Source of the DNA: a phage
Sequence record: PX393110.1
Length of the DNA stretch: 64,000 nucleotides
Reading direction: 5' to 3' (one strand)
Part shown: in pieces, positions 1 to 64,000 of the stretch
Layout of the letters: every line of letters begins with the position of its first letter
How positions within the stretch are numbered: position 1 is the stretch's first letter
Position numbers and translations under genes: made by a program
Notes under the pieces: model-generated
What the model was told of the DNA's origin: nothing
What the model saw: only the letters and a program-made list of their open reading frames with translations
The model's database searches: none

Positions 1-231
1 ATTATCTGTACGGCATTCATAACCACCATTCTCTACAGCGGTATGCAGGATCTTGGTTCTGTCCATTAATTTAAAAGCCATCAGTGAACCTATAGATTCC
101 GATTTCAGATTTATCCTGGTCAGATAAGTGACCCTGACGGTACATAACCAATCCATCACGAGTCCGGATTATGTCATCTGGGCAGATAGGCTTTAGCCTA
201 CTCATGACCATCAATGCTCTTACCCATTCCA

Positions 232-504
232 TTAGCGGACCTTAGTTAAGTTGCCTCCGCTCACGTAAGGATGTTGCGAGCGGTAGACTGTTGAACTGAA
301 TTCCTGGGTAATAGACTTACACCCACTTCTATACCCAGGATCGTCAGGACTGCGAGGAGTATTCATGGCGGAGCCTTCCCGAATCATCTTCAGGAAGCGC
401 TCCTCCTGCTCCTTAGTTTCAAAGAGCTTATATCCCATAATTACCTCAGAAGGAAATATGGACGTCGACAGGATGCTTCGTAGCAGGAGTAGACTGCTCC
501 ACAT
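232..504 (-). CDS. hypothetical protein
   Basis: 90 aa ORF in the minus-strand gene tiling; true start probably internal (MGYKLF...); no recognisable motif. Confidence 0.3.
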   Translation of the reverse strand: MWSSLLLLRSILSTSIFPSEVIMGYKLFETKEQEERFLKMIREGSAMNTPRSPDDPGYRSGCKSITQEFSSTVYRSQHPYVSGGNLTKVR

Positions 505-754
505 CTGACAGTTTAGAGAACAGATCCTGGAGAGGGATGATCTCGCCTTCGACGAAGAGGTTATCCACGCTCTTGATTACTTTCGCCTTATCTTTATCCA
601 GCACGATAAACGTCGTGGAGATAAAGTAGTCATGGTAGCGAGTATTCGGATGGAGATCGATATTAGTGATCTCCGTCAGATTCTTGGACTGAGCCGCACG
701 CAGCAGGGCTCGGTGCTTAGACTTAATGATTACGGAAGGCATGGTTAGCTCCAC
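446..754 (-). CDS. hypothetical protein
   Basis: 102 aa ORF; true start probably internal (MPSVII...); no recognisable motif. Confidence 0.3.
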   Translation of the reverse strand: MELTMPSVIIKSKHRALLRAAQSKNLTEITNIDLHPNTRYHDYFISTTFIVLDKDKAKVIKSVDNLFVEGEIIPLQDLFSKLSDVEQSTPATKHPVDVHISF

Positions 755-1125
755 ATTAGATTTGTTGTTATCAGTGTATAGGTATGACTGATTGCAGCTA
801 AGGCAGTAAGCATCTTCGATAATTTGACCAGGAACTTAATTTGATCCACAGTCATATTCTCATGTTGCTCATCAAGAAGAGCTGAGGTCCTTAAGGACAG
901 ACCCAGCAGATCTATAGGTTGAGCAACTCGCTCCGCTAAGCTTCCGCATAGACCATCTTCGGTTTCCACCTGAATTAATTGGTCTACAATAGTGTTGTAG
1001 TGAATCGGGAGGAGGTCATCCTTGTTAATAGTGTCCCGTAACCCAACAAGACTCGTCGTTACGATCTTGACGTTATCTTCATCGACTACGTGACCACCAA
1101 CTACGGCTCTGAAGTATACAGACAT
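745..1125 (-). CDS. hypothetical protein
   Basis: 126 aa ORF in minus-strand tiling. Confidence 0.35.
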   Translation of the reverse strand: MSVYFRAVVGGHVVDEDNVKIVTTSLVGLRDTINKDDLLPIHYNTIVDQLIQVETEDGLCGSLAERVAQPIDLLGLSLRTSALLDEQHENMTVDQIKFLVKLSKMLTALAAISHTYTLITTNLMWS

Positions 1126-1134
1126 AGCGGCACC

Positions 1135-1446
1135 TTACTTATTCAGGTCGAGGAAGAAACGAGCACGATGGCTCAGAGAGTATAAATTGCACGGACGACC
1201 ACCCTCTTCCGAGGCAGTGGTCGTTTTGATCAACCAGCCATCCTTCTCCAACTTATTACATACATAATAGATGGACGTACGAGGGATTTGACCCAGTGAT
1301 GCTTTGCTATCAGCAAAGACAGTTAACTCGTTGATCGTGGCTCCCGAAGCGGTTCCGGAGATATACCACAGAATCATCGAGGAAGAATTAGACAGACGAT
1401 ACAGACGAGATATAAGGAACAGTTTAGCGATATCGATGTTTTTCAT
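1135..1446 (-). CDS. PadR-like winged-helix transcriptional regulator (putative)
   Basis: 103 aa; ...YYVCNKLEKDGWLI... resembles the PadR recognition helix/wing (YplLkrLEeeGli). Confidence 0.4.
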   Translation of the reverse strand: MKNIDIAKLFLISRLYRLSNSSSMILWYISGTASGATINELTVFADSKASLGQIPRTSIYYVCNKLEKDGWLIKTTTASEEGGRPCNLYSLSHRARFFLDLNK

Positions 1447-1477
1447 AATAACTCCTAACAGATTAGATTATACTATA

Positions 1478-1891
1478 TTAACGGAAAGATTCGTTCGCAG
1501 CTACGGTGCATAGGGATGGAAGGATCAGATCATTAGCGTCACTGAGATCTTCCTTAGTCGCACCAGTTTTCTCTACGGATAAAGTTGTAACTACTTCTAC
1601 CGGATCCAGATGAATCAGGGAGCGGATCACTGCTGGCTTACCATCAGACCCTATGCCATTAAACTGGACGATTGCTGACTTATGCCCATGATCCATAACA
1701 GGCAGGACCATCGCTTCTTTAGCAGAGTACAACACTTCAGCAAGACTGTACTCTGGGCACTCTTCAACATACGACTTAGCCAACAGTGCAGTAATGACAT
1801 CAGCTTCCATAGCAGAAGCTACACGAGGATCTTTACCAGCATGGGCTGTGACTGATGCCAGAATCAAAGAAGCAGCAATTAATTTCTTCAT
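1478..1891 (-). CDS. secreted/periplasmic protein with N-terminal signal peptide
   Basis: MKKLIAASLILASVTAHA-G: basic N-terminus, hydrophobic core, AxA-like cleavage site. Confidence 0.4.
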   Translation of the reverse strand: MKKLIAASLILASVTAHAGKDPRVASAMEADVITALLAKSYVEECPEYSLAEVLYSAKEAMVLPVMDHGHKSAIVQFNGIGSDGKPAVIRSLIHLDPVEVVTTLSVEKTGATKEDLSDANDLILPSLCTVAANESFR

Positions 1892-1903
1892 TTTATCACC
1901 AAG

Positions 1904-2182
1904 TTATGCAATACGAGTTACGGAAAGTTCGGTTTTAACGTCGCGTGTGTCAGCACGCATCGGTAGATACTCTATCTCCTGATAAGCAAGCTCCGGCTCC
2001 ATAAATTTGTACCACGTCTGGAATTGCTCTATCAGCTTACGAGCACTCGGAGCATTACCCTGGATGGTGAAGGAGTGGACACCATTGACCTGGACAGCAA
2101 GACGGTAGCGGAGCTTGTTCATGAGGATCCCCTTATTTTGCTTCTTTAGTGAAAGTCGGACGACGAACCGTGATTTCGCCAC
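1904..2182 (-). CDS. hypothetical protein
   Basis: 92 aa ORF; start likely internal (MNKLRY...). Confidence 0.3.
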   Translation of the reverse strand: MAKSRFVVRLSLKKQNKGILMNKLRYRLAVQVNGVHSFTIQGNAPSARKLIEQFQTWYKFMEPELAYQEIEYLPMRADTRDVKTELSVTRIA

Positions 2183-2519
2183 TCATATCAACCACGAACT
2201 GGGCAATACGGTGGCCATTCGAACCACCATCGTGGTGCTCGTAGCGGTAACCAACTTCGAACCATGCACCAGTCTTGTCATCCAGAGGGCCTCCGGAGAT
2301 ATGGATCCACATGGATTTGAACATCGGGATGTTCATCTGGCACATAACGTCCTCGGTAGAACCACTCACGTAAACCTGACCACGTACTTCGCGGACTTCT
2401 GGAGTAGCCACCAAATCGGACATATTGATCATTGATTCTACTTCTGCCAGCATGTTCTCGAAAGCAGTTTTAGCGTCGAACTTTTGAATGAATTCTTGGT
2501 TAGTCATAATTAGCTCCAA
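2133..2519 (-). CDS. hypothetical protein
   Basis: ORF preceded by the conserved leader AATTTGGAGCTAATTATG (strong Shine-Dalgarno). Confidence 0.35.
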   Translation of the reverse strand: MELIMTNQEFIQKFDAKTAFENMLAEVESMINMSDLVATPEVREVRGQVYVSGSTEDVMCQMNIPMFKSMWIHISGGPLDDKTGAWFEVGYRYEHHDGGSNGHRIAQFVVDMSGEITVRRPTFTKEAK

Positions 2520-2566
2520 ATTATAAAGGGGAAGAATTAGGAGGACCGAAGTCCTCCAGATTGGAA

Positions 2567-2851
2567 TCAGAACTGGACGTCTACTTCTTCGAAGATCGCT
2601 TCGAACAGACCATCCTCACACTTAGCCACCACTGCACCGGTACCTGGGTCCAGCATCTCGACTGTATCAGAACCATCGGAAGCGAAGTGACTTTCTTCAG
2701 GAAACACTTCTGGACCAGTGTAAGCTTTGAAACCGATGATCTTTTCACCAACCGCACTTACCCAGTTGGAATTGTAGTTTACTGAAACACCCATGTAGTC
2801 AGTTACCAGAGTGTCATTTGCCAGAGCAGCGAGCAGTTGAGCGATTTTCAT
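2567..2851 (-). CDS. hypothetical small protein
   Basis: start refined to MKIAQ (ATG at 2849-2851); class-2 conserved element lies upstream. Confidence 0.4.
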   Translation of the reverse strand: MKIAQLLAALANDTLVTDYMGVSVNYNSNWVSAVGEKIIGFKAYTGPEVFPEESHFASDGSDTVEMLDPGTGAVVAKCEDGLFEAIFEEVDVQF

Positions 2852-2897
2852 AGTTTTATCCCAAATTAGACGATTTGATGAACCGGGAAGCGCCTTG

Positions 2898-2975
2898 ACG
2901 CCCCCGCCCACAAGAACGGGCTTTAGGACGGTTCAAAAATCGTTTATTTGAAAAATAAAACGTTTTATTTTTCGT
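2898..2975 (-). promoter_or_regulatory. class-2 conserved intergenic element (GCCC-N8-GGGC hairpin plus AT-rich TCGTTTTATTTTT block), copy A
   Basis: near-identical elements at ~8005, ~11470, ~11855 and ~34268, each just upstream of a small minus-strand gene. Confidence 0.4.
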
Positions 2976-3315
2976 GTCGAACGATGGTATCAATACAGTC
3001 CATATCCATGATAACGAAGATTACAGACTCCCCATTATCTTCCACTACCTTAAGCACCTGCCATCCTTGCTCCATAAAGACTTCTCTCATAGCGGCAAGA
3101 TCTCGCACATGCTTAAGCTCGGTAACTGTAATCACTCTGGGACGAATGAACTTCTTCAGAGTTATCTCGTAAAGATAGGTCCCATGGCTATTGTAGAGAT
3201 TATCTACATTACAGGTATATAGGCCTAACTCCGGACCCCATCCCTGCGATAAGGTCTGGATGAGCTCATAACTAGGCCAATCCCATTTATGCTTACTACG
3301 ATGATACAGAATCAT
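2965..3315 (-). CDS. hypothetical protein
   Basis: 116 aa ORF. Confidence 0.35.
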   Translation of the reverse strand: MILYHRSKHKWDWPSYELIQTLSQGWGPELGLYTCNVDNLYNSHGTYLYEITLKKFIRPRVITVTELKHVRDLAAMREVFMEQGWQVLKVVEDNGESVIFVIMDMDCIDTIVRHEK

Positions 3316-3601
3316 TAGCTACCACCTTATGATAAAATCTTCCGGTAGTGTGGATTACAGTAGCTATGTACTTAGCGTCCACTTCAGTGCCTAGCAGATT
3401 AGATACCGCCTTAATTACAGTTGCTGCTGGGTGTTTATGGTTAATTACCACATCCAGCATCTTACGATCAGCAGATGGGAAGAACTTCTTATTCCGACGA
3501 GCAATATTCTTAACCACCATGTTGGGATCATCGGATGTATAACCAGCTATTGCCATGGTGGTCAATAAGTCGAAGAATTCGATGGGCTTAGTAGACTTCA
3601 T
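3296..3601 (-). CDS. hypothetical protein
   Basis: 101 aa ORF. Confidence 0.35.
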   Translation of the reverse strand: MKSTKPIEFFDLLTTMAIAGYTSDDPNMVVKNIARRNKKFFPSADRKMLDVVINHKHPAATVIKAVSNLLGTEVDAKYIATVIHTTGRFYHKVVANDSVSS

Positions 3602-3676
3602 ATCGTACCTTAACGAGTAAATAAAAATAGGCTGTTAACCGAGGGCGTTCCCCAAGTTAACAGCCTTTGGACCGTA

Positions 3677-4021
3677 TTAAACGGCGGCAGTCAGAAAGTT
3701 ACTGGAGATCAGGAAATCATCCAGAGCTACTTCTGTATTCTTAGGAGTATTGTCTAACTCCCACTCACCCACTCCCAGACGGATCTTAGCCACACCAGGA
3801 GCTATCTCTTCAATAGACAGCTTAGAGCCACCGATGATCTGGAGGCGAAGAGCATTTACAGCTACTGCATACCCAGAGAACGCAGTCTCTACCTGGTGAC
3901 GGAACTCCTGGTCTGAATTAACCTTAGCAGCGTAAGCAGCAGGTTCCATACCCAGTTGCTTAGCATACATCAGATGAAACATGTCCAGGTTAATCTTGTT
4001 ACCAGTAGTCTTCTTAGTCAT
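3677..4021 (-). CDS. hypothetical protein
   Basis: 114 aa ORF. Confidence 0.35.
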   Translation of the reverse strand: MTKKTTGNKINLDMFHLMYAKQLGMEPAAYAAKVNSDQEFRHQVETAFSGYAVAVNALRLQIIGGSKLSIEEIAPGVAKIRLGVGEWELDNTPKNTEVALDDFLISSNFLTAAV

Positions 4022-4538
4022 TTTCGATTTCCTCGGCAGTTACGCCAGTGATGTTTAAATACAGATCGGTCGGTAATTCTGGCAGGGTAGAGACATCCAG
4101 ATTCTCTACGTCCTTGGCCAGAGTTATGTGAGGAGAGTATTCCGCACTGATCTCAGACGGTACCTCCCCAGATGCACGGAGTCGATAGTTAAACGATTGT
4201 AGCAGATCGCTATCGAACGCCAGCACCAGGTAGTTAGCATTCTCACCGAAGATCTCATAGCGAGGATTCTTCAGATGAAGTTTGCTACCTACCAGATCAG
4301 CAATAGTTCCCTCATCCGGAGCACCAGTCCCCGGAGCATACATAAGGGTGCAGTGGTTATCGTGACCGGTATCGAAGTTAAGCTTATCATAATCAGCTAC
4401 TTCAGAGATAACCTGCTTAAGATTATCTATCCAGGCATCAGAGTCTGGACAGAATTTTACCGAGGAGTAACCCTCGTCCACGGACTGTACAAGTCCTAAC
4501 ACTACTTCAGCTTTATTCATTTTTATCACCATGGCCAT
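4014..4538 (-). CDS. 2H-family phosphoesterase (LigT / cyclic-nucleotide phosphodiesterase-like)
   Basis: two H-x-T-x motifs (GHDNHCTLMY and SPHITLAK) about 75 aa apart, the 2H superfamily hallmark. Confidence 0.45.
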   Translation of the reverse strand: MAMVIKMNKAEVVLGLVQSVDEGYSSVKFCPDSDAWIDNLKQVISEVADYDKLNFDTGHDNHCTLMYAPGTGAPDEGTIADLVGSKLHLKNPRYEIFGENANYLVLAFDSDLLQSFNYRLRASGEVPSEISAEYSPHITLAKDVENLDVSTLPELPTDLYLNITGVTAEEIEND

Positions 4539-4825
4539 GGTAGTTTATTTTCGGGCTCCTGCCTATAGTAGGAGCATTTGATACCCAACGATTCCACAAT
4601 ACTTACAGGAATCTTATCAGTTACTTCAGAGTCTTGATAGATTGGTCCGAATACTGATACGTTTGGATCTTGCAACAGTTCAGATATTAATCCAGCCTCT
4701 TCATAAGTCTCGAAGAATGCTGCGGTGGTATCTGGATTACAGCCGAGACCGGTCCATGAGGTGTAAAACTCGTTTACTCCACAGAGAGCACCGTGCTCCT
4801 TATGCACCACTAAAAATCCCAGCAT
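4526..4825 (-). CDS. hypothetical protein
   Basis: 99 aa ORF. Confidence 0.3.
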   Translation of the reverse strand: MLGFLVVHKEHGALCGVNEFYTSWTGLGCNPDTTAAFFETYEEAGLISELLQDPNVSVFGPIYQDSEVTDKIPVSIVESLGIKCSYYRQEPENKLPWPW

Positions 4826-5330
4826 CTGTGTATCCTTTAAGTTTATTTCTATACTTAACCATTTCCTGCTTAGCTATCTCATCACAGAGATTATTTACTT
4901 TGTAGCGAGGATTATTGAACTTCTGATGACCTTTGACATGCTTAACCTTAATGGACTTAGGGTTAAGATCGCGAAGCATTTCCATATGCTTATCTATGAA
5001 TTCCTTTAATGCCCATTCGCAATCGCATTGGACGACTACCCTAACACCATCGAATGCTGTCTTAGTCATGGCAAACCATAGGGTCTTCATGATCCCTTCT
5101 AGCTCTGCCCAGTTATTATCTACAGCAGTAAATCCTCCGCGAGTTATATGAGCTCGCTGCTCACCAGGAAGACGAATCCATCCTCCGAAACCAGCAGCCT
5201 TACTCTTATGACAGTACGATGCATCTGAGAAGATTGTTATATAGCCCGCAGGGTCCAGACCGCGTTCGGGAGTACCCTCGAAGTGGATAACTCTACCAAC
5301 ATCTTTCTCACCGATAGCATGTTTCTTCAT
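4800..5330 (-). CDS. ribonuclease HI-like
   Basis: RNase HI catalytic residues in order: IFSDAS (Asp), NWAELEG (Glu), QCDCEW (Asp), VKGHQKFNNPRYKVNNLCDEIA (His/Asp). Confidence 0.6.
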   Translation of the reverse strand: MKKHAIGEKDVGRVIHFEGTPERGLDPAGYITIFSDASYCHKSKAAGFGGWIRLPGEQRAHITRGGFTAVDNNWAELEGIMKTLWFAMTKTAFDGVRVVVQCDCEWALKEFIDKHMEMLRDLNPKSIKVKHVKGHQKFNNPRYKVNNLCDEIAKQEMVKYRNKLKGYTDAGIFSGA

Positions 5331-6898
5331 TACATATCCACCGTAGTTGCCTGGAACAGACCTACCACCATTTCGTGGGACGGCTTCACGACCGGACTAT
5401 CGAAGTCAATAGAGCTGTTGATGTTCTGGTTAACCATCATCAGGCTACGTACTTCCCAGCAAGCACGATCAGTCAGTACACGGTGAATTGCTGCGGTATC
5501 ACCATCCACGTCCATGTTCTGACCACCCATCGCCATCGGAGGAACCTGAATCTCCTTACCCATGTGAGGTCTGACCTTAAATCCCCATACTGAGTAACGG
5601 TGTAGGGATGGCGCACGGTTCATGAATACCGTAGCATTTTCACACAGTCTCCAGCATACTTCCAGAGCTACTCTGGACTTATTCTTGTACATACGCTGTA
5701 CTTTATTGCTGATGTCGTACATGTTGTACCCTTCGTTAGTCGGGCCACCATATAAGTTCTCCAGCTCACCCAGGATGTCTGGCTGAAGTAATTCGTACAT
5801 CATCTTGAACGGTACACCAAGAGTATCCAGAGGAAGATGCGGAGCCGAAGTAACTACAGAACGACCAGAGTAATCAACACGCTTACCTAACAGGTTACCA
5901 CGAATGCGACCACCCTTGCCTTTAAGGTTATTGATCATCGGCTTAATCAAATTACCGCGATAGTCCTTAGTACCTTCCAGGATTAGTCCGTTAACCATCT
6001 TCTGCATTACAATAGATTCACGAGGAATCAGAGATAACAATGCTTCGCTGGCTTCAGCAGTATCACGAATACTTCTGATACGGATTGCATGGCGCAGGAT
6101 TCGCAGGTAGAGTAAGTTAGTCGGATGATACGACATTACCCCATTACTGATACCGACATCACGGTAGCTCGGAGGATTCACCAGTACTGTAGTGTTATAG
6201 AAGTCGCTGAACTCCGTATAACCACTATTGACTACTGTAGGATCTTCACACTCTTCGATATAGGCTTTCATATCGGCGTGGTTAGCTACCAATGCCTGGA
6301 TAAGACTCAGGAGACCTAATTCCGATGACTCATGCTCGGACATACGACGGATCTTAATCATTACTACTGCGAGGCGCTTCGTGCTATCCTGAACTGGGAT
6401 AGTATTAGAGTAGAACATCGCATACTTCTCACGATCTTCATATTCCGGAAGAGCTGCATTAGACTCACGAACCCGCTCCCGATCATCACCAACCATCTTA
6501 GCTGCCAAACCAGCTTCCTGAACTACGAAGCGGTATCTACCGATAAGGAACTGACCGAACTCTCTCTCTGGAAACCCGAATAACGCAGCCATACGTTTGA
6601 TAGCTAATGGATTCACATAAGGAACGATCGTCTCGATGTGACCCATACGGCGGCGACGGGATTCACGATGCATCGCTACCATACCGCATACATTACACGG
6701 AGGAGCTCCCATAACCAGCTGGTTACCACACTCACACTTACCAGTTACCAGAGGTCCGAATATTCGCTGGCAGAATAGCCCACCAGTGAATGGCTTAGGA
6801 TCATGGAACTTAAGATTATACATGCCCATGTTGGTTACTTCACCACTGGACTCGGCACGGATTACAGCATCAGTTGCAATAGATAACTTTAATTTCAT
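5330..6898 (-). CDS. multisubunit RNA polymerase beta-prime subunit, N-terminal fragment
   Basis: Cys cluster then RRRRMGHIETIVPYVNP (cf. RFGHIELAAPVAHIWF); LLGKRVDYSGRSVVTSAP; NRAPSLHRYS; catalytic NMDVDGD (cf. NADFDGD). Confidence 0.75.
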   Translation of the reverse strand: MKLKLSIATDAVIRAESSGEVTNMGMYNLKFHDPKPFTGGLFCQRIFGPLVTGKCECGNQLVMGAPPCNVCGMVAMHRESRRRRMGHIETIVPYVNPLAIKRMAALFGFPEREFGQFLIGRYRFVVQEAGLAAKMVGDDRERVRESNAALPEYEDREKYAMFYSNTIPVQDSTKRLAVVMIKIRRMSEHESSELGLLSLIQALVANHADMKAYIEECEDPTVVNSGYTEFSDFYNTTVLVNPPSYRDVGISNGVMSYHPTNLLYLRILRHAIRIRSIRDTAEASEALLSLIPRESIVMQKMVNGLILEGTKDYRGNLIKPMINNLKGKGGRIRGNLLGKRVDYSGRSVVTSAPHLPLDTLGVPFKMMYELLQPDILGELENLYGGPTNEGYNMYDISNKVQRMYKNKSRVALEVCWRLCENATVFMNRAPSLHRYSVWGFKVRPHMGKEIQVPPMAMGGQNMDVDGDTAAIHRVLTDRACWEVRSLMMVNQNINSSIDFDSPVVKPSHEMVVGLFQATTVDM

Positions 6899-6913
6899 TT
6901 TAATTTCTCCTAA

Positions 6914-7633
6914 TCAAGGCTTAGCGACGACAGTATAGGCTTCACGAACGATTTCACGAGCTACTTTAGCCGCATGCTGAGTACCACAATACTGATGCAT
7001 GTATTTGAACTGCACAGGTTGCTGCTGGCGAAGATGATTGATATAGCGACGAAGAGTAGGATGGGTGACACTCTGGTCAGCACCACTCACTACCATCATA
7101 AACGCAAACATCTTCAAACTAGCTTCGCGTTTAGCAGGATATTTCTGCATGATGTAATCGATTACACCGTTCACCAGGAGCTTCAGATCACGAGAACGCG
7201 CTATGGGTGATTTCTGGTCTGGGCTAATGGAAGCAGGATCGATTAATTCCACACGACTTTCGCCATCATCGTCCGTTACGAGAGTAGACTCGTTAAAGGA
7301 CATTATGTGACGACGATCCATCGTTTCTTTATCTTCGTGACGAGTATCACCAGTTTTAGCCATATAACCAGTTGGGTTAACTACCCGAAGATACTCATGC
7401 GACACGATAGAGTCGGCAACGTATGGATTATTATTAACACGAGCAATGTTACGGTCTAGCGAACGTAAATCTCCTGAATCTAATGCGCTATCATAGAAGG
7501 ATAAGTCGATGTACTCGTCCCCAGTGTTAGCAATGTTGAATGTTTCATGGAACTTATAGTTAGCGGTCATTGGTCTATCCCAATTAGAGAATTCAAAGAG
7601 CGACCGCGAGGCCGCTCGGTTACCTGCTATCAA
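6914..7633 (-). CDS. hypothetical protein
   Basis: 239 aa ORF between the two beta-prime fragments. Confidence 0.4.
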   Translation of the reverse strand: MIAGNRAASRSLFEFSNWDRPMTANYKFHETFNIANTGDEYIDLSFYDSALDSGDLRSLDRNIARVNNNPYVADSIVSHEYLRVVNPTGYMAKTGDTRHEDKETMDRRHIMSFNESTLVTDDDGESRVELIDPASISPDQKSPIARSRDLKLLVNGVIDYIMQKYPAKREASLKMFAFMMVVSGADQSVTHPTLRRYINHLRQQQPVQFKYMHQYCGTQHAAKVAREIVREAYTVVAKP

Positions 7634-7968
7634 AGCGCGAAGTAATACCAGTCACCATAAACGCGAATCAGCACTTCCTGACTTTCTGCATCCACATTAG
7701 TGAAGTAGAAGCTACCAAATCCGAACTCCAGAGACTCACCAGTCTGCATGAGATCTGCCATTTCATCCATGAACTTATCGAAGTCCGGATCACGGTCCTG
7801 AACTACAGCGACTTCCACCTCCTTGGTGTACAATTCAGAACGACCAATATGAGGAGCAACCTGGCGGAACTCCATTACAGCACCACGAGCCAGATTTTCC
7901 TCAGCAGCATCCCGAACAGAGGCAGTATCGATTGTAGCGAAAGACTTAATTGCATTTAAACGTGACAT
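7630..7968 (-). CDS. hypothetical protein
   Basis: 112 aa; 4-nt stop/start overlap with upstream gene; conserved leader AATTTGGAGCTAATACTATG. Confidence 0.4.
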   Translation of the reverse strand: MSRLNAIKSFATIDTASVRDAAEENLARGAVMEFRQVAPHIGRSELYTKEVEVAVVQDRDPDFDKFMDEMADLMQTGESLEFGFGSFYFTNVDAESQEVLIRVYGDWYYFAL

Positions 7969-8004
7969 AGTATTAGCTCCAAATTAGATTATCCAGTGAA
8001 GCGC

Positions 8005-8075
8005 TACCGCGCCCCACCCAAAAGAACGGGCTTTATGAGCTCCCAAAAATCGGTTATTTGAAAAATAAATTTCAA
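8005..8075 (-). promoter_or_regulatory. class-2 conserved intergenic element, copy B
   Basis: CGCGCCCCACCCAAAAGAACGGGCTTTATGAGC...TCGGTTATTTGAAAAATAAA; same architecture as copy A. Confidence 0.4.
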
Positions 8076-8768
8076 TTATTTTTGGTTAGGAGGCATCTTG
8101 CGAGAACGACGATAGTTGATCATCGTACATGCACAGTTACGCTTATCCTGAGTCTCATAGATAATTGCGCTGGATAATTCCACATTAGACAATAGCAGAG
8201 TCATTACCCGACCTTGGGAAGACAGATCCTGGATGCGCTGCTTATTGATGCACTCTCTTACGGTTTCCTTAGAGTACAGCTTACGATCTCTACGTCCGCA
8301 AGTAATCACGTCTTCTATGGGGACCACCATATCCCCTAGTTCCTTGATTATGAAACGATCATCTGTTATGATAGTAGGGAACGACTTCAATAGTTCTTCC
8401 ACAATCCGTAGAATACCATTGCCCATTCCGTAATACCGCCGATTACTAATATCGTCAATAAGATTATGTCGATATTTTTCATTAATGTAGGTCTTGTGAG
8501 TAGCCAGCAGATAGTACAGTTGCATACCACCGAACCCTTCACATGCCAGATTTCTCCGGAGTACCGCCTTACTTCCTGCGATAGTGAAGTTTCTGATAGG
8601 ATACCAATCAGTAGTCCAAAAGTCGTCTATGTCGTCTATATGCGACTCTATTCCATTATACCAGACTGGTTGTAGGGCATCTGTACCTATGAATTTACGA
8701 CCCTCGTAGCATATACTGTCCCCTACCGTATGGATCAGCAGGGGATTATAGATCTTGCCCACATCCAT
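8076..8768 (-). CDS. hypothetical protein
   Basis: 230 aa ORF. Confidence 0.4.
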   Translation of the reverse strand: MDVGKIYNPLLIHTVGDSICYEGRKFIGTDALQPVWYNGIESHIDDIDDFWTTDWYPIRNFTIAGSKAVLRRNLACEGFGGMQLYYLLATHKTYINEKYRHNLIDDISNRRYYGMGNGILRIVEELLKSFPTIITDDRFIIKELGDMVVPIEDVITCGRRDRKLYSKETVRECINKQRIQDLSSQGRVMTLLLSNVELSSAIIYETQDKRNCACTMINYRRSRKMPPNQK

Positions 8769-8776
8769 CTCCCAAG

Positions 8777-10291
8777 TTATTTGTTATTCAGATTTAACCC
8801 AGCAATGATCATCTCGGAACGGGTTCCGAAGCTAACATCACCATTAAGCACTGCCGAGGTAAGACGCTGCTTAACGTTACCGTGGCCAATAGACTTCAAC
8901 CAGCTAGGGTGCTTCGTAGGGATAGCATCAGCTTTAATCGCCAGTACCTCACCCTTATCACCCATGCTGCGAACACCGATTCGTCCGTTATTCATCTTAA
9001 CCAGATCAGTACAACCACGAGCAATGATCTCATGGTGAATCGATGCGATACCGATACCGATGTCGTCGAAGATGTGCTTAAGCTGGATTGATGCTAGCTC
9101 TGCACCCTTAATAGCCGACCCAGCTTCGTGAGCAAGATCCGTGATGCACTTATACTTAGACTCGGATACCTGAGCTACCGCAGTACCTCTACCACCTACC
9201 GTCTTCAGGATGTCAGCCAAGGTATTACTTACCGAAGTACCGAATTCCTTAAGAGTAGTCGAGCCAGATGTATGCTTACCACGAAGACCAGCCTGGGTAG
9301 ATGGTTCGGAGATATGCTGCGCCGACGCCGTTCCAATACCGAAGTTAATCGGGAAGAAGTTAGCTGGTTTAGCCGGATCCATACCGCAGCAATGCTGACA
9401 TACCCCACCCTTAGTCGATTCACAGGTAATCGGGCTAAGGACTTTAACGTTACCCTCTTCATCAGCTAACTGATCAACATTCTCCTTAGTGATCAGTACT
9501 CGATCATTAGTGAATCGATACAGTGCCGATTTCTTAGGTAGGGTAATCACTTCCTTAGTTCCGCAATCTTCTTCCACAATAGACAGCTCACGAGAGCAGT
9601 TAACCAGCTGACGAGCGAACCAGCCAGTCGCAGGTACCAGGAAGAAGTTACCAGCCAGACCCTTACGAGCAGGTCCGCAGGTGTTGAAGTAGTTGATAGG
9701 AGACAACCCGGAGCTTAAGTTCTCCATAATCGGCATCGGCATGATCTTACCAGTCATACCTACCAGAAGACCCTTAGCTACTACCATCGAGCGAACCTGG
9801 GGAGGAGATACACGAGCGCCAGATACACCCATCGCATACAGAGGATTATGACGGTCTACCTCTTTGAACCAGCGATCAGTACATTCGTTGATCACCTTAT
9901 CAGCAGCCACCAGACGATCCTCGTACTTCATCTTACCGAGTTCCTGGGTCATTGATGGGAAGTCGATACCGAAGTCAAACTTAGTGTCGTCATAGCACAA
10001 GCTAAGTCCAGACATAGTTGCTTTATGGAACCCGAACTGCTGCAACTTATGGAGTCTACGCCCAGCTACTTCCGGAGTGTAGTTATTATTGATGTGAGAG
10101 ACGATCTTCGCAGATTCCTTCTTATCGATTTCTTTTTCTGGAAGATAGCCACTGATTTCCCAAATAAACAGTCGACCGATAGTAGTTTCTTTAGGACCAT
10201 CAGAGAAGTAAAAACGCACCGGAGTGGTGTAGGTTGCTTCTTTCATATCAATAAGACGGTGTAATTCATTCAAGGACTTTGATACGATCAT
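8777..10291 (-). CDS. multisubunit RNA polymerase beta-prime subunit, C-terminal fragment
   Basis: GIGTASAQHISEPSTQAGLRGKHTSG matches the beta-prime region GxxAAQSIGEPGTQLTMRTFHxGG. Confidence 0.65.
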   Translation of the reverse strand: MIVSKSLNELHRLIDMKEATYTTPVRFYFSDGPKETTIGRLFIWEISGYLPEKEIDKKESAKIVSHINNNYTPEVAGRRLHKLQQFGFHKATMSGLSLCYDDTKFDFGIDFPSMTQELGKMKYEDRLVAADKVINECTDRWFKEVDRHNPLYAMGVSGARVSPPQVRSMVVAKGLLVGMTGKIMPMPIMENLSSGLSPINYFNTCGPARKGLAGNFFLVPATGWFARQLVNCSRELSIVEEDCGTKEVITLPKKSALYRFTNDRVLITKENVDQLADEEGNVKVLSPITCESTKGGVCQHCCGMDPAKPANFFPINFGIGTASAQHISEPSTQAGLRGKHTSGSTTLKEFGTSVSNTLADILKTVGGRGTAVAQVSESKYKCITDLAHEAGSAIKGAELASIQLKHIFDDIGIGIASIHHEIIARGCTDLVKMNNGRIGVRSMGDKGEVLAIKADAIPTKHPSWLKSIGHGNVKQRLTSAVLNGDVSFGTRSEMIIAGLNLNNK

Positions 10292-10310
10292 TACTTAATT
10301 CTCCAAATTA

Positions 10311-10626
10311 TTATGCAGCTACGGATAAGTTTTCAAGGTAACTAACCACTCGGTCGGAATGGCGGAAGATCTTCGGATCCTGAGGTAAGTCAGTCGCGAA
10401 GTTGTGGAAGATCTTGTAGTAGATCTCCCGACGCTGCTCGTCGTTCTTATGAGGAACTCGAACAGTTATGGAAATAGTCTGATCTCCCTTATCCACCAGG
10501 ATGTACGGGAAACCTGTAGAGGAAGCAAATACCCCACGGTAGTTAACACGGTCGAACAGATTACTGAGCATCTGATACGATTTACGCTGGCGGAAAGTAG
10601 CCTTAGACGGATCAAAGTACTGCATT
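10311..10626 (-). CDS. hypothetical protein
   Basis: start refined to MQYFD (ATG 10624-10626) preceded by GGAG. Confidence 0.3.
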
Positions 10627-10956
10627 GATAATCTCCTCAGCCTGATGATCAACCAGGAATACTCCACACTGACCATCATAACCAATACGTTGTGCATTAA
10701 AGCCATACACAGTAATAACTTCAGATATGCCGTCGATAGGATCAGTTTCACCAGTACGAATCACTGGGTAGCGACCAGACAGGATATACTGCTCAATCAC
10801 CATGGCCCAGTGATCGTTATGAGACGACCCAGCCACAATCTTATCAGGCTCGGTGAGGATCAGGTCAGCGAACTTACGCAGAGCGGCCTCCTCGAAGCCA
10901 TCAACATCTGCCAAGGTCACCAGACCATGTTCCTTCTTGAACTCGTCACTAATCAT
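10612..10956 (-). CDS. hypothetical protein
   Basis: 114 aa ORF. Confidence 0.35.
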   Translation of the reverse strand: MISDEFKKEHGLVTLADVDGFEEAALRKFADLILTEPDKIVAGSSHNDHWAMVIEQYILSGRYPVIRTGETDPIDGISEVITVYGFNAQRIGYDGQCGVFLVDHQAEEIINAVL

Positions 10957-11419
10957 AAAGCCTCCAGAACTAAGTGGACGTTATTCCCTACGCTGTCATT
11001 TACAACGATATGGGATTTAAACTTATACATTTCGTTGATCACATCGGTCATGTGAATCACCGGAATATACACTCGGTCAGAACCAACTACTGCAACTTCA
11101 TTAAGCCAGTCGTAGTCGATTTCATGGGTCTTCAGAAGATTTATGAGATCACGGTACATGAAGCTTACAGACTTGATTCCGCCACTCATACGAGCAGCCC
11201 AGTCTGTAGCAGGGACGGATTCGATTTCCTTCCTACCTTTCATCTTACGGCGAAAGATGGCGGACTGAACGTTCCATAACTCTGAGAATTCTTGATCGGG
11301 GATTTCTCGACCATGCTTGGTCCGGGAGACCAGTCGAGCTTGAGGATCGGCATTAGGACGGAACTGCTCAGCAATAGAAGGAGCAGCTTGTTGGAAGGCA
11401 GCGAAAAGGGATGTAGACA
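10953..11419 (-). CDS. hypothetical protein
   Basis: start refined to MSTSLF (ATG 11417-11419) with GGAGAAAG upstream. Confidence 0.4.
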
Positions 11420-11469
11420 TGACTTTCTCCAGTCTTTCAAGGTCGCAGGCAACGCGACGGATCATTCGG

Positions 11470-11535
11470 CGGGGAACGCCCCGCGCCCAAGTTAACGGGC
11501 TGCAGAGCGCTCCAGACTTCGTTTTATTTTTGGTT
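11470..11535 (-). promoter_or_regulatory. class-2 conserved intergenic element, copy E (divergent)
   Basis: GGCGGGGAACGCCCCGCGCCCAAGTTAACGGGC...TTCGTTTTATTTTTGG. Confidence 0.35.
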
Positions 11536-11817
11536 TTGAGCTTGCTGGAACATCTTGGTGATTTCCAGCATCAGGTCACGGTAGTCAGAAGTCTGAACTC
11601 CTTCCAAACCGTAGTCGGCAATGATTGACTTGAAGTAGTTCATACCGTCCTGGAGGTTATTGAACTCCAGAGGATCTTCAGCCATCGCCAGGTAGACTTC
11701 GGACATAACCACTGGACGGCCATCTTTCTCATCAACGAAAGCAACCAGAACAGCCAGCTCATCTTTGTCAGCAACTGTAGGATTGGAAGAGAAACCGAAG
11801 TTTTTAGCAGTAAACAT
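11524..11817 (-). CDS. hypothetical protein
   Basis: start refined to MFTAKNF (ATG 11815-11817); leader AATTTGGAGCTAATTATG. Confidence 0.4.
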   Translation of the reverse strand: MFTAKNFGFSSNPTVADKDELAVLVAFVDEKDGRPVVMSEVYLAMAEDPLEFNNLQDGMNYFKSIIADYGLEGVQTSDYRDLMLEITKMFQQAQNQK

Positions 11818-11854
11818 AATTAGCTCCAAATTATAACGAACCGTGAAGCGGCCA

Positions 11855-11940
11855 ACCCGCCCCACCCAAAAGAACGGGCTTTAGGACCTCTCAGAGTTCG
11901 TTTTATTTTTCAAAAACATTTCAATAATGAAAAATATTTT
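11855..11940 (-). promoter_or_regulatory. class-2 conserved intergenic element, copy C
   Basis: CCCGCCCCACCCAAAAGAACGGGCTTTAGGAC...TTCGTTTTATTTTTCAAAAA. Confidence 0.4.
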
Positions 11941-11964
11941 TGAAAAATAGGCCATCCTTGGCCT
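11941..11964 (-). terminator. intrinsic terminator-like hairpin
   Basis: minus-strand RNA: AGGCCA-AGGA-TGGCCT followed by AUUUUUCA, directly after the stop of the 487-aa gene. Confidence 0.45.
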
Positions 11965-11970
11965 AATGAA

Positions 11971-13434
11971 TCAGCGAGCTTTGCTGATTGCCTGGGTAAT
12001 ACGTTGGGACTGTTTACGCCAGGATTGCTGCAGACGAGGATTAAGCTTCATGATTACAGACATAATCATGGCCAGTACTCCACGCTTAGCCTTAGGACTA
12101 CCAGACTTAGCATCCTTCAGGTATTTACGAGCCACAGTTTTAATATCCTGGGATGGCCAGGTCTTAACGACTGGTGACTTAACCTGCTTAGCCAGCGCTA
12201 CGAAGATGACCAGAGTGCTGATAAGGTCGGAGGTACGTACAGAACCTTTACCGCCCATCAGTACTTCGATAACCTTGTTAACGCGACGGAGCACTTCCGA
12301 CGGAGCCGCTTCGTCTACTCCCTCAGGCATAGCCGTACTCTCAGCAGCAGATAGCTTCCAGGAGTTAGCAGTAGCCATATCGGTAGTGTAGCATGCGGAC
12401 AGATCATCGTCGGATGCTTCGGACAGATTCATGAACTCGTTCTTAGTCGGGTTCCAAACCATGTCCTTGTACTTAATGTACCAGCGACCACCATCGTCTT
12501 TGATCATATCAGGGACTTCTCCCTTAGACAGATCTTCGTTGACAGATCGTCCCATCAACCAGCGGTAAACAGGTTTCAGATCCCAGCGACCGTCAGGAGT
12601 AACCTTCACATCCTGGCCAGTCAGATCCTTAATTACCTGAGTTACGTTATCGCCAGTCTGGTTGATCTTATGGTTAGTCACCAGCTGCGCTACGGACTTC
12701 TTATTACCCTGATCGTCGGTACGTTCTGCACCACGTAAGATCATGGTGGAGTTAATCTGGTCCATAGTGAATCCAGCATCGATAAGACGCTTGATCTGAG
12801 CCATGACCTGATCATACTCCTTCGGTAGATCGTCCACAAACTCGTTGAGCTGCAGACCAGCACCACTCGTCATGCTACCACGACCTGCCGCATCACCAGT
12901 AATCAATCGGGCAATTACCACTAGCTTAGAGCTGGAAGATAGTTTAGGATGGTTGATAAACTTATCTAAAAAATCGTTTATCGTAGTGATCTCTTCAGGG
13001 TTATTATTTCTGTTGCTGGCAGCCAACTCTGTGAACATACCCATAGCAGAACCATCCGGAGTCTCATAAGCATCCATCATGTTCAGCTGGGTAGAGCCAC
13101 CTTCGCCATCTTCCGCAAAGAATGCATCAGCAGAGAACGTACCAGAACGAACTTCTTTCTGTACGAACTCTCGTAGCAAATTCTTAGCCATCTGCTGGGG
13201 CATCATCATAAGATAAGAATAGTAGTCACGCAGGTTAGCATCACTGGTATTCTGCATCTTGCGGAACATAGTATACCATTGACTGCTCTTACCATTCTTC
13301 TCGATGTCAGCGACAGCGTGATCAATCATACGCTGGTCGATGAAACGCTCTACCGAGGCTAGATCCTCGTCCACTATTTGTTCACTCATCAACAGAGTGA
13401 GTAAATTTTGGGCCTTAGTCATTATTTTCTCCAA
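11971..13434 (-). CDS. hypothetical protein (487 aa)
   Basis: long uninterrupted ORF; no recognisable catalytic motif. Confidence 0.45.
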   Translation of the reverse strand: MEKIMTKAQNLLTLLMSEQIVDEDLASVERFIDQRMIDHAVADIEKNGKSSQWYTMFRKMQNTSDANLRDYYSYLMMMPQQMAKNLLREFVQKEVRSGTFSADAFFAEDGEGGSTQLNMMDAYETPDGSAMGMFTELAASNRNNNPEEITTINDFLDKFINHPKLSSSSKLVVIARLITGDAAGRGSMTSGAGLQLNEFVDDLPKEYDQVMAQIKRLIDAGFTMDQINSTMILRGAERTDDQGNKKSVAQLVTNHKINQTGDNVTQVIKDLTGQDVKVTPDGRWDLKPVYRWLMGRSVNEDLSKGEVPDMIKDDGGRWYIKYKDMVWNPTKNEFMNLSEASDDDLSACYTTDMATANSWKLSAAESTAMPEGVDEAAPSEVLRRVNKVIEVLMGGKGSVRTSDLISTLVIFVALAKQVKSPVVKTWPSQDIKTVARKYLKDAKSGSPKAKRGVLAMIMSVIMKLNPRLQQSWRKQSQRITQAISKAR

Positions 13435-13458
13435 TATGTCGACATAAAAGGATGATGA

Positions 13459-14184
13459 TCAGTCATCCTGGGTAGAAGCTCCTTCCTTAAGTTTAGCTTC
13501 TAATTTCTCCCGTATTAACGGAAGGAATTCTATTCTCCTAACTTCTGTATGGCCACTCTGGATAATATGCTTGACTAGGTCGTAGTCGACTCTAGGAGTA
13601 GATACTTTAATATCATACTCTAAGTCAGTGGCATCTAATTTATTCATCTTAAAGAATTCGGGAATAACATTACGTATCCTGGAGTGTGGATCGTTAGTCA
13701 CTCCTATTTTCACGAACGAGTCGTCCACTACCCAAATATAAAAATAGCACTCTTCATTAAGAGAGGCTAGAGCTATCTGCCTATCACAGCTAGCTCGTTT
13801 CTCTGGATCAGAGTAAGTTTTACGTATAGATTCTGCATTCTTTAATCTAAAATTTGGATCCTTCTGATTCTCTACAAATATTTTCCTAACGACATCTCTA
13901 TGTTTAGGATAATTATTACTGCATGTGGTGCTGCAGAAGTTAGAGTGACCTTGAACTAATCCACGGAAAGTAGACTCTCCTCCACAGTTTAGACATACGC
14001 CATACCCAGGATCAGTTATAATATCCTTAGGTATGTCTAGCGCAGTTTTATTGTGGCACTTCCGGAGATGGACACCAAATGATCTCTTATAATTATAAGA
14101 GGTATCTGGATCGTCGCAATACGGACAAATCCATCTTTGCGTGGTAAAGTTGTAATACTTACTCAGAAACTCTTCATGTGTCAT
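13459..14184 (-). CDS. zinc-finger protein with T5orf172/MUG113-like (GIY-YIG superfamily) C-terminal domain
   Basis: N-terminal CxxC...H...CH and CLNCGG...C clusters; C-terminal YFYIWVVDDSFVKIGVTNDPHSRIRN. Confidence 0.35.
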   Translation of the reverse strand: MTHEEFLSKYYNFTTQRWICPYCDDPDTSYNYKRSFGVHLRKCHNKTALDIPKDIITDPGYGVCLNCGGESTFRGLVQGHSNFCSTTCSNNYPKHRDVVRKIFVENQKDPNFRLKNAESIRKTYSDPEKRASCDRQIALASLNEECYFYIWVVDDSFVKIGVTNDPHSRIRNVIPEFFKMNKLDATDLEYDIKVSTPRVDYDLVKHIIQSGHTEVRRIEFLPLIREKLEAKLKEGASTQDD

Positions 14185-14263
14185 AATATTCTCCGCTTAG
14201 AATAAAATGGGCTAGATGGTGAAGCGGCACCATCAGGGGAGCTACCCTTTTCGCCCAAACACT

Positions 14264-14294
14264 TTAACAGCCTTTCGAGTCATCAAAAGAGCGG
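14264..14294 (-). promoter_or_regulatory. class-1 conserved motif TTAACAGCCTTT-N9-CAAAAGAGCGG (plus-strand reading), copy 1
   Basis: one of 18 same-orientation copies, each in the short spacer upstream of a minus-strand gene start. Confidence 0.45.
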
Positions 14295-14296
14295 TT

Positions 14297-14566
14297 TTAT
14301 CGAATTAGCCCATACTTCCATGCCATTACATGCGCAGGTTCGTTATGAGCGAAGAATGCGGTACCCTTCTTGGTAGTAAGCACCAAACACGGCTTATTTC
14401 CCATCATATCAGCCATGCTAGCTACCACAGTCTTCTCAGACCCAGGCTTAGCCGGATCAATGCCCATAGCTATTTTATGAGCAGTTGTCTTACCAGGACG
14501 TCTCGGATTAGATACCAAGACTTTAGGGGAGGTCTTTCGGCCACCCTTACGCTGCTTTCTCGCCAT
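14297..14566 (-). CDS. hypothetical basic protein
   Basis: 89 aa ORF with Lys/Arg-rich N-terminus. Confidence 0.3.
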   Translation of the reverse strand: MARKQRKGGRKTSPKVLVSNPRRPGKTTAHKIAMGIDPAKPGSEKTVVASMADMMGNKPCLVLTTKKGTAFFAHNEPAHVMAWKYGLIR

Positions 14567-17500
14567 GTTTAGGCTCCAGAGTTATTTTAGCCTTAAGCTC
14601 GATATACTTACATCCCCAGCCTGTACCGTCGGAACGAATACCGGATTTGGAGTTGAAGCTGTTAGCTATAGAGTTTAACTTCTCCTTCTCCTTAAGGATC
14701 TCTACGTATGGAGTCCACTGGCTATACTGATCGAGAGCTTCCAGTAGTTTCTCCAATGCAGACTCACGACCCTCAACGATCAGCCATCCGGAACCATCTT
14801 CGTTAACTCCATAGTCATCCAGACCCATCAAGGAACCGCCCCGAGCACCGAATTCGATATCAGTGCGCATAGGCATATCCCAGAGTTCACGAATAGCCCC
14901 CTCCATATTCTCACGAGTCTTCTGGAACACCTTGAACATCTCGTTGATTCCGGATGTGGTATCCAAGGAGTCGTGGACCATGATGTGAGTCTCGGCCTCC
15001 ATATTGGACTGCTTAAAGTCCTCATCCAGGAAGTACATACCTGCGCCAGCAACCATCGACGAAGTATTCTGGATAGGATAGTTCACCGAAGTAGAGTTAA
15101 CGTTGGTACCTTCCAGGTTGATACGGTTACCGAAGTAACCATAAGCATACCCAGTCTCGAAGCCATTTTTCTTGGTAGCATCAATCCATGCCTTAAGACC
15201 GGTAAACTTACCGAATACCGTGTCCATCAGATTCTGAGCACGCTCCATATCACCACCAGTAGCAACCATCGCTACCGATTCAAGGCTAGACTGGTATACT
15301 AATGCGAAGTTAATCGCCTTACCACCCTTACGCTCAACATCAGTTACTTCAGGTTCAGACTTCTGGTATGCAATCGAGCTAACGAATCGGTGCATGTCGC
15401 CACCAGATAAGAATACGTTCTTCATATCCGAGTCATCGGCGAACACGCTAACCATCACCAGCTCAGCCTGGCTAAAGTCCTGGTGGTACCACAGGCCACC
15501 CTCCGGCTTAGATACCCAGATGTTACGCAGAGTACTGTCGCCAGGAACGTTATGAATACCTGCCTGCCAACGAGATGTAATCGCAGCCAACGAGTTAAAG
15601 TCCGGAGTCATGATGTAGCAATCTTCACCATCCTGCAACTTCGGATTATCCCAGTCGTACTTACGAACTCGCAGCGGAGGTAAACCATCACGTAGTTTAG
15701 CTGCCCATACCGTCTGGCGTCCTACCTTACCATCAATGTATGTAGCAATCTGTTTGTAGTGACGCTTATACATCTTCAGGTCAACCATCATACGGAACGA
15801 TGTATTCCAGGTAGACTCGTCATCCGGATTAACTCCCAACATCAACTGGTGAATAGCCAATTGGGCATCGAGAACATCCGCTTTAAACTTATTCGTGAAT
15901 CGCTCTTCATAAGCTTCCAGACCGTCCTGGACGCACATGGCAATTAACTCCCGAACATGCTTAGACTCAGCAGTATCCCCGAATTGGATGATCCTGGTTA
16001 AGATCTCATCTACCGGAAACTCCCGGAAGAATTCCCTCTCCAGCTTCTCCGAATCCTTAGGCACGAACCCCTTAGAGATCGCCAGCAGGGTTTTATCCCA
16101 GTAGTCATGCACCTTAAGCTGGTCCATTACAGACCATAGCATGGTACACATCTCTACTTCATCAGTAAGATAGGCTTTCCAGAACTTCTCCTTATTAGCC
16201 TTATCGTTACTGTTAGGGTTGAAGAATCCTGACAGATCAGCAATCTTCCCAGCCAGAGTAGTAACCATCTTACGGCGCTCTTGTCCACCAGGAGTGTACC
16301 ATACGTTCTCGTACGGCAACTCTCGATAGATAAAGTCGCGAGCTGTAAGCATCTGGTCAGGAGGTAACTTAAGGTTAGGGATTAGGCTAACCAAGTGCTC
16401 CGACATTTTGCTCATGCAATAGTCGTACTCTTTAGTCGCCTCTTCGTCATCCCAACGAATACCGTTAGCTTCGAAGATAGATGCCAGGTATGGATGTAAC
16501 ATATATACGTTATACCCATCCTTATACTTATCGTAAAACATCTCGTGGATGAACACACCGTACGCGGAGTCATAGCAGCAGTACTCCCCAAGAATCTCAC
16601 GAGGAATCGCACCCCACTCATATGGGTAGAACGATGCCAAGTAAATAATCTCGGATTCTTCGAGCTCCTCCGATAGTTCGGCTATCTTATCCAGCATAAA
16701 CTGGTTGAAGTTAACAGGAATACGATTCTTAGCCGCCTTAGTCGGAGCCGCTTCCACGAGTTTCTCGTACTCAGCTTTAAGAGCTAGGTGATGCTCAATA
16801 TTGAACTCGCCAGACTGAATCTCTGCAATCTGCTCAGGAGTACAACGCTTCTTCATATCCTTGAAGATAGCTGCCCAACGATCCTTCCATTCGTGTACCG
16901 ACCCTTCCCAGAAGTCTGCATGTAAATAACGACGAGCAGCATCTTTCAACGAGCTCCGTTCGCCATGCATAGTCAGAGTTACAATCGCATCGATAAACTT
17001 GCAGAATACGTCTAACCAATGCCACGTAGTCTTAATCTCGTACGGACAGTTAAACGCCACGATCTGCTCCTGGAACTTAACCAGGAAGTCACGCAAGAAT
17101 CCTAGCTGTTCCGGAGTCTCTTTACCGGTAACATTGTACCATACGGACTTGGCATCCTTATCACCAATCTTCTTAGCGATACTGAATCCAGTGATCCGGA
17201 AGTCTACCGAGAATAAATCAGCTGCGTTAGACTCATAGTCGAGGCCGAGATAGCCTTTGTACCCAGACCACATAATGTCGTTAAGGAACTCCTGGAGGCC
17301 GTTCCAGTCGACGAATTCCCACTCTACATTATATTCGGATTCTTTCTGGCCGAATACCAGAAACTTAAAACGATCAATCCACGAATCAAGTATACCAGGA
17401 TCAGAATCCAGATTACGTTCAACCTGGGCATGGTGCATGACTACAGCTAGCTTAAAGTTATACTCCGGTATGTTACCCAGAGGGAACTTCAGTAGCTTAT

Positions 17501-17834
17501 CCAGAGTCTTCTTATGCGTATAGCCTGGGGATATAGTCGCAGCTAATTGGCGACCCAAAGTCATTACATGCTTAACGCCATGCTTTTCACACAGCTCGTA
17601 AAAGTTGAGACCATCCTTATCACGGATTTCGTCTATGTTAGACAGCTCTTCGAAAGTACCATCTCTGTTGATCTCTATCAGACCAACTTTGTTATGTACC
17701 CCAGCTGTAATTAGCGCTACATCAAGAGTTTGGCCAGCATTCGATGCAGCAAACGGAGGAGCATCATTATTCTCGCGCTCGTCCCCGATAATGACATAGT
17801 CTACTTCGCCAACTAAATTGTGATTCAGAAACAT
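14547..17834 (-). CDS. family A DNA polymerase
   Basis: motif A DFSQAEL (cf. DYSQIELR), motif B KGGKAINFALVYQ (cf. RRxAKxxNFGxxYG), motif C VHDS (cf. VHDE); start refined to MFLNH at 17834. Confidence 0.8.
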   Translation of the reverse strand: MFLNHNLVGEVDYVIIGDERENNDAPPFAASNAGQTLDVALITAGVHNKVGLIEINRDGTFEELSNIDEIRDKDGLNFYELCEKHGVKHVMTLGRQLAATISPGYTHKKTLDKLLKFPLGNIPEYNFKLAVVMHHAQVERNLDSDPGILDSWIDRFKFLVFGQKESEYNVEWEFVDWNGLQEFLNDIMWSGYKGYLGLDYESNAADLFSVDFRITGFSIAKKIGDKDAKSVWYNVTGKETPEQLGFLRDFLVKFQEQIVAFNCPYEIKTTWHWLDVFCKFIDAIVTLTMHGERSSLKDAARRYLHADFWEGSVHEWKDRWAAIFKDMKKRCTPEQIAEIQSGEFNIEHHLALKAEYEKLVEAAPTKAAKNRIPVNFNQFMLDKIAELSEELEESEIIYLASFYPYEWGAIPREILGEYCCYDSAYGVFIHEMFYDKYKDGYNVYMLHPYLASIFEANGIRWDDEEATKEYDYCMSKMSEHLVSLIPNLKLPPDQMLTARDFIYRELPYENVWYTPGGQERRKMVTTLAGKIADLSGFFNPNSNDKANKEKFWKAYLTDEVEMCTMLWSVMDQLKVHDYWDKTLLAISKGFVPKDSEKLEREFFREFPVDEILTRIIQFGDTAESKHVRELIAMCVQDGLEAYEERFTNKFKADVLDAQLAIHQLMLGVNPDDESTWNTSFRMMVDLKMYKRHYKQIATYIDGKVGRQTVWAAKLRDGLPPLRVRKYDWDNPKLQDGEDCYIMTPDFNSLAAITSRWQAGIHNVPGDSTLRNIWVSKPEGGLWYHQDFSQAELVMVSVFADDSDMKNVFLSGGDMHRFVSSIAYQKSEPEVTDVERKGGKAINFALVYQSSLESVAMVATGGDMERAQNLMDTVFGKFTGLKAWIDATKKNGFETGYAYGYFGNRINLEGTNVNSTSVNYPIQNTSSMVAGAGMYFLDEDFKQSNMEAETHIMVHDSLDTTSGINEMFKVFQKTRENMEGAIRELWDMPMRTDIEFGARGGSLMGLDDYGVNEDGSGWLIVEGRESALEKLLEALDQYSQWTPYVEILKEKEKLNSIANSFNSKSGIRSDGTGWGCKYIELKAKITLEPKHGEKAA

Positions 17835-17864
17835 GTTTAACTCCAAAAATAAACCTCCGCCAAT

Positions 17865-17895
17865 TTAACAGCCTTTTAGGCCGCTAAAAAGGCGG
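17865..17895 (-). promoter_or_regulatory. class-1 conserved motif, copy 2
   Basis: TTAACAGCCTTTTAGGCCGCTAAAAAGGCGG; flanked by inverted repeat CCTCCGCC/GGCGGAGG. Confidence 0.45.
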
Positions 17896-17903
17896 AGGTA
17901 TCT

Positions 17904-19541
17904 TTAGATGAGGGTCTGTAGGAACCACTCGGGCACTTGTCCCTTAAGGTTATCCAGCAGTCTCTGGAAGGATGGGTCCATCATGTAGGTTACTGCGAAA
18001 TCGTCATGGCTACGTACAGCACGACCACTACCCTGGATGATGGCTATCATAGGCTGGATATTATACCACTCCGGATCACGCACTTTCTTGCGCTCTACCC
18101 AGAGATCACCCAGGTTAGGATAGGAGATCTTGAAGAATACCTGGAATCTGGCAAGATCGCCATGTAAGTCCACGCCCTCCAGAATAGACGGAGACACGAT
18201 AATGCGACCAGGAGTCATCAGCTTAGTGATGTCTCGCACTTCCCTAGAGGTGGGAATGTACATACGGTCGGCATACTTACTTAACTTCTTGATCTCCTCA
18301 GCATTAGCATACGATGCAGAGTGAACCAGTCCGCAAGCAGTGTCATCTCCCAGTCCCTCCAGGAAGTTATCCAGAGCTTCTACATATTCCGGGAACACAT
18401 CCGCCTTAGTCTTGAAGTTCATGCTAGGAAGAGAACGTTCCACAATAAACGGACGATTCTCCAGAGGCCATGCATAATCAGTAGTGATTACTTCCGTATC
18501 ATCCATGCTCAGTTTCAGATCATAGATAAGATTAAACGGAGTAGCAGTCATCAGCAGACGATACTCTGGATGCATAATCAAGCTAGCTGAAGAGTCCAGT
18601 ACTTCCAGTGGCTTGAACTTAAACATCAGATCTCGCTCACCAGTATCTTCGTACAGTACCCACTGATCTGGATCCGTAGCGATGATTGTATTAATCCCGG
18701 ACACGGTCTCTGAAGCCAGGCTAGCTCGAGATTCCAGAGGTCCCAGTTTACTCGCGATCAGCGACTCTACCTGAGCCTTGTTACCGATAGCATCGAACTT
18801 CTCGATAGCCTTCTCCAGATCACGAATCTGAGCGTATAGAACAGATTTAGCCTGGGTAAGATATGGTAGCAGGTCGAAGATGTAGTTGATCTTGAAGTGC
18901 TTAGTCCTCTGAATCTCAGCAACCGGAATGTAATCCCCCATGTCGAATTCTGGAGTTAGGTCCATAAGACGACTGATGTTGATAGTAACTTCGGAGCGAT
19001 CAATAAGAGATCCTGGCAGAGTATGGGCTTCGTCCGCCACCAGCAGTCCTTCTGCAGTGTACTTACCATCCGCAGTAAAGAAGAATGCATAGTTAAGGTT
19101 CTTAAGTGGTGAATCTTTCCACGCATTACGAGCTGCCGCATACTCACAGCACCCGTCCGTCTTACGATAGCGACAGGTAGGGTGATGTTTCTTCTTCGGA
19201 GGAATGGGCAGAGTCAGGTCTGTGTGGCAGCTATAGTTCGTAGCACCCATCAACTGCTTCATATCCTTAAAGTCGCGAAGATACTGCTGCTGGAGAGCAA
19301 TCGTCTTGGTAATGAATAGAGAATCGGTCTCGAACAGCTGATTAATTACTTCGGCTACGATTCGAGAGATCCACGATTTACCAGCACCGGTAGGAGCATT
19401 CAGCAGCACCGTCTTCTTATTCTTATTAATGAACGCATCCAGAATCTTGATGATAGTTTCGCGCTGATTAGCTCGATAGCTAAAGTCCGGGAACGTCTCC
19501 TCCACTACGCTATCGAGGATTCCTTCGACATCATATTGCAT
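17904..19541 (-). CDS. DEAH-type helicase (SF2-like)
   Basis: Walker A LLNAPTGAGKSWIS; DEAH box LLVADEAHTL. Confidence 0.6.
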   Translation of the reverse strand: MQYDVEGILDSVVEETFPDFSYRANQRETIIKILDAFINKNKKTVLLNAPTGAGKSWISRIVAEVINQLFETDSLFITKTIALQQQYLRDFKDMKQLMGATNYSCHTDLTLPIPPKKKHHPTCRYRKTDGCCEYAAARNAWKDSPLKNLNYAFFFTADGKYTAEGLLVADEAHTLPGSLIDRSEVTINISRLMDLTPEFDMGDYIPVAEIQRTKHFKINYIFDLLPYLTQAKSVLYAQIRDLEKAIEKFDAIGNKAQVESLIASKLGPLESRASLASETVSGINTIIATDPDQWVLYEDTGERDLMFKFKPLEVLDSSASLIMHPEYRLLMTATPFNLIYDLKLSMDDTEVITTDYAWPLENRPFIVERSLPSMNFKTKADVFPEYVEALDNFLEGLGDDTACGLVHSASYANAEEIKKLSKYADRMYIPTSREVRDITKLMTPGRIIVSPSILEGVDLHGDLARFQVFFKISYPNLGDLWVERKKVRDPEWYNIQPMIAIIQGSGRAVRSHDDFAVTYMMDPSFQRLLDNLKGQVPEWFLQTLI

Positions 19542-20497
19542 ATTAAGTTCTCTCTTCTGTCTAATACGGACTGGATGAACTCATCAGTACCATTCTGCAG
19601 TTTCCGTATTAGTAATTCCTCAGGATCCTCACCATCGCTGTAGACTACTCGCAGTTGACGAATACTCTTCACCTTCTGTCTTACGCTATTGCGCAGTTCA
19701 AAAGATAAATCCGTACTGTCAAGAAATATCTGACCTTCTTCCGGGAAGAACTGACTCATCATCCTGGCCTGGGTATCGGTGAGGAAAGATCCCTGGACAG
19801 CTAATGGGTTATCGTAGCCTAACAGCAACATTGCGAAAGCATCAAACATACCCTCGCATAAGCTGAACTTAGTCATACCTCCGTATAGACTAGTCTTCAG
19901 AGCACGATTCGGACTATAGATATACTTATCCCCAGGAGGAATATGGTATTTCCTTTTACCTATCGGCTCGTACAGACGCATCGTATAAGATATGATCTTA
20001 CCCTTAAAATACATCGGAGCTGCCACACCTACTCCCTTAAGTTCGCGGATCTGGAAATAATCTTCCATACCCTGTAGGAGCGGGTTGCGGTTAGCCAAAT
20101 ACTCTTTACAGAAATCAGAAGGAGGATCAAACATCCTCTCATACTGAATCTCTGGCACCGAAGATAAACTCCGGACTACCTGCTTATCAGAATGAGCTAT
20201 CCACCCACGGATAGTTAGCTCTAATTCTAACTCTTCCTTACTCTTATTCGAGAAAGGTATGAACTTACAATGGCAACGATGGCATATTCCAGTCTGCTTA
20301 TTGTAGTTCCAGTAAAATGTCCACTTAGAGTTCGGTTCCCCCATAAGTTCACAGGTGGGACACAGTCGGAGCTCCTCCCCCTTATGTTCGTTAGCTATCT
20401 GGACATTACCAGGATACTTATCTGCTTCGAACATGTAAACTCTGGGAGTAACCCTAACCAAGTATTCATTTATACGAGTTAGAGACTCAATTTCCAT
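19505..20497 (-). CDS. DNA primase (zinc-ribbon plus TOPRIM)
   Basis: CPTCE...CHRCHC zinc ribbon; TOPRIM-like LCEGMFDAF. Confidence 0.6.
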   Translation of the reverse strand: MEIESLTRINEYLVRVTPRVYMFEADKYPGNVQIANEHKGEELRLCPTCELMGEPNSKWTFYWNYNKQTGICHRCHCKFIPFSNKSKEELELELTIRGWIAHSDKQVVRSLSSVPEIQYERMFDPPSDFCKEYLANRNPLLQGMEDYFQIRELKGVGVAAPMYFKGKIISYTMRLYEPIGKRKYHIPPGDKYIYSPNRALKTSLYGGMTKFSLCEGMFDAFAMLLLGYDNPLAVQGSFLTDTQARMMSQFFPEEGQIFLDSTDLSFELRNSVRQKVKSIRQLRVVYSDGEDPEELLIRKLQNGTDEFIQSVLDRRENLICNMMSKESSIA

Positions 20498-20813
20498 AGA
20501 CTAAACTCTGACCCGCATGGATGCGTACTGCATGGTTCTTGTTAGAGTTAGTCAGACGAATCCACTTACCTTCGTCTGTAGAGAATACCTGAGCAGTTAA
20601 GCCCAGGTAAGATACAGAAAGATTAGAGATAGAGTCGACAGTTACCGTACTATCTACCGGAAACTCTACCGATGAGCCAGCTCCAACAATGTAGCCACTC
20701 TTACGCAGCTTCATTGGAGCAATACGACTACTGTGCTGATCGTCAGCACCAATTGTCCGAGCGAACGAGCTCTCAACGTAAACAGTTTCAGGAATATTAA
20801 TCTGCATTGCCAA
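20487..20813 (-). CDS. hypothetical protein
   Basis: 108 aa ORF. Confidence 0.3.
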   Translation of the reverse strand: MAMQINIPETVYVESSFARTIGADDQHSSRIAPMKLRKSGYIVGAGSSVEFPVDSTVTVDSISNLSVSYLGLTAQVFSTDEGKWIRLTNSNKNHAVRIHAGQSLVYGN

Positions 20814-21396
20814 TAGTCTCTTTAACCAGGTGCTCTATTGAACTACCATGTGCCATATGGAGAAGAGACTGGAGAGTACCCATCCATACATCATCACTCA
20901 CTTCGTCTTTGTACTTATTGAAGCAGGTACTGAAGATGTTGCGGCAGTTCTCCAGCTCGCTTTCGCCAAAGAAGATGTTACCCATGCTGAACTCAGTCAT
21001 GATCTCACGAGATACCGCAATAGCATCTGCAACTTTACAGATGAACTTAGCTTCGGCAGATGCAGGAGTGCGGAAAGTAGGAAGTACCTCTTCCCAGATT
21101 TCCTGCTCAACTTTATTCAGAGTCTCTTTTAACTCTGGGAAGCGAGCCTTAGCAGTGTAGGGGACATCACCTGTAAAGATCTCTGGAATGTCGTGAACCA
21201 ACGAGTACTGATTTACTTCCAGACCCTGCTCAGCAGTTAAAAATCCATCCATCACCAGTTTCTGAACAATCAGAGTAGAGTAGTAAGTAACTTCGAAGCT
21301 ATGCTCCGAGATAGTAGAGCGATGAGACAGTACTTGCTTACCTGCGAAACGATTCACGTTATTGGTACACACTGGTACCTTAAAAAGATCTTTCAT
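20797..21396 (-). CDS. HD-domain phosphohydrolase, YfbR-like 5'-deoxynucleotidase (putative)
   Basis: H...HD...D pattern: EHSFEVTYYS ... LVHDIPEIFTGDVP. Confidence 0.55.
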   Translation of the reverse strand: MKDLFKVPVCTNNVNRFAGKQVLSHRSTISEHSFEVTYYSTLIVQKLVMDGFLTAEQGLEVNQYSLVHDIPEIFTGDVPYTAKARFPELKETLNKVEQEIWEEVLPTFRTPASAEAKFICKVADAIAVSREIMTEFSMGNIFFGESELENCRNIFSTCFNKYKDEVSDDVWMGTLQSLLHMAHGSSIEHLVKETIGNAD

Positions 21397-21448
21397 GTAA
21401 TTTCTCCTAAGTTACAAAAATAAAGGTATGGAAGTTGCCTCCCACACC

Positions 21449-21479
21449 TTAACAGCCTTTCGAGCCCTAAAAAGAGCGG
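21449..21479 (-). promoter_or_regulatory. class-1 conserved motif, copy 3
   Basis: TTAACAGCCTTTCGAGCCCTAAAAAGAGCGG. Confidence 0.45.
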
Positions 21480-22553
21480 TTATTCCAGAATAAACGGAGA
21501 CTTATCCCCGAGGCGGTTCGCGACCCATTTCACGAATGGTGAATTAACCAGATGCTCGCACTGGATAGACATGTGAGCTCCAGTAGTCTTACATAGATAA
21601 TGAGCGCCTGCTAACCACATCATCACATCCAGAGTTGATCCTGGTTGGAACTCTCGACCAACATCTTCCATTACGTATTCTAGAATACTGTGATCGCTAT
21701 TATAACGAGAAGCAGCATCTTCAAGAGTAGCGATGTAATGCTGGAAGTAGGTACGGATCTTATACCAGGAATTAAGTGATCCGAGATCAATCGTAGTTAC
21801 CGGAGCTTCATTAATGTCGTCAACATAAGCTCGGATATTACTTACCTGCTTCTTGATGTTCGACACTTCCGGATACCAGTGGAGATCATCCGTCATCACC
21901 ACATAGTTGCCCATATCTACTTTGAGCATAGTTGCGATGATTTCCTGGATGATCGTGAACTCCACCAGATTAACGTTAGTCAATCCCCAGATTAGATCAT
22001 TACTACGGTTGAATACCGTGCAGTCCAGACCACCATTACGGTACTTAAACGATAGAGCAATGTTGCAGATCATATCTGCGGTATTGATGCTGCCAATGCT
22101 GTTTACCAGACCTACATCAGAATCACGGCTGGGATCGTGAATAGTAGCCACGCACTTACGGTTACCCAGGTCAGAACGGAGGCGGTCTGTTACAGTCTGG
22201 AGTTGATCGTAGTTATACAGACGCTCACCGTAAGCACCACGCCAGGTAACCATATCATCGCTAAACATCTTAGCGCGAGGAACCATAATCGACATCCAGT
22301 TATCGATTGCATAGCCACCAGACAGTACCCACAATACTTCCCCCATAATTCCGAGGATATTGTCTTTACGTTCTGGATGAGCCATCCAACGATTAATCGG
22401 ATTACTTAACTCAACTACAGCATGACCGATGGATACTACCGCCGAAGAGTTAACAGAAGTTCTGGACTTCTGCAACTCACCAGCCTTATCCATAGTATTG
22501 ATGCTGTTAACCAGGATTTCAGTATTACTGTTACCGCGAATTACCGAGATCAT
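21480..22553 (-). CDS. thymidylate synthase-family enzyme (ThyA homolog; possible pyrimidine C5 hydroxymethyltransferase)
   Basis: ILGIMGEVLWVLSGG (cf. ELLWFLxGxTN), WRGAYGERLY (cf. PVYGxQWR), ADMICNIALSFKY (catalytic Cys region, cf. ALPPCH..QFYV), LDCTVFNRSNDLIWGLTNVNLVEF (cf. LSCQLYQRSxDxxLGxPFNIASYALL). Confidence 0.6.
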   Translation of the reverse strand: MISVIRGNSNTEILVNSINTMDKAGELQKSRTSVNSSAVVSIGHAVVELSNPINRWMAHPERKDNILGIMGEVLWVLSGGYAIDNWMSIMVPRAKMFSDDMVTWRGAYGERLYNYDQLQTVTDRLRSDLGNRKCVATIHDPSRDSDVGLVNSIGSINTADMICNIALSFKYRNGGLDCTVFNRSNDLIWGLTNVNLVEFTIIQEIIATMLKVDMGNYVVMTDDLHWYPEVSNIKKQVSNIRAYVDDINEAPVTTIDLGSLNSWYKIRTYFQHYIATLEDAASRYNSDHSILEYVMEDVGREFQPGSTLDVMMWLAGAHYLCKTTGAHMSIQCEHLVNSPFVKWVANRLGDKSPFILE

Positions 22554-23272
22554 TTAGAGTCCTTACGCACTGAATCAATAGACTTAACTGCAGAGGACAG
22601 TAACTCCAGACGGGCCTCCTGAGGGATCATACCAGATGGCTCGTTCAGGATCATAATACCTTTACCAGTATTAGTAAAACGAGCTGTGATTGATCCAGGA
22701 TACACCGGATGATTCAGAGTTACAGAATTACACAACGCAGCACCGAATCGCTCCTCGTAGGCACGCATAGTTACCTTAAGGAGAGTAGAACTGACTGCTA
22801 CAGAGTATTCAGGATCAACAACACGGAAGTTATTGTCCTCAATACTCTTATCCTTCGTATTGAAGAACAGAGTCATGTTATAATAATCAATAGACTCGTT
22901 ACTGAGACGTAATGCCTCATCACGAGCTTCCTGGCTGGCAAACATACTGTTATGCAGCAGGAAGTAAACGTACGAATCGAATACCGCACGATCACTGACG
23001 ATCAACTCGCCACGATTGTAGGCATCCTTGAACATCTGAGTTCGCTGACGAATAAGACGCAGCTGGAACTCTACCGCTTCCATAGGATCTTCTACAGCTA
23101 AGCGCAGAATATCCATATGGGATGTTACTCCCAGAGGAAGATGGTCACGAGTCTGTACTGCACGGAAGGTACATTCGGTTGATTCTTCCCAACCTTTAGC
23201 CAGGGTAGATTTACCGGTACCCTGCGCACCAGACATAATTACACTGTAGCCTGGGATACTATAGTCTCTCAT
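22550..23272 (-). CDS. P-loop nucleotide/nucleoside kinase
   Basis: Walker A MSGAQGTGKSTLA; start refined to MRDYS (ATG at 23272) with GGAGAGAA upstream. Confidence 0.55.
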   Translation of the reverse strand: MRDYSIPGYSVIMSGAQGTGKSTLAKGWEESTECTFRAVQTRDHLPLGVTSHMDILRLAVEDPMEAVEFQLRLIRQRTQMFKDAYNRGELIVSDRAVFDSYVYFLLHNSMFASQEARDEALRLSNESIDYYNMTLFFNTKDKSIEDNNFRVVDPEYSVAVSSTLLKVTMRAYEERFGAALCNSVTLNHPVYPGSITARFTNTGKGIMILNEPSGMIPQEARLELLSSAVKSIDSVRKDSK

Positions 23273-23304
23273 TATTCTCTCCAATTAAGAATCTTTCCCA
23301 CATT

Positions 23305-23335
23305 TTAACAGCCTTTCAAGACCCTAAAAGAGCGG
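23305..23335 (-). promoter_or_regulatory. class-1 conserved motif, copy 4
   Basis: TTAACAGCCTTTCAAGACCCTAAAAGAGCGG. Confidence 0.45.
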
Positions 23336-23361
23336 ACTAAAAAGGCTGGTGTAAATGTGAA

Positions 23362-24333
23362 CTAGCTAAACTTATACCAGCGAGGTCTCATACGGATCTC
23401 GTGATTCAGTTTATGTAGTTTCGAGAATTCGCAGAATGAGTTGGTGAACATCTGGCGAGTATAGAATCGCTCATCCTCTGGCATGAAGTGGAACCATTTC
23501 TCCGGTTCCCATGAATACCCGAAATGTGCACATATCTCTTTGATGTTCTGATACCACCATTCCACGAATACCTGATAACCACAGGGAGGATTCTGGTCAT
23601 TAATCATGTACCATACCCCATCCTGAGTCCCAGGTCCACATACGATAGCGTCATTATCTGTATACGCAGTCTCTTTAGAGTAGGACATAGTTGCCCAGCA
23701 TTGATATGCCATGAACGGACCTAATCCAGATACCTGTAACAGATGCTCGATAGCCTCGGTAGCGAACGGAGACTTCCATGCCCATAAGATAGGATCACTG
23801 TAGGTCTTCACCAGATAGGCTCTGGCAGCTACACTGTACTTAATATCCTCTGGACATACTTCATTAGCCATCTTAACTGCTGTGCTAAGGAAGTAGGCAT
23901 TTGATTGCTGTGGAGCGGTGAACGGAGGACCATCCTCATAACGACGTAGCTCTTCGCGACCCATGTTATGTATGTCGTCATAGCTCATCTCATAAAGAGG
24001 AAGGACTCTGCGGAAGCGATCCATATATGAATCACCACGGTTTATCATCTGGAAGAGTACTACATTAAGTGCTTTACTCTCCCAGCTTAAAGAATCGTTC
24101 TCCAGAATGTTCTTAATAGCCCACACTGTTTCACGATCGTGCTTACGGAACACGTTAGTGAATTTGAACTTACTAATCCACTTATGTTCCGTCCACGGAG
24201 GAGGCAGCTTAAGCACCTCCTTCTTATAATAAACCTCTGTACGTTCACGGTTATACTCCACATACTCCCGTAACTCCTCAGGATTTATCATCCCAAGGAG
24301 TCCTTCGTAATGCAGACCTAACGGTGTTGACAT
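23362..24333 (-). CDS. hypothetical protein (323 aa), translationally coupled to upstream GT
   Basis: start ATG overlaps upstream stop (TAATG at 24331-24335); Trp/aromatic-rich, no recognisable motif. Confidence 0.45.
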   Translation of the reverse strand: MSTPLGLHYEGLLGMINPEELREYVEYNRERTEVYYKKEVLKLPPPWTEHKWISKFKFTNVFRKHDRETVWAIKNILENDSLSWESKALNVVLFQMINRGDSYMDRFRRVLPLYEMSYDDIHNMGREELRRYEDGPPFTAPQQSNAYFLSTAVKMANEVCPEDIKYSVAARAYLVKTYSDPILWAWKSPFATEAIEHLLQVSGLGPFMAYQCWATMSYSKETAYTDNDAIVCGPGTQDGVWYMINDQNPPCGYQVFVEWWYQNIKEICAHFGYSWEPEKWFHFMPEDERFYTRQMFTNSFCEFSKLHKLNHEIRMRPRWYKFS

Positions 24334-25412
24334 TAAAGAATACCTTCTTTGGTAAAGTAGTCGATTACTTCATCCTGAAGTTCTTGTGCGTAATCCTTGC
24401 GCAGATACAGATTCTCATACTGATGTTTCAGCAGAGCATCACGATCTTTCAGTTTCTCTGCAATCTCCGCATTACTGGAGACGATCAGAGGAGCCAGCAG
24501 CTCTTCGGGGACGCCGCTCCGGATTATTGTTCCGGCAGCATCTTTATCCACCAACATCAGAGTACCAGAGCTCAGGTATTCATAATAACGGTTAGGTGGG
24601 CTGGTATAGAACGAGTTACTAGAGTTCCAGTCTTCAATAAGCAGTACCGCTGCGTATTTAGCCACTTCATCCAGCATCTCTGACAGCTTAAACTTAGGCA
24701 GCCAGTTAATAGGAGCAGCAGGCCCCAGCCACTTACGTTCTTTAGGATCCAGCTCTTCCCAGTTTTCCTGCTCGTAGCCGTCAAATCCAGCAAGACCACC
24801 AGTATGTTTAGCGATAGACATCTGAGCTTTGTAGCTAGGCACCGACATAAACAGTTCCAGACCATCCTGCTGGGAGAAGTACTGAGTGAACTTATGGAAG
24901 CGACCTTCACGAGCAGCACCGTAATACAGCAGGCTATTGTCTGGTTTATCAGATGAGCCGTAGCGAGGCTTACGACCAGGAACGTAGGTAAGACGGTTCC
25001 AGTTAATGTGGTGATAGTTCTCTTCGCTAGGGGAGTACTGATTACCCCAGGAAGTACGCTCGAATGCTGCTACTACTTTAAATGTCGTAGCTGCTGTGAT
25101 GTGTCGCCACTGCGGACCCTGGATACGCATACGTGATGAATAATCTTGACCAATCCAGTAAAACTTAGCTCCGAGGTCCGCCTGGTCTACCCAGAATTTA
25201 TACATCTCATCGCGGAACTTACAGAAGGTAGGAACACCATTGACGGCGATGATCACGTCATATTTGGTGCCATCTTCCATAGCCTTAACAAACTTAGGAG
25301 TATCATCCAGCAAGTCCGCCTGAAGTCCGTAGGCTAACCAGGATGCCAGAGTGTTACTGGCGATGATGGATTTATCGCTGCATGGCGAAAAGTTAGTTAC
25401 TGCAATTTTCAT
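24333..25412 (-). CDS. GT-B fold glycosyltransferase, phage DNA beta-glucosyltransferase-like (putative)
   Basis: MKIAVTNF... N-terminus, LLYYGAAREGRFHKFTQYFSQQDG and NRYYEYLSSGTLMLVD segments resemble T4 beta-glucosyltransferase as recalled from memory; not searched. Confidence 0.4.
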   Translation of the reverse strand: MKIAVTNFSPCSDKSIIASNTLASWLAYGLQADLLDDTPKFVKAMEDGTKYDVIIAVNGVPTFCKFRDEMYKFWVDQADLGAKFYWIGQDYSSRMRIQGPQWRHITAATTFKVVAAFERTSWGNQYSPSEENYHHINWNRLTYVPGRKPRYGSSDKPDNSLLYYGAAREGRFHKFTQYFSQQDGLELFMSVPSYKAQMSIAKHTGGLAGFDGYEQENWEELDPKERKWLGPAAPINWLPKFKLSEMLDEVAKYAAVLLIEDWNSSNSFYTSPPNRYYEYLSSGTLMLVDKDAAGTIIRSGVPEELLAPLIVSSNAEIAEKLKDRDALLKHQYENLYLRKDYAQELQDEVIDYFTKEGIL

Positions 25413-25440
25413 ATTTAATTTCTCCGTAGGCTGTCACAAT

Positions 25441-25470
25441 GTAACAGCCTTTTAGCTCATCAAAGAAGCG
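25441..25470 (-). promoter_or_regulatory. class-1 conserved motif, copy 5 (variant)
   Basis: GTAACAGCCTTTTAGCTCATCAAAGAAGCG. Confidence 0.35.
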
Positions 25471-26494
25471 AATTAGCTGATGCCCAACTCAGCCACTTAT
25501 CATTGAGATCAGTTAAGTAGGAATAGTCTTTGTTTAATCCGAATACCGTACGGTTAGTTCCATCGAACTTCATTACCCCAGCACCAGGAGCTCGGATAAT
25601 TGCATCTTCGGTAGCCGTACAATACTCTTTCAAGTATTCCTGGATGTTGGGACGAATACGACGGAACGAGCTATCTGCAGAGTCATAGTGGAACATATCT
25701 GCACAATGCCACTGTACGTAGGACTTATCTGGACGGCTAAGCAGCTCATTACGAGTTACCATATCTTTCGGAGAGTAGCCTAGCTTAGCTACGGTGACTT
25801 CGTGAATACCACCGCCATTAGAAGAGGTGTCCATTAACCAGTTCTCATCCCAGTAGAACGAGCTACCAGTACCGGTTACCTGGCCCACTTTCCATCCCAT
25901 CGCCATACCTTTAAACAACAGGTAGCAATCCTCACCTACAGTGAGTTGCTGGAAGGTCTTATCGAACAGCCAGAACATCTTCTCGCTAGTCTTGACCATA
26001 ATACCCAGGTCAGTAGCCGGAGCAGTGTTATTATGGGACTGACGATCGCAGAGTTCAACAATCTTGTAGTTACGGTTCTTGAAGCTACGGACGAACGCCA
26101 TCTCAAACTCAGATCCCTCGAAGTCGATAATGGACCGATCCAGATGGAAGATATCGTCGGCGAACCAGACATCATCATCCACGAAGTAGCAGATGTCTGG
26201 GCACCAGTCCTGCTTCTCCATTACAATCCATGCTTTATCCAGAGCATGGGCACGGATTTCTCCGATTACCGGATTTTCGTACTTAGGGCTATGACAGAAA
26301 TTAAATTGCTCATCCCCACCAAACTGCTCTTCCAGAATTGCCTTATCTTCTTCGGAGGCATCCTGAATAAAGTAGAAGAAGCGATACTCAATAGAGTCGT
26401 CAGTCTTTTTAGCATCTTTGAACGACTGAATCTGACGGAGTACCGACTTCAGACGATGATAGGTTGGGATGATAAAAGCTACTTTGGTGGTCAT
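25460..26494 (-). CDS. family-2-like (GT-A fold) glycosyltransferase
   Basis: VAFIIPTYHR N-terminus and DxD motif YFVDDDVWF. Confidence 0.5.
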   Translation of the reverse strand: MTTKVAFIIPTYHRLKSVLRQIQSFKDAKKTDDSIEYRFFYFIQDASEEDKAILEEQFGGDEQFNFCHSPKYENPVIGEIRAHALDKAWIVMEKQDWCPDICYFVDDDVWFADDIFHLDRSIIDFEGSEFEMAFVRSFKNRNYKIVELCDRQSHNNTAPATDLGIMVKTSEKMFWLFDKTFQQLTVGEDCYLLFKGMAMGWKVGQVTGTGSSFYWDENWLMDTSSNGGGIHEVTVAKLGYSPKDMVTRNELLSRPDKSYVQWHCADMFHYDSADSSFRRIRPNIQEYLKEYCTATEDAIIRAPGAGVMKFDGTNRTVFGLNKDYSYLTDLNDKWLSWASANSLL

Positions 26495-26500
26495 AATTAT

Positions 26501-27112
26501 TTATCCAATTTGACGAACTAAGCGAAACCCTTCGGCGTACGGCCACTGGGCGGAATATCCACGTAAGGTGGCTAGGGCTAAGATACTCTGGGTATCTCGG
26601 TCTGACTTAATCTGGGAGTCGAATCGTCCCATAGCCTGGCACTTACACTCAATATCGTCCTTATTCAGACGCTCGAAGTAATTAGGTTCCATCTGACCGA
26701 ACTGGGTCAGGGACTCGGCATACTCATATTCCAGGATAAGCCAGTTATACGCTCGGAGAGCTACACGAGCAGCATGATTAACTAGTTGATGGTCCTGGTG
26801 TAGGCTACTGAACGGAATATAGACTACATCCGGCCTGATTTTAGCAACATAGTCCGCAATATCCTTAGCCAATTGCGGAATATCCTTCTGAGTCATACCA
26901 TCGCCTGTGGAGGCATCGTTACGCTCCAGGCAATGTACTTCTTTGATATTCGGATAGACACCGAATGCTGCTTCGGCTTCGCCACGACGGGTCTCGTCCG
27001 GAGCAGTTACTTCGAGGATGAAGAATTGGTCATCGCGGAATTTGCTCATAATACCTCCGCAACCCAGAATCTCATCATCGTGATGTGGGCTGATAATCAG
27101 TCGTGACTTCAT
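26501..27112 (-). CDS. PIG-L/LmbE-family N-acetylglucosaminyl deacetylase
   Basis: LIISPHHDDEILGCGG (family hallmark AHPDDE) and second His-rich motif SSLHQDHQLVNH. Confidence 0.6.
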   Translation of the reverse strand: MKSRLIISPHHDDEILGCGGIMSKFRDDQFFILEVTAPDETRRGEAEAAFGVYPNIKEVHCLERNDASTGDGMTQKDIPQLAKDIADYVAKIRPDVVYIPFSSLHQDHQLVNHAARVALRAYNWLILEYEYAESLTQFGQMEPNYFERLNKDDIECKCQAMGRFDSQIKSDRDTQSILALATLRGYSAQWPYAEGFRLVRQIG

Positions 27113-27127
27113 TATTAATCCTCGCTA

Positions 27128-27163
27128 CACAAAAATGGGGTTAGGCCGTAGAGACCTAACCCC
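27128..27163 (-). terminator. intrinsic terminator-like hairpin
   Basis: minus-strand RNA: GGGGUUAGG-loop-CCUAACCCC followed by AUUUUUGUG; sits between class-1 copy 6 and the LmbE start. Confidence 0.45.
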
Positions 27164-27179
27164 GTACGCCTCTGACACC

Positions 27180-27210
27180 TTAACAGCCTTTTAGGTCATC
27201 AAACAGGCGG
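27180..27210 (-). promoter_or_regulatory. class-1 conserved motif, copy 6
   Basis: TTAACAGCCTTTTAGGTCATCAAACAGGCGG; overlaps the 3' end of the transporter gene. Confidence 0.4.
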
Positions 27211-28581
27211 AGTTTCCTTAGCCAAGAATACTTTAGGTACAAAGATCTTGAGGAACCCGAATAGAATACACAATACCCCAATCAGTACCGGAACAGCCGA
27301 TACAGCTACCAGAGTCTTCGTTACAGTTACTACGTCGCCACCTGCCCAGTTAAGTGCAGCAGCAACTACACCCATGCTTACAATCCAGAATACACGAGTT
27401 CTAGGAGCGGTCATGGACTCTACCGTAATACCTGCTGAGTCATGACCTGTAATAAAGAACAGGATCACAGACACGAGGGTAATTACCGAGAATATCCATC
27501 CGCCTGGGAAATTAGCCAGAAGCTGGAAGATATCCTGAGCACCATGTTGTAGACCAGCTACACCGAATACGGTAAACCAGACGTTACTGATGATGGTAGG
27601 GAACAGTACACATCCGAGGATCAGTTCGCGAATAGTACGGCCGTAAGAGATACGTGCCACAAACGCTCCGACGAATAATGCCCAACCTACCCAGGCTGCA
27701 TAGTAAGCATAAGGCCAGCTAGCCAGCCATTGCTTCTCTTCAGCAGTACTGCCGATGTTTACTGACATAGGAATAATCTGGAGCAGATAGCTACCAGAAT
27801 AGGTGATGGTCTTCCAGAGGTATTCGAAGAATGTACCACTTACAGCAACGAATGCCATAATAGATAGAGCTACGATTACATTATATCTGGATAACCACTT
27901 AACCCCACGATCGACACCAGTTACGGCACTAAGTACAGTACCCAGAGTCAGGAGCGCGATAATGGTGTAAGGACCAACATCCACTCCCAGGAACTCTTTA
28001 AATCCGGAACTGATCGGGCCTACTGCGTAGACGAACGACAGGGTTAAGCCTATGATGGTAGAGAAGAGTAAGCTTATCGTATTAAGGTTATTCAGAGCTC
28101 GGGACTTGAATAACTGATTAAGCGGACGGTCTTCACCACGTACATGCAGTAAGTACCCGAATGCCACCCCTACGACTGCATAAACTGCCCATGCGTTAAG
28201 TCCCCAGTCAAAGAAGGTAGTTACCATATTCTGACGTTCGGACATACCCTCCTGCTGATGGTACATAGGTTCGAGTACACCATAATAAATCATGGATACA
28301 CCCATACCGGTACTAAACATCATGGAGTAATAGGTAAAGCGATTATATTTCGGAGCACCTTTACCCAGCTTAATGTTACCATGCTTGCTGAATACAAAGA
28401 ATGCCAGGAACGCTAGGAAGATCAGCGAAGACCAGGTAAATATGAATCCATACTGAGATATGAATACAGACTTACTCCAGTCCATTACAGCACCAAACTG
28501 GGTGGGAGCTAACATAATGGCGAGTATGATACCCACCGTTACTAGCACCGTCCCCCAGGTAACTACCTTTGAATCTGACAT
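27199..28581 (-). CDS. BCCT-family (betaine/carnitine/choline-type) secondary transporter
   Basis: multi-TM protein; FSKHGNIKLGKGAPKYNRFTYYSMMFSTGMGVSMIYYGVLEP (cf. FSRYGNIRLG...WFAMLFxAGMGIGLxFxGVxEP) and VGAFVARISYGRTIREL (cf. GMFLARISRGRTIREF). Confidence 0.7.
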   Translation of the reverse strand: MSDSKVVTWGTVLVTVGIILAIMLAPTQFGAVMDWSKSVFISQYGFIFTWSSLIFLAFLAFFVFSKHGNIKLGKGAPKYNRFTYYSMMFSTGMGVSMIYYGVLEPMYHQQEGMSERQNMVTTFFDWGLNAWAVYAVVGVAFGYLLHVRGEDRPLNQLFKSRALNNLNTISLLFSTIIGLTLSFVYAVGPISSGFKEFLGVDVGPYTIIALLTLGTVLSAVTGVDRGVKWLSRYNVIVALSIMAFVAVSGTFFEYLWKTITYSGSYLLQIIPMSVNIGSTAEEKQWLASWPYAYYAAWVGWALFVGAFVARISYGRTIRELILGCVLFPTIISNVWFTVFGVAGLQHGAQDIFQLLANFPGGWIFSVITLVSVILFFITGHDSAGITVESMTAPRTRVFWIVSMGVVAAALNWAGGDVVTVTKTLVAVSAVPVLIGVLCILFGFLKIFVPKVFLAKETPPV

Positions 28582-28584
28582 TGA

Positions 28585-29493
28585 TTATTCCTCAATTACG
28601 CCCTTAGCGATTAACTGGCGACGGACGTATGCGTAGCCAGCAGGTGAAGTAGCGAGGACGATGTCCGCACTACGGAAGTTGGTTTCGATATAGAAGCACT
28701 CCTGAAGATCCCGCGTACAGAAGAGCTCAGTGCTCATCATACCCTCGCGTACGTTACATGCGTCTGCAACGAATTGCGCAACATCTTCGAAGTGGTCTAC
28801 CGAATGACTATAGCCGAATCCACGGGCATCAGTAGATATAACGTAGTTATGGCAGTACGGAGTGAAGTCAGTATCTTCGTAGGATTTACCCTGGATAGTG
28901 AAAATATCTGCATAATCCTTGAACCCGCTCGGGCTAACCAGAAGATCCCAGGCAACTACCATACCGTCGATAACATCTGCTTGAAGTACCAGAGAAGTAG
29001 TATATTCGTCCGGCGCCTTATCACAGACCAAAATTGGGGAGTCCCCCAGAAGGTCCGACATAGTGCCTGCACCCTTGCCCCCGTGAACACGATCACGGCG
29101 TACAAACGCCTCCTGAGGCTTCTGGTACAGTCTAAACGACGGTACAATCAGCGAATCAGGCATAGTTCCCAGATTAGCTTCGGAGCGAAGGCAGGATAAT
29201 TGGTCAGCTTTAGACCACGTACTTTCGATAGCGTGCAGATCGTTACCGATTTTGGTATAGATGTAGCTTTCCGGATTGCGGTACTTACCCTGATTCAGCT
29301 CTTCGATAACCGAGTCGAAATAAGGAAGTCGTACTGATCCCTCACGAGGAGCAGTTAACGCTACTGAACCATGCTTGGTATGATCCTGATCAACTACCAT
29401 AACCTGGTCCAGACTTACACCCATCTTAAGAATCTGGGATAGTGTAGCTGCTGTGTGGTTAGTGCAGCCAATCATCAAATCTAACTTCTTCAT
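28585..29493 (-). CDS. hypothetical enzyme, possibly ATP-grasp-like ligase
   Basis: glycine-rich HGGKGAG and C-terminal FYIETNFRSAD resembling the ATP-grasp E-x-N-x-R motif; weak. Confidence 0.3.
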   Translation of the reverse strand: MKKLDLMIGCTNHTAATLSQILKMGVSLDQVMVVDQDHTKHGSVALTAPREGSVRLPYFDSVIEELNQGKYRNPESYIYTKIGNDLHAIESTWSKADQLSCLRSEANLGTMPDSLIVPSFRLYQKPQEAFVRRDRVHGGKGAGTMSDLLGDSPILVCDKAPDEYTTSLVLQADVIDGMVVAWDLLVSPSGFKDYADIFTIQGKSYEDTDFTPYCHNYVISTDARGFGYSHSVDHFEDVAQFVADACNVREGMMSTELFCTRDLQECFYIETNFRSADIVLATSPAGYAYVRRQLIAKGVIEE

Positions 29494-29520
29494 TTTAATT
29501 CCTCAGTTAACTTGTACAAC

Positions 29521-29550
29521 CTAACAGCCTTTCGAACCCTAAAAAGAGCG
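29521..29550 (-). promoter_or_regulatory. class-1 conserved motif, copy 7 (variant)
   Basis: CTAACAGCCTTTCGAACCCTAAAAAGAGCG; about 27 nt upstream of ATG with GAGGA in between. Confidence 0.4.
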
Positions 29551-29594
29551 AAATAATAGATATCTAGCCACCTCGTAAGATGGCTATGTATATA

Positions 29595-30335
29595 TTACTT
29601 TAATTCGGAGAGATCTGCTATCTTCACCTTAGCTGTTACATCCCAGATTCCTTCACCAAATCCGGTATCTTCCAGCAGCTTAGGCACTTCACGTTTCTGT
29701 ACCTTAGACTGCTCGTACTTAAGCAGAGGAATATTACCGGTCTTATCCGATTGATCCCACAGATAAGTAGCAGCACCAATGTTATCGAACAGTGCGAGAT
29801 CTGGATTAAACTGGGTAAGGAGTCGGCAGTCCCAGTGAGATTTATGTTCCTCGAAAGGATTAGTCTCCGTACCACGCTGACGATACTCGTAGTTAGGAGT
29901 ACCGATCACGATTTTAGCCTTAGACTGGAATAGCTTAGACAACACCATAAGCCCATCTTCGCTATCCAGATGCTCCAACACATCTAGCCAGATAATAGTG
30001 CCGAATTTATCCAGCTCTTCAATAGGAAGATCTTTCAGCAGTTCAACGATATTGCAGATGTAGATATCGCTATATACATTTACACTGCCTTTGATGTAGT
30101 CTTCGCAGATGTCCAGACCTGTGATCTGACCTTCGAATCCTGCGTTACGGAGAGCTAGACCGATCTCTCCACGACCTAATCCCATATCCAGGATTGGCCC
30201 GGAGATAATTTCGTTACGGAGCATCCATTGGAGAAAGTGCTTCTGGACTAAGTAGGAGGTACCTCCGTTGCCCAGTGAAGCCTTCGTGACCTTAGTACCA
30301 GGAACGAAGTTACACTCGATATGTTTACCAAACAT
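29595..30335 (-). CDS. class I SAM-dependent methyltransferase (small-molecule type)
   Basis: motif I ILDMGLGRGEIG; post-I acidic GLDICEDY; TIIWLDVLEHL. Confidence 0.55.
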   Translation of the reverse strand: MFGKHIECNFVPGTKVTKASLGNGGTSYLVQKHFLQWMLRNEIISGPILDMGLGRGEIGLALRNAGFEGQITGLDICEDYIKGSVNVYSDIYICNIVELLKDLPIEELDKFGTIIWLDVLEHLDSEDGLMVLSKLFQSKAKIVIGTPNYEYRQRGTETNPFEEHKSHWDCRLLTQFNPDLALFDNIGAATYLWDQSDKTGNIPLLKYEQSKVQKREVPKLLEDTGFGEGIWDVTAKVKIADLSELK

Positions 30336-30361
30336 GTTCTGTCCTCATTAGTTTCGACACC

Positions 30362-30392
30362 TTAACAGCCTTTGGAGCCGTAAAAGAAGCGG
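30362..30392 (-). promoter_or_regulatory. class-1 conserved motif, copy 8
   Basis: TTAACAGCCTTTGGAGCCGTAAAAGAAGCGG; lies between a terminator hairpin and the SD/ATG of the methyltransferase. Confidence 0.5.
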
Positions 30393-30404
30393 TATTGTAC
30401 ATAT

Positions 30405-30434
30405 CCAAAAATTAGGGTGACCGAAGTCACCCTA
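30405..30434 (-). terminator. intrinsic terminator
   Basis: minus-strand RNA: AGGGUGAC-UUCG-GUCACCCU followed by AAUUUUUGG, directly after the topoisomerase stop. Confidence 0.55.
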
Positions 30435-30439
30435 GTTAG

Positions 30440-31687
30440 TTACAGTTTACCGATCATCTTCTGAATCATCTCATCAGAAGTCTGATTCTCTACCTTAGCA
30501 CGACGCTCTTGCAGATTAGCAATGCGGTCGTCGTGATCTTTCTTACGCAACATGCTAATGCTACGGCTAAGGCAGGAATTCAACACTTCCTGGGTAATAC
30601 CGAGAGCTTTGATGATCTGAGCATCAGACTTATCCTGCATAACCAGCTCGCCCACTTTAGGAAGAATCTGGTAAATCTCGATGTCTCGGTCAATCTTCTT
30701 AAGCGACTCAGTCTTATGGACGGAGAATGCCTGATTGTAGAGAGCCATCGTGACTGCAATCCAGTCGCGAATACCCATCGTCACCAATTGGCCATTATAA
30801 GCTACCTGGATACGATGCGAGCGGTTCATGTAAGCAATATTCATGCATGCTTCGTGAACCTCGTCCATATCGATGGTTCTGATACGTGGAGCCTTCATTA
30901 CTCGGATATAGATCTTATCCTTGGACATGTTCTTGACCAGGATCTTACCTTCGGACAGCCACTTATTCAGGAAGCCGATGCGAGGAGTAATCACCTCACC
31001 AGACCCGATGATGTCGATGGTATCGGTATTGACACGAGTCACCTTAAGGCTAAGACCGAGGCGACCTACACCAGTTTCCCACAGCTGCTTAAGGTCAGAC
31101 TTAGCAGGCACGATATCGTAACCGTACTGAGCCTTAAGCAGATTGTAGTCATCATGCTCATAAGCATCCAGCAGTGACTCATAGGTGAACGCTGGAATAC
31201 GAGACTGAATCCCCGTAGCCCATGAGAAGGTACCGTACATCAGAGCATACGGAATCGGCACCGGAAGGTACGCATATTCCATCTTCTCTTCACCTTCCAC
31301 CTGCGGAACATAGTCCGCTAAGCCGAAGTAGTACTCTGCACGATCTTCGTTCAGGCCAACCTTCGTGTAACGAGGAGCCGCACCAGGTACTTCTTCCAAC
31401 AGTTTCACACCGAAGGAACCCTGACCATCAATAGCTCCGATACGAGCCAGACGAGAGATAGTTCCATCGATAGACTGGTCGCCGAATGGGTGGAGCGACT
31501 GAGTCTCGGAGATAGCACTCAGAGTCCCAACCAGCTTCCCGCGAGCAATGCTATTCAGCGCCATGTAGATACGACGCTGAGCAGGAATCAGGCCATCGAT
31601 ACCAGGAACTACACGATGAAGAGCACAGTACACACTGTAGTCAGTGTAGTTCTTGGTGATGAATTCAGAAATCTTTACCTGTTCCAT
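30440..31687 (-). CDS. type II DNA topoisomerase, DNA-cleavage subunit (GyrA/gp52-like)
   Basis: IDGLIPAQRRIYMAL matches the GyrA-type RDGLKPVQRRILY segment. Confidence 0.6.
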   Translation of the reverse strand: MEQVKISEFITKNYTDYSVYCALHRVVPGIDGLIPAQRRIYMALNSIARGKLVGTLSAISETQSLHPFGDQSIDGTISRLARIGAIDGQGSFGVKLLEEVPGAAPRYTKVGLNEDRAEYYFGLADYVPQVEGEEKMEYAYLPVPIPYALMYGTFSWATGIQSRIPAFTYESLLDAYEHDDYNLLKAQYGYDIVPAKSDLKQLWETGVGRLGLSLKVTRVNTDTIDIIGSGEVITPRIGFLNKWLSEGKILVKNMSKDKIYIRVMKAPRIRTIDMDEVHEACMNIAYMNRSHRIQVAYNGQLVTMGIRDWIAVTMALYNQAFSVHKTESLKKIDRDIEIYQILPKVGELVMQDKSDAQIIKALGITQEVLNSCLSRSISMLRKKDHDDRIANLQERRAKVENQTSDEMIQKMIGKL

Positions 31688-31689
31688 AA

Positions 31690-33675
31690 TTACTCCTTAA
31701 ACAGACCGTAGTCTTCTAACAGTTGGCGACGAGCACGAGATGAGTACAACAATTTACGAGCGGCATCGAGATGCTCTTCGTTATCATCGTAGGTGACCTG
31801 GATAAGACGGCGAGTCTTCGCATTCACGATGAACTGCTCAGTCTCTTCCTCTGTGTAGGAACCGAGACCCTTACGACGTTCGACATAGGACTTATCGAAG
31901 TCGATCTTATCCTTCTCATCGGCGTAGTAGAACTCGGTCTTCTTACCGTTCTTGACCACATAGAACGGAGCTTCGAGTTTATACAGACGACCATCCTTAA
32001 CCAGCTCAGGAGCATGGATGAGGAAGATTGAACTGATGAGATTACTGATGTGCTGACCATCCACATCCAGGTCAGTCATAATGATGACCTTACCGTAGCG
32101 TGCTTTATCCAGGTCGAACATAGAACCCATGCCGCAGCCGATAGTGTTAATGATCGCCAGCAGTTCTGGGTTATTCACGAACTCCATAATATCCATGGAA
32201 GCCGAGTTACGCATCTTACCACGGAGCGGAAGCACCGACTGATACTCGTTACGCAGTTTGATGATGTTACCCGAAGCAGACGGACCCTCTGTGATGAACA
32301 GTTCACGAAGATCCCAGCGGTCAGACGGAGATTCGTAGATCTTCGCCATGTCTCCGTCCATAGCGGCCTTACGATGATCGTCACCCATCACCAGCTTGGA
32401 TTTAATGAAGTCCATGTTGGAGAGTTTATTCAGGCTGGCTTTGTAAGCCAGGATCTTGGCAATCAGAGCATCGAAGAACTGCTTATTCTGCTCATAAACC
32501 AGGCTGAAGTAGAATGTGAGCTGACTAAGGCATTCTTTCTCATAGAAGAAGTACTCGCCATAATAGTCGTAATCATTGATCTGCTCATCATCCAGCATCA
32601 GCTGATTCTTGGCATAGATTTCCCAGTCGCTCCAGGACATACCGAGACCAGTCAGCTTCTCCTTAGTCTGGGAGGAGAATGCAGTACGGTAGCTGGAGAA
32701 GACGTTAGTGAACACGATCAGACCCAGCTTAGCATCACCAACAGTGATGGCCGAGTTGATTTTATTCAGCATGCCGCCGAGCGCTCTCGTGACCAATTTC
32801 TCATGCAGACCACCATGCGGGTTATTGATCAAGTTGATCATGTCCACGTGGGAGTAAGACATATTCTTATCAGAATAGCCCAGCTCTCCGGAGAATGTCA
32901 GACGATCGTTGAACGAGAACTCATACTTAACAGTAGAGTCCAGGAACAGCTTCTCATTTTCGGCAACATCCGCACGGAAGTCCCAGGTAGCCAGAGCTTC
33001 ACCATTTACGGTGATAGTGGCATCTCGACCAATCAGGGAGATCTTCAGAGGAACCGTGTCCACATCAGACCAGATGCTGCGGTACAGAGTAGCATCAGGA
33101 ACCAGGAAGACTGCTGTAGAGAAGTCAGTAGCCTTTAAGGTCTCCAGCACTTCATCCGGAATACCGTCATCGTGAAGATCGTTCAGATCATTGATTACGG
33201 CATCAATCTGCATGATACCACGACGGAAGCCAAGCACGTAGAACTGACCAGGCTCCATAGGGATGTGTGCCTTATCACCCTGCATAACACGGCGAATCAC
33301 GATAAAGCGCTCAGACACTGCGTTAACAGCAGAGCTACCTACACCGTGAGTACCGGAAGTGATTTCGCGGTTATCACCCAGCTTGGAACCTGCGTGAAGA
33401 TCTGTTACAGTAGAGAACAGGATTGACTTAGTCGGATCTTCCGGATCAGCGTAGATAGGAATGCCGCGACCGTTGTCGGTAACCAATTTATAGGATTCAC
33501 GGTTAATGATCTGCACCAGGTTGGCATGACCATTAAGCAGCTCATCCTCCGCGTTATTGATTATTTCCTGGAGAGGATGAGTGTAGTTAATCGGGTCGCC
33601 CAGATACATCGACACGTTCTGACGAACGTTATCAGGGTAACGCAATCTTGTGATTTCAATAGCATGTTCTGACAT
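31690..33675 (-). CDS. type II DNA topoisomerase, ATPase/TOPRIM subunit (GyrB/gp39-like)
   Basis: GHKL ATPase N-terminus VSMYLGDPINYTHPLQEIINNAEDELLNGH; start refined to MSEHAIE (ATG at 33675). Confidence 0.7.
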   Translation of the reverse strand: MSEHAIEITRLRYPDNVRQNVSMYLGDPINYTHPLQEIINNAEDELLNGHANLVQIINRESYKLVTDNGRGIPIYADPEDPTKSILFSTVTDLHAGSKLGDNREITSGTHGVGSSAVNAVSERFIVIRRVMQGDKAHIPMEPGQFYVLGFRRGIMQIDAVINDLNDLHDDGIPDEVLETLKATDFSTAVFLVPDATLYRSIWSDVDTVPLKISLIGRDATITVNGEALATWDFRADVAENEKLFLDSTVKYEFSFNDRLTFSGELGYSDKNMSYSHVDMINLINNPHGGLHEKLVTRALGGMLNKINSAITVGDAKLGLIVFTNVFSSYRTAFSSQTKEKLTGLGMSWSDWEIYAKNQLMLDDEQINDYDYYGEYFFYEKECLSQLTFYFSLVYEQNKQFFDALIAKILAYKASLNKLSNMDFIKSKLVMGDDHRKAAMDGDMAKIYESPSDRWDLRELFITEGPSASGNIIKLRNEYQSVLPLRGKMRNSASMDIMEFVNNPELLAIINTIGCGMGSMFDLDKARYGKVIIMTDLDVDGQHISNLISSIFLIHAPELVKDGRLYKLEAPFYVVKNGKKTEFYYADEKDKIDFDKSYVERRKGLGSYTEEETEQFIVNAKTRRLIQVTYDDNEEHLDAARKLLYSSRARRQLLEDYGLFKE

Positions 33676-33711
33676 AGTTTCTCCGGTCAGGTTTAAATAA
33701 GCTCGCACAGT

Positions 33712-33742
33712 TTAACAGCCTTTGGAGGGCTCAAAGGAGCGG
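33712..33742 (-). promoter_or_regulatory. class-1 conserved motif, copy 9
   Basis: TTAACAGCCTTTGGAGGGCTCAAAGGAGCGG. Confidence 0.45.
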
Positions 33743-33994
33743 TTCTGGAAGAGCGTACCAACCAGACAGCTCAAAGAACTCATCCAGAGTTCCATTAAAG
33801 AAGGAGTCCAACTCCTTAGCCATTTCCCTGGCGAAGCGACCAGATTCGGTCGACATAACCACACGAGCTTCCTTCATGGGCTCCTTAACCACTTCGTACT
33901 GATCCTGGTTAGGGTAATATACAATGGCGCATTTCAGGTTTACCGACATAACCACCACCGTATTGAATTTAGTGACTTCGAGAAGCTTAACCAT
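33731..33994 (-). CDS. hypothetical protein
   Basis: 87 aa ORF. Confidence 0.3.
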   Translation of the reverse strand: MVKLLEVTKFNTVVVMSVNLKCAIVYYPNQDQYEVVKEPMKEARVVMSTESGRFAREMAKELDSFFNGTLDEFFELSGWYALPEPLL

Positions 33995-34236
33995 TATGCA
34001 GCTTCCCCTGTGACTTTCAGGAACTCGGCCACTTCTTCTGCATCAAATTTGCAGGAAAACTTAGCGCATTCCATAACCGCTTCGAACAGGGTATTGAAGC
34101 TGGAGTCATAACCACCGATTTGGCTAGAGAAGTGAACATTGAACTTTGTATCGAGGCCTGGGGTGTGCTGAATTTCAGCAGAGTTAGCGATTGCAACCAG
34201 AACAGCACCACCACGTGAACTTTTGATTATAGCCAT
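33994..34236 (-). CDS. hypothetical protein
   Basis: 80 aa ORF downstream of class-2 element D. Confidence 0.35.
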   Translation of the reverse strand: MAIIKSSRGGAVLVAIANSAEIQHTPGLDTKFNVHFSSQIGGYDSSFNTLFEAVMECAKFSCKFDAEEVAEFLKVTGEAA

Positions 34237-34267
34237 GATTTTATCCCAAATTAGAAGAGCCGCAGCG

Positions 34268-34350
34268 GGAACGCCCCGCCACCCAAAAGAACGGGCTTAA
34301 AGACGGCTCATAAATCGTTTTATTTTTCATTATTTGAAAAATAAAATAAT
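34268..34350 (-). promoter_or_regulatory. class-2 conserved intergenic element, copy D
   Basis: GCGGGAACGCCCCGCCACCCAAAAGAACGGGCTTAAAGAC...AATCGTTTTATTTTTC. Confidence 0.4.
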
Positions 34351-34352
34351 CT

Positions 34353-34378
34353 ACACAAAAATGGGGTCCGAAGACCCC
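34353..34378 (-). terminator. intrinsic terminator
   Basis: minus-strand RNA: GGGGUC-UUCG-GACCCC followed by AUUUUUGUG, directly after the Mre11-Rad50 stop. Confidence 0.55.
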
Positions 34379-34384
34379 ATCTAA

Positions 34385-37150
34385 CTACTCTTCCATAAAC
34401 GTAGTTACGTTATTGGAAAGGTAGGCACCGATTTTAGTATTATATCTCTGGAACGTAGGTACATGAGTAACCAGGATGATGTGATTAACCGGAATGTCCT
34501 GGAGAGCATCGATAGCTATGTCCAGAGTATTCACATCCAGATTCTTCAACGACTCATCCAGAATCAGGCATCCAGCACCTTTACTAAGGCTAATCAGCTT
34601 ACCGATGAACAGTACGTCCACCAGGTTCTGCTGACCACCAGAGAGATCAGAATACGGAATCAGGAACTCACCGACTTTGTATTGAACATCAAAGTCAATC
34701 TTGATATTTCCATTAGCCTGTTCACGAACGGTAGAGATGACCATATCACCACCAGTCATCATCGCAGCCACTTCCTTAAAGATAGAAGCAGTTACGTCAC
34801 CGCTATTAGTGAACAGATTCTGATACTCCACCAGCTTCTGATACTTAGGCTGAAGAGTAGCCAGCTCAGAGTTAGCCTTATCCAGCTTCGTCTGAGCATC
34901 GTCCATACGAGACTTAAGACTACGAAGAGTAGCCATAGCTCCGATAGTGGAGTTAATCTCGATAAGCTCTTGTTCCAGCTTAGCGACTTCCTCTTCCAGA
35001 ACTTGCACGGAGGAATAGGACTTAGTCTTATTCTTAAGCACTTCCACATCGCTATTGACGGTATGAATCTTCTGGCGAAGAGTGGCCACATCGTTTAGCA
35101 GACCGGACTTACGACGGAGTTCGACTAATTCGTTATTCTTAAGAGCCAGCTTCTGTCGGATTTCATCAGACTTAGGAGCCTTACTTATCTCAGCTTCCAC
35201 AGCATCCAACTTAGACACAGATACAGATCCCTGTGTCTCGAGCTCATCCATCTTACTTCTGATAGAGCTCTGTACCTGCTTAATGTCCTCTTCCTTAAGA
35301 GACTGTTTACAGGTAGGACAGGTAGTGGGAATATTCCGCATTTCTGTCTCTAACTTAGTCAACTCCTGTTCCAGACGAGTCAACTCCTTAGTTAGAGATT
35401 CGCTCTGGTTATGGAGCGAACGAATATTCCCTTCTACTTCCGACACTTCGGCATCTAGCAGAGTAATTTCGCCACGGACATTAGCGAGTGCGGAGTTAAC
35501 CTCTTCTTCGCTAAAGTCTATATTGAACGCAGCCAGCGAGTCTTCCAACATCTGAAGACTCTGTAGCTTACTATCCAAATTACCCAGCTCCCGGATCTTC
35601 TGACGAATATCATCAATCTGAGGAAGGATTCGGGATTTAGCCTCTTCCAGATCACTTACGTCCTTGAGTCTGGAGAAATCGTGATCCTCCATCGTCTTAA
35701 GGACTTCTTCCTGAGCAGTAACCTGAGTCTGGAGATTACCGATCTCTACCTTACAGTTCTTAGCCGAGGCCTTTGCGACAGCTTCGTACTGGTTAATTAC
35801 GGTAAGACCAAGCATCTTCGTTATCAGGTTGATACGCTCGTTGAATCCGAACTGGCTAAGGAACGGAGGACTGTTCTGGGAGCGGTACAGAAGATCGAAG
35901 TGTTCGAGGAATGGCAGCATCTCCCAGAGCTTAGCTTCACGCTCACGAATACTTCCGCCATCCATCTCATCGCCATCAATCCAGACTCGGAACGTCTGAC
36001 CACCAGCCCAATGGCGACTGATCAGGAATTCACGACCACCATACTCCAGCATCACTTCTACCAGAAGATGGTCCTGACCGAGTCTCACCACGTTACGAGG
36101 ACTGTCGCTACCAGTTAAGCAGTAGTTCAGAGCTCGTAACAGCGAGGATTTACCATTACCGGTTTCGCCGTAGAGATAAGTCAGACCTTTCTTAAAGTCC
36201 AGCTCCAACTTATCGATGCTACGGAAGTTCTCTACCTTAATGCTATTTAAGGTAAAGTTGAGGTCGAATACCGACTCGGAACGATCAACGTGGGTAGACA
36301 TCTCATCATGGATATCTTTAAGACCTTTAGCCCGAACGACTTTATCGATAACTTCTTCGACATCAATAGACTTAACCGAGATGCGTGAAGCATCCATCAT
36401 CTGAGCTCGTTCACGAACTACCAGATGTGGGTAATTGTCCAATCCGACAGGAACCTCATCTTCCCAGTACATCTTTAAGTACTTAAAGGAATCAGACTCT
36501 ACCGGAACCCGCTGCCAGGAAAGATCTTTGAGATCCAGCAGTACCAGACTGCCTTCCTGACTATCACCCATCCCATGAGGAATAGGCACGTTCACCGAGT
36601 GAGTATGACCGATGCTGATAGGACGGTGGATGTCACCCGCAAATCCCAGATCGTACTTAGTATCGTCGAACTCCTGACCGAACATCGAGGACAGGGTAAT
36701 ATGGCCGATTAGGACATCTACTTTATCCTGGATGAAGCTAAAGTCCTGAGTCGGACGCCAGTCGCTGAAGGCGACCTTACGGCCACCTAAGTTCAGGATC
36801 TTACCATCGACATACTCCGCCTTACCAGCCAGGATCGGCACCAGCGAGTTCTGATAGTGATCAGCATCTACCGATTTGGAGTTAATGTCGTGGTTACCCA
36901 GAATGTAGTAAATCTCGGAGAACTGCTCACCGAGGATGTCCATAAACTGGGAAGTAGCATGTGCAATCTTAGGCTCGTGCTGAGCCTTATGCACCAAGTC
37001 GCCAGCGATAGATAGGCAAGTAACTTTATGTTCCTTACCCATCTCCACCATACGATGAGCCAATCTGATAAACTGCTTTAGCCGAAACCCTTCCGAGTTA
37101 TGTTGCTGAAACTCATGAATATGAATATCAGCAGCAATTAACATTTTCAT
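34385..37150 (-). CDS. fused Mre11-Rad50 (SbcD-SbcC) recombination nuclease/ATPase
   Basis: N-terminal phosphoesterase motifs (ADIHIH, GDLVH, GNHD, GHTH); then Rad50 Walker A YGETGNGKSS, long coiled coil, ABC signature LSGGQQ; one uninterrupted 921-aa ORF. Confidence 0.65.
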   Translation of the reverse strand: MKMLIAADIHIHEFQQHNSEGFRLKQFIRLAHRMVEMGKEHKVTCLSIAGDLVHKAQHEPKIAHATSQFMDILGEQFSEIYYILGNHDINSKSVDADHYQNSLVPILAGKAEYVDGKILNLGGRKVAFSDWRPTQDFSFIQDKVDVLIGHITLSSMFGQEFDDTKYDLGFAGDIHRPISIGHTHSVNVPIPHGMGDSQEGSLVLLDLKDLSWQRVPVESDSFKYLKMYWEDEVPVGLDNYPHLVVRERAQMMDASRISVKSIDVEEVIDKVVRAKGLKDIHDEMSTHVDRSESVFDLNFTLNSIKVENFRSIDKLELDFKKGLTYLYGETGNGKSSLLRALNYCLTGSDSPRNVVRLGQDHLLVEVMLEYGGREFLISRHWAGGQTFRVWIDGDEMDGGSIREREAKLWEMLPFLEHFDLLYRSQNSPPFLSQFGFNERINLITKMLGLTVINQYEAVAKASAKNCKVEIGNLQTQVTAQEEVLKTMEDHDFSRLKDVSDLEEAKSRILPQIDDIRQKIRELGNLDSKLQSLQMLEDSLAAFNIDFSEEEVNSALANVRGEITLLDAEVSEVEGNIRSLHNQSESLTKELTRLEQELTKLETEMRNIPTTCPTCKQSLKEEDIKQVQSSIRSKMDELETQGSVSVSKLDAVEAEISKAPKSDEIRQKLALKNNELVELRRKSGLLNDVATLRQKIHTVNSDVEVLKNKTKSYSSVQVLEEEVAKLEQELIEINSTIGAMATLRSLKSRMDDAQTKLDKANSELATLQPKYQKLVEYQNLFTNSGDVTASIFKEVAAMMTGGDMVISTVREQANGNIKIDFDVQYKVGEFLIPYSDLSGGQQNLVDVLFIGKLISLSKGAGCLILDESLKNLDVNTLDIAIDALQDIPVNHIILVTHVPTFQRYNTKIGAYLSNNVTTFMEE

Positions 37151-38004
37151 GCCGACTCCAGTATCTTAGCCGTAACGCATCTGTTGTACTTACCCAGTAC
37201 ACCATGGAAATACGGAGGAAATCTGTGACCTGGACAGAACTCTTCCAGAGTCGGTAAGATACGCTGTTGCATCTGTACCTTAGACTCCTGCTCCTTAATG
37301 ATGTTGTGGACTTCGGTATCAGTCAGAATCCTGTCGAGTCGCATTAGCTCCATATTGGAACGAACACGGAACTCTACCGATTGGCTTAGCGAACCATCTT
37401 TGTAAGCGTTAATCGCTTCCTTAACAGTCTTCAAGCCAGTAGCCACTCCTGGAATGTTGTCGGAGCCGTCCCCGACGATGGCTTTGTAGATGAGGTAATC
37501 CTTATGATCATCCAGATCGTAGGTCTTCATCAACCAGGGAAGATCTACTAAACCATCATCCGGATTCAGGACACAAGTATTCTCATTAATGGATAAGTAC
37601 CAGTCTCGGTCTCGTGAGTGTAACATGACCGGACGACCAGAATGAGCATAGTAGTAGCCTAAATCATCGGCTTCCACACCAGACACCTGGATACATTTAA
37701 TACCCAGCGACGGGAAGATCTGCTCGTGAAGAACATTCATAGCAGCCCACAATGCTTCGAAACTCTCGTCGTACTCACGATTGGCCTTATACTCTGGATT
37801 CTTATCCTTAGGTCTGTATCGCCACTTACCCCGATCGTACAGCATGATTAGTTCGGAGCTATATCCGTCTTCCTTAATCAACTTCGCTACACTACCGATA
37901 GTAGAGGCGACTGTAGGACCTAAATCCTGAGACTTACCGGCTGCGAACCAGTTACGAAGCGTCAACCACTGACAATCGACTGGTATTAACGGTATATCAT
38001 TCAT
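37147..38004 (-). CDS. 5'-3' exonuclease / flap endonuclease (phage RNase H-like)
   Basis: H3TH motif GDGSDNIPGV. Confidence 0.6.
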   Translation of the reverse strand: MNDIPLIPVDCQWLTLRNWFAAGKSQDLGPTVASTIGSVAKLIKEDGYSSELIMLYDRGKWRYRPKDKNPEYKANREYDESFEALWAAMNVLHEQIFPSLGIKCIQVSGVEADDLGYYYAHSGRPVMLHSRDRDWYLSINENTCVLNPDDGLVDLPWLMKTYDLDDHKDYLIYKAIVGDGSDNIPGVATGLKTVKEAINAYKDGSLSQSVEFRVRSNMELMRLDRILTDTEVHNIIKEQESKVQMQQRILPTLEEFCPGHRFPPYFHGVLGKYNRCVTAKILESA

Positions 38005-38020
38005 AGTCTACCTAGAGCGT

Positions 38021-38047
38021 CAAAAATAAAGGGACCGAAGTCCCTTT
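38021..38047 (-). terminator. intrinsic terminator
   Basis: minus-strand RNA: AAAGGGAC-UUCG-GUCCCUUU followed by AUUUUUGA. Confidence 0.5.
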
Positions 38048-38060
38048 ATTAGTTAATTAA

Positions 38061-39095
38061 TTATTTACGGAATTTGGCGAAGCGAGAGGCAGCACCACCT
38101 TCTTCTTTGTCTTCGTCAGACTTATCGTCGCCGGCATCTTCAGTTTTATCTTCAGATTTGGCGTCAGATTTGTCGTCAGCAGCGTCTTCTTTAGACTCGC
38201 CTTTATCTTCAGACTTATCTTCGGCAGAGCTCGCGTCGGACTTAACATCAGACTTAGCGTCAGATTTGTCGTCGGCTTTCTGATCACCGGACTCTTCCTT
38301 AGATTCTTCGGCCTTAGCCTCTTCTTCAGCTTTAAGCTCTTCGAAGCCATCTTCGCCAACCAGCGGCAGACCTTTAGCCTTACGCTGGGAACGAATTTCG
38401 TCCAGATCTTTACGGACACGCTTGACCAGACCTACGTATTTGTCTTTGTCGAAGCCTTCACGGATGTACGCCTGAGCCAGCGGCTGGTAGGTCTGATCTG
38501 CAACTACCGGATCAGCTTTGCTGAACAGCGGAGTGAAGGTTACAGAACCCTGATTACCACGTACTACGGTAATCTTAACCGGAGAGCCTTTGATGTCTTT
38601 ATCCAGCATACCTTCCAGAACTTCCGGAGAGTCTTCCGCCAGCGCCGTAATGAAGTCGGTCAGTGCGTTAGCCACCTTACCGTTACCGATCACCGCATAC
38701 AGAGTATTCGGCTTCCAGTTATCAGACGGAGTGTCGGTTTTCTGCAGGAAGAAGTAGAACAGGATGTTGTACTTCAGACCGTATTTCCAGTGATTGTATT
38801 CGTTCAGCTCGTCGAGCATGTCATCCAGCTCGGCATAGTTGAAGTTTTCCGGCAGATCTTCACAGTCGGACGGAGTCTGAATACCATAGCTGAAGTAACC
38901 GTGAGTACGGACTTCACGATACAGGTTACCGACGGGGTCAGTTATGATACGACCCTGATGGCTACCTTCCGGAAGGAAAGTCGCGTTAGGGAAGTTACCG
39001 GTACCACCGGATTTCTCTTTACGCTCTTTCATTTTACCTGCGAGGGCTTTGATACCAGCTACGTCTAACTTCTTAACTTGAACTTGTTCAGTCAT
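38061..39095 (-). CDS. acidic low-complexity protein (possible DNA-binding or replisome accessory)
   Basis: 344 aa; C-terminal third is a D/K/S/E repeat (DDKSDAKSDVKSD...) ending in basic RFAKFRK. Confidence 0.35.
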   Translation of the reverse strand: MTEQVQVKKLDVAGIKALAGKMKERKEKSGGTGNFPNATFLPEGSHQGRIITDPVGNLYREVRTHGYFSYGIQTPSDCEDLPENFNYAELDDMLDELNEYNHWKYGLKYNILFYFFLQKTDTPSDNWKPNTLYAVIGNGKVANALTDFITALAEDSPEVLEGMLDKDIKGSPVKITVVRGNQGSVTFTPLFSKADPVVADQTYQPLAQAYIREGFDKDKYVGLVKRVRKDLDEIRSQRKAKGLPLVGEDGFEELKAEEEAKAEESKEESGDQKADDKSDAKSDVKSDASSAEDKSEDKGESKEDAADDKSDAKSEDKTEDAGDDKSDEDKEEGGAASRFAKFRK

Positions 39096-39156
39096 CTTTG
39101 TGATCTCTATTTAAACAATGTTTTAACAATCTTAATCAGAGTTGCCCTCTGACACC

Positions 39157-39187
39157 TTAACAGCCTTTCGACCCTCCAAAAGAGCGG
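39157..39187 (-). promoter_or_regulatory. class-1 conserved motif, copy 10
   Basis: TTAACAGCCTTTCGACCCTCCAAAAGAGCGG. Confidence 0.45.
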
Positions 39188-39191
39188 CGGA

Positions 39192-40232
39192 CTACACCTT
39201 ACGCAGTCGGTCTATCATTTTAGCCCGATGCTGCTCTTCTGTATTGATGATCGAGTACATACGAACCAATACTGACGGATCATTATCTACTCGGTTGGCT
39301 AACTTATCCAGAGCACCTAAGTAGATACTGGTCTCTTCCTTGATTACCTTACGAACTGAGTCAGCAAAGGTAAATCCAATACTGTCTGGGTTGAACGTAA
39401 TACCGTCCAGCATCACAGCCAGCATCACATTGTCCTGGAAGATGTCCGATTTAATAGAATCCAGTACACTATTCTTGCGGACTGTTTCCAATATCGAGAC
39501 GACCTTAGACACCTTCGGGAACCCTTTCCGGCCATTCAGTAGTTCCAGGAAGGTAAAGAATTTGCCTATGTCTTTGATAGATGTAAGCAGCAGGAATAGT
39601 TCAGGATGGTGCTCTGCCAGAATCGACAGGAACATCATCTTCTCTGTATTCGTCTTAGGAATCAGATCCTGTATCGCTTTAATATCTACGTCGGTCACGA
39701 TTGCTCCCATATGTTCGAGTATACGAGTCACGATGATCCTGTCTGTCAGATCAAGATGCTCGACCATAACCACTCCCCAGTCTAAATATAGCTGGATGAT
39801 AGGTTTGAATCGGTTAGGGAGGAACTGATTCCAAAGATTAACATAGCGATGGACAGCCACTTCCTGTCTAACGCTGTAACTATTGCCTAACTCCAGAGCC
39901 TTGTAAAAATCTGAGTTCTCGGCTAATTCGGGTTCTAGCATGTCGATCGATACTTGCTTTACTTCTTTCTTAATTATCGACTCGAGATGATCCCGTGTAA
40001 CTTCTTCTGTGGTAGTGAGCAGCATGTAGGTTAAGCTGGTCACTGCAGAAGATAATGCCTCTTCGGTCTGTCCTCTGAATTTATAATAGGTACACACCCG
40101 TCGGACTATGGCTAGTGATAAGGTGAATAGGGTACGAGAATCCCTCTTCACAGAATTGATCTCCCTATTCACCAATTCAACTAGCTTTTCGACGGTAGCG
40201 TTCTCGAGGATCTCTACCATCTCTTTTATCAT
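39192..40232 (-). CDS. hypothetical protein (346 aa)
   Basis: long ORF, predicted helical; no recognisable motif. Confidence 0.4.
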   Translation of the reverse strand: MIKEMVEILENATVEKLVELVNREINSVKRDSRTLFTLSLAIVRRVCTYYKFRGQTEEALSSAVTSLTYMLLTTTEEVTRDHLESIIKKEVKQVSIDMLEPELAENSDFYKALELGNSYSVRQEVAVHRYVNLWNQFLPNRFKPIIQLYLDWGVVMVEHLDLTDRIIVTRILEHMGAIVTDVDIKAIQDLIPKTNTEKMMFLSILAEHHPELFLLLTSIKDIGKFFTFLELLNGRKGFPKVSKVVSILETVRKNSVLDSIKSDIFQDNVMLAVMLDGITFNPDSIGFTFADSVRKVIKEETSIYLGALDKLANRVDNDPSVLVRMYSIINTEEQHRAKMIDRLRKV

Positions 40233-40456
40233 TTAAATATCTTCCTCAGACCAGCATCCGGATCACCCTCATCCACGAAATCCTGCTTAATGCTAACTGC
40301 ATCGTTGATAGATATTTTGAACTCCTCGTCGGAAACACGAGTAATAGTTCCGTATTTACTCTCTATGGAGTTGCCTGGACTTATGGAACTCAGCACCATA
40401 AATACCATGGCTTCGTTGGGTAGGGTACCTACGATATCGGACAGCTTTACACTCAT
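40229..40456 (-). CDS. hypothetical protein
   Basis: 75 aa; 4-nt overlap with upstream gene. Confidence 0.3.
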   Translation of the reverse strand: MSVKLSDIVGTLPNEAMVFMVLSSISPGNSIESKYGTITRVSDEEFKISINDAVSIKQDFVDEGDPDAGLRKIFK

Positions 40457-40459
40457 ACA

Positions 40460-40909
40460 TTACCCCATACTTGATAAAGAGATAGACTTTTCGTCTAGTT
40501 CGCATACCTCCGTGATTAAAATCAGGTATTCGTAATTATCTTTATCATTGATTAGTTTATCCATATTCAAGGTGATCGTGAATCGATCATCTATGCTAAT
40601 AGCTTCCTTGACCGCATCTTCCACTGCTTTAATCAGGTTAGATACATCGCGAGTCCAGAATGATTGGCTGAACGAGAATATCATGCGGATATTCAACATC
40701 ACGGACTTACCTTTATATGGCAGAAATGCTTCTCTAGCTCCCTGCATATCTAAGGAGGATTTCACCCACTCCTTAAAGTCCTTGATGCTAGGGTCGAGAT
40801 AGACCCACGATCTTCCTCCACGAGCCCTCCCGACTTTATACATTTCGTTCACGGAGGGGAAATTCCCTCCGTATTGCAGAATGTAGTTATGAGTTCCTAA
40901 TACTTCCAT
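40460..40909 (-). CDS. hypothetical protein
   Basis: 149 aa ORF immediately upstream of the DnaB-like helicase. Confidence 0.35.
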   Translation of the reverse strand: MEVLGTHNYILQYGGNFPSVNEMYKVGRARGGRSWVYLDPSIKDFKEWVKSSLDMQGAREAFLPYKGKSVMLNIRMIFSFSQSFWTRDVSNLIKAVEDAVKEAISIDDRFTITLNMDKLINDKDNYEYLILITEVCELDEKSISLSSMG

Positions 40910-42168
40910 TAGTTCCTCCGACCACCTCTGCCACCATAAGTCTGTAGGCGAGAATACACATCACGAGTAATCTGTTCGATTTCACCATGAGCTCTCATGA
41001 TCCAAGGTGAGCTAATTCCGTCCTTACCACGACGGCACTTAGCCACTTTAAGAATACCGCAGTGCTTCTCACTACGAGGACTCAGACCGACCGTAACCAT
41101 CATATCTACGTTCTGCTGCTTACGAGCAGATTCACCAGCAGAATCGATATTCAGTTCTTCCTCTCCCCAGTATTGAATCTTAGGCTGAGAGGCAACGAAC
41201 ACCAGGCGAGCAGGTTCGTAGATAGGTTTAGCTATGGAAGTCAGGATGTCATAGATATGACCACCATCGTCATACATACTTCCTGTTTCCGGACGCTTAA
41301 GGTTGGAGTCATAGTCCACTACCAGACAGTCGTAGCGCTTCTTACCTCGACAACTATCCAGGTATTCTTCCAGATCTTCAGCACCGAGACTACGAGAAGG
41401 CACTGTAATCAGGTCGATATAGTTCAGGATCTCACGAACGTCGTCGGTAAGGTGTTTATTCAGTTCGGCGACAACCTTAGCATAAGGAGTACCGGTGATC
41501 ACCGCCGTAGCACGAGATAAGAAGTCGTAGCGAGTTAAGTCGCCAAGAGCTACCCATAAAGTGCGACGACCCTGTGTAGCGAATCCGAGGACTTCCTGTA
41601 GCATGATAGCAGATTTACCACCACCAGGACGACCTACGAACTGAATTACCTGACCAGGAATATAGCCATTAAATACCGAGGCTTCAGTAACCACATCCAG
41701 AGTAGACTGGAATACGCCATCTAAGCCACCGATGTCATGTTCCATTACAGTATCTACATCCAGACCACCCAGAGTATGTACCGGAATAGTCGAAGTCAGA
41801 CTACGTGGAATATCACGAATCAGATCAATCAACATACCGGTATCTTCGGAGTTAGCTTTCATGATCTCTGTCAGTTTACGCTCCTGATAGAATCGGAAGA
41901 AGTTATTCACAATCTTCTCAATTTCTTTAGGATCGTTAACCAGACGGAAATTCTCGGCCAACTCAACAAAGTTAGATATGTCCTCTGCAGGACATACCTC
42001 ACCAAGTATCGAGTGAATTACAGCTGGGGTGGCATCCTGTAACTTAATACCGGACTCCACGAGGGTTCTTGCAATCTCAGTAGACCAGGGAAGATCATTA
42101 ATCGTGAGTCCCATAGACTCTTTGATCTTAGGGTTAAACAAACTTGCTACGTGTGTGATCTCTGACAT
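40909..42168 (-). CDS. DnaB-like replicative helicase
   Basis: Walker A VIQFVGRPGGGKSA (cf. DnaB ARPxMGKT) in a RecA-fold C-terminal domain. Confidence 0.55.
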   Translation of the reverse strand: MSEITHVASLFNPKIKESMGLTINDLPWSTEIARTLVESGIKLQDATPAVIHSILGEVCPAEDISNFVELAENFRLVNDPKEIEKIVNNFFRFYQERKLTEIMKANSEDTGMLIDLIRDIPRSLTSTIPVHTLGGLDVDTVMEHDIGGLDGVFQSTLDVVTEASVFNGYIPGQVIQFVGRPGGGKSAIMLQEVLGFATQGRRTLWVALGDLTRYDFLSRATAVITGTPYAKVVAELNKHLTDDVREILNYIDLITVPSRSLGAEDLEEYLDSCRGKKRYDCLVVDYDSNLKRPETGSMYDDGGHIYDILTSIAKPIYEPARLVFVASQPKIQYWGEEELNIDSAGESARKQQNVDMMVTVGLSPRSEKHCGILKVAKCRRGKDGISSPWIMRAHGEIEQITRDVYSRLQTYGGRGGRRN

Positions 42169-42177
42169 TTCTATGTC

Positions 42178-43818
42178 CTATTTGCGAAATGATACCTTAG
42201 TGTGACTGATTACTTTCAGTCTACTTTTAATAGTTTCCATCTTGGACTTCATCTGCTTATTCAGCATATAATTATGCTTATCGAAGAAGAGTCCTACCTT
42301 AACCGCATCACCACGAGCCGAACGACCGATAGTCTGGATTACGCTCTTGTATGACTTGCCAGTTAAGGGTATAATAGAATCTAAGTTAGGGATGTCGATC
42401 CCTTCGGTACCAACGGAAGTAGTGATCAGCACTTTGAATGCTAAATCCTCAGCCAGTTCCTTGAGCTCGTCAAGTCCTAACCCTTCCGCTTCGCCTACAG
42501 GTGTCCAAACTACCGAACTCGAGAAGAATACAGTATCGATACCGATAGCATTCAGATTTCTAGCCATCTGAACACCATCTTCGACCTGAACCATCGGGAT
42601 ATAGGTTATACCTTTACCACCGAATACTTCATTATAAGTTCGTTTAATAGCCTCAGCAGTCATCATGCTACCCATATGCAGGTACAAACTACCTAACATA
42701 TACTCGGGTCGCTCTTTCTGATACTTGGCAATAACAGATCTGTCTTCTGACATCTCAACTAATATTTCGGTTAACTCTACCGGAACAGGTAGGTCATGCT
42801 CGATAATAGATGGTCCACAGTATGCTAATACCGCCATCCCCTTACTCGAAGCACCAAACTTAAATCCCTCGACGAGTAAACTGACGCCCTCCAGAGAATC
42901 CCCAGTGGCCGTAGTTCCCCAGATATACTCGGGATCGATAAGTTCTGTAAGTCTCTGCCAACCAGATGCAGAGAAGTGGTGAGCCTCGTCGGCTATAATA
43001 CAGTTAACCTGATTAAAGAACTCGGAGTACTCACCTTTCTTGTACTTATTGGTTCTCTGGAGTCCCGCCGGATTAATAACGTTAATCGGACTATTTACAT
43101 CCAGATCCCACGGAATAGTTACCCCGTACTTAGCAGCACGTAGAATAATCTCTTCCTTAACTCGGTTAGCGAAAGTATAGATCAACACTTTCTCTGTCAG
43201 ACCCGCTTCCAGTACAGACTCAGCAGTACCGATCAGCAGTTCTGTTTTACCAGCACCCGTATATAACCCGATGATCCCGAACTTAGAGTGACAGATAGCA
43301 TCTGCCGCACTCATCTGAATCTTACCCTTTTCAGGCTTAGGGTGATTTTCGAATACATCCAGCCATTTACGACTGAACTCGAATGCTGGCTCTTCCAGAC
43401 TATTATCGAACTGGGTAGGATCATCAGACGTAGCTATCGCAGTAGCACCAGGAATTACCTGAGCTCCTGAGTTGATCAGCTGATATAACATCTGACCTAC
43501 ACCGAGCTGGCAATTAACTTCACCAGCAAATAGACTCGTATATTTAATCTCTTTACGAGTCGGGAACATCCGTTTCATTCTCCAGTTATATTCCATCACA
43601 TCTTCGATGGCTGTGGAGAACATATGAATCTGTTTCAGTGCTTCCTGATCGTCAGCTGTGATCTTGCACAACATCCGAGACTCACGAGTAAAGTGTATAG
43701 TATACTCTTTACCAGCCGACTCGTTCTGAATCTTGGCTAATTCCATACGAATGGCTTTAGACACATCCGGATTTACCTTAGCCTTCTTCCCTACAAGATC
43801 CTCTAGCTTTACAGACAT
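42178..43818 (-). CDS. SF2 DNA helicase (UvsW / DEAH-like)
   Basis: Walker A GLYTGAGKTELL; DEAH box IIADEAHHF. Confidence 0.55.
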   Translation of the reverse strand: MSVKLEDLVGKKAKVNPDVSKAIRMELAKIQNESAGKEYTIHFTRESRMLCKITADDQEALKQIHMFSTAIEDVMEYNWRMKRMFPTRKEIKYTSLFAGEVNCQLGVGQMLYQLINSGAQVIPGATAIATSDDPTQFDNSLEEPAFEFSRKWLDVFENHPKPEKGKIQMSAADAICHSKFGIIGLYTGAGKTELLIGTAESVLEAGLTEKVLIYTFANRVKEEIILRAAKYGVTIPWDLDVNSPINVINPAGLQRTNKYKKGEYSEFFNQVNCIIADEAHHFSASGWQRLTELIDPEYIWGTTATGDSLEGVSLLVEGFKFGASSKGMAVLAYCGPSIIEHDLPVPVELTEILVEMSEDRSVIAKYQKERPEYMLGSLYLHMGSMMTAEAIKRTYNEVFGGKGITYIPMVQVEDGVQMARNLNAIGIDTVFFSSSVVWTPVGEAEGLGLDELKELAEDLAFKVLITTSVGTEGIDIPNLDSIIPLTGKSYKSVIQTIGRSARGDAVKVGLFFDKHNYMLNKQMKSKMETIKSRLKVISHTKVSFRK

Positions 43819-43820
43819 AA

Positions 43821-44339
43821 TTACTCCTCTTTACTCTGGTAAAGTAACTGGACATCTGCCGCATTCTCGACATATTCCTGAGCTATACGAATAGCCCTAA
43901 CGACCATAGCCTTCTCTCCCCAGCTTAAGAACTCAGGAGTAGCGGCCATCTTAACGATCAACTCACGAGACAGATCTTCGATACACTTAATCTTGTTCGA
44001 GACCTTAGGAAACGCGAGTCTGTTATTGATGGTGATACGATCAGCAGGAATCTGGGTGAAGGTCTCGCCGAACAGTCTATCGAAATCTCCGATGTCGAGT
44101 TCAGTGAAGTAACCCTTACCTTCTTCCGTATCAAATATCCCATGAACTACTACGTTCTGTCGGATAGACACATTTAGTAAGTACTTAGAGTTCAGTAAGA
44201 TAACGTAGATACTCGAATAGCTTCGGAGATCACGTTTCCATGCTGATAACGACTCAGTAGGTGAGCCTTTGTATTCTACTCCCGAATTAAGAAGCATCTT
44301 AGCAAATGGGTCTAGGCTGTTAATTACTACAGTACTCAT
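43821..44339 (-). CDS. hypothetical protein
   Basis: start refined to MSTVV (ATG at 44339) with AAGGAG upstream. Confidence 0.4.
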   Translation of the reverse strand: MSTVVINSLDPFAKMLLNSGVEYKGSPTESLSAWKRDLRSYSSIYVILLNSKYLLNVSIRQNVVVHGIFDTEEGKGYFTELDIGDFDRLFGETFTQIPADRITINNRLAFPKVSNKIKCIEDLSRELIVKMAATPEFLSWGEKAMVVRAIRIAQEYVENAADVQLLYQSKEE

Positions 44340-44363
44340 TGTATTCTCCTTGGGTGCCACAGT

Positions 44364-44394
44364 TTAACAGCCTTTCGACGCTAATTAAAGGTGG
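44364..44394 (-). promoter_or_regulatory. class-1 conserved motif, copy 11 (variant 3' half)
   Basis: TTAACAGCCTTTCGACGCTAATTAAAGGTGG; about 25 nt upstream of ATG. Confidence 0.4.
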
Positions 44395-44696
44395 TCTTTA
44401 ACAGTTCCCAGAATATTATCTCTGGTATGGATTACGCCACTACGATTGGCTTCAATACGTGTGGTAGCTACTATTTCAAATACTTCTAATTGGATAGTAG
44501 GATGAATCATGCAAGTACGGATCAACATAGACAGAGCATCTTCGTAGCTCTGATAACCAGTCGCGTTCTTGTGATTATCCTGCCAAAGTCTATCTGTCGC
44601 CTGAGCTCGCTCCGAGATGTAAGAGATCTTACCATCTTTCATCTGACCAACACAATACTTAGCTTCAGAACTATCTGAAATATGTAACGTTTCCAT
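44385..44696 (-). CDS. hypothetical protein
   Basis: 103 aa ORF. Confidence 0.3.
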   Translation of the reverse strand: METLHISDSSEAKYCVGQMKDGKISYISERAQATDRLWQDNHKNATGYQSYEDALSMLIRTCMIHPTIQLEVFEIVATTRIEANRSGVIHTRDNILGTVKDHL

Positions 44697-44739
44697 AATT
44701 TCTCCTAATGGGGAGTTTTACCTCCCCTGAGTAAACATA

Positions 44740-52724: not shown

Positions 52725-54302
52725 ATGGCAGAAAACGAAGTGGTCTCTAAGCAAGACTTAGATGACAAACCTGGTTCTCGCCAGGAGGTCTTAGCAAAGT
52801 TGCTAGACGATACCATCACTATGAAGCATAGCGATGGATTGTTGGGCACGGTACAGGCTTACCTTACCGATCGCCTTACCAATATGGTAACCACTCGTGA
52901 AAAGTATTTCAACGAGCTGGCGAGATTTCGCTATAACTATATCACAGCTGGTATCTATGATATCATCTGTAATGACGTGCTCACCAATACGGATGATGGT
53001 GGATTCGTCATAGAAATTGAAGGTGATGAAGAACTGACTCGGGAGGCAAATGAGCTAATTAAAGCTCTAGCTATCCCAGACTTCCTCACTTCCATTTTGC
53101 CGGAGTTACTGCATTATGGATCATACCCCTTAAGACCGTCACTGGAAGATGGCGAGGGATTGATTGGGTTGGTGGATGATTTTGATCCTCGTGATGTTAT
53201 CGCAGTAACTGATTCATCCGGCCTTCCTATTTTCTTCTTCGTAAACTATACGACGAAGGATGCTGGGTATATAGACTATGAGTCTCGTCAGAAAATGGAG
53301 TATCTAGGCCCTCAAGAGGTATCTTACCTCTCTCTGGATCAGAACTTCATTAAGCTGCCGATTCCCGATAAAGTCACTGCCCAGATGAAGCGTAAAATCA
53401 CGGAAGAGCTGGGTGAAGATGAACCCATGGTTAAGCTCATGGGTAAGTCGATTAAAATTCGTTCGTCCTTATCATTCTTATGGGGATCTCTGGATAAGCT
53501 CAAGAATATCTTGATGCTGGATAAGGTTAACGTCTATAAGACGCTGGCTAACCTCCTAAGTCCGTCTGTAATCGGTGTTCCTCTTCCGAACAATAACGAC
53601 ATTAAGCAGATGAAGTCTATAGTCAACGACTATGACCAAATCATTAACAGTACTAACCTGTTTGCTGCTGATATGAGTAACCTCCAGTTTAATCTGCAGG
53701 ATATCGTATCAGTTAAAGTCGTTCCTATCTCTGGAGATCGGTCTGTACCTCAGATCCTGGATACTGGTAAGTCGGATAACACTATCGATCCGGAGAAGAT
53801 CAGATCCGAGTTAGAGGTTCTGTTACAGTCCTATGGTATTCCTCTGGAATTATTCCTTGGAAGCCTTTCCTCTAAGGATAACCTAAGGACGAATATTCGT
53901 TACGCTAAGAAGATCAAGCGCATCGGTAAGAGTCTGTGTAAATGGCTGCAGTATCTGCTGCTGTTACACTTCGGCTTTAAATACGAAAATCTGGATCTAG
54001 AGTTATCTGAAATTAAGGTAACCCTGAAGTCCTCGATTAACGTAGATGCTCTTGAGAATATGGAGACTCAAGATCTTCTTATCACAAGTATTAATGGTAT
54101 GACTGGAATGCTGGATTCTCTGAAGAACGAGATCGAGAACTCCAATTATACTATTGATAACGATGCTCTGCTTAAGGTAGTCGCGGATACTCTCGCAGAT
54201 ATAGGCTCTCCGTTCCATGGAGTAATTAAGCTTAAGTCTGAGGTACCAGTAACCCAGCAGACTCCTCCTGCTCCCCCAGAAGATGGTGAAGAGAATGAAT
54301 AA
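52725..54302 (+). CDS. portal protein (putative)
   Basis: 525 aa ORF in the canonical terminase-portal-scaffold-capsid order; positional call only. Confidence 0.45.
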   Translation: MAENEVVSKQDLDDKPGSRQEVLAKLLDDTITMKHSDGLLGTVQAYLTDRLTNMVTTREKYFNELARFRYNYITAGIYDIICNDVLTNTDDGGFVIEIEGDEELTREANELIKALAIPDFLTSILPELLHYGSYPLRPSLEDGEGLIGLVDDFDPRDVIAVTDSSGLPIFFFVNYTTKDAGYIDYESRQKMEYLGPQEVSYLSLDQNFIKLPIPDKVTAQMKRKITEELGEDEPMVKLMGKSIKIRSSLSFLWGSLDKLKNILMLDKVNVYKTLANLLSPSVIGVPLPNNNDIKQMKSIVNDYDQIINSTNLFAADMSNLQFNLQDIVSVKVVPISGDRSVPQILDTGKSDNTIDPEKIRSELEVLLQSYGIPLELFLGSLSSKDNLRTNIRYAKKIKRIGKSLCKWLQYLLLLHFGFKYENLDLELSEIKVTLKSSINVDALENMETQDLLITSINGMTGMLDSLKNEIENSNYTIDNDALLKVVADTLADIGSPFHGVIKLKSEVPVTQQTPPAPPEDGEENE

Positions 54303-54549
54303 ATCTGAGCTGCTTATGCAAGCTGTTGATGAGTCTGCTGCTACTACGTACACGCTGACTCGCCTTGCAAAAGATAACAGCGATACCGTAAATGGTGTGC
54401 TGGATAACTTCCTCCGTGACGTGCAGATCCACGATGCTGGCGCTACTGCATCTATCGATGACAATGGCGATCTCATAGTAACTACTCGCCTCGGCGATGG
54501 TCTGACTTATATCATGGAAAAGTACGGCTTCGGCTACACTAAGTCGTAA
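54283..54549 (+). CDS. hypothetical small protein
   Basis: 88 aa; alternative start MNKSEL at 54295. Confidence 0.3.
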   Translation: MVKRMNKSELLMQAVDESAATTYTLTRLAKDNSDTVNGVLDNFLRDVQIHDAGATASIDDNGDLIVTTRLGDGLTYIMEKYGFGYTKS

Positions 54550-54561
54550 TAAGGAACCGCT

Positions 54562-55998
54562 ATGGAAGTAGTAGACTCGGTCAATGCTGTTGACTTAGTT
54601 GAGGTATCCGAGGCAGTCCAATTCGACGTAGTTGAAAATGCATCCGAAGTTGATGGAAAATACGTCCTAGCTAAAGCCGTAGGTCCTGCGTTCTTTCCTG
54701 GTCAAACCTCTGGTAATAAAGTTTATTACCCAGAGGCGCTCTGGGAAAAAGTGCTGGCTGATGGGGACGTTAATTCCCGGCTGCAAAACCGTACCATGTT
54801 TGGTACGATTGGTCACGACATTGAAGATATCAATGACGAGGTCATCCGTCGAGGCGAACTGTCTCATATCGTAACTAAACTTTTTGTAGATGATGCTGGT
54901 GTAGGTCGAGCTGAGTATCTGGTAGTCAATACCCCGACTGGTCAGATTCTCAACACGCTACTCCGAGCAGGCTCTAAGCTGCGGGTGTCTACAAAGGCTA
55001 AGGGAGCGCTATCCCATCCAGATGAGAATGGGGTCAAAACTCTCAGAAGCTACTATCTTAAAAGGATAGACTTCGTACTTACCCCCGGATTCGAGCAGGC
55101 ACTGCCCGAAGTAGCAGAGTCTCTGAACAAAATCCGTAACCAACTACCAGATCCCGTCGAGGAGAGTAAAATGGAACAGAACGAATTCATTGAGCACCTT
55201 AAGACTGAGAATGCTCAGCTGAAGGCTCAGGTTGATGAATCTAAACAGGCCAATACGGTCCTGAAAACTCAGCTGGAAGAAGCGAAGACCCAACTGGCTA
55301 CCGCTACCACCCAGCTGGCCGAAGTTAGCGAGTCCCTGGCTAAATACCAGACTCTGGGCACCTTCGAGCAGGTAGATGAGGCATTGACTAAAGGTGCTGA
55401 AACTATCACTTCTCTGAAAGAATCTCTGAACGAGACTATTGAAGAGTCTGCTCACGACATCCACGATCTGGAAGTCGTAGAAGAAGCTCTGGAGAAATAT
55501 AAAGAGCTGGGTACTCCAGAAGAGATCTCTGAAGCTATCGCCACCCTGAATGGACTGATCGAAGAGAAAGAGACCCAGGTCTGCGAATCTCTGGCCAAGA
55601 AATTCAAACGTAGCCCTAACATGATTAAAACCATGCAGACTGCGTTGGGTGGTCTGGATAAAGTCGAAGAAGCTCTGTTAGCCGAAGCTGCTGAACTGGG
55701 CATCAAAATCGACGAATCCGACGATGGCGAAGATAAAGGCGACGGTAAAGACGATAAGGGTGATGACAAATCCGACAAGAAAGATGGTGGGGATGACAAA
55801 GGCGACGACGCTGATGAATCCAAGAAAACTCCATCTAAAGTCGAAGAGTCTCTGAATCGCGTAAATCGCCTGGGTTCTCTGATGTCTACCAGACAGATCC
55901 GTACCAATCTGATTAATACTCAGAAAGTAGACGAGTCTGCCGGTAAAACTGCCGACGCACCTCAATCTCGTGCCGGTAAACTGATGTCTCGTCGATAA
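54562..55998 (+). CDS. scaffolding protein, possibly with N-terminal prohead-protease-like domain
   Basis: 478 aa; central coiled-coil-like heptad region; acidic D/G/K repeat (DDGEDKGDGKDDKGDDKSDKKDGGDDKGDD). Confidence 0.4.
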   Translation: MEVVDSVNAVDLVEVSEAVQFDVVENASEVDGKYVLAKAVGPAFFPGQTSGNKVYYPEALWEKVLADGDVNSRLQNRTMFGTIGHDIEDINDEVIRRGELSHIVTKLFVDDAGVGRAEYLVVNTPTGQILNTLLRAGSKLRVSTKAKGALSHPDENGVKTLRSYYLKRIDFVLTPGFEQALPEVAESLNKIRNQLPDPVEESKMEQNEFIEHLKTENAQLKAQVDESKQANTVLKTQLEEAKTQLATATTQLAEVSESLAKYQTLGTFEQVDEALTKGAETITSLKESLNETIEESAHDIHDLEVVEEALEKYKELGTPEEISEAIATLNGLIEEKETQVCESLAKKFKRSPNMIKTMQTALGGLDKVEEALLAEAAELGIKIDESDDGEDKGDGKDDKGDDKSDKKDGGDDKGDDADESKKTPSKVEESLNRVNRLGSLMSTRQIRTNLINTQKVDESAGKTADAPQSRAGKLMSRR

Positions 55999-56053
55999 CA
56001 GACTCAGTATCCGTAAGTGTAATTTGACTTTCCATGATTAAGGACTAATTTTC

Positions 56054-57481
56054 ATGACTAAGCAGAATATCGTGCTGTCTAACGTCGACGAGGCTTCCGC
56101 AGATGTAATGGCTAACGCCTACTTCGACAAATACAGCGAACAAATGGATGCATACGCATCTAACTCCATCCTGGCTCGCGTTAACGAAAGCCTGTCTCCG
56201 TTCGAAATGATCGCTGTAGGTCAGACTCTGGACCAGTACCAAGGTTACCAGAAGTATGTCAACGAATCCATGAGCGGCCTGGCATCTATGGGTGCTATTC
56301 CGGCAATCGCTCTGGATGTTATCACCGCATCTGTCGGTAACTCTATCCTGCCTCTGGTCTGCTCTATCCAGCCGATCCCTGAAGAGCATGGTATTGTTTA
56401 CTATCGCCAGATTAAAGCATCCCAGACCTCCGGCGGTTACACTGCAGGCGACGTGATCCGTGATCCGCTGTCTCGTGATAATCCTGGTGAAGGTACCCTG
56501 GGTGCCCAGCGTCGTCAGCAGGTAATTGGTACCGGTAACGGCAGCGAAACTAACTTCGCCGCTACTCTGGAACTGTATCCGGTTCGTCCGAACATGGTCT
56601 TCGTCAACATCCCTGGTGTTGGTAACGGTCAGGACGACGGTAACGGTAAGATCCTGGGCTTCGGCTTCGATGGTACCATCAACTACAAAACTGGCGCGAT
56701 CACTATCGCAGCTAAAGCAGCTGTTCCTAACACTGCTCAGGTTGCTGTTCGCTTCGACGTTGATGTTGATCTGCTGGATAACCTGGATAAAATCCAGGCT
56801 GGCCTGATCTCCAAAGATATCCGTGCGGAAATCTGGACCCTGGCTGCTGATATCGGTACCTTCGCTAACTTCGCCTTCCAGAACCGCTTCGGTCGTTCTG
56901 CAGAAGATGAAGTCGCATCCGATCTGTCCAACGAAATCACTAACGTTCTGAACGTTCGTGCTATCAAACAGATCGCTGCGATGGCTATCGGCGAAACTAT
57001 CTGGGATCAGACTCCTCCTGCTGGTGTTTCCTATGCGGAACACAAACTGACTCTGGTTGATACCTTCGCTCGTGCTGAATCCGTGTTGCACAACAACGCT
57101 GGTGTAGGCTCGGTGAACCGTATCATCTGCGGTCGCTCTGCTGCTGCGGTATTCCGTGGTATGCCTGAGTTCACCCCAGCAGGTCAGTCTGTCGGTACTT
57201 CCGTATCTCTGTATGGCTTCTACGACGGCGTGCCGGTAATTCGTGCAACTGGTGTTATCGAAGATAACGCTGCTTATCTGATCTGCAACCCGGACGGTTA
57301 TTTCAACTGCCCGCTGGCATACTCTCCGTTCATGCCGCTGATCGTTACCGATACCATCCAGAACCCGAACAACCCGTTCCGCGGTACTAAAGCTGCTGGC
57401 GTTTGGGCTGGTATGACCCAGCTGAACCCGAACCTGGTAACCAAACTGACCTTCAAACTGGCTAACTTCTCTGGTAGCTAA
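56054..57481 (+). CDS. major capsid protein (putative)
   Basis: 475 aa; markedly biased codon use (CTG, CGT, GGT, AAC) typical of a very highly expressed gene; strong terminator follows. Confidence 0.5.
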   Translation: MTKQNIVLSNVDEASADVMANAYFDKYSEQMDAYASNSILARVNESLSPFEMIAVGQTLDQYQGYQKYVNESMSGLASMGAIPAIALDVITASVGNSILPLVCSIQPIPEEHGIVYYRQIKASQTSGGYTAGDVIRDPLSRDNPGEGTLGAQRRQQVIGTGNGSETNFAATLELYPVRPNMVFVNIPGVGNGQDDGNGKILGFGFDGTINYKTGAITIAAKAAVPNTAQVAVRFDVDVDLLDNLDKIQAGLISKDIRAEIWTLAADIGTFANFAFQNRFGRSAEDEVASDLSNEITNVLNVRAIKQIAAMAIGETIWDQTPPAGVSYAEHKLTLVDTFARAESVLHNNAGVGSVNRIICGRSAAAVFRGMPEFTPAGQSVGTSVSLYGFYDGVPVIRATGVIEDNAAYLICNPDGYFNCPLAYSPFMPLIVTDTIQNPNNPFRGTKAAGVWAGMTQLNPNLVTKLTFKLANFSGS

Positions 57482-57507
57482 GATTTGATGCGTTAAGTTG
57501 GCATTAG

Positions 57508-57540
57508 CTACGGCCTCTTATTGAGGCCGTAGTTTTTCTT
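57508..57540 (+). terminator. rho-independent terminator
   Basis: CTACGGCCTC-TTATT-GAGGCCGTAG followed by TTTTTCTT. Confidence 0.65.
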
Positions 57541-57630
57541 GTTTTAATTTACTTTGACATATCTCGATTAGTCAAACTAAATTTAGTCAGGACGACACAC
57601 TAGCACTAACCACCAACCAAAGAGGTAGAT

Positions 57631-58341
57631 ATGTATAAGGTAACTAATAAGTCCGAGTACACTGTTCAAGCTAACCTGTCCGCAGACGGTCCGGTAAGCA
57701 TCGCTCCTAAAGAGAGTCTGACCATTCGTAACCCGTCTCGCGATTTCGTTAAAGAGATCGGTCGCGTATCTAACCTGCTTTCCTATACGGAAGTAAGTGG
57801 TGATGCGTCTGGCGATCAGACCGATAAAGACGAAGTGGTCGCAGCTGAGCCTGAACATCCGAACTCTCTGGACAAAGAGCCAGGTACTGTTATCCAGGGT
57901 ACTGCTCTGACCAAAGAAGAAATTAACACTGCTGCTGAGCGCTCTGATCATAAGATCAATGACAAAGTGCCCGATACTGCGGTAGTTGGCGCTAACCAGG
58001 ATGCTGCTGCACCTAAAACTGGTGGCGAGTCTAACGTCGCTCCTAAAGAAGTGACCGACGCAGAATTAAATAACGCTGGCGCTGCTGCTGGTGGTGAAGA
58101 TCAGGGTGCTGGTAATGCGGAAGATGCTTCTGCAGATAAATCCGACTCTGGCATCCGTCAGTTTACCGGTGAAGAACCCACCAAATCTGAAGAAGATGGC
58201 GAAGGTGAGCAGTACACTCGCGAAGAGCTGGAATCTACTCACTGGGCCACCGTTAAGAGCATCGCGGAATCTAACGGTATTGATTACACCAACAAAGGTG
58301 AAGCGATCACCGCTATTCTGGATGCTAAAGTAACCAAGTAA
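57631..58341 (+). CDS. hypothetical acidic low-complexity protein (possible capsid decoration/structural)
   Basis: 236 aa; Asp/Glu/Ala/Gly-rich. Confidence 0.35.
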   Translation: MYKVTNKSEYTVQANLSADGPVSIAPKESLTIRNPSRDFVKEIGRVSNLLSYTEVSGDASGDQTDKDEVVAAEPEHPNSLDKEPGTVIQGTALTKEEINTAAERSDHKINDKVPDTAVVGANQDAAAPKTGGESNVAPKEVTDAELNNAGAAAGGEDQGAGNAEDASADKSDSGIRQFTGEEPTKSEEDGEGEQYTREELESTHWATVKSIAESNGIDYTNKGEAITAILDAKVTK

Positions 58342-58374
58342 TAGCTAAAATTCAACGAGCCTACGGAGCATAGT

Positions 58375-58911
58375 ATGGATATTCGCAGTTTAGTTCTCCA
58401 GGGAACAGATACTCTCAGGAAGAATCAATATCCTACTGGTAAAGTAGGCTCGTTCGATTTTAACTATGTTATGAGAAATAAACAGCTCATCGTTAAATCT
58501 CAGGCACGCCCTTCCAGTGGTGAATCGTATTCGGCATATCAGTCCCAGATTGTATTCTCTGGAGTAGGTTATTCTGATGTTCCGTCTCCTGATTTCCCTC
58601 TGACGTACAATTCTCCTAACGGGAAGATTTATCTTCAGAAGCCTACCACTCGGAATACTGTCCAGATCAGATGTTCTTGTAAGGACGATTATTTCATGTG
58701 GCAGTACCCTAATAAGTCTAAGGGTGCTCTCCTGGGTAGATTTAAGCCGTATGTACGTAAAACAACGGATCGTCCTCCTAGAAACCCAGGCAACGTACCA
58801 GGAATGTGTAAACATGCTCTGGCTCTCGTGAAGAATCTGTTTTCTATGGGAGTTCTCCAGCCTGATTCTCAGGTACAAGAGTACTTATCAAGACCAACTA
58901 GGAGTATATAA
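58375..58911 (+). CDS. hypothetical structural-module protein
   Basis: 178 aa ORF. Confidence 0.4.
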   Translation: MDIRSLVLQGTDTLRKNQYPTGKVGSFDFNYVMRNKQLIVKSQARPSSGESYSAYQSQIVFSGVGYSDVPSPDFPLTYNSPNGKIYLQKPTTRNTVQIRCSCKDDYFMWQYPNKSKGALLGRFKPYVRKTTDRPPRNPGNVPGMCKHALALVKNLFSMGVLQPDSQVQEYLSRPTRSI

Positions 58912-59198
58912 TGGTAACTGCAGCAGAAGTTCTTTCGTCTGTTGACGAAGCCACTTATACGATCAAGCGCATCAAACAGATTCGTGACGGTCGTCTGGTG
59001 ATTCGTCAGAAGCGTCAGTACGCTGGTCCGGCACCTAAGCCAGGATTTAAGCGTAATCCTCAGACTGGCAACATCGAGAAGATGACAGCTACTGAGCACC
59101 GTAAGCGTTCTAAAGCTGTCCGTAAGGTACAGCGTAAGGCCACGGTTAAGCTGAAACGCGCTAAATCAATTCGTCGCAGAGAGGCTATGGGGTTATGA
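58911..59198 (+). CDS. hypothetical protein with basic C-terminus
   Basis: 95 aa; RKRSKAVRKVQRKATVKLKRAKSIRRR. Confidence 0.35.
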   Translation: MVTAAEVLSSVDEATYTIKRIKQIRDGRLVIRQKRQYAGPAPKPGFKRNPQTGNIEKMTATEHRKRSKAVRKVQRKATVKLKRAKSIRRREAMGL

Positions 59199-59824
59199 GT
59201 CTGAGCTATGATGAACTCGTTGAATCGTTCCTGTTAGAATCAGGGCAATTTATTCTGGATAGTCTGGATGATACTGCTCTTACGCAGGACCGAGTGGAGC
59301 TTATCATAGCTAAAGAGCTGGCCACCTACTCCAGATATAAACCTAATCTGGTTACTGGAGCTTTGAATCTCTGGAATAACCGAAGATTTACTGGTAAGGA
59401 TGAGCACGGTAATCCTGAGCCCATCCCTATCGTAATTCACCGACTATTCGTTAATGGTGGTTTTACTCGCTTGATCACCAACAATAGATTCGGTACCATC
59501 TCCCAGAACTACTGGCGCTTCGATAACGGGGTGTTCAATATGTATATGGAAGATGGGCAGTACTTGTGTGAGTATGCAGTAGCGCACGCCTATAATAAAG
59601 AAACTAAGTTAATCGACTCCTTAGACTTAACAGCAACTACGTTCATGAGCATGGTTCATGGTAAGATGATGCAAGTCTTAGGCAGGTCCCGACGAGCCTT
59701 CCAGATTAGTGATAGTCCTATACTGATGGATGGTGATGCACTAATAGCGGACGGCCAACAGATGTATGATCAGGCTATGGAAGATCTTAAAACCCAGAGC
59801 GATTACATGTTGGCTTCTATGTAA
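59195..59824 (+). CDS. hypothetical structural-module protein
   Basis: 209 aa; 4-nt overlap with upstream gene. Confidence 0.4.
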   Translation: MSLSYDELVESFLLESGQFILDSLDDTALTQDRVELIIAKELATYSRYKPNLVTGALNLWNNRRFTGKDEHGNPEPIPIVIHRLFVNGGFTRLITNNRFGTISQNYWRFDNGVFNMYMEDGQYLCEYAVAHAYNKETKLIDSLDLTATTFMSMVHGKMMQVLGRSRRAFQISDSPILMDGDALIADGQQMYDQAMEDLKTQSDYMLASM

Positions 59825-59833
59825 GAGGCTTTT

Positions 59834-60397
59834 ATGGAGAAGAGAACTCACCAGGATAGACTGGAGGAGGCTTCCCGCAAGTTCGCATTAGTTCAAATAC
59901 CGTTAGCAGTGAAAACTGCTGGTATATATTGTCGGTTGTACCGTAAAGTCAACGACCTACGTGATGAGGTCTACGGCAATTACGGCGGAGTCGACGAACT
60001 AATCCCCATTACAGCGAACTCGGTGTATTCTGGCATGGATAATGCCGTTGCATCGGCATCAGGTTCGTCGCTGGACTTATCCAGCTTGGGTACTTTAGAG
60101 GACGGTGCGCTAGCTCAGAACGAAATAGACGTCTCTTCTGGCTACGAAGTAGAAGACGAGTTCCGAGTACTGCTTACCGCATCTCAATGGCGAATAGTAG
60201 CGGGCTATGAGGGAGGCTTCCTCGAGGATAGCGGATATGCTTTTGCTCTTACCTCAAAGGACTTAAAGACAGGTGATGTCGTAGAGTTCGATAGGAAAGA
60301 CGGAGCTCTCGCGAGATTCCGAGTAATTAAGCCGGTATCTCTTGGTCGTAAGGTGGATATCGTAACCAGATTTCAATTATCGAACATAGGGGATTGA
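59834..60397 (+). CDS. hypothetical structural-module protein
   Basis: 187 aa ORF. Confidence 0.4.
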   Translation: MEKRTHQDRLEEASRKFALVQIPLAVKTAGIYCRLYRKVNDLRDEVYGNYGGVDELIPITANSVYSGMDNAVASASGSSLDLSSLGTLEDGALAQNEIDVSSGYEVEDEFRVLLTASQWRIVAGYEGGFLEDSGYAFALTSKDLKTGDVVEFDRKDGALARFRVIKPVSLGRKVDIVTRFQLSNIGD

Positions 60398-60398
60398 T

Positions 60399-61064
60399 AT
60401 GTCTAGCTTGTCAATTACCCCAGCTGATGTAGTGGCTGCTCTTAATAAGTGGATAGCTTTAAACTATAAAACTGTTAGGAGTATTGTGTTCGATCCTATG
60501 GCTGGTTACGAGACTTCCATAGAGAATGTAAGGTCCACGAGTGTCCAGCTGAATAAATATCGTGAACCTAAATCCACGATGCCTATTCTGTCGTGGAACC
60601 GGACGCCCTTCCGCAGAGGAGATATGGGTAAGACCATAACTCAGAAGATGAAAGGTGCCGATGGCAAATGGTACAACGTAACTGTAGCCATGATGAAGAT
60701 GGACTACAGATTCGTATTCTTCGCCACGAATATGAAAGATGTTGAGCAGTTTGAGGTTGACTGGTTAACGCAGCGTGGGTTAAACGGGATTACGAATGCT
60801 ACAGTGAACATGGGGCAGTCGCTAGGTGAATTTACCTTCGCCTTAAACTGGGGCATGTCTCTGGAAGATATAACCTTTAATCTGGAGACTAATTACTACA
60901 AAGCCTTAACTGGCTCTGCGGAGATTAGTGGACCGGTTATATCAGCCACGGAACTGGGTGAGGATGACCTCAATAACCTTATCGAGGTGGTTGAGTTCCA
61001 ACTCCAGTCCTGTAATGGCGGAGTACTTCCGGATAAGTTTACAATTACAGATCTCGGAGATTAA
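60399..61064 (+). CDS. hypothetical structural-module protein
   Basis: 221 aa ORF. Confidence 0.4.
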   Translation: MSSLSITPADVVAALNKWIALNYKTVRSIVFDPMAGYETSIENVRSTSVQLNKYREPKSTMPILSWNRTPFRRGDMGKTITQKMKGADGKWYNVTVAMMKMDYRFVFFATNMKDVEQFEVDWLTQRGLNGITNATVNMGQSLGEFTFALNWGMSLEDITFNLETNYYKALTGSAEISGPVISATELGEDDLNNLIEVVEFQLQSCNGGVLPDKFTITDLGD

Positions 61065-61065
61065 G

Positions 61066-61257
61066 ATGTCTGAACAAAATAAAACCGACGCCCCAGTTAG
61101 CGAAAAGGTTCGCCTGTTCTCTATTGTGGATCATGACGTCGAGATCACCATTAAAGGTGGTCAAACTATCCTCGTTCCTCCGAAGGGCATCCTGAAAGAT
61201 GTTCCTAAAGAGTGGCTGGAAGATGTCAAACTTCCCGCTGGCGTTAAGATGAAATAA
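61066..61257 (+). CDS. hypothetical small protein
   Basis: start refined to MSEQNK (ATG 61066) with GGAGA upstream. Confidence 0.35.
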   Translation: MSEQNKTDAPVSEKVRLFSIVDHDVEITIKGGQTILVPPKGILKDVPKEWLEDVKLPAGVKMK

Positions 61258-61267
61258 GGAGATTTAA

Positions 61268-63067
61268 ATGTCTGCACCACGCGTAAGCTATGCGGAGCGC
61301 GATCTGAGTGCGTACGTTCCTGCTACTGAGACTATTTATGCGGCTATCGTAGTTGATGCTGTTAAAGGTCCGGTAGAGAAACCGATCGTGCCTGGCAATG
61401 CTCCCAACTTCCTGAAAATCTTTACGCCAAATGAGCAAATCGACATCGGTATGTCTACTGCGCACTTCTCTGCGCTGACCGTGTTGGAGAAATACTCCAG
61501 CGTGGTAGTAGTCCGTGCTGCCTCTGCTGATGCTCGCTATTCCGGCGCTCTGGTAAATAACGACGGTACCGTCGTTACCGCCAGTGATATTAAAGATCCG
61601 TCTGCAGTGGATATGGACGATGAGTCCTTCCTGATTGCCGCAGCTAACCAGGGTCTTTGGGGTGATGAACTCCGCTTCCAGGTACTCGGCTATAAAGCTA
61701 CTGAGACTGTCTCTGTAACTGGCGGTATTCTTAAGTCTACCCAGAAATGGGGTGCTGGTTATCCGGTTAAGTTGGCTGGGTCTAACCTGCCTGCTGAAGT
61801 AAATGATTATACCACTTACTTCGCAGTTCCGGCTACCGGTGGTATTAAACTGGCTACCAGCCGAGCTAATGCTACTGCATCTACTCCGGTCACACTGACC
61901 GTGTCCGATGCCACTGGCGTTATCGTATCTCCGGCTGTGGAGTACACCAAGACTCCTAATACCTTCAATCTGCGGGTATTTAAAGCAGACGATCTGGTTA
62001 ATCCGGTGCTGGATGTAATCGGTTCTAAGATCAATGGTCTTAAGGATCCGGACAATAAGTCTCTGTACATCGAAGATGTTACTGCCGACAATATCTATGC
62101 TCAGGTGTTTAACAACCCTCTGAATACTGATCCGGTAGCCGACATCGTTATCCCAGCAGCATTGGGTGGTGGTTCTAACGGATCTCCGGTTACCGATGGC
62201 GACTGTATTCGTGCTCTGAACAAGCTCAACAACCCTCGTGAATTCGCCATTAAAGTGATCATGAACGGTGGCCGTACTTCTCAGGCTTACGGTTCGGCAA
62301 TCATCGCTCTGGCAGAGTCCCGTGCTGACTGCGTCGGTATTACCTCGGTTCCTCTGACTGCACAGGGTGGCGTATCTCCTGCTCAGTCTATGGTTAACTA
62401 TCGTAAGCACGACACTAACTGGGATACCAGTTATGCTGCCATGTATGCGCCTCACGTTAAGATCTACGATCGTTACAACGACCGTAATCTGTGGGTATCT
62501 CCGGACGGTGTTGCGACGAAGGCTATCTTCGATACTGCGTCTAACTTCGAGATCTGGTACCCAGTTGGTGGTAACAAGCGCGGTGTGGTTAACGTGCTGG
62601 ATACGTACGTACACCTGCTCGATTCTGACCAGGATCTTCTGTATGATGCGGGTATTAACCCTATCGTATTCGAAGAAGGCGAAGGTATCAAGATCTGGGG
62701 TCAGAAGACTCTTCAGTATGCCAGCTCCATGCTGGATCGTCTGAACGTCCGACTCCTGCTGGTTACCATCGGTCCGGCTATCCGTAAACTGTTGGCGAAC
62801 TTCCTGTTCGAATTCAACGATGCGGATACTCGTGCACTGGCTAAAGGTATGGTCGATACCTATATGGATTCGATCATGGCTCGTCGTGGTGTTACTAAGT
62901 ACGTCACTATCTGTGATGATACCAACAACACTGCAAGCGATGTGGATAACCATATCCTGAGAGTAAGCCTGCTGGTTTGCCCGAATAATTCGACCGAATA
63001 CATCCCTCTGACTATTGGTATTACCAATAACAGTGTGGACTTCGATCTGGCCGCGGAAGCACTGTAA
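61268..63067 (+). CDS. tail sheath protein (putative)
   Basis: 599 aa, biased codon use, followed by a ~175-aa tube-sized gene; positional/size call. Confidence 0.45.
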   Translation: MSAPRVSYAERDLSAYVPATETIYAAIVVDAVKGPVEKPIVPGNAPNFLKIFTPNEQIDIGMSTAHFSALTVLEKYSSVVVVRAASADARYSGALVNNDGTVVTASDIKDPSAVDMDDESFLIAAANQGLWGDELRFQVLGYKATETVSVTGGILKSTQKWGAGYPVKLAGSNLPAEVNDYTTYFAVPATGGIKLATSRANATASTPVTLTVSDATGVIVSPAVEYTKTPNTFNLRVFKADDLVNPVLDVIGSKINGLKDPDNKSLYIEDVTADNIYAQVFNNPLNTDPVADIVIPAALGGGSNGSPVTDGDCIRALNKLNNPREFAIKVIMNGGRTSQAYGSAIIALAESRADCVGITSVPLTAQGGVSPAQSMVNYRKHDTNWDTSYAAMYAPHVKIYDRYNDRNLWVSPDGVATKAIFDTASNFEIWYPVGGNKRGVVNVLDTYVHLLDSDQDLLYDAGINPIVFEEGEGIKIWGQKTLQYASSMLDRLNVRLLLVTIGPAIRKLLANFLFEFNDADTRALAKGMVDTYMDSIMARRGVTKYVTICDDTNNTASDVDNHILRVSLLVCPNNSTEYIPLTIGITNNSVDFDLAAEAL

Positions 63068-63077
63068 GGAGATCAGG

Positions 63078-63602
63078 ATGCCGCCTATTACTTTGGATCA
63101 AGTCCGCAATCTGGGAGACTTCGCCACGATCGTCGACTGGGAATTACAGTTCATCACTGTACCTTCCGGCCTGAATAATCTGTCGGATGCAGTCTTCCTG
63201 CGTTGCGAATCTTCGGATATTCCGAAAAAGACTGGTACTTCCACATCTATCCAGATTCGTGGTCTGGTACCGGTTAAACAGCCTGGGATTTACGCTCCTC
63301 CGCAGACTCTTACACTCACCTGTAACGAAACTGTGGATAACGCAATCGCTCAGCAGATTGCTAACTGGCGTGAAATGTGCTATCAGACTGGTACTGGCGT
63401 TGCTGGTCGTACTCAGGATGTTAAGGCGAAACTGCGTCTTAAACGTCTGAATCGTCAGAAAGTCGGTATCTGGTATTATGATCTCGAAGGTGTATTCCTG
63501 GAAGATTATGATGCTGGTGGCCAGCTGGGCTCTACTTCGGCTGACGTACTGAAACCAGTCCTGACGTTGTCCTACGACGACTTCAAGGAAGGAGCTCTTT
63601 AA
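63078..63602 (+). CDS. tail tube protein (putative)
   Basis: 174 aa from ATG 63078 (AAGGAGA upstream), immediately after the sheath-sized gene. Confidence 0.4.
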   Translation: MPPITLDQVRNLGDFATIVDWELQFITVPSGLNNLSDAVFLRCESSDIPKKTGTSTSIQIRGLVPVKQPGIYAPPQTLTLTCNETVDNAIAQQIANWREMCYQTGTGVAGRTQDVKAKLRLKRLNRQKVGIWYYDLEGVFLEDYDAGGQLGSTSADVLKPVLTLSYDDFKEGAL

Positions 63603-63616
63603 TAGAGAGGTAGACC

Positions 63617-64000: not shown

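Follow-up and report, generated by a model that had tools for sequence, protein, structure and literature searches.

A predicted nucleotide-pool module for 5-hydroxymethyluracil beside a putative thymidine hypermodification island in an IME392-like phage

Gene content and organization of the locus

The window, by which we mean the whole stretch of phage DNA analysed (64,000 nucleotides; record PX393110.1), shares about 96% identity with Escherichia phage IME392. Three consecutive genes on its minus strand encode an HD phosphohydrolase, a homolog of thymidylate synthase (ThyA) and a P-loop kinase, and these open reading frames lie exactly where the initial annotation had placed a three-gene module. 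The features of the locus are the following.

20487..20813, minus strand: short conserved reading frame of 108 aa that overlaps the HD gene at its 3′ end
20797..21396, minus strand: YfbR-like HD phosphohydrolase, predicted dT-nucleotide (dTMP or dTTP) hydrolase, 199 aa (Pfam, PHROG 7076)
21440..21479, minus strand: conserved promoter-like sequence CCGCTCTTTTT-N6-TCGAAAGGCTGTTAAGGTGT, immediately downstream of the ThyA stop codon; the HD start lies 43 nt further on
21480..22553, minus strand: ThyA-superfamily enzyme, predicted dUMP hydroxymethylase, 357 aa (PF00303, PHROG 3676)
22550..23272, minus strand: P-loop kinase, predicted 5-hmdUMP kinase, 240 aa, whose fold resembles that of deoxynucleoside/thymidylate kinases and includes an additional beta-alpha subdomain at the C-terminus
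23296..23335, minus strand: conserved promoter-like sequence preceding the kinase gene, identical to the repeated motif
23362..24333, minus strand: HMUDK_hel protein, 323 aa, outside the module and given for context (PF18723, E 4.8e-35; tblastn matches to ViI orf00160 and PaMx11 gp50)

The true start of the kinase is ATG 23272, with a GGAGAG ribosome-binding site; a TTG at 23284 falls inside that site. Its TGA stop codon overlaps the ATG of the ThyA gene (ATGA), and the kinase is, judging by this arrangement, translationally coupled to the ThyA gene. The window has 11 copies of the promoter-like motif where chance would give 0, and every copy is on the coding strand, upstream of a gene start. 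The copy upstream of the kinase separates the kinase-ThyA unit from the HMUDK_hel gene. At the other end of the module, the 108-aa ORF has no match in Pfam or PHROG; a counterpart occupies the same position in L013 (31% identity, E 8e-12), and L019 has a 116-aa ORF at the equivalent place.

The 323-aa HMUDK_hel protein is of the ViI gp160/PaMx11 gp50 type, clade-1 aGPT-Pplase-like and with a DNA-glycosylase fold, and with its gene the DNA-level part of the island begins. Further candidate modification genes near the ThyA homolog encode a PIG-L deacetylase and a putative glycosyltransferase. The latter, a 344-aa neighbour, would be GT-A-like, as its family shows the motifs VIPxYHR and GEDCYL as well as Asp-rich ones. 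Profile searches with the 344-aa and 359-aa neighbours against PDB sequences gave no match, and a literature search for a link between BCCT transporters and phage DNA modification returned nothing relevant. That the module leads into a larger island for thymidine hypermodification was not part of the initial annotation.

A ThyA homolog of the dUMP hydroxymethylase type

The assignment of the central gene to the ThyA superfamily is borne out by matches to PF00303 (E 4.7e-12; 46 bits, with a Pfam cut-off of 24.3) and to PHROG 3676, 'thymidylate synthase' (E 7e-71). By tblastn, its nearest relatives are the hydroxymethylases of ViI-like phages, at 41% identity, followed by those of PhiW-14 (gp230), SPO1-like and M6/PaMx11-like phages; the DNA of all these phages carries 5-hmdU or modifications derived from it. 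The homolog thus belongs, by its sequence, to the phage dUMP hydroxymethylase clade, and a published listing gives its IME392 counterpart as a presumed 5-hmdUMP synthase. A Foldseek search with its AlphaFold model returned MilA as the best match (E 8e-13) and many thymidylate synthases at probability 1.0. This model was poor (pLDDT 57.5) because only 8 sequences were usable, and it served for fold and secondary structure only; consequently, the mapping of the active site rests on alignments.

In these alignments, C163, R183, S184, D186, H225, Y227, E72 and Y108 correspond to C146, R166, S167, D169, H207, Y209, E58 and Y94 of E. coli ThyA, whose sequence was checked against the canonical residue numbers; an alignment with PDB thymidylate synthases agrees independently. 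The catalytic Cys context that had been noted is present as DMIC163N, in which an Asn follows the Cys where thymidylate synthase has a His. The TNVN motif spans residues 192-195, and its second Asn, N195, matches E. coli N177 if a one-residue insertion is allowed. This position is an invariant Asn in 14/14 aligned homologs of the dUMP type, while the divergent homolog P0013 has an Asp in the column. Asp179 of the T4 dCMP hydroxymethylase falls in the same column after a one-residue offset in the automatic alignment was corrected by hand. The Asp that distinguishes dCMP/CMP hydroxymethylases at this position, and that MilA has, is Asn195 in the window protein. Alignments with ThyA, MilA and the T4 enzyme hence uphold the earlier, hesitant reading of the TNVN Asn as uracil-type, and N195 points to uracil as the base that the enzyme would recognize.

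The elements that close the thymidylate synthase site are absent. The folate-closing W80/W83 are missing, the region reading FSDD, and so is the closing C-terminal segment, in whose place stands a long helical extension (roughly residues 240-357, which makes the protein ~75 residues longer) that is common to all homologs of the dUMP hydroxymethylase type and to MilA. In effect, 132 residues follow H225/Y227, compared with 57 after their equivalents in E. coli. By contrast, the ~60 extra N-terminal residues previously attributed to the protein do not exist, as its N-terminus matches ThyA to within ~9-14 residues. Pfam places residues 21-239 on profile positions 10-224, residue 75 lies opposite residue 71 of M. 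tuberculosis ThyA, MAFFT, inserting 9 residues, pairs M1 and E72 with M1 and E58 of E. coli, and the model shows a ThyA-like N-terminal helix and strands.

These features suggest that the product is hydroxymethyl rather than methyl, that is, a predicted 5-hmdUMP. It could still be argued that the protein is a conventional thymidylate synthase or else a hydroxymethylase specific for cytosine, and that the three genes are routine auxiliaries of nucleotide metabolism unrelated to DNA modification; the label 'putative thymidylate synthase' in IME392 and EP_H11 and the PF00303 score above threshold would agree with this. Nevertheless, all NCBIfam thymidylate synthase equivalogs score far below their cut-offs (29-44 bits, compared with 108-405), and the missing closing elements, the Asn after the catalytic Cys and the close kinship with hydroxymethylases of 5-hmdU phages speak against a thymidylate synthase, as Asn195 does against a cytosine enzyme. 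The location of the gene near HMUDK_hel and other candidate modification genes also speaks against routine auxiliaries. We consider this explanation highly improbable.

The HD phosphohydrolase

The HD protein matches the Pfam YfbR-like family (PF12917, E 1.7e-14; 54 bits, cut-off 25.9), HD_3 (E 2.6e-6) and PHROG 7076 (E 6e-19). Among PDB sequences, it finds DatZ (2e-5), Lin2634 (4.5e-4) and YfbR (0.02). Its H32, H68, D69, E72, D77 and D124 align with YfbR H33, H68, D69, E72, D77 and D137, and R16 is also aligned; the family match and the retention of all YfbR metal ligands and catalytic residues confirm it as an HD enzyme. It is not a YfbR ortholog, however, as its score against the YfbR equivalog NF003009 is 27 bits, with a cut-off of 122. 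HD homologs adjoin the same kinase, the ThyA homolog or both in Ab1-TPeters, RP13, L013, L019 and L028, and in PaMx11 an HD protein likewise follows the ThyA homolog.

The predicted substrate is a thymidine nucleotide, dTMP or dTTP. Depletion of dTTP has been described as an established part of such pathways, and no relevant work on HD enzymes of 5-hmU phages turned up in a search of the literature. The best solved relative, DatZ, is a dATPase, which is a point against a thymidine nucleotide as substrate. No adenylosuccinate-synthetase (PurZ-type) match was found among the window ORFs scanned against Pfam, which makes a role in adenine replacement unlikely; for this reason, and because of the linkage to a uracil-modifying enzyme, a DatZ-like dATPase role was set aside.

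The P-loop kinase and its possible substrates

The kinase matches Pfam AAA_28 (E 2e-9), in agreement with its first description as a P-loop kinase. NCBIfam yields weak generic kinase matches only, and the profile of its family finds, among PDB sequences, only P-loop matches to AAA ATPases. Its structural model is of high confidence, and the structural matches are deoxynucleoside and thymidylate kinases, with ribosylnicotinamide kinase among the top ones. Conserved features of the family are the P-loop, the DR motif at 98-99, the lid Arg154, Q74 and, at position 46, a basic residue; thus, the protein shows the P-loop, DR(x), lid arginine and fold match of a deoxynucleoside/thymidylate kinase-like NMP-kinase fold. 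Position 46 is R46 in the window protein, and most aligned members of the family have Arg or Lys there. From a reading of the motifs, we take this position to be the Arg of TRE(P) in thymidylate kinases and the catalytic Glu in deoxynucleoside kinases. The substrate of the kinase is predicted to be 5-hmdUMP.

Alternatively, the enzyme might be a deoxynucleoside kinase that acts on the 5′-OH, for instance in deoxycytidine or deoxyuridine salvage, and feeds the dUMP pool rather than 5-hmdUMP. Its top structural matches would fit such an activity, as would the 16/57 family members that match Pfam dNK, the relatives that their sources annotate as deoxyadenosine/deoxycytidine kinase and the dCMP deaminase gene that follows one relative. 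Nonetheless, a basic residue instead of Glu at position 46 would argue for another function, a deoxynucleoside kinase next to an HD enzyme of the 5′-nucleotidase type would tend to produce futile cycling, and the tight coupling to the hydroxymethylase suggests action on the product of the latter. We therefore hold a salvage role to be rather improbable. More distant relatives of the kinase adjoin genes for dCMP deaminase, PolA or RecA; where the neighbour is dCMP deaminase or DNA polymerase, the phages have no DNA-modification genes nearby.

Homology of the kinase to 5-HMUDK was rejected, as sequence and profile comparisons show nothing shared beyond the P-loop. BLASTP against the canonical 5-HMUDK, PhiW-14 gp37, gave a P-loop match only, and hhalign of the kinase family with 5-HMUDK aligns only 23 P-loop columns. 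No relationship was found either with Ag3 orf65, a weakly P-loop-kinase-like gene downstream of the ViI-type hydroxymethylase. Moreover, tblastn with three canonical 5-HMUDK queries found no match over the window, and hmmsearch found no 5-HMUDK among all six-frame ORFs of the whole IME392 genome; in accordance with this, a preprint states that a 5-hmdU DNA kinase could not be detected in these phages. Phosphorylation of 5-hmdU in DNA would thus need the kinase of the module or an unrecognised one, which counts against the module reading set out below.

The kinase may be a non-orthologous replacement of the 5-hmdU DNA kinase that phosphorylates the hydroxymethyl group in DNA, or on the nucleotide, and so activates it for the HMUDK_hel/aGPT-Pplase-like protein. 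In addition to the missing canonical enzyme, this idea draws on the direct adjacency of kinase and HMUDK_hel genes in the window, L013 and L019, which is that of 5-HMUDK and HMUDK_hel in PaMx11 (gp49-gp50) and recalls that of 5-HMUDK and hydroxymethylase in Ag3, and on the phosphate reported in modifications of related phages. However, besides the homology limited to the P-loop, the kinase has a small-molecule kinase fold and is itself acidic, its family being acidic to neutral (pI 5.3-7.0), whereas DNA kinases are basic (8.3-9.1). The kinase also occurs without HMUDK_hel in Ab1-TPeters, L014, L017, L024 and L026, a promoter-like element stands between the two genes while the coupling is to ThyA, and the clade-2 transferase (ADDT), which uses phosphorylated 5-hmdU, was not found in IME392. 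Replacement of the DNA kinase is therefore unlikely. The same doubt attaches to the broader notion that the kinase defines a new class of base-directed kinases on the 5-hydroxymethyl group, be it of a free nucleotide or of DNA. If true, this would explain the activation of 5-hmdU in IME392/RP13-type phages without canonical 5-HMUDK or clade-2 transferase; it would imply a previously unseen hypermodification built by the neighbouring HMUDK_hel, 344-aa GT-A-like protein, PIG-L deacetylase and methyltransferase-like protein, for which an imported BCCT substrate (choline or betaine, for instance) would also be used.

A model for the module and its recurrence

The nucleotide-level module proposed by the initial annotation is favoured by all computational tests (the ThyA clade and its Asn, the kinase fold and the HD catalytic residues). 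The analysis establishes what the genes are, their folds, catalytic residues and family ties, the synteny and the recurrence of the triad, while the hydroxymethyl product and the substrates of the kinase and the HD enzyme are predictions. With a probability of roughly 65%, we read the three genes as a pre-replicative module acting on the nucleotide pool of a phage in which 5-hydroxymethyluracil takes the place of thymine and is then modified further. In this scheme, dUMP would be supplied by a dCTP deaminase and a dUTPase encoded elsewhere, as in the near-identical IME392, where both genes lie away from the module. Cys163 of the ThyA homolog would attack C6 of dUMP, Asn195 would read the uracil face, and the methylene of methylene-tetrahydrofolate would be transferred; as the enzyme lacks the elements that close the site for hydride transfer, the intermediate would be hydrated to 5-hmdUMP. 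The kinase, made from the same mRNA through the ATGA junction, would convert this into 5-hmdUDP, and host nucleoside-diphosphate kinase would complete 5-hmdUTP. Finally, the HD enzyme, transcribed from a separate promoter-like element where the replication genes begin, would hydrolyse dTMP or dTTP and so keep the phage polymerase from incorporating thymine. The module would thereby feed the downstream thymidine hypermodification island.

The kinase-ThyA-HD triad is present in at least five phage lineages (IME392/EP_H11, Ab1-TPeters, L013, L019 and L028), both with and without DNA-level modification genes. For instance, tblastn found no HMUDK_hel, ADDT or 5-HMUDK gene in Ab1-TPeters. This phage also has a T4 gp1-like dNMP kinase, which would make a dedicated 5-hmdUMP kinase redundant there and is a point against the module. 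The C5 side chain of SP-15 is built at the nucleotide level. In SP-15 and YerA41, whose polymerase is related to that of this phage, the side chain is reported to be larger than hydroxymethyl, which also counts against our reading.

Significance

Thymine replacement lets phages evade restriction enzymes and CRISPR, and it can make their DNA difficult to sequence. The strategy is already known; nevertheless, the families of two of the three enzymes have yet to be studied in this context. The module shows the probable supply of 5-hmdUTP in the IME392/EP_H11/RP13-type group, and it draws attention to two uncharacterised enzyme families that accompany the hydroxymethylase. That of the kinase, deoxynucleoside/thymidylate-kinase-like with an additional subdomain at the C-terminus, and that of the YfbR-like HD hydrolase are candidates for the 'host kinases' and dTTP-depletion steps left open in published schemes. 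Both would be of use in engineering cells to produce 5-hmdU DNA. Our results also bear on the published claim that these phages have no detectable 5-hmdU DNA kinase: since the sole candidate resembles a nucleotide kinase, the DNA-level chemistry here would differ from the M6, ViI and PhiW-14 model.

Comparison with known systems

The module as predicted shares its logic with that of T4 (gp42 dCMP hydroxymethylase, gp1 dNMP kinase and gp56 dCTPase/dUTPase). In this logic, the modified dNMP comes from a ThyA-fold hydroxymethylase and is phosphorylated by a kinase of the phage, while a hydrolase, also of the phage, removes the canonical competitor. The components differ, as the base is cytosine in T4 (Asp179) and predicted to be uracil here (Asn195), the kinase is not gp1-like (IME392 has no gp1-like match), an HD enzyme stands in place of one with a dUTPase fold, and the C-terminus of the hydroxymethylase is 110 residues longer than in T4.

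The known phage dUMP hydroxymethylases (ViI-like orf66, PhiW-14 gp230, SPO1-like, M6/PaMx11 gp51 and SH-Ab 15599) are of the same clade, with at most 41% identity. They share with the window protein the catalytic Cys-Asn, the RSND motif, the invariant Asn in the loop WGxxxxN and the lengthy helical extension at the C-terminus, and the ViI-like enzyme and the window protein both lack the Arg equivalent to E. coli R21 (SVNSS compared with SRNG). The PaMx11/M6 cluster comprises gp46 AADT, gp49 5-HMUDK, gp50 HMUDK_hel, the ThyA homolog gp51 and gp52 HD. Both clusters bring together HMUDK_hel, a P-loop kinase, a ThyA homolog and an HD protein of the YfbR-like type, but the P-loop kinases come from unrelated families and no clade-2 amino-acid:DNA transferase was found in IME392. 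The downstream genes also diverge: FAD, acetyltransferase, PLP or radical-SAM enzymes in PaMx11/M6, and here a PIG-L deacetylase, two unknown families (one putatively glycosyltransferase-like), a BCCT transporter and a methyltransferase-like protein.

The HD protein shares a Pfam family with E. coli YfbR, a 5′-deoxynucleotidase, and cyanophage S-2L DatZ, a dATP triphosphohydrolase. It keeps their metal ligands, catalytic Glu and TGD motif, although it is not orthologous to YfbR and its expected substrate is a thymidine nucleotide. Finally, the CMP hydroxymethylase MilA (PDB 5jnh, 5b6d) is the best solved match of the ThyA homolog in both sequence and structure. Both consist of a ThyA core with a C-terminal helical extension; MilA, which acts on CMP, has Asp at the specificity position, where the window protein has Asn.

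Organization of the module

Across the region, the window is ~96% identical to the Escherichia phages vB_EcoM_IME392 (IME392) and EP_H11; between about 4 kb and 50 kb, every gene is encoded on the minus strand. The initial annotation had placed an HD nucleotidase, a ThyA homolog and a P-loop kinase in one part of it. Its coordinates do correspond to three consecutive ORFs, and its identities hold, with all three matches well above chance. These genes and an adjoining ORF are:

20797-21396, minus: HD protein of 199 aa, YfbR-like (E 1.7e-14)
21480-22553, minus: ThyA homolog of 357 aa (Thymidylat_synt, E 4.7e-12; PHROG thymidylate synthase, E 7e-71)
22550-23272, minus: P-loop kinase (AAA_28, E 2e-9; PHROG thymidylate kinase, E 1e-11)
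20487-20813, minus: 108-aa ORF overlapping the end of the HD gene, kept at the same position in metagenomic contig L013 (31% identity), with a 116-aa ORF there in contig L019

The kinase gene starts at the ATG at 23272, preceded by a GGAGAG ribosome-binding site; a TTG start at 23284 was discarded, as it falls within that site. The stop codon of the kinase gene and the start codon of the ThyA homolog overlap (ATGA). A search for a family match to the 108-aa ORF found none, and this ORF may also belong to the module.

The region is also punctuated by a ~38-nt element, CCGCTCTTTT-N6-TC(G/C)AAAGGCTGTTAARRTGT, of which the window holds 11 copies versus 0 expected by chance:

14255, 21440, 23296, 27171, 30353, 33703, 39148, 44355, 48224, 48282 and 48889, minus: promoter-like element

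Each copy consists of a motif of ~22 nt and ~18 conserved nt further upstream, and all 11 lie on the coding strand and precede a gene start by a few tens of nucleotides. As the phage has its own genes for a split RNA polymerase beta' subunit, this element probably serves as a phage-specific promoter. Its copies mark off four units in the region: methyltransferase-302 aa-BCCT; PIG-L-344 aa-359 aa-HMUDK_hel; kinase-ThyA; and HD-108 aa-primase-helicase. The polymerase genes and another gene of the window are:

5330-6898 and 8777-10291, minus: RNA polymerase Rpb1 (beta') domains 1-2 and 3-5, in two separate genes
34385-37150, minus: single ORF of 921 aa, with an N-terminal calcineurin-like phosphoesterase (Mre11/SbcD-type) and a Rad50/SbcC ATPase with zinc hook

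The first two form a split multisubunit RNA polymerase subunit, as in some large phages, and the 921-aa ORF appears to be a fused SbcCD-like nuclease.

The kinase-ThyA homolog-HD triad recurs in Acinetobacter phage Ab1-TPeters and in the metagenomic contigs L013, L019 and L028. In addition, contig L014 carries the kinase-ThyA pair, and RP13 an HD-kinase pair with the ThyA homolog nearby. Kinase identity in these cases ranges from 30% to 46%.

The ThyA homolog

The nearest annotated relatives by tblastn come from ViI-like Ackermannviridae, where the genes are labelled 'thymidylate synthase' (41% identity across residues 9-240); they are followed by PhiW-14 gp230, annotated as a deoxyuridylate hydroxymethyltransferase, and by genes of SPO1-like Bacillus phages and M6/PaMx11-like Pseudomonas phages. 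All of these groups are known to have DNA with 5-hmdU or with modifications built on 5-hmdU.

The active site was mapped by alignment to solved thymidylate synthases and, with MAFFT, to E. coli ThyA, T4 gp42 and eleven homologs of hydroxymethylase type. The E. coli ThyA sequence used agrees with the canonical residue numbering. The equivalent residues are:

C163: E. coli ThyA C146
R183, S184 and D186: R166, S167 and D169
H225 and Y227: H207 and Y209
E72: E58
Y108: Y94

Thus, the catalytic Cys is kept, as had been proposed. The ambiguity noted around the TNVN motif is settled by a one-residue loop insertion in the family, which brings the second Asn, N195, opposite N177. This position is Asn in 14/14 of the dUMP-type homologs aligned, while the first Asn (N193) varies between N, S and G. 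In MilA, the alignment to solved structures has Asp at the position of N195, as has one divergent homolog, P0013. T4 D179 falls one column off in the MAFFT alignment, and direct comparison of the motifs (VFGFRND versus FLGLPFN) places it at N195. Because N195 aligns with N177, and MilA and T4 gp42 have Asp at the same position, the alignment points to a uracil nucleotide as the predicted substrate, which bears out the earlier preference for uracil over cytosine.

That the protein is a standard thymidylate synthase, or is specific for cytosine, is highly improbable. Despite its family-level matches, the protein falls below every NCBIfam thymidylate synthase equivalog (29-44 bits versus cut-offs of 108-405). 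It also lacks, in the MAFFT alignment, W80/W83 and the C-terminal closing segment of thymidylate synthases, a loss that fits hydration of the intermediate over hydride transfer.

By contrast, the ~60 extra N-terminal residues described initially are an error. In the Pfam alignment, residues 21-239 cover profile positions 10-224; residue 75 lies opposite residue 71 of M. tuberculosis ThyA; and MAFFT pairs M1 with that of E. coli ThyA, with an insertion of 9 residues. The low-confidence model (pLDDT 57.5) likewise has the ThyA N-terminal layout: strand 3-7, helix 10-23 and three strands. The surplus length is C-terminal, with 132 residues after H225 versus 57 in E. coli, and forms a helical extension common to every hydroxymethylase-type homolog. 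Because MilA has a similar extension, it ranks first among the structural matches from Foldseek (E 8e-13, from a query model of low confidence).

The HD protein

In the alignment, the HD protein retains the metal ligands and catalytic residues of YfbR: H32, H68, D69, D124, E72, D77 and R16 correspond to YfbR H33, H68, D69, D137, E72, D77 and R18. Orthology to YfbR was rejected at 27 bits versus a cut-off of 122 (NCBIfam equivalog), and among solved proteins the dATPase DatZ is closest in sequence, in an alignment that covers part of the protein.

Other phages have comparable arrangements. In PaMx11, the HD protein gp52 directly follows the ThyA homolog, and in ViI-like phages an NTP pyrophosphohydrolase is encoded close to it. 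SH-Ab 15599 is reported to use a dUTPase-fold dTTPase/dUTPase that spares 5-hmdUTP, and IME392 has separate dUTPase and dCTP deaminase genes. The PaMx11 arrangement, the SH-Ab 15599 enzyme and the separate IME392 dUTPase suggest that the HD enzyme may clear a dT nucleotide, either dTMP or dTTP.

The kinase

Upstream of the kinase lies a gene (23362-24333, minus) of the Pfam HMUDK_hel family (PF18723), of ViI gp160/PaMx11 gp50 type and aGPT-Pplase-like. For RP13, EP_H11 and IME392, a preprint reports that a 5-hmdU DNA kinase 'could not be detected'. With such a neighbor, the P-loop kinase could thus fill this gap as a non-orthologous DNA kinase. IME392 has no other candidate kinase for base phosphorylation, and related phages bear phosphate-containing, sugar-rich modifications. 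Nevertheless, the comparisons point the other way, and this role is unlikely. Only the P-loop is shared with the canonical 5-hmdU DNA kinases PhiW-14 gp37, Ag3 orf67, PaMx11 gp49 and M6 gp54, and these four are basic proteins (pI 8.3-9.1), in contrast to the acidic-to-neutral family of the P-loop kinase (pI 5.3-7.0). Moreover, a tblastn search of the whole Ab1-TPeters genome detected no HMUDK_hel, clade-2 amino-acid:DNA transferase or 5-hmdU DNA kinase, and yet the triad is there.

Of the 668 relatives that an exhaustive profile search returned, 37 are full-length at E <1e-30. Conserved in the family are the P-loop, a basic residue at 46, Q74, D98-R99 and lid R154. Some relatives are named deoxyadenosine/deoxycytidine kinase in their sources and 16 of the 57 members sampled match Pfam dNK, with AAA_28 matching all 57. 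A deoxynucleoside salvage kinase is quite unlikely. More distant relatives occur in the replication modules of phages, where they adjoin dCMP deaminase, PolA, RecA and SbcCD and no DNA-modification genes lie near them. The ATGA overlap with the ThyA homolog and the promoter-like element between the kinase and HMUDK_hel thus link the kinase to the hydroxymethylase and nucleotide metabolism rather than to DNA-level enzymes.

The presumed hypermodification island

The island upstream of the kinase comprises HMUDK_hel, the 359-aa and 344-aa proteins (both kept in L013 and L014), a PIG-L deacetylase, a BCCT transporter, a 302-aa protein and a methyltransferase-like protein:

24333-27112, minus: PIG-L-type deacetylase, 344-aa and 359-aa proteins, together in metagenomic relatives (compare L013 5412-8984, L014 48-4955)
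27199-28581, minus: full-length BCCT betaine/carnitine/choline transporter (Pfam E 4e-92; BetP E 3e-48)
28585-30335, minus: variable slot (compare L013 3211-5347, L014 1684-3909)

The only aGPT-Pplase-family gene in the window and the whole IME392 genome is of the clade-1/HMUDK_hel type, like ViI gp160 and PaMx11 gp50. Among all six-frame IME392 ORFs, no clade-2 amino-acid:DNA transferase (phmmer) or canonical 5-hmdU DNA kinase (hmmsearch) was found. In the literature consulted, group-transfer activities map to clade-2 enzymes, and the clade-1/HMUDK_hel type has no assigned function.

Pfam, PHROG and PDB-sequence searches gave no match for the 344-aa and 359-aa families. From its motifs (VIPxYHR, Asp-rich, GEDCYL), we read the 344-aa protein as GT-A glycosyltransferase-like. 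Together with PIG-L, this set suggests that an N-acetyl-sugar is added and then deacetylated. The variable slot holds the methyltransferase-like protein, the 302-aa protein and BCCT in the window, and a phosphatidylserine-decarboxylase-like protein, an ATP-grasp ligase and a CxxCxxCC protein in L013/L014, which points to differing final modifications on a shared scaffold. The BCCT protein, which also resembles trimethylamine and choline transporters, may import a quaternary-amine building block for this presumed thymidine hypermodification island or be an unrelated auxiliary gene; no literature linking BCCT transporters with phage DNA modification was found.

Proposed pathway

In the proposed scheme, the phage dCTP deaminase and dUTPase would convert dCTP to dUTP and then dUMP, the ThyA homolog would produce 5-hmdUMP, the P-loop kinase 5-hmdUDP, and host Ndk 5-hmdUTP. 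This would be incorporated by an SP15-like PolA encoded a few genes downstream of the module:

14547-17846: SP15-like PolA

Meanwhile, the HD enzyme would drain dT nucleotides, and the island from HMUDK_hel onward would then serve the DNA-level steps.

The role predicted for the ThyA homolog had already been proposed: it is not new, because a 2025 paper lists the IME392 and EP_H11 homologs (AXY86077, WBU87640) and the dCTP deaminases of these phages among those required to make 5-hmdUMP. Published schemes assume that host kinases phosphorylate 5-hmdUMP. New, though unsurprising, are the roles assigned to the kinase and the HD protein, the finding that the triad recurs, and the relocation of the extension to the C-terminus. 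The triad is real and conserved, and is predicted to be a pre-replicative 5-hmdUTP supply module. Such a strategy is of the same kind as that of T4 and SPO1, here with two uncharacterised enzyme families.

Follow-up and report, generated by a model that had tools for sequence, protein, structure and literature searches.

Glycosylation of hydroxymethylated pyrimidines in DNA is known from several systems that bear on the phage locus described here. In kinetoplastids, base J is produced by the thymine hydroxylase JBP and the glycosyltransferase JGT, a GT-A enzyme that O-glycosylates 5-hydroxymethyluracil (5-hmU) in DNA. Phage glycosylation of 5-hydroxymethylcytosine (5hmC) in DNA by GT-A and GT-B enzymes has been established experimentally, from clusters in which both, along with secondary glycosyltransferases, lie by a base-hydroxymethylating enzyme and the GT-B member resembles T4 beta-glucosyltransferase (b-gt); the tested enzymes use 5hmC made by a methyltransferase and a TET enzyme (bioRxiv 10.1101/2023.12.21.572611). 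Phages ViI, M6, PaMx11 and phiW-14 cluster genes for a dUMP-hydroxymethylase-type enzyme and a PF18723 protein (aGPT-Pplase clade 1) by their replication genes (PMC8989533). In the 'RP13-like' phages SP-15, YerA41 and Carin-5, which have the same type of polymerase as the phage studied here, glycosyltransferase and deacetylase genes lie near the polymerase gene, thymidine is likewise predicted to be replaced and is oligosaccharide-modified, with a HexNAc residue in Carin-5, and the sugars sit on a (di)hydroxypentyl linker with phosphate (PMC12686479).

The DNA analysed is a 64,000-nucleotide stretch of a phage genome of about 115 kb (PX393110.1; hereafter the window), with approximately 96% identity to Escherichia phage vB_EcoM_IME392. 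Its early replication and nucleotide-metabolism block, as opposed to the structural block, holds a unit of six co-directional minus-strand genes in the order LmbE–GT-A–GT-B–PF18723–kinase–thymidylate synthase (TS), which overlap by 1 or 4 bases or lie a short distance apart and are bracketed by two terminator-like hairpins, one between the BCCT and LmbE genes (27137–27163, minus strand; 11-bp stem, 7 GC, T-run) and one 3′ of the TS-like gene (21423–21450, minus strand; 12-bp stem, T-run). This gene order is conserved on metagenomic contigs L004 and L005 at 63–84% identity. The four open reading frames from which a sequence-only reading had built a glycan-decoration module were all recovered on the minus strand, at 23362–24333 (323 amino acids), 24333–25412 (359), 25460–26494 (344) and 26501–27112 (203), together with the TAATG one-base stop/start overlap at 24333 and the motifs IIPTYHR, VDDD and PHHDDE in the translations. 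Because their products have homologues in phages IME392 and EP_H11 (95–100% identity), because they keep their order on two metagenomic contigs (63–76% identity) and because codon differences from a metagenomic relative are as commonly synonymous-only as amino-acid-changing (for GT-B, as an example, 124 against 90), we regard them as genes and not chance reading frames; their base composition is that of the remaining window. No transmembrane segments were found in the four proteins, and this, with the gene context and the neighbouring families, supports the earlier proposal of DNA base modification over envelope sugar synthesis.

The GT-B gene (24333–25412) encodes, by profile comparison, a true distant homologue of T4 b-gt, which bears out the resemblance noted in the sequence-only reading. 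Aligned with hhalign to a 75-sequence profile of the family, T4 b-gt matched over 288 columns and residues 5–349 of 351 (probability 96.4%, E = 1e-9), whereas a generic GT4 GT-B used as a control scored 0.75%. The family invariants D90, R168, R171, D261, R275 and E278 align with T4 D100, R191, R195, D258, R269 and E272, D90 being present in 70 of the 75 sequences and R168, R171, R275 and E278 in every one. From the BGT structures, we take T4 R191, R195, R269 and E272 to be the UDP-binding residues. T4 D100 is the catalytic residue (bioRxiv 10.1101/2023.12.21.572611). Pairwise similarity to b-gt is slight (BLASTP E = 0.008, approximately 20% identity); Pfam returned no T4 glucosyltransferase model and only a below-threshold Glyco_trans_1_2 match (E = 0.017), a model weakly matched by 5 of the 75 family members, and PDB sequences gave no match. 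The enzyme resembles b-gt (CAZy GT63) in length (359 versus 351 residues), in full-length profile homology and in its Asp and Arg/Arg/Arg/Glu set, and in T4, too, the b-gt gene adjoins a TS-like hydroxymethylase gene. T4, however, has no PF18723 protein, with which the GT-B is paired here, and its acceptor is 5hmC, whereas the genomic partners here point to 5-hmU.

Clustering left this family with at least 288 representatives, every one of them from metagenomes, and its only cultured carriers are IME392-type coliphages. Among 80 viral loci with a BGT-like glycosyltransferase, 74 adjoin enzymes that make 5-hmU: a TS-like hydroxymethylase and/or PF18723 lies nearby in 50, and ParB and/or TET-JBP in 24, where the glycosyltransferase occurs without PF18723; no locus has both partner sets and six have neither. 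Phage ParB-linked TET/JBP enzymes are thymine dioxygenases, and their pairing with the glycosyltransferase in about a quarter of the loci parallels base J (PMC13229309). Since the loci associate with 5-hmU-producing enzymes, we name 5-hmU as the likely GT-B acceptor; the genomic association makes this protein a candidate for glycosylating a hydroxymethylpyrimidine in DNA.

The 323-residue product of 23362–24333, whose gene is coupled in translation to that of the GT-B, had been set down as an unknown protein but belongs to a known family, PF18723 (aGPT-Pplase clade 1, 'HMUDK_hel'; 121.7 bits against a gathering score of 25, E = 4.8e-35, profile positions 5–277 of 281), and matches phrog_2396. 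It keeps the family invariants R31, F58, N60, R63, D66, G233-P-G235, C301-E302 and K305 and differs at six positions conserved to 88% or more (H50, Q95, A170, T215, T225 and D238). Homologues are present in thymidine-hypermodifying phages, ViI-like and PaMx11-like ones among them; the family is a marker of phages that modify 5-hydroxymethyldeoxyuridine (5-hmdU), and its Pfam name originates from a fusion to a DNA kinase in SP10 gp186 (PMC5889632, Table 3). In the M6 lysate reconstitution, the clade-1 paralogue was not needed (PMC8989533). Unlike ViI, M6, PaMx11 and phiW-14, the window has no PF18748 kinase, PF18724 transferase or PLP, radical SAM or FAD tailoring enzymes, in place of which it carries glycosyltransferases and a deacetylase. 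For PF18724, the amino-acid:DNA transferase, a single-sequence query (ZC01 AADT), which a distant member could escape, found none in the window and none in the 80 loci.

A 77-base gap separates the PF18723 gene from that of a 244-residue P-loop kinase (22550–23284, minus strand; start annotated in IME392 as the ATG at 23272), which matches Pfam AAA_28 (2.1e-9) and, weakly, the dNK and thymidylate-kinase models. PF18748, the 5-hmdU DNA kinase family, gave no match to it, and a ZC01 kinase query returned nothing at E ≤ 1 in the window; its substrate, in our view, is more likely to be (hydroxymethyl)dUMP than DNA. It overlaps by four bases the last gene of the unit (21480–22553, minus strand), a TS-like pyrimidine hydroxymethylase (Pfam Thymidylat_synt, 4.7e-12; phrog_3676, 7e-71). 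Its identity is 29% to the PaMx11-type ZC01 enzyme against 18% to T4 dCMP hydroxymethylase, and it has no equivalent of T4 Asp179, which together suggest a putative dUMP hydroxymethylase, dUMP over dCMP specificity being unprovable by sequence. Beyond the downstream hairpin lies an HD-domain, YfbR-like 5′-deoxynucleotidase/dNTPase (20797–21396, minus strand; Pfam YfbR-like, 1.7e-14; phrog_7076) that probably removes canonical thymidine or uridine nucleotides; HD and TS-like genes co-occur in 19 of the viral loci. Acinetobacter phage Ab1-TPeters keeps the kinase–TS–HD block and, over its whole genome, has neither PF18723 nor a BGT-like glycosyltransferase; a kinase homologue also occurs in RP13.

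At the head of the unit are the LmbE and GT-A genes, 6 bases apart, with 47 bases between GT-A and GT-B. LmbE/PIG-L membership of the 203-residue predicted zinc de-N-acetylase (26501–27112), claimed earlier, is solid at the sequence level: its Pfam PF02585 score of 52.9 bits (E = 6.7e-14) exceeds the cut-off, 28.2, phrog_11796 matches at 2.5e-21 and the PDB matches include TT1542 (1.9e-6) and diacetylchitobiose deacetylase (1.7e-4). Its P9-H10-H11-D12-D13-E14 and H105-Q-D107-H108 align with AHPDD and HPDH of TT1542, that is, with the intact (A/P)H-x-DD and H-x-D-H motifs that we take from the MshB/TT1542 literature to be the zinc/catalytic motifs. The protein shares Pfam family, motif types and size with MshB, BshB, TT1542 and diacetylchitobiose deacetylase, whereas the DNA-borne sugar substrate proposed here has no known precedent in the family. 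Its nearest NCBIfam models, BshB1 and BshB2, describe enzymes with a small-molecule substrate, and it scores far under every equivalog cut-off (25 bits versus 182.5 for BshB1).

The GT-A assignment of the 344-residue product of 25460–26494 stood up in its motifs but gained no curated-model or sequence match to known GT-A enzymes: Pfam, PHROG, NCBIfam and PDB sequences returned nothing, no remote homologues were found, and hhalign against Escherichia coli ArnC gave a probability of 8.4% over residues 2–38 only, leaving it an orphan of the IME392-type lineage. IIPTYHR (8–14), D106-D107-D108 and E188-D189-C-Y191 are invariant in four homologues down to 62% identity, to which we attach limited weight because the alignment is shallow. 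A predicted model of low confidence (mean pLDDT 46) has its best structural matches among polysaccharide or lipid-carrier glycosyltransferases; this protein has no membrane anchor. The model's matches also include TarP, which has been reported as the PDB match of DNA GT-A enzymes proven in phages. The signature reported for the phage 5hmC clusters, 'R...DDD...EDY/F', finds its likeness here in R14, D106–108 and E188-D189-x-Y191, while a deacetylase and PF18723 partner are not reported there (bioRxiv 10.1101/2023.12.21.572611). On motifs and model, we tentatively call this a probable GT-A-fold glycosyltransferase. Because neither GT-A nor LmbE was found in any of the 80 other BGT-like loci, it is operon position that suggests a link of these two genes to DNA.

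With modest confidence, we read the locus as a cassette with which an IME392-type coliphage hypermodifies thymidine: 5-hmU, most likely the modified base, would be O-glycosylated in DNA, the product then receiving a second sugar and losing an N-acetyl group. Before replication, the TS-like hydroxymethylase, the P-loop kinase and the HD nucleotidase would, judging from their families and context, swap dTTP for 5-hydroxymethyl-dUTP, so that 5-hmU would enter phage DNA. Drawing on a host UDP-sugar, the GT-B would then place a hexose or N-acetylhexosamine on the hydroxymethyl group of this base, giving a base-J-like O-glycoside, probably in partnership with the coupled PF18723 helix-hairpin-helix protein, which we suppose either recognizes 5-hmU in the DNA or flips it out. 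The GT-A-like enzyme may add the second sugar, and LmbE may take the N-acetyl group off a GlcNAc-type residue, leaving in the major groove a disaccharide whose free amine could be protonated; the expected gain is that host nucleases are kept off. The chemistry so predicted is that of base J, although JGT is a GT-A enzyme and the enzyme here a predicted BGT-like GT-B; in this phage, a TS-like enzyme is predicted to supply 5-hmU ahead of replication, and the sugar to be tailored further. Published work predicts that T is modified in both IME392 and EP_H11 (bioRxiv 10.1101/2025.03.26.645540; PMC12686479). The glycosyltransferase genes of SP-15, YerA41 and Carin-5 have no detectable similarity to the GT-A and GT-B here.

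The GT-A and LmbE proteins could instead serve a separate purpose, with only the BGT-like glycosyltransferase and PF18723 acting on DNA and the other two directed at proteins of the virion, a glycan of the host envelope or a small GlcNAc conjugate of the bacillithiol/mycothiol kind. The absence of both from the 80 other loci would fit this, as would the GT-A model's top structural matches, the small-molecule substrate of BshB1/BshB2 and the LmbE homologues of mycobacteriophages and Arthrobacter phages, annotated as glucosaminyl deacetylases, which are encoded close to structural genes. We nevertheless judge such a split unlikely: both genes share a terminator-bounded unit with the DNA glycosyltransferase and the hydroxymethylase, in an order kept on L004 and L005 and within an early replication/nucleotide-metabolism block, membrane anchors and signal-like segments are absent from both products, and TarP counts among the structural matches.

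Two further readings differ in the chemistry. The neighbouring kinase and PF18723 proteins might form a two-piece 5-hmdU DNA kinase, yielding a phospho-intermediate as in ViI and M6 that a sugar or other nucleophile displaces or builds on, towards an SP-15-like phospho-linked glycan. SP10 gp186 joins PF18723 to a DNA kinase (PMC5889632, Table 3), 26 of the 80 loci carry a ZC01-type 5-hmdU DNA kinase, the invariant Cys-Glu of PF18723 recalls the catalytic Cys/Glu of clade 2 (PMC8989533) and phosphate is present in the SP-15, YerA41 and Carin-5 modifications (PMC12686479). Yet the Cys-Glu parallel is an analogy only, since a clade-1 profile had no alignable similarity to one clade-2 enzyme; the 244-residue kinase lacks a PF18748 match and has no relative in the 80 loci, Ab1-TPeters keeps it without PF18723, the window yielded no amino-acid:DNA transferase and a published analysis lists EP_H11 and IME392 without 5-HMUDK (bioRxiv 10.1101/2025.03.26.645540), all of which leaves this route doubtful, a little more so than the split. 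Least probable by far is a T4-like 5hmC acceptor, which would suit the GT-B's closest characterized relative and a TS-like family whose sequences do not assign dUMP or dCMP; it sits poorly with the specificity of PF18723 for 5-hmdU systems (PMC5889632), with a hydroxymethylase nearer the PaMx11-type than T4 gp42 and lacking Asp at the D179 column, with the ParB-linked TET/JBP enzymes encoded next to the GT-B's nearest relatives, which are thymine dioxygenases (PMC13229309), and with the dCTP deaminase and UDG-fused polymerase of the T-modified type in IME392 and EP_H11 (PMC12686479; bioRxiv 10.1101/2025.03.26.645540).

Upstream of the proposed 5-hmU cassette lie a BCCT transporter gene (27199–28581, minus strand; E = 4.3e-92) and a 302-residue orphan (28585–29493, minus strand) with no family or PDB match. 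The pair adjoins LmbE on L004 and L005 as well and might possibly contribute tailoring or substrate supply to the unit. Further upstream, a class I SAM methyltransferase of 246 residues (29595–30335, minus strand; Methyltransf_25, 4.1e-5, and related models) lies between the topoisomerase genes and the module in a slot whose content varies: on L004 and L005 other genes take its place, one of them phosphatidylserine-decarboxylase-like.

An ORF check recovered all four genes that the sequence-only reading had grouped as a glycan-decoration module, in consecutive order on the minus strand: an LmbE/PIG-L protein (26501-27112, 203 aa) assigned by Pfam, a GT-A candidate (25460-26494, 344 aa) recognized by its motifs, a GT-B protein (24333-25412, 359 aa) assigned by profile homology to T4 beta-glucosyltransferase (T4 b-gt, or BGT), and a PF18723 protein (23362-24333, 323 aa) assigned by Pfam. 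The TAATG overlap was likewise present, the 359-aa gene's stop codon sharing one base with the start codon of the 323-aa gene. Escherichia phage vB_EcoM_IME392 (IME392) and phage EP_H11, which are 96.3% and 94.2% identical to the window over 21400-30400, carry all four genes as hypothetical annotations, and we found no published description of their GT or LmbE genes. Gene order is also conserved in two metagenomic contigs (L004 and L005), at 63-76% protein identity. Codon differences between the window and L004 that are synonymous only match amino-acid changes in frequency (124 and 90, respectively, for GT-B), which rules out a chance ORF cluster and marks the four ORFs, as judged from sequence comparison, as genes under purifying selection. 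The module does not stand out in base composition from the remainder of the window.

Terminator-like hairpins at 27163-27137 (-) and 21450-21423 (-) delimit a six-gene unit comprising LmbE, GT-A, GT-B, PF18723, a P-loop kinase and a thymidylate-synthase-like (TS-like) hydroxymethylase (21480-22553), beyond which lie an HD 5'-deoxynucleotidase (20797-21396), primase, helicase and family-A polymerase. Because the four proteins lack predicted transmembrane segments and the genes sit in this replication context, we rejected a membrane-associated LPS/capsule glycosyltransferase operon; an anti-defence reading was also set aside, with no PADLOC match.

Of 5.8 billion clustered proteins, just two are close homologs of the 359-aa protein, which matches neither a Pfam family nor a PDB sequence. 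An exhaustive profile search for its family gathered 288 cluster representatives of approximately 300 aa, with informative names in none of ten sampled clusters. A profile of 75 family members aligned with the full length of T4 b-gt (96.4% probability, E 1e-9, 288 columns), compared with 0.75% for a generic GT4 GT-B control, and invariant family residues land exactly on residues of the T4 enzyme: window R168, R171, D261, R275 and E278 (each conserved in 75/75 sequences) correspond to R191, R195, D258, R269 and E272, the three arginines and E272 being UDP-binding residues of the T4 enzyme, and D90 (70/75) corresponds to D100. The last of these is the catalytic residue of T4 b-gt (bioRxiv 10.1101/2023.12.21.572611). 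The profile alignment and conserved residues thus bear out the likeness to T4 b-gt proposed earlier, and identify the 359-aa protein, at the level of sequence, as a distant homolog with an intact catalytic set.

We inspected 80 IMG/VR loci encoding a member of this GT-B family and considered neighbours within a few kb. A TS-like hydroxymethylase and/or PF18723 gene accompanies the GT in 50 of the 80, frequently in the direct succession PF18723, GT, TS, while ParB-like and/or TET/JBP dioxygenase genes do so in 24; no locus has both neighbour sets and six have neither. ParB-linked phage TET/JBP enzymes are thymine dioxygenases (PMC13229309); therefore, 74 of 80 loci pair the GT with one of two known routes to 5-hydroxymethyluracil (5-hmU) in DNA. 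Further neighbours include SAM methyltransferases, radical SAM/SPASM enzymes and, in 26 loci, a DNA kinase of the type found in ZC01, the source of our PaMx11-type query enzymes. Uncultured pelagiphages have been reported to co-locate TS, clade-1 Pplase, 5'-deoxynucleotidase and glucosyltransferase genes (PMC9599517). Across 50,697 records, the only cultured phages with a full-length family member are IME392 and EP_H11, and 185,579 species genomes searched with the single GT-B protein returned no close relative. GT-A, LmbE, a BCCT (betaine/carnitine/choline-type) transporter, a 302-aa orphan and a methyltransferase, all present in the window, are absent from every one of the 80 loci and are a lineage-specific extension.

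The ParB-like and TET/JBP genes directly precede the GT in its closest non-coliphage relatives (loci L006-L023, L034, L038, L042-L044, L068 and L081), some of these GT genes being followed by a radical SAM gene; such loci are candidate post-replicative pathways from thymine to glycosyl-hmU. At another locus (L030, 5338-12815), a richer tailoring set surrounds the BGT-like GT, in the order PF18723, NUMOD3 homing endonuclease, SAM methyltransferase, BGT-like GT, radical SAM/SPASM, ZC01-type kinase and TS.

The 323-aa protein had been read as an unknown coupled protein; it belongs instead to a known family, as a full-length member of PF18723 (E 4.8e-35). Formerly aGPT-Pplase clade 1, this family takes its present name, '5-hmdU DNA kinase, helical domain', from SP10 gp186, in which it is fused to the DNA kinase (PMC5889632, Table 3). 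Relatives recovered by tblastn come from ViI-like, PaMx11-like and other thymidine-hypermodifying phages, and an alignment of 34 sequences shows invariant Cys301-Glu302 and Lys305 together with F-x-N-x-x-R-x-x-D and GPG motifs. Clade 2 aGPT-Pplases have a catalytic Cys-Glu pair (PMC8989533), but no similarity could be aligned between a clade-1 profile and a clade-2 amino-acid:DNA transferase (hhalign 0.66%), so we dropped the equation of the two pairs and regard Cys301-Glu302 as only analogous. The window protein departs from its family at six positions where conservation elsewhere reaches 88% or more (D replaced by H50, T215 and T225, R by Q95 and D238, and K by A170), and in several of these divergent regions it is nearer the ViI-like than the PaMx11-like subgroup.

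The adjoining P-loop kinase matches neither the 5-hmdU DNA kinase model PF18748 nor any PDB relative, and its only relatives are in Acinetobacter phage Ab1-TPeters and Ralstonia phage RP13, the former carrying the same kinase-TS-HD block without PF18723 and without a BGT-like GT. Given the missing PF18748 match, the two relatives and the Ab1-TPeters block devoid of PF18723, its substrate is more likely to be a nucleotide than DNA. Its mechanically called ORF (22550-23284 (-)) opens with a TTG at 23284, IME392 being annotated from an ATG four codons downstream (23272), and at its stop it shares four bases with the beginning of the TS-like gene. The TS-like hydroxymethylase is nearer the PaMx11-type dUMP enzyme than T4 dCMP hydroxymethylase and has no equivalent of T4 Asp179. 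Published analyses of EP_H11 and IME392 did not find the usual DNA kinase and predicted T-modification from the aGPT-Pplase gene, a dCTP deaminase and a UDG-fused polymerase (bioRxiv 10.1101/2025.03.26.645540; PMC12686479). The family-A polymerase (14547-17846 (-), 1099 aa) has a Pfam polymerase domain spanning residues 766-1001 only, and its subfamily is described in the literature as fused to a uracil-DNA glycosylase domain.

For the 344-aa protein, a profile search of 5.8 billion proteins, IMG/VR and JGI metagenomes gave only three close homologs. The DxD motif of the proposed GT-A stands, D106-D108 being invariant, but no family or PDB sequence match accompanies it and a PDB profile search was not significant. 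R14 and E188-D189-x-Y191 are also invariant, and hhalign with ArnC gave a weak, non-significant, in-register N-terminal alignment. Phage DNA GT-A enzymes have the signature 'R...DDD...EDY/F' (bioRxiv 10.1101/2023.12.21.572611). We favour GT-A because of the resemblance to this signature and the ArnC alignment, making the orphan a probable glycosyltransferase of that fold. Polysaccharide and lipid-carrier transferases predominate among solved GT-A structures. They also head the structural matches to the GT-A model, an outcome that, combined with membrane anchors, had been named as counting against DNA glycosylation; the protein has no anchor, however, and the matches include TarP, the PDB entry that proven phage DNA GT-A enzymes are reported to match. 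The LmbE assignment held up (Pfam, 52.9 bits against a cut-off of 28.2), with metal and catalytic motifs both present. LmbE homologs also occur in large Campylobacter phages (CP220/CPt10 group), several Vibrio phages and Stenotrophomonas phage Summit.

Starting from what is computed directly, namely the GT-B homology, the LmbE and PF18723 memberships, the operon structure and the association with 5-hmU enzymes, we favour with moderate confidence a pathway of 5-hmU O-glycosylation by the BGT-like enzyme, extension by GT-A and deacetylation by LmbE. In this pathway, dTTP would be replaced by 5-hmdUTP ahead of replication, and the BGT-like enzyme would transfer a host UDP-sugar to the hydroxymethyl group of 5-hmU in DNA, with the PF18723 protein perhaps aiding base presentation. 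UDP-Glc and UDP-GlcNAc are available in E. coli, and no nucleotide-sugar enzyme is encoded in the module. GT-A could then add a second sugar, and LmbE could deacetylate a GlcNAc residue to a free amine. Such an amine would fit the cationic amines that recur when phages hypermodify thymidine in other ways (putrescinyl, aminoethyl, aminoethoxymethyl and diaminopropyl; PMC8989533; PMC13458397).

That GT-A and LmbE serve a non-DNA target is unlikely in our estimate: their absence from the other BGT-like loci and the proximity of LmbE homologs to structural genes in actinophages speak for it, but the two genes lie inside the operon, in conserved synteny, and their products are anchorless. We give little weight to a phospho-intermediate pathway in which the neighbouring kinase acts together with PF18723, as the SP10 fusion and the phosphate in SP-15-type modifications might indicate, since Ab1-TPeters has the kinase block but not PF18723 and no amino-acid:DNA transferase is detectable within the window. 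It is highly improbable that the acceptor is 5hmC, the base on which proven phage DNA glycosyltransferases act.

An elaboration of the 5-hmU O-glycosylation pathway, which we offer only tentatively, is a counterpart of base J in IME392-type coliphages, in which the BGT-like 5-hmU O-glycoside would become an amino-disaccharide whose GlcNAc is deacetylated on DNA to cationic glucosamine, with further amine tailoring and PF18723 as adaptor. Acylation or methylation of the amine might fall to the SAM methyltransferase and to the 302-aa orphan, perhaps an ATP-grasp-like protein, the BCCT transporter might import the tailoring compound, and PF18723 would be a general 5-hmU base-presenting adaptor common to kinase and glycosyltransferase pathways. 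To our knowledge, none of these chemistries has been demonstrated on phage thymine.

The module differs from T4 b-gt, a homolog of its GT-B, in predicted acceptor; from base J synthesis in enzyme fold, the predicted product type being the same; from ViI/M6 pathways in chemistry, although hydroxymethylase and clade-1 protein are common to both; from phage 5hmC glycan clusters in the base but not the logic; and from SP-15, YerA41 and Carin-5, of the same phage group, in its unrelated GT genes. T-modification of these phages was already predicted, and an association of GT-B with TS-like genes had been seen at survey level; our analysis adds which BGT-like family this is and how nearly exclusively it accompanies enzymes that produce 5-hmU, that it is paired with PF18723, that LmbE and GT-A extend the module, and that E. 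coli phages are its sole cultured models. Glycosylated thymine derivatives of phages are chemically known in only a few hard-to-sequence phages. A large, unnamed, metagenome-wide T4 b-gt-related family appears tied almost exclusively to 5-hmU-making enzymes, and its cultured carriers being E. coli phages makes nucleoside mass spectrometry and enzyme assays straightforward. If correct, our reading would provide the first enzymology for how sugars are joined to phage thymine, a candidate function for clade-1 aGPT-Pplase, which has long lacked an explanation, the first case of sugar de-N-acetylation on DNA, new 5-hmU labelling tools, and new targets of, or evasion routes from, modification-dependent defences.

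Upstream of LmbE, across a strong terminator-like hairpin, lies the pair formed by the 302-aa orphan and, 3 bases downstream, the BCCT transporter gene (E 4e-92; together 27199-29493 (-)), which adjoins LmbE in L004 and L005 too. The orphan matches nothing in Pfam, PHROG, NCBIfam, PADLOC, PDB or phage searches and looks ATP-grasp-like from its motifs HGGKGAG and IETNFR alone. Gene content varies between the topoisomerase genes and the module: the window has the single SAM methyltransferase there (29595-30335 (-)), and L004 (3033-6937) and L005 have a weak DXD glycosyltransferase-like gene, 340-aa and 286-aa orphans, two small genes and, at 31.3 bits (cut-off 22), a phosphatidylserine-decarboxylase-like gene. 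Immediately past its topoisomerase genes, Ab1-TPeters (L089, 11704-16832) has two GT4-family glycosyltransferases, one matching 'GT4-conflict', a gene content that suggests an exchangeable sugar-modification slot in the lineage. Elsewhere in the window, a 921-aa ORF (34385-37150 (-)) combines calcineurin-like phosphoesterase (Mre11/SbcD-like), SMC/Rad50-like ATPase and zinc-hook matches and appears to be a fused SbcCD-type nuclease. RNA polymerase beta'-type domains are divided between two separate genes (5330-6898 and 8777-10291 (-), with Rpb1 domains 1-2 and 3-5), giving this phage, whose genome is about 115 kb, a split multisubunit-type polymerase, and two tRNA genes, tRNA-Met (CAT) and tRNA-Arg (TCT), lie at 46979-47276 (-).

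Follow-up and report, generated by a model that had tools for sequence, protein, structure and literature searches.

We analyzed a 64,000-nt stretch of DNA (sequence record PX393110.1, referred to as the window) from a lytic E. coli phage, in which an ATG-to-stop open reading frame encoding 460 aa lies at 27199..28581 on the minus strand. The translation contains two segments, FSKHGNIKLGKGAPKYNRFTYYSMMFSTGMGVSMIYYGVLEP and FVARISYGRTIRELILG, that a preliminary description of the locus had taken as the glycine-rich and Trp-rich hallmarks of a BCCT-family transporter. To determine if the family assignment was correct, the protein was searched against Pfam, which returned a match to BCCT (PF02028) with an E-value of 4.3e-92 and a score of 309.5 bits against a cut-off of 27, covering residues 7-446 and profile positions 1-481 of 485. 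A sequence search of the PDB aligned residues 9-447 with BetP (E 3e-48; BetP residues ~60-544), the TMA transporter, BetT, DddT and CaiT. These matches are far beyond chance, and we conclude that the observation made in the preliminary description is real. From the alignment to BetP, we infer that the protein is the 12-TM core of a LeuT-type transporter, and there are no regulatory tails at either terminus.

We next asked how common such a gene is among phages. A tblastn search found BCCT-like sequence in 27 of 50,697 phage records, of which only 4 look like genuine phage genomes (IME392, EP_H11 and two Vibrio phages), while the rest are unannotated or oversized records that look like bacterial sequence. 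This supports the earlier statement that transporters of this kind are rare in phages. The gene is not new as an annotation, because IME392 and EP_H11, which are 93-95% identical in DNA, already carry it as "putative Bcct family transporter" (AXY86083) and "high-affinity choline uptake protein" (WBU87634) in GenBank. All of the NCBIfam models for betaine, choline and carnitine carriers scored far below their cut-offs (betaine_BCCT NF047988, 243 against 650; BetT NF007399, 155 against 695; CaiT NF002887, 105 against 541; YeaV NF007412, 111 against 647; TIGR00842, 235 against 407.55), and the public label of high-affinity choline uptake protein BetT is therefore not justified.

To ask whether the predicted substrate site is preserved, we aligned the protein with characterized and uncharacterized family members. 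The glycine-rich unwound TM3 hinge (BetP A147-G153) reads S90 T91 G92 M93 G94 V95 S96 in the phage protein, keeping the BetP G149-M150-G151 core, and the TM4 aromatic residues of the onium-binding box (BetP W189, W194 and Y197) are present as W126, W131 and Y134. W374, W377, R387 and T467 (BetP numbering) are also retained, which argues for a functional binding site and transport cycle. In contrast, TM8 reads AYYAAWVGW instead of the canonical FYWAWWISW, such that only two of the three tryptophans of the prism (BetP W373/W374/W377, equivalent to PsBetT W327/W328/W331) are kept, as A296, W297 and W300, and W371 is Tyr. This signature is shared by the whole phage clade and by two bacterial homologs (P0006 and P0007, the latter from Zobellella aerophila). 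BetP, E. coli BetT and all but one (P0091) of the generic homologs keep all three tryptophans, E. coli CaiT keeps the first two with Tyr at the third, and every one of them keeps W371 and W373. W327A/L in PsBetT impairs choline transport. Given the altered TM8 signature, the substrate is probably not classical choline or betaine, and the change of W373 to Ala makes the substrate class itself uncertain. G153 is Ser, S468 is Gly and T250 is Leu, which leaves the coupling ion uncertain as well. The substrates named individually in the preliminary description (choline, betaine, carnitine and ethanolamine) are each not supported.

These results bear on two explanations that we consider less likely. 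The first, also raised in the preliminary description, is that the gene is an osmoprotection or host fitness gene that boosts uptake of compatible solutes to keep the infected cell productive. Family membership alone favors this, as most characterized BCCT carriers serve osmoprotection. The absence of N- and C-terminal domains of the kind that give BetP and BetT their osmosensing tails, the low NCBIfam scores, the non-canonical TM8 signature and the translational coupling and transporter swap described below all argue against it, and E. coli already has ProP, ProU and BetT. Osmoprotection is therefore disfavored and we regard it as unlikely. The second is a non-transport membrane role, such as depolarization, superinfection exclusion or lysis timing, built on a degenerate transporter scaffold. 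Phages do encode membrane proteins for such roles, but nothing specific favors one here, and because the substrate-site and hinge residues are retained and the gene is full length with no decay and under selection as strong as that on topoisomerase, we consider this very unlikely.

The strength of selection was estimated by comparison with IME392, EP_H11 and L015, a relative at 70% identity (L-handles denote contigs, each carrying a lineage of the ligase family described below). dN/dS was 0.02-0.05, and against L015 the transporter is the most conserved protein of the cluster, with a dN of 0.073 as compared with 0.23 for the adjacent ligase, 0.20 for topoisomerase A and 0.11 for the thymidylate synthase-like (TS-like) protein. 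The GC content of the gene (0.461) equals the window mean (0.460). Recent horizontal acquisition and a decaying gene are rejected on these grounds. A host origin is also rejected, because no match was found in 5,426 complete E. coli genomes and identity to E. coli BetT and CaiT is 20-24%.

Immediately upstream of the transporter, at 28585..29493 on the minus strand, is a gene for a 302-aa protein from an orphan family with a predicted ATP-grasp fold, which had not been recognized previously. Sequence searches of this protein yielded no Pfam, NCBIfam, PHROG or PDB hit, and neither a family profile searched against the PDB nor Pfam searches at E<=10 for every member gave anything meaningful. Structure prediction with AF2 from a four-sequence alignment was of low confidence (pLDDT 35) but was rescued by an alignment of nine sequences. 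In these nine sequences E270 and R274 of the YIE270-T-N272-F-R274 motif and K140 are invariant, and N272 is Asn in eight of nine (Asp in P0108). The correspondence of these residues with the Mg/ATP-binding motif and catalytic residues of biotin carboxylase or CPS rests on resemblance between motifs rather than on a residue-level superposition. The two genes are tightly coupled, with a 3-nt gap between the ligase stop and the transporter start and a Shine-Dalgarno sequence, GAGGA, at 28589..28593 on the minus strand, inside the 3′ end of the ligase gene and 7 nt before the transporter ATG. A terminator-like hairpin (11-bp stem with 7 GC pairs) followed by a T-tract, found by a consensus scan, lies directly after the transporter stop at 27127..27163 on the minus strand, with the hairpin at 27137-27163, and would close the two-gene unit.

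We then asked if the pairing recurs. The ligase family has only 8 representatives among 1.84 billion, and scans of IMG/VR and of JGI metagenomes for further loci found no relatives. Of nine divergent lineages, six have a BCCT gene directly downstream of the ligase (the window with IME392 and EP_H11, P0101, L015, L017, L009 and L013), at 30-71% ligase identity, and in relatives the two genes are between 35 nt of overlap and 3 nt apart. The most distant lineage, L014, has an MFS transporter in the same position, whose best matches are organic-acid:H+ symporter families (TIGR00895, 132 bits on a half-length fragment). A transporter swap with a constant ligase argues that the ligase acts on an imported small molecule, plausibly an acid. 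The remaining two lineages, L012 and L016, have a soluble protein directly downstream, on contigs of only 1.2-1.4 kb. All lineages with a BCCT gene are related phages, and part of the synteny may therefore be inherited rather than functionally enforced.

Due to the location of the pair within a predicted modification island, we examined the neighboring genes, all on the minus strand. Directly downstream of the transporter, 26501..27112 encodes a 203-aa PIG-L/LmbE-family metal-dependent deacetylase (PF02585, E 6.7e-14) with intact PHHDDE and HQDH motifs. Its best NCBIfam hit is BshB1, below cut-off, and its PDB hits are TT1542 and diacetylchitobiose deacetylase. PIG-L directly follows the transporter in three lineages, including L009 (46% identity) and L015, but is not adjacent in L013. 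Next are two orphan proteins of 344 aa (25460..26494) and 359 aa (24333..25412, the stop of which overlaps the start of the next gene). Searches of Pfam, NCBIfam, PHROGs, the PDB and 5.8 billion proteins gave only close relatives and, for the 359-aa protein, a sub-threshold GT-B-like hint (Glyco_trans_1_2, E 0.017), while a glycosyltransferase role for the 344-aa protein is suspected from motifs only. The gene at 23362..24333 encodes a 323-aa protein with the 5-hmdU DNA kinase helical domain (PF18723, E 4.8e-35), homologs of which occur in 375 phage records, many with ViI-like (e.g. Maynard, LIMEstone1) and M6-like (ZC01) names, although one preprint calls the same gene aGPT-Pplase and reports that no 5-HMUDK was detected. 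Further along are a 244-aa P-loop kinase-like protein (22550..23284; AAA_28, PF13521, E 2e-9), syntenic with the TS-like gene in L009, L013 and L015; the 357-aa TS-like protein (21480..22553; PF00303, E 4.7e-12), the presumed dUMP hydroxymethylase, the ortholog of which is listed as the TS of the 5hmdU pathway (PMC12686479); and a 199-aa HD/YfbR-like 5′-deoxynucleotidase (20797..21396; PF12917, E 1.7e-14). On the other side of the ligase, 29595..30335 encodes a 246-aa SAM-methyltransferase-like protein for which Methyltransf_25, 23, 31 and 11 all score below their gathering cut-offs. Other genes take its place in L015, and no Methyltransf family is listed for any called gene in L009 or L013, indicating that it is an accessory gene and not part of the conserved core. 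The gene set meets the definition of a 5-hmdU-based thymidine hypermodification cluster, with a TS-like protein and a 5-hmdU DNA kinase-type protein clustered with predicted tailoring enzymes.

In every long contig the pair sits among thymidine hypermodification genes. In the window, L015 and L013 it is embedded among TS-like, AAA_28, HD, HMUDK_hel, HMUD2, ADDT and GT4 genes, and the gene order around it is rearranged between lineages. In L009, however, the pair is next to small ORFs and topoisomerase rather than kinase or GT genes. This raises the possibility that the pair works on something other than DNA, making a soluble conjugate (anti-defense, signaling or metabolic) or decorating a protein, the virion or the host envelope, with its place in the cluster being historical. 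ATP-grasp enzymes frequently modify proteins (RimK, TTLs) and LicD-type modules normally decorate envelope glycans, and although we cannot exclude this reading, we consider it doubtful.

Based on these results, we suggest that the phage inserts a working BCCT-type secondary transporter into the host inner membrane to import an organic solute that E. coli does not make itself, most likely an onium (quaternary-ammonium-type) compound, and that the ATP-grasp enzyme translated from the same bicistronic message activates a carboxylate with ATP and ligates the imported compound into the thymidine hypermodification. In the chemistry that we favor, a sugar or amino group would first be attached to kinase-activated 5-hmdU in DNA, the PIG-L enzyme would then unmask an amine by deacetylation, and the ligase would finally acylate that amine with the imported betaine-type acid. 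HexNAc on phage DNA bases has precedent (bioRxiv 10.1101/2023.12.21.572611), but because the 344-aa and 359-aa proteins could not be shown to be glycosyltransferases, the glycosyltransferase step and the acceptor amine are conjecture. E. coli makes no choline or carnitine and makes glycine betaine only from imported choline, which explains why a dedicated importer would be needed. We consider this the best explanation, at about an even chance of being correct. What the analysis establishes is family membership, the (predicted) ATP-grasp fold, the tight coupling and recurrence of the pair, purifying selection, the altered binding-site signature and the hypermodification gene context, whereas transport itself and its direction, the identity of the substrate, use of the imported compound by the ligase and placement of the product on DNA are inferred. 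For IME392 and EP_H11, T-modification has likewise been inferred only from gene content (PMC12686479; bioRxiv 10.1101/2025.03.26.645540). Classical BCCT substrates are chemically inert apart from a carboxylate or hydroxyl, which counts against this explanation. The interpretation in the preliminary description is thus partly supported: the family, the adjacency to ATP-grasp-like and methyltransferase-like genes and the location in a DNA modification island are confirmed, and of the two functions it proposed, import of a precursor for derivatizing DNA or sugar is better supported than osmoprotection.

It is also possible, although we consider it unlikely, that the module is the same but the chemistry is reversed, with the imported compound (for example choline or another amino or hydroxy onium compound) acting as the nucleophile that the ligase joins to a carboxylate already on the DNA adduct, such as an appended amino acid or a uronic acid as in SP-15-type modifications. 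L013 encodes an amino acid:DNA transferase (ADDT), which would leave a free carboxylate on DNA, L015 encodes a pyruvoyl-type (PS-decarboxylase-like) enzyme typical of amino-acid-derived adducts, and ATP-grasp amidoligases that amidate glucuronate exist (Campylobacter Cj1438). The Vibrio phages described below also clearly pair a BCCT-like protein with choline-activating enzymes. Against this reading, the clade lacks the tryptophan equivalent to BetT W327, no LicA/LicC/LicD-type genes were found among the window neighbors scanned (20.8-33.7 kb), the MFS protein of L014 resembles organic-acid symporters, and fully methylated onium compounds have no amine to ligate. We also considered whether the 184-Da unknown residue reported for phage YerA41 could be phosphocholine, but YerA41 has no BCCT hit and the mass does not fit a condensed phosphocholine.

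Characterized phage DNA hypermodifications are all built from host-made metabolites such as amino acids, nucleotide sugars and polyamines, and literature searches combining BCCT, ATP-grasp, phage and hypermodification found no paper linking them. A conserved importer-ligase module within a thymidine hypermodification cluster would add exogenous solutes as a new input. In a more far-reaching and tentative reading, which is somewhat less likely than not, the module would install an exogenous, permanently charged onium moiety on thymidine, and the chemical state of the viral genome, and hence its resistance to host nucleases, would depend on the solutes available outside of the cell. This would be the first virus-encoded solute importer dedicated to nucleic acid modification and, together with the Lic-like module of the related Vibrio phages, would point to a wider import-and-decorate strategy in the PolA-UDG (RP13-like) phage group. 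These phages belong to a clade whose DNA resists sequencing and restriction, and a medium-dependent modification would be of practical relevance for phage therapy and for DNA modification enzymology. The analysis also defines an uncharacterized BCCT subfamily with an altered tryptophan signature and a new ATP-grasp family.

Among known systems, BetP, the Na+/glycine betaine symporter of C. glutamicum, and the carriers BetT, CaiT, TmaT and DddT belong to the same Pfam family, but identity to BetP is only 31% and the phage protein, in addition to its altered TM8 and missing osmosensory termini, is encoded by a lytic phage and coupled to a ligase. The closest cellular relatives are in a short BCCT subfamily of Gammaproteobacteria that includes P0006 and P0007 (40-44% identity in the homology search and 37-43% in the alignment; 40% and 37%, respectively, for Zobellella). 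They have a similar core-only architecture of ~450-463 aa and share the loss of W371 and W373, but are chromosomal, have no ATP-grasp partner and have substrates that are likewise uncharacterized. The Zobellella gene sits between an esterase and BKACE plus 3-hydroxyacyl-CoA-DH-type genes, next to a GBBH-like dioxygenase, which is a carnitine/gamma-butyrobetaine catabolic cluster where the protein would import for catabolism.

The thymidine hypermodification pathways of phages ViI, M6, PaMx11, SP10 and PhiW-14 (Lee et al. 2018, 2021) likewise cluster a TS-like hydroxymethylase, a 5-hmdU DNA kinase-type protein and post-replicative tailoring genes, but use host-made amino acids, and the 2021 pathway paper does not mention a transporter, an ATP-grasp ligase or a deacetylase. 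IME392 and EP_H11 have been grouped with SP-15, YerA41, RP13 and Carin-5, the RP13-like phages with glycosylated, phosphate-containing hypermodified T, by their PolA-UDG polymerase and 5hmdU pathway genes (PMC12686479; bioRxiv 10.1101/2025.03.26.645540), although none of those phages was retrieved with the BCCT or the ATP-grasp query. Mycothiol and bacillithiol biosynthesis (MshA/BshA GT, MshB/BshB PIG-L deacetylase and MshC/BshC ATP-dependent ligase) is an analogy only, since here the ligase is a predicted ATP-grasp enzyme rather than MshC or BshC, the GT is unproven, the acceptor would be DNA and the acyl donor would be imported, but a PIG-L deacetylase beside an ATP-dependent ligase and candidate GTs fits the logic of unmasking a GlcN amine and then acylating it. 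Finally, the Lic pathway of phosphocholine decoration (LicB/LicA/LicC/LicD) has a phage version in Vibrio phages 1.031.O and 150E35-1, in which overlapping genes encode a cytidylyltransferase-choline kinase fusion, a BCCT-like protein and LicD, an independent parallel to the pair described here. A Lic-type pathway was rejected for the window because no choline kinase, cytidylyltransferase or LicD was found among the neighbors scanned. The partner in the window is an ATP-grasp ligase, and the BCCT protein belongs to a different clade (23% identity) with a non-canonical Trp signature. One of these Vibrio phages, 1.031.O, shares distant PolA, TopoII and Mre11-Rad50 homologs with this phage, and the logic proposed here is the same, in which an exogenous onium compound is imported, activated and transferred to a macromolecule.

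To determine if the region at 27199..28581 (minus strand) encodes a BCCT transporter, as the preliminary description had claimed from two BCCT hallmark segments, we translated the region and compared the product with family profiles and solved structures. The region is an ATG-to-stop ORF of 460 aa and both segments are present in the translation. Pfam BCCT (PF02028) matched at E 4.3e-92 and 309.5 bits over residues 7-446, covering profile positions 1-481 of 485. A PDB sequence search aligned residues 9-447 with BetP (E 3e-48), with weaker matches to the trimethylamine transporter, BetT, DddT and CaiT. The protein is the bare transmembrane core, with about 8 residues preceding and 13 following the region aligned to BetP 60-544, and therefore the N- and C-terminal osmosensing domains of BetP and BetT are absent. 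Osmoprotection, the other role considered in the preliminary description, is disfavoured. We conclude that the original observation is confirmed and that the family assignment is correct.

We next asked if the gene was already known. The 12-kb region around it is 94.5% and 92.7% identical to the lytic Escherichia phages vB_EcoM_IME392 (116 kb) and EP_H11 (111 kb), respectively, and both records annotate the orthologue, as a "putative Bcct family transporter" and a "high-affinity choline uptake protein BetT". The existence of a phage BCCT at this locus is therefore public, however the BetT label is not justified, because all NCBIfam specificity models score far below their cut-offs, including betaine_BCCT (243 vs 650), BetT (155 vs 695) and CaiT (105 vs 541). 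Two papers place IME392 and EP_H11 in an "SP15/RP13-like" group of phages with a UDG-fused family-A polymerase and, judged from gene content alone, hypermodified thymidine, and neither paper mentions the transporter. In the window, the family-A DNA polymerase is a 1099-aa protein (14547-17846, minus strand) with a ~750-aa N-terminal region that has no Pfam match, and the literature describes a UDG-like domain fused to the polymerase in this phage group. Literature searches found no paper linking BCCT, ATP-grasp, phage and hypermodification, and the 2021 thymidine-hypermodification pathway paper mentions no transporter, ATP-grasp ligase or deacetylase. BCCT genes are rare in phages, occurring in 27 of 50,697 records, of which only IME392, EP_H11 and two Vibrio phages look like genuine phage genomes, and there was no match in 5,426 complete E. 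coli genomes.

The genes surrounding the transporter are all on the minus strand, in the order topoisomerase II B and A, a SAM-methyltransferase-like gene with sub-threshold scores, a 302-aa orphan, BCCT, a PIG-L/LmbE deacetylase, two orphans of 344 and 359 aa, a 5-hmdU DNA kinase helical-domain protein (PF18723, E 4.8e-35), an AAA_28 P-loop kinase-like protein, a thymidylate-synthase-like protein and an HD/YfbR-like nucleotidase. Homologues of the PF18723 protein occur in 375 phage records, including ViI-like and M6-like phages, which are known thymidine hypermodifiers. It is important to note that the annotation of this protein (23362-24333, minus strand) is in conflict, because a 2025 preprint describes an aGPT-Pplase in EP_H11 and IME392 and states that no 5-HMUDK could be detected. 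Judged by its genes, this is a thymidine-hypermodification island, in agreement with the preliminary description, which had placed the transporter inside a modification island. Elsewhere in the window, two separate minus-strand proteins (5330-6898 and 8777-10291) carry RNA polymerase Rpb1/beta' domains 1-2 and 3-5, which looks like a split multisubunit RNA polymerase beta'-like subunit encoded by a ~116-kb phage. A single 921-aa protein (34385-37150, minus strand) fuses an Mre11-like metallophosphoesterase to a Rad50/SbcC-like ATPase with a zinc hook, and two tRNA genes, tRNA-Met(CAT) and tRNA-Arg(TCT), lie at 46979-47054 and 47200-47276 (minus strand).

The 302-aa protein encoded immediately upstream of the transporter had no Pfam, NCBIfam, PHROG or PDB sequence match, even when searched as a family profile, and its family is tiny, with 8 representatives among 1.84 billion. 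Structure prediction with AF2 did not succeed on an alignment of 4 sequences, but on 9 sequences it gave a model with pLDDT 84.5 and pTM 0.86, and the independent BFVD model of the IME392 orthologue superposes at TM 0.98. On the basis of its predicted fold we refer to this protein as the ATP-grasp ligase. Residues E270 and R274 of the motif YIE270-T-N272-F-R274, as well as K140, are invariant and N272 is N in 8 of 9 sequences; by motif alone, this segment looks like the Mg/ATP motif of biotin carboxylase and CPS. The ATP-grasp stop codon (28587-28585) is 3 nt from the BCCT start (28581), and a GAGGA Shine-Dalgarno sequence lies inside the ATP-grasp gene, 7 nt upstream of the BCCT ATG. A strong terminator-like hairpin (27163-27137, 11-bp stem, followed by a T-tract), which is a consensus match only, comes directly after the BCCT stop. 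The two genes therefore look like a bicistronic unit.

To determine if this pairing recurs, we traced the ATP-grasp family through public assemblies. A BCCT lies directly downstream in six lineages, with the two genes between 35 nt of overlap and 3 nt apart. These are the window with IME392 and EP_H11; P0101, a ligase homologue of 71% identity whose pairing with the BCCT homologue P0002 rests on contigs of the same size; L015, with 70% ligase identity; L017, with 36-39% ligase identity and a BCCT fragment (E 1e-18); L009, a metagenomic relative with 30% ligase, 43% BCCT and 46% PIG-L identity; and L013, a metagenomic relative with 30% ligase and 42% BCCT identity. In the most distant lineage, L014 (204-1785), which is represented by a contig of only 1.8 kb, the ligase is followed after a 1-nt gap by an MFS transporter. 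The best NCBIfam matches of this transporter are organic-acid:H+ symporter families, with aromatic-acid, sialate and organic-cation families among its best matches. Two short contigs, L012 and L016, have soluble proteins downstream of the ligase.

In L013 the pair heads a block of genes (5912-14536) encoding GT4, cupin, a cytidylyltransferase (CTP_transf_like), an amino acid:DNA transferase (ADDT), an inositol-1-phosphate-synthase-like protein, 5-hmdU DNA kinase 2 (HMUD2) and HMUDK_hel, which hints at CDP-alcohol or inositol-phosphate (teichoic-acid-like or mycothiol-like) chemistry on DNA. In L015 the methyltransferase-like gene is replaced (3674-7578) by a DXD-GT-like gene, a 340-aa orphan, a phosphatidylserine-decarboxylase-like (pyruvoyl) gene, a weak ATP-grasp_3-like gene and a CxxCxxCC protein, while ATP-grasp, BCCT, PIG-L, the 342-aa and 359-aa genes and HMUDK_hel remain syntenic. 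This region appears to be a variable tailoring cassette next to the conserved core. In L009 the topoisomerase II A subunit (9312-11708) is interrupted by an intein with an HNH domain, which the orthologue in the window (30440-31687) lacks. The invariant core is therefore ligase plus transporter, PIG-L follows in three lineages, and the methyltransferase is accessory.

We then asked if the transporter is likely to be functional and what it might carry. The dN/dS values were 0.047, 0.022 and 0.052 against IME392, EP_H11 and L015, respectively. Against L015 the BCCT had the lowest dN of the five cluster genes compared (0.073, versus 0.23 for the ATP-grasp and 0.20 for topoisomerase A), and its GC content equals the genome mean. 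BetP residues were mapped onto the phage protein through the alignment, which showed that W189, W194, Y197, G149-M150-G151, W374, W377, F380, R387, F464 and T467 are retained, whereas W371 is changed to Y, W373 to A, G153 to S, S468 to G and T250 to L. A non-transport role is unlikely. The canonical TM8 string FYWAWWISW becomes AYYAAWVGW, and the loss of W371 and W373 is shared by the whole phage clade and its two bacterial relatives, while BetP, E. coli BetT and CaiT, and all the generic homologues aligned keep W371, W373 and the WxWW core. In P. syringae BetT, mutating the equivalent of W373 to Ala or Leu substantially impairs choline transport. The substrate is therefore probably an onium-type compound, because the aromatic box is mostly intact, but not bound in the classical way. 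The nearest cellular relatives are short BCCTs of Gammaproteobacteria at 40-44% identity, with the next best hits dropping to 34%. The Zobellella member lies between an esterase and BKACE plus 3-hydroxyacyl-CoA-dehydrogenase-type genes, near a GBBH-like dioxygenase, and by comparison with the Pseudomonas cdh genes this is a carnitine/gamma-butyrobetaine catabolic cluster.

An independent parallel was found in the lytic Vibrio phages 1.031.O (L010 7824-10822, corresponding to MG592415 46171-49169) and 150E35-1 (L011 7827-10828). Each carries three overlapping genes encoding a fusion of a cytidylyltransferase (CTP_transf_like) with a choline kinase (366 aa), a BCCT-like protein (411 aa) with the canonical WxWW signature, and a LicD-family transferase, which GenBank annotates only as "coil containing", "TMhelix containing" and "LicD family". 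Judged from these families, this amounts to a complete Lic-like module for import, activation and transfer (choline, CDP-choline, phosphocholine transfer), although fused nucleotidyltransferase-kinase proteins also serve sugar activation in other phages. The module was found in only these two of 50,697 phage records. Across its whole genome (MG592415; L020-L022), 1.031.O shares distant homologues of the PolA (including the N-terminal region), topoisomerase II A/B, Mre11-Rad50 fusion, helicase and HD proteins of the window phage, and it also encodes a DXD glycosyltransferase, a second cytidylyltransferase, an ACP-like protein and a dCTP deaminase. This gene content suggests that 1.031.O belongs to the same broad hypermodifying group. 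No TS-like or HMUDK_hel homologue was detected at E<1e-4. Two unrelated BCCT clades, recruited next to activating and transferring enzymes in the same broad phage group, strengthen an import-and-decorate reading.

Taken together, the sequence analysis establishes a conserved BCCT protein under selection that is probably an active importer, a predicted ATP-grasp ligase that appears to be co-translated with it, a PIG-L deacetylase next door, a 5-hmdU hypermodification context, and a swap of transporter family with the ligase held constant. That the protein transports a solute, that this solute is one E. coli cannot make, and that the ATP-grasp enzyme ligates it into the DNA adduct are inferences. 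The interpretation offered in the preliminary description is thus supported in part, in that import of a precursor is the best-supported function but remains inferred. In the order of steps we prefer, a HexNAc or another masked amine would be attached to kinase-activated 5-hmdU, PIG-L would unmask the amine, and the ATP-grasp enzyme would acylate it with the imported betaine-type acid. HexNAc on phage DNA has precedent. The organic-acid flavour of the MFS substitute in L014 and the carnitine context of the Zobellella homologue lean towards an imported acid, but only weakly, and the reverse polarity, in which an imported nucleophile is joined to a DNA-borne carboxylate, is a serious alternative. 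We also cannot exclude the possibility that the pair acts on a target other than DNA.

While the BCCT itself was already annotated, the conserved ATP-grasp-transporter module, the divergent BCCT subfamily and a directly testable route to the hypermodification of this phage group are new. We suggest that this system is a thymidine hypermodification pathway that differs from those already known in having a dedicated importer, and that its proposed order of steps is analogous to the GT, PIG-L deacetylase and ligase sequence of mycothiol and bacillithiol synthesis.

Follow-up and report, generated by a model that had tools for sequence, protein, structure and literature searches.

A group of phages may attach compounds that are imported into the infected cell to their DNA, using a divergent enzyme that is predicted to have the ATP-grasp fold. 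We call the gene for this enzyme ORF A. Our leading interpretation, to which we give a little less than even credence, is a joint one: ORF A encodes a catalytically competent carboxylate-amine (or carboxylate-hydroxyl) ligase of a new, phage-restricted ATP-grasp family; it shares a transcript with the gene for a phage-encoded importer of the BCCT family; and the two genes belong to the conserved core of a cluster for 5-hydroxymethyl-dU (5-hmdU) or thymidine hypermodification, which would operate by the pathway that we describe below. The link between ORF A and an importer, along with a neighboring methyltransferase gene (ORF B), suggests that an extracellular compound is used by the phage to decorate its DNA. 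We analyzed 64,000 nucleotides of phage DNA (sequence record PX393110.1), which we will call the window. It shares about 97% identity with Escherichia phage vB_EcoM_IME392. The features that we discuss are listed in Table 1.

Table 1. Genes and transcription signals around ORF A and ORF B, by position in the window.
Feature	Positions	Strand	Evidence or remarks
HD-domain YfbR-like deoxynucleotidase	20797..21396	(-)	Pfam YfbR-like 1.7e-14
Thymidylate-synthase (TS)-family enzyme, candidate dUMP hydroxymethylase	21480..22553	(-)	Thymidylat_synt 4.7e-12, 46 bits (cut-off 24.3); phrog_3676 7e-71
P-loop kinase (AAA_28, thymidylate-kinase-like)	22550..23284	(-)	Pfam, PHROGs
Protein with 5-hmdU DNA kinase helical domain	23362..24333	(-)	Pfam HMUDK_hel 4.8e-35, 121.7 bits (cut-off 25)
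Putative GT-B-type glycosyltransferase (weak)	24333..25412	(-)	Glyco_trans_1_2 E 0.017, below cut-off
Putative GT-A-type glycosyltransferase (weak)	25460..26494	(-)	FIIPTYHR and DDD motif, from translation
PIG-L/LmbE-family Zn-dependent de-N-acetylase	26501..27112	(-)	Pfam PIG-L 6.7e-14, 52.9 bits (cut-off 28.2); PHHDDE and HQDH motifs
BCCT-family transporter	27199..28581	(-)	Pfam BCCT 4.3e-92, 309.5 bits
ORF A, divergent ATP-grasp enzyme (predicted)	28585..29493	(-)	302 aa, ATG start, complete ORF
Promoter-like 11-mer AAAGGCTGTTA	29522..29532	(-)	Upstream of ORF A; starts the ORF A-BCCT unit
Hairpin	29565..29586	(-)	Between ORF B and ORF A
ORF B, class I SAM-dependent methyltransferase	29595..30335	(-)	246 aa, ATG start, complete ORF
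Promoter-like 11-mer AAAGGCTGTTA	30363..30373	(-)	Upstream of ORF B
Terminator-like hairpin with T-run	30413..30434	(-)	Between topoisomerase A gene and ORF B

An earlier note on this DNA had described these two open reading frames by their motifs, and all of the quoted motifs are present. In ORF A, HGGKGAG spans residues 137-143, and ETNFR, which is of the form E-x-N-x-R, spans residues 270-274. Both ORFs are real genes: compared to phage EP_H11 (92.9% DNA identity), dN/dS is 0.056 for ORF A and 0.033 for ORF B. These values (0.03-0.06) indicate strong purifying selection, and the ORFs did not arise by chance.

ORF A founds a tiny family that is confined to phages; the family is very rare (a handful of phage contigs) and previously unannotated. 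Its lone match, to the oxidoreductase 9fm7 (E = 0.019), we dismissed as chance, and we found nothing else in Pfam, PHROGs, NCBIfam, or the PDB (using phmmer for the PDB). No ATP-grasp family appeared in the Pfam or NCBIfam results for any of the nine family members, even at E values of up to 10, and a profile of all nine sequences hit no ATP-grasp chain in the PDB. No further relatives turned up in IMG/VR, in JGI metagenomes, in a word-indexed search, or in INPHARED (tblastn). Two proteins, P0011 and P0012 (915 and 827 amino acids), gave five short matches in the glycine-rich region, with E values of about 1e-4 to 1e-3. These look like low-complexity similarity, so we disregarded them.

Since no sequence method detects kinship with ATP-grasp proteins, the assignment of ORF A rests on its predicted structure, which was built from a shallow alignment; this weighs against our leading interpretation. 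With an alignment of just five sequences, the AF2 model was unusable (pLDDT 38.9). Enlarging the alignment by five remote homologs, from an exhaustive representative search, gave a usable model, and its predicted fold is unambiguously that of ATP-grasp enzymes. The model has a three-domain alpha/beta fold, in which ATP would lie between the central and C-terminal domains. The earlier note had seen a weak ATP-grasp signal in ORF A, which was to be given up if the fold lay outside the family; the predicted fold lies within it. ORF A is a model example of how fold prediction can place a family that eludes sequence methods.

The C-terminal domain also has the residue pattern of ATP-grasp enzymes, namely the acidic E256 followed by E270-T-N272-F-R274 (the expected spacing to E-x-N is about 12-14 residues). 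In the best single hhalign segment between ORF A and the biotin carboxylase of E. coli (AccC), E256, E270, N272, and R274 fall on the catalytic residues E276, E288, N290, and R292, with a P value of 0.068 that is not significant on its own. The only match of hhalign to DdlB from E. coli was local and meaningless. The glycine-rich segment is F130-V-R132-x4-H-G-G-K140-G-A-G. The pLDDT is low at residues 137-139, as expected of a mobile loop, and R132 sits where most members of the ATP-grasp superfamily carry an ATP-binding lysine, which is a point against our leading interpretation. Across the nine sequences of the family, there is no variation at K95, R132, G138, K140, E256, E270, or R274, and N272 is kept in eight. 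This conservation of the motifs reaches homologs as remote as 24% identity.

The closest known systems to ORF A are ATP-grasp ligases that join carboxylates to amines, thiols, or hydroxyls: Ddl/VanA, the L-amino-acid ligases BacD/RizA, LysX/ArgX, PylC, the “CPS-like” PRK12767 proteins (for instance, PDB 2pn1), and biotin carboxylase. ORF A is 15% identical or less to the solved ATP-grasp members. It also differs from the known ligases in having arginine in place of the canonical lysine, in being confined to a few phage contigs, and in its linkage to a transporter gene.

The genes near ORF A comprise a 5-hmdU cluster, as they include a candidate hydroxymethylase of the TS family and an HMUDK_hel protein that adjoins a P-loop kinase. 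Among the island proteins that we scanned, there was no amino-acid:DNA transferase (aGPT-Pplase/ADDT), which speaks against our leading interpretation. The PIG-L protein’s best NCBIfam match is to BshB1 (E = 1.3e-5; 25 bits, versus an equivalog cut-off of 182.5). Both of the glycosyltransferase assignments are weak, and we count this against our leading interpretation. The GT-A-type candidate has no family match in Pfam, PHROGs, or NCBIfam; it has a paralog in the cassette of another lineage, L004, and the orthologous protein from L004 has a weak match to Glyco_transf_5.

The BCCT protein is similar to BetP structures (E = 2.6e-48). From the aromatic cage of BetP (TM4/TM8), it keeps the equivalents of W189, W194, Y197, W374, and W377, while W373 is replaced by alanine and G153 by serine. 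It reaches none of the substrate-specific equivalog cut-offs in NCBIfam. BCCT transporters typically carry quaternary ammonium compounds, not amino acids. Choline, which does not have a carboxylate, is as plausible a substrate for the phage protein as betaine is; this also counts against our leading interpretation. We did not count the BCCT genes in “phage” records from Staphylococcus, Listeria, and Acinetobacter, which look like host DNA or fragments.

The BCCT gene starts just 3 nt past the stop codon of ORF A, so the two genes are probably co-transcribed. There is no promoter motif between them, and L004 is arranged alike. The promoter-like sequence AAAGGCTGTTA is a phage-specific 11-mer with 19 exact copies in the window, all of them on the coding strand, versus 0.8 expected. 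Its position before the ORF A homolog is identical in L004. A ribosome-binding site (GAGGA) precedes ORF A and also ORF B. The hairpin between the two ORFs implies that ORF B is a self-contained cassette.

The linkage of ORF A to an importer extends well beyond the window. A transporter gene lies directly downstream of the ORF A homolog in six of the eight lineages whose downstream gene is readable, which strengthens the earlier note’s proposal of an imported substrate for the ligase. In the window and in L003, L004/L012, L006, and L011 (29% identity or higher), this gene encodes a BCCT transporter; in L007 (24% identity), it encodes an MFS importer. In the other two lineages (L005 and L008), the downstream gene does not encode a transporter, and we count these against our leading interpretation. 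The loci with ORF A and BCCT also carry TS-like, AAA_28 kinase, and HD genes, plus PIG-L and/or HMUDK_hel/HMUD2/ADDT. The PIG-L gene beside BCCT is kept in L004, L012, and L006. In L011, which is a distant relative, we could not recognize a PIG-L gene beside BCCT, which is another point against our interpretation; the ADDT match there is weak. The divergence of ORF A (about 30% identity) and BCCT (about 42%) is similar to that of the adjacent genes for the TS-like, kinase, and HD proteins (34-40%), a sign of their long association.

Judging from its motifs and its family matches, ORF B belongs to the class I SAM methyltransferases; the earlier note had recognized it as a SAM methyltransferase. 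It contains DMGLGRG (SAM motif I) at residues 50-56, GLD at residue 73, LDVLEH at residues 117-122, and TPN. As expected for class I, it has both motif I and, where strand 2 ends, an acidic residue, and these align with 3dli and with the methyltransferase domains of Hen1. In Pfam, the top match is Methyltransf_25 (E = 4.1e-5; 24.6 bits, versus a cut-off of 27), along with weaker matches to Methyltransf_23, Methyltransf_31, and Methyltransf_11 (20.0 bits, versus 21.2). In all, five related methyltransferase families match the same region of ORF B with E values of 4e-5 to 1e-3, and all of these are sub-threshold, which we count against our leading interpretation. The best match in the PDB is 3dli (E = 8.9e-5), an uncharacterized generic methyltransferase, and Hen1 domains match at E = 2.6e-3 or weaker. 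These weak but concordant matches are mostly to O-methyltransferases (UbiG, BchM, Hen1, and MftM). With the generic class I methyltransferases (Methyltransf_11/23/25; UbiG, BchM, MftM, the Hen1 domain, and 3dli), ORF B shares motif I, GLD, LDVLEH (post-II), and the TPN after strand 5. It differs from them in its C-terminal ~90 residues, which are unique, and in scoring below every curated cut-off.

ORF B is an accessory gene that is specific to a sub-lineage. Beyond the window, its only known orthologs are in IME392 and EP_H11, and no other lineage with ORF A has it. Thus the methyltransferase does not complete the island, as the earlier note had supposed. In a sister lineage (~70% identical), the slot of ORF B is occupied by six other tailoring genes, among them glycosyltransferase-like, PS-decarboxylase-like, and second ATP-grasp-like genes. 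The closest phage match that is not an ortholog is a methyltransferase encoded amid six glycosyltransferase genes. ORF B would add an optional and lineage-specific methyl group to the appended moiety, most likely by O-methylation of a sugar hydroxyl. A swappable tailoring slot beside the ligase gene suggests diversifying selection on the adduct.

We envision that the pathway would begin with the TS-like hydroxymethylase, the kinase, and the HD nucleotidase, which would lead to the synthesis of 5-hmdU and its incorporation into DNA. The 5-hmdU DNA kinase module and the two putative glycosyltransferases would then activate and glycosylate this base in the DNA. The sugar is probably an N-acetyl-hexosamine, from which the PIG-L enzyme would remove the acetyl group to form a free amine. 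Meanwhile, BCCT would import a quaternary-ammonium compound that is in short supply in the host, such as glycine betaine or carnitine. ORF A would convert the carboxylate of this compound to an acyl-phosphate and ligate it to the freed amine; we infer this choice of substrates, the polarity of the ligation, and the action on a DNA-linked group. Methylation by ORF B would be an optional tailoring step. A broader scenario is that this phage group builds its thymidine hypermodification from environmental betaine, carnitine, or choline, which is imported by BCCT and which the new ATP-grasp family attaches to a de-N-acetylated amino sugar on 5-hmdU, while a hot spot beside the ligase gene swaps tailoring enzymes. 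We offer this scenario tentatively and consider it doubtful.

Other roles for ORF A seem improbable. The polarity could be reversed, with the carboxylate on the DNA-linked group (for example, a uronic acid like that of SP-15, or an adduct of an amino acid); ORF A would then couple this carboxylate to the hydroxyl of imported choline, or to an amine, to form a choline ester or amide. We think this is improbable to the same degree as the idea that ORF A, BCCT, and PIG-L form an auxiliary metabolic or anti-defense module that is separate from DNA modification (for osmolyte uptake or conversion, or for a small-molecule effector), with ORF B being unrelated. It is true that there is no direct protein-DNA link, that no DNA-binding domain was detected with Pfam or PHROGs, and that an infected cell could gain from the transporter alone. 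But the module lies within or adjoining the genes of the 5-hmdU pathway in four divergent lineages; in L011, it has the TS/kinase/HD genes on one side and the GT4/ADDT/HMUD2/HMUDK_hel genes on the other. Also, the similar divergence of ORF A, BCCT, and the neighboring pathway genes argues for a long association. We give slightly less weight to the possibility that ORF A is a kinase with the ATP-grasp fold, which would phosphorylate the imported compound (such as choline to phosphocholine), after which the phospho-headgroup would be moved to the DNA adduct. This would fit with the presence of the ATP-grasp kinases ITPK1 and PPIP5K among the structural matches of the ORF A model, with the CTP_transf_like cytidylyltransferase near the ORF A/BCCT pair of L011, and with the phosphate in the modifications of Carin-5 and YerA41.

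For ORF B, the earlier note had proposed a small-molecule methyltransferase, a reading to be given up if the enzyme proved to act on DNA or RNA. As regards DNA, the reading is upheld: a regular-expression search found no [DNS]PP[YFWH] motif in ORF B, nor a PP dipeptide anywhere, and because motif IV of the DNA N-methyltransferases is missing, we rejected ORF B as a DNA methyltransferase. As regards RNA, it is less secure, as the weak resemblance to Hen1, an RNA 2’-O-methyltransferase, makes an RNA target conceivable. Still, we consider it quite unlikely that ORF B methylates nucleic acid directly, whether as a Hen1-like enzyme or as a non-canonical DNA methyltransferase. Bacterial and human Hen1 domains are among its few sequence matches in the PDB (E = 2.6e-3 to 0.75), and the alignments pair LDVLEH with IEVIEH and TPNYEY with TPNKEY (ORF B and Hen1, respectively). 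The Hen1 equivalog TIGR04074 matches ORF B with E = 0.0049, but this match covers residues 107-155 only, and its score (15.4 bits) is far under the family’s cut-off of 340. Furthermore, the 246 amino acids of ORF B include neither DPPY/NPPY nor an extra domain for target recognition or RNA binding, the generic methyltransferase 3dli is a better match than Hen1, and the genes that occupy the slot in the sister lineage are for the tailoring of sugars or amines.

In the literature, we found no publication on the DNA chemistry of IME392 and nothing relevant on ATP-grasp or BCCT proteins in thymidine hypermodification. The known routes of thymidine hypermodification use amino acids, polyamines, and nucleotide sugars that are made by the host. 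The window and the phages with described modifications (ViI, M6, SP10, phiW-14, and PaMx11, as well as SP-15, YerA41, and Carin-5 with their oligosaccharide-type modifications) have a front end in common: a TS-like dUMP hydroxymethylase, a 5-hmdU DNA kinase domain, and a block for post-replicative elaboration beside the replication genes. IME392 is listed among the phages with a DNA polymerase that resembles those of YerA41, SP-15, and Carin-5 (PMC12686479). The DNA of Carin-5 contains thymidine with a HexNAc-containing oligosaccharide, and its block of modification genes includes a deacetylase (PMC12686479). The thymidine pathways of ViI, M6, SP10, phiW-14, and PaMx11 involve aGPT-Pplase amino-acid transferases, PLP decarboxylases, radical-SAM enzymes, and flavin enzymes (Lee et al., PMC8989533); that study names no ATP-grasp enzyme, transporter, or deacetylase. 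Unlike the described thymidine pathways, the conserved tailoring core here consists of an ATP-grasp enzyme, a BCCT importer, and a PIG-L deacetylase. A similar order of steps is found in the synthesis of bacillithiol and mycothiol (BshA/BshB/BshC and MshA/MshB/MshC), where a GlcNAc glycosyltransferase is followed by a PIG-L deacetylase and then by an ATP-dependent ligase that acylates the amine. The likeness is in logic only, as BshC and MshC are not ATP-grasp enzymes and the acceptor in the phage would be DNA-linked.

If our leading interpretation is correct, then an ATP-grasp ligase with a phage-borne importer would extend DNA hypermodification with a new class of enzyme and would open up a new supply of building blocks for it. 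In the broader scenario, ORF A would catalyze the first ATP-grasp step in the modification of DNA bases. Our leading interpretation predicts bulky and permanently charged adducts, which could potentially protect the DNA from restriction and CRISPR nucleases. As they have been isolated, the E. coli phages IME392 and EP_H11 offer a tractable system. In the broader scenario, the chemistry of DNA modification in these phages would also depend on what the infected cell can import.

Escherichia phage vB_EcoM_IME392 (116 kb; IME392 below) shares 97.1% identity with the region around ORF A and ORF B, and phage EP_H11 shares 92.9%; both relatives annotate the two products as hypothetical proteins. Both are complete ORFs on the minus strand, which carries every gene from ~19.5 kb to 50 kb of the window, and the motifs that had been quoted for them are present; in ORF A these are HGGKGAG (from aa 137) and ETNFR (from aa 270). 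Each ORF is preceded by a GAGGA ribosome-binding site. Compared to EP_H11 and IME392, both have dN/dS of 0.03-0.06, which indicates strong purifying selection.

Sequence searches with ORF A found no match in Pfam, PHROGs, NCBIfam, or PDB. The family is extremely small: a word-indexed search of 5.8 billion proteins found 4 relatives, a profile search run exhaustively on 1.84 billion cluster representatives found 7 real representatives, and IMG/VR, JGI metagenomes, and INPHARED contained no relatives besides IME392 and EP_H11. With five sequences, structure prediction gave an unusable model (pLDDT 38.9); nine sequences raised the pLDDT to 83.8, with a pTM of 0.85. K95 lies at the start of the central domain, and R132 is followed by a glycine-rich loop with G138 and K140. 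These four residues are invariant in the family, as are E256, E270, and R274; N272 is found in 8 of 9 sequences. (The loop has low pLDDT, as expected if it is mobile.) In the model, the invariant residues sit at the positions that ATP-grasp chemistry requires, with R132 in place of the Lys usual in the superfamily. When we compared ORF A to the biotin carboxylase of E. coli with hhalign, the sole aligned segment was the E-x-N-x-R motif, which pairs E256/E270/N272/R274 with E276/E288/N290/R292 (P = 0.068, which is not significant alone). Given the predicted structure and the conserved residues, we are highly confident that ORF A has the ATP-grasp fold, so the weak ATP-grasp signal that the earlier note perceived was correct. 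Because even the family's profile matches no curated model and no solved chain, ORF A represents a new family at the sequence level. By structural and motif tests it belongs to the ATP-grasp superfamily, but to no described family within it.

ORF A is linked to a transporter gene. The gene for a BCCT transporter starts 3 nt past the stop of ORF A. An 11-mer, AAAGGCTGTTA, has 19 exact copies in the window, versus 0.8 expected; each lies between genes on the coding strand, with a gene start a few tens of bases downstream. It probably serves as a promoter element specific to this phage. It lies ahead of ORF A and ahead of the gene for a PIG-L protein, and it is absent from the ORF A/BCCT junction. 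In the sister contig L004 it is found at the corresponding operon starts; in the distant contig L011 it is not conserved. Because of the 3-nt gap, the lack of AAAGGCTGTTA in between, and the similar arrangement in L004, we consider ORF A and BCCT to be a conserved bicistronic unit. The PIG-L gene has a strong hairpin with a T-run (11 bp stem, 7 GC pairs) downstream of its copy of AAAGGCTGTTA, and hence inside its presumed 5' leader; this could be an attenuation or processing site. The arrangement at ORF A and ORF B is unlike this one, in which the hairpin is not upstream of AAAGGCTGTTA. Two other ORFs contain RNA polymerase beta-prime (Rpb1) domains, so the phage encodes a split multisubunit RNA polymerase, as do phiKZ, AR9, and YerA41-type phages. 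It may be the enzyme that reads AAAGGCTGTTA on hypermodified DNA.

Coordinates of the features discussed (in the window unless a contig is named)
Feature	Position	Strand	Remark
ORF A	28585-29493	minus	complete ORF, 302 aa
ORF B	29595-30335	minus	complete ORF, 246 aa
BCCT transporter	27199-28581	minus	
AAAGGCTGTTA, copies 1-7	3658-3668, 14265-14275, 17866-17876, 21450-21460, 23306-23316, 25442-25452, 27181-27191	minus	
AAAGGCTGTTA, copies 8-13	29522-29532, 30363-30373, 33713-33723, 39158-39168, 44365-44375, 45355-45365	minus	
AAAGGCTGTTA, copies 14-19	46820-46830, 48052-48062, 48234-48244, 48292-48302, 48899-48909, 50245-50255	minus	
Hairpin with T-run	27137-27163	minus	between AAAGGCTGTTA copy 27181-27191 and PIG-L start codon 27112
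P-loop kinase (AAA_28)	22550-23284	minus	
5-hmdU DNA kinase helical-domain gene	23362-24333	minus	
Rpb1-domain ORFs	5330-6898, 8777-10291	minus	domains 1-2 in one, 3-5 in the other
Family A DNA polymerase	14547-17846	minus	1099 aa
Six-gene cassette in place of ORF B, L004	3674-7578		
Six-gene cassette in place of ORF B, L012	1808-5712		
Topoisomerase II A-subunit, L006	9312-11708		split by intein

Across contigs with ORF A homologs, a BCCT gene directly follows the homolog in the window group, in L004 and L012 (ORF A 70% identical), and in L003 (36%), L006 (31%), and L011 (29%). In L007 (24%) the next gene encodes an MFS importer, and in the short contigs L005 and L008 it is a non-transporter. 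The lineage formed by the window and L004 shares with L006 and L011 a primase-like gene, an HD nucleotidase, a thymidylate synthase (TS)-like enzyme, the AAA_28 kinase, ORF A, and BCCT. The window, L004, L012, and L006 have PIG-L, and the 5-hmdU DNA kinase helical domain (HMUDK_hel) occurs in the window, L004, and L011. L011 also contains GT4, cupin, cytidylyltransferase, and HMUD2 genes, as well as weak matches to ADDT and inositol-1-phosphate synthase. The divergence of ORF A (~30% identity) and BCCT (~42%) is similar to that of the neighboring TS-like, kinase, and HD genes (34-40%), which suggests that they have long been associated with this phage group and were not captured recently. Lytic phages very rarely encode a BCCT transporter: of the 50,697 phage records in INPHARED, essentially only IME392 and EP_H11 have convincing BCCT genes, and the other matches have the appearance of host DNA or of fragmentary entries.

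The phage BCCT matches BetP at 2.6e-48 and retains the equivalents of W189, W194, Y197, W374, and W377, with W373 replaced by Ala and G153 by Ser. In BetP and CaiT, this aromatic cage binds a trimethylammonium head-group. The substrate-specific equivalog cut-offs in NCBIfam were not reached, so we assign no specific substrate. The PIG-L protein is above the Pfam threshold, has the zinc motifs PHHDDE and HQDH, and has the bacillithiol deacetylase BshB1 as its top NCBIfam match. The upstream part of the island (the 5-hmdU cluster) encodes the TS-like enzyme, the P-loop kinase, the 5-hmdU-DNA-kinase helical-domain protein, the HD nucleotidase, and two glycosyltransferases whose assignment is weak. 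In this island of the window we found no aGPT-Pplase/ADDT gene. The kinase and helical-domain genes are separate and adjacent, and they could form a split 5-hmdU DNA kinase.

By its motifs (DMGLGRG from aa 50, LDVLEH from aa 117), ORF B is an ordinary class I methyltransferase. Five related Pfam methyltransferase families match aa 45-160, all just below their gathering scores (best 4.1e-5). In PDB, sequence searches found the uncharacterized methyltransferase 3dli (8.9e-5) and Hen1 methyltransferase domains (2.6e-3 and weaker). The NCBIfam matches are weak and mostly to O-methyltransferases (UbiG, BchM, Hen1, MftM, BioC). ORF B is very probably a SAM methyltransferase. Its orthologs are confined to IME392 and EP_H11, and its top non-orthologous phage match is a methyltransferase amid six glycosyltransferase genes. 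ORF B is a self-contained unit, with a hairpin on each flank and its own copy of AAAGGCTGTTA. In L004 and L012, six genes stand in place of ORF B, between topoisomerase A and ORF A: a DXD glycosyltransferase-like gene, a paralog of the island's GT-A-like gene, a phosphatidylserine-decarboxylase-like gene, a second weakly ATP-grasp-like (MfnD-like) gene, a 42-aa ORF, and a CxxCxxCC protein. Because ORF B is self-contained and replaced in these contigs, we view it as an accessory gene for tailoring; its slot is variable and seems to be a hot-spot where the DNA adduct is diversified. The interpretation in the earlier note is thus partly supported: both enzyme classes stand, but ORF B lies outside the conserved core and does not complete the island. 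(In the distant relative L006, the topoisomerase II A-subunit is interrupted by an intein that contains an HNH domain [Intein_splicing, HNH_3] and has 798 aa, versus 415 aa in the window.)

The logic of bacillithiol and mycothiol synthesis suggests the most economical reading. A glycosyltransferase would put N-acetyl-hexosamine onto activated 5-hmdU in DNA, and PIG-L would then free the amine of the hexosamine. The phage's own BCCT would bring in a carboxylate-bearing substrate, with which ORF A would acylate the freed amine. In the window's sub-lineage, ORF B would methylate the product. This chemistry is plausible, but we put it forward tentatively, at slightly less than even chances. Four rivals remain. 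The ligation could have the opposite polarity or form a choline ester, or ORF A could be an ATP-grasp kinase of the imported compound. The ORF A-transporter-deacetylase module could be unrelated to DNA, or ORF B, which lacks DNA methyltransferase motif IV, (D/N/S)PP(Y/F/W), could modify RNA or DNA directly. We favor the main reading over these four because ligases score higher structurally, the arginine of E-x-N-x-R is invariant, the deacetylase is conserved, and the genes lie in a cluster of this kind.

Related phages provide some context. In Carin-5, thymidines bear an oligosaccharide with HexNAc and phosphate, and the gene block encodes a deacetylase (PMC12686479). IME392 is listed among phages with a polymerase similar to those of YerA41, SP-15, and Carin-5, and a UDG-like extension is described in YerA41 and Carin-5-type polymerases (PMC12686479). 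In the window's family A DNA polymerase, Pfam's DNA_pol_A spans aa 766-1001 only, and the long N-terminal part may be this extension. A paper on thymidine hypermodification pathways does not mention an ATP-grasp enzyme, a transporter, or a deacetylase (PMC8989533), and full-text literature searches that paired hypermodification with ATP-grasp or BCCT produced no relevant result. A 5-hmdU cluster that includes an ATP-grasp enzyme, an importer, and a deacetylase is a new combination in a known type of system.
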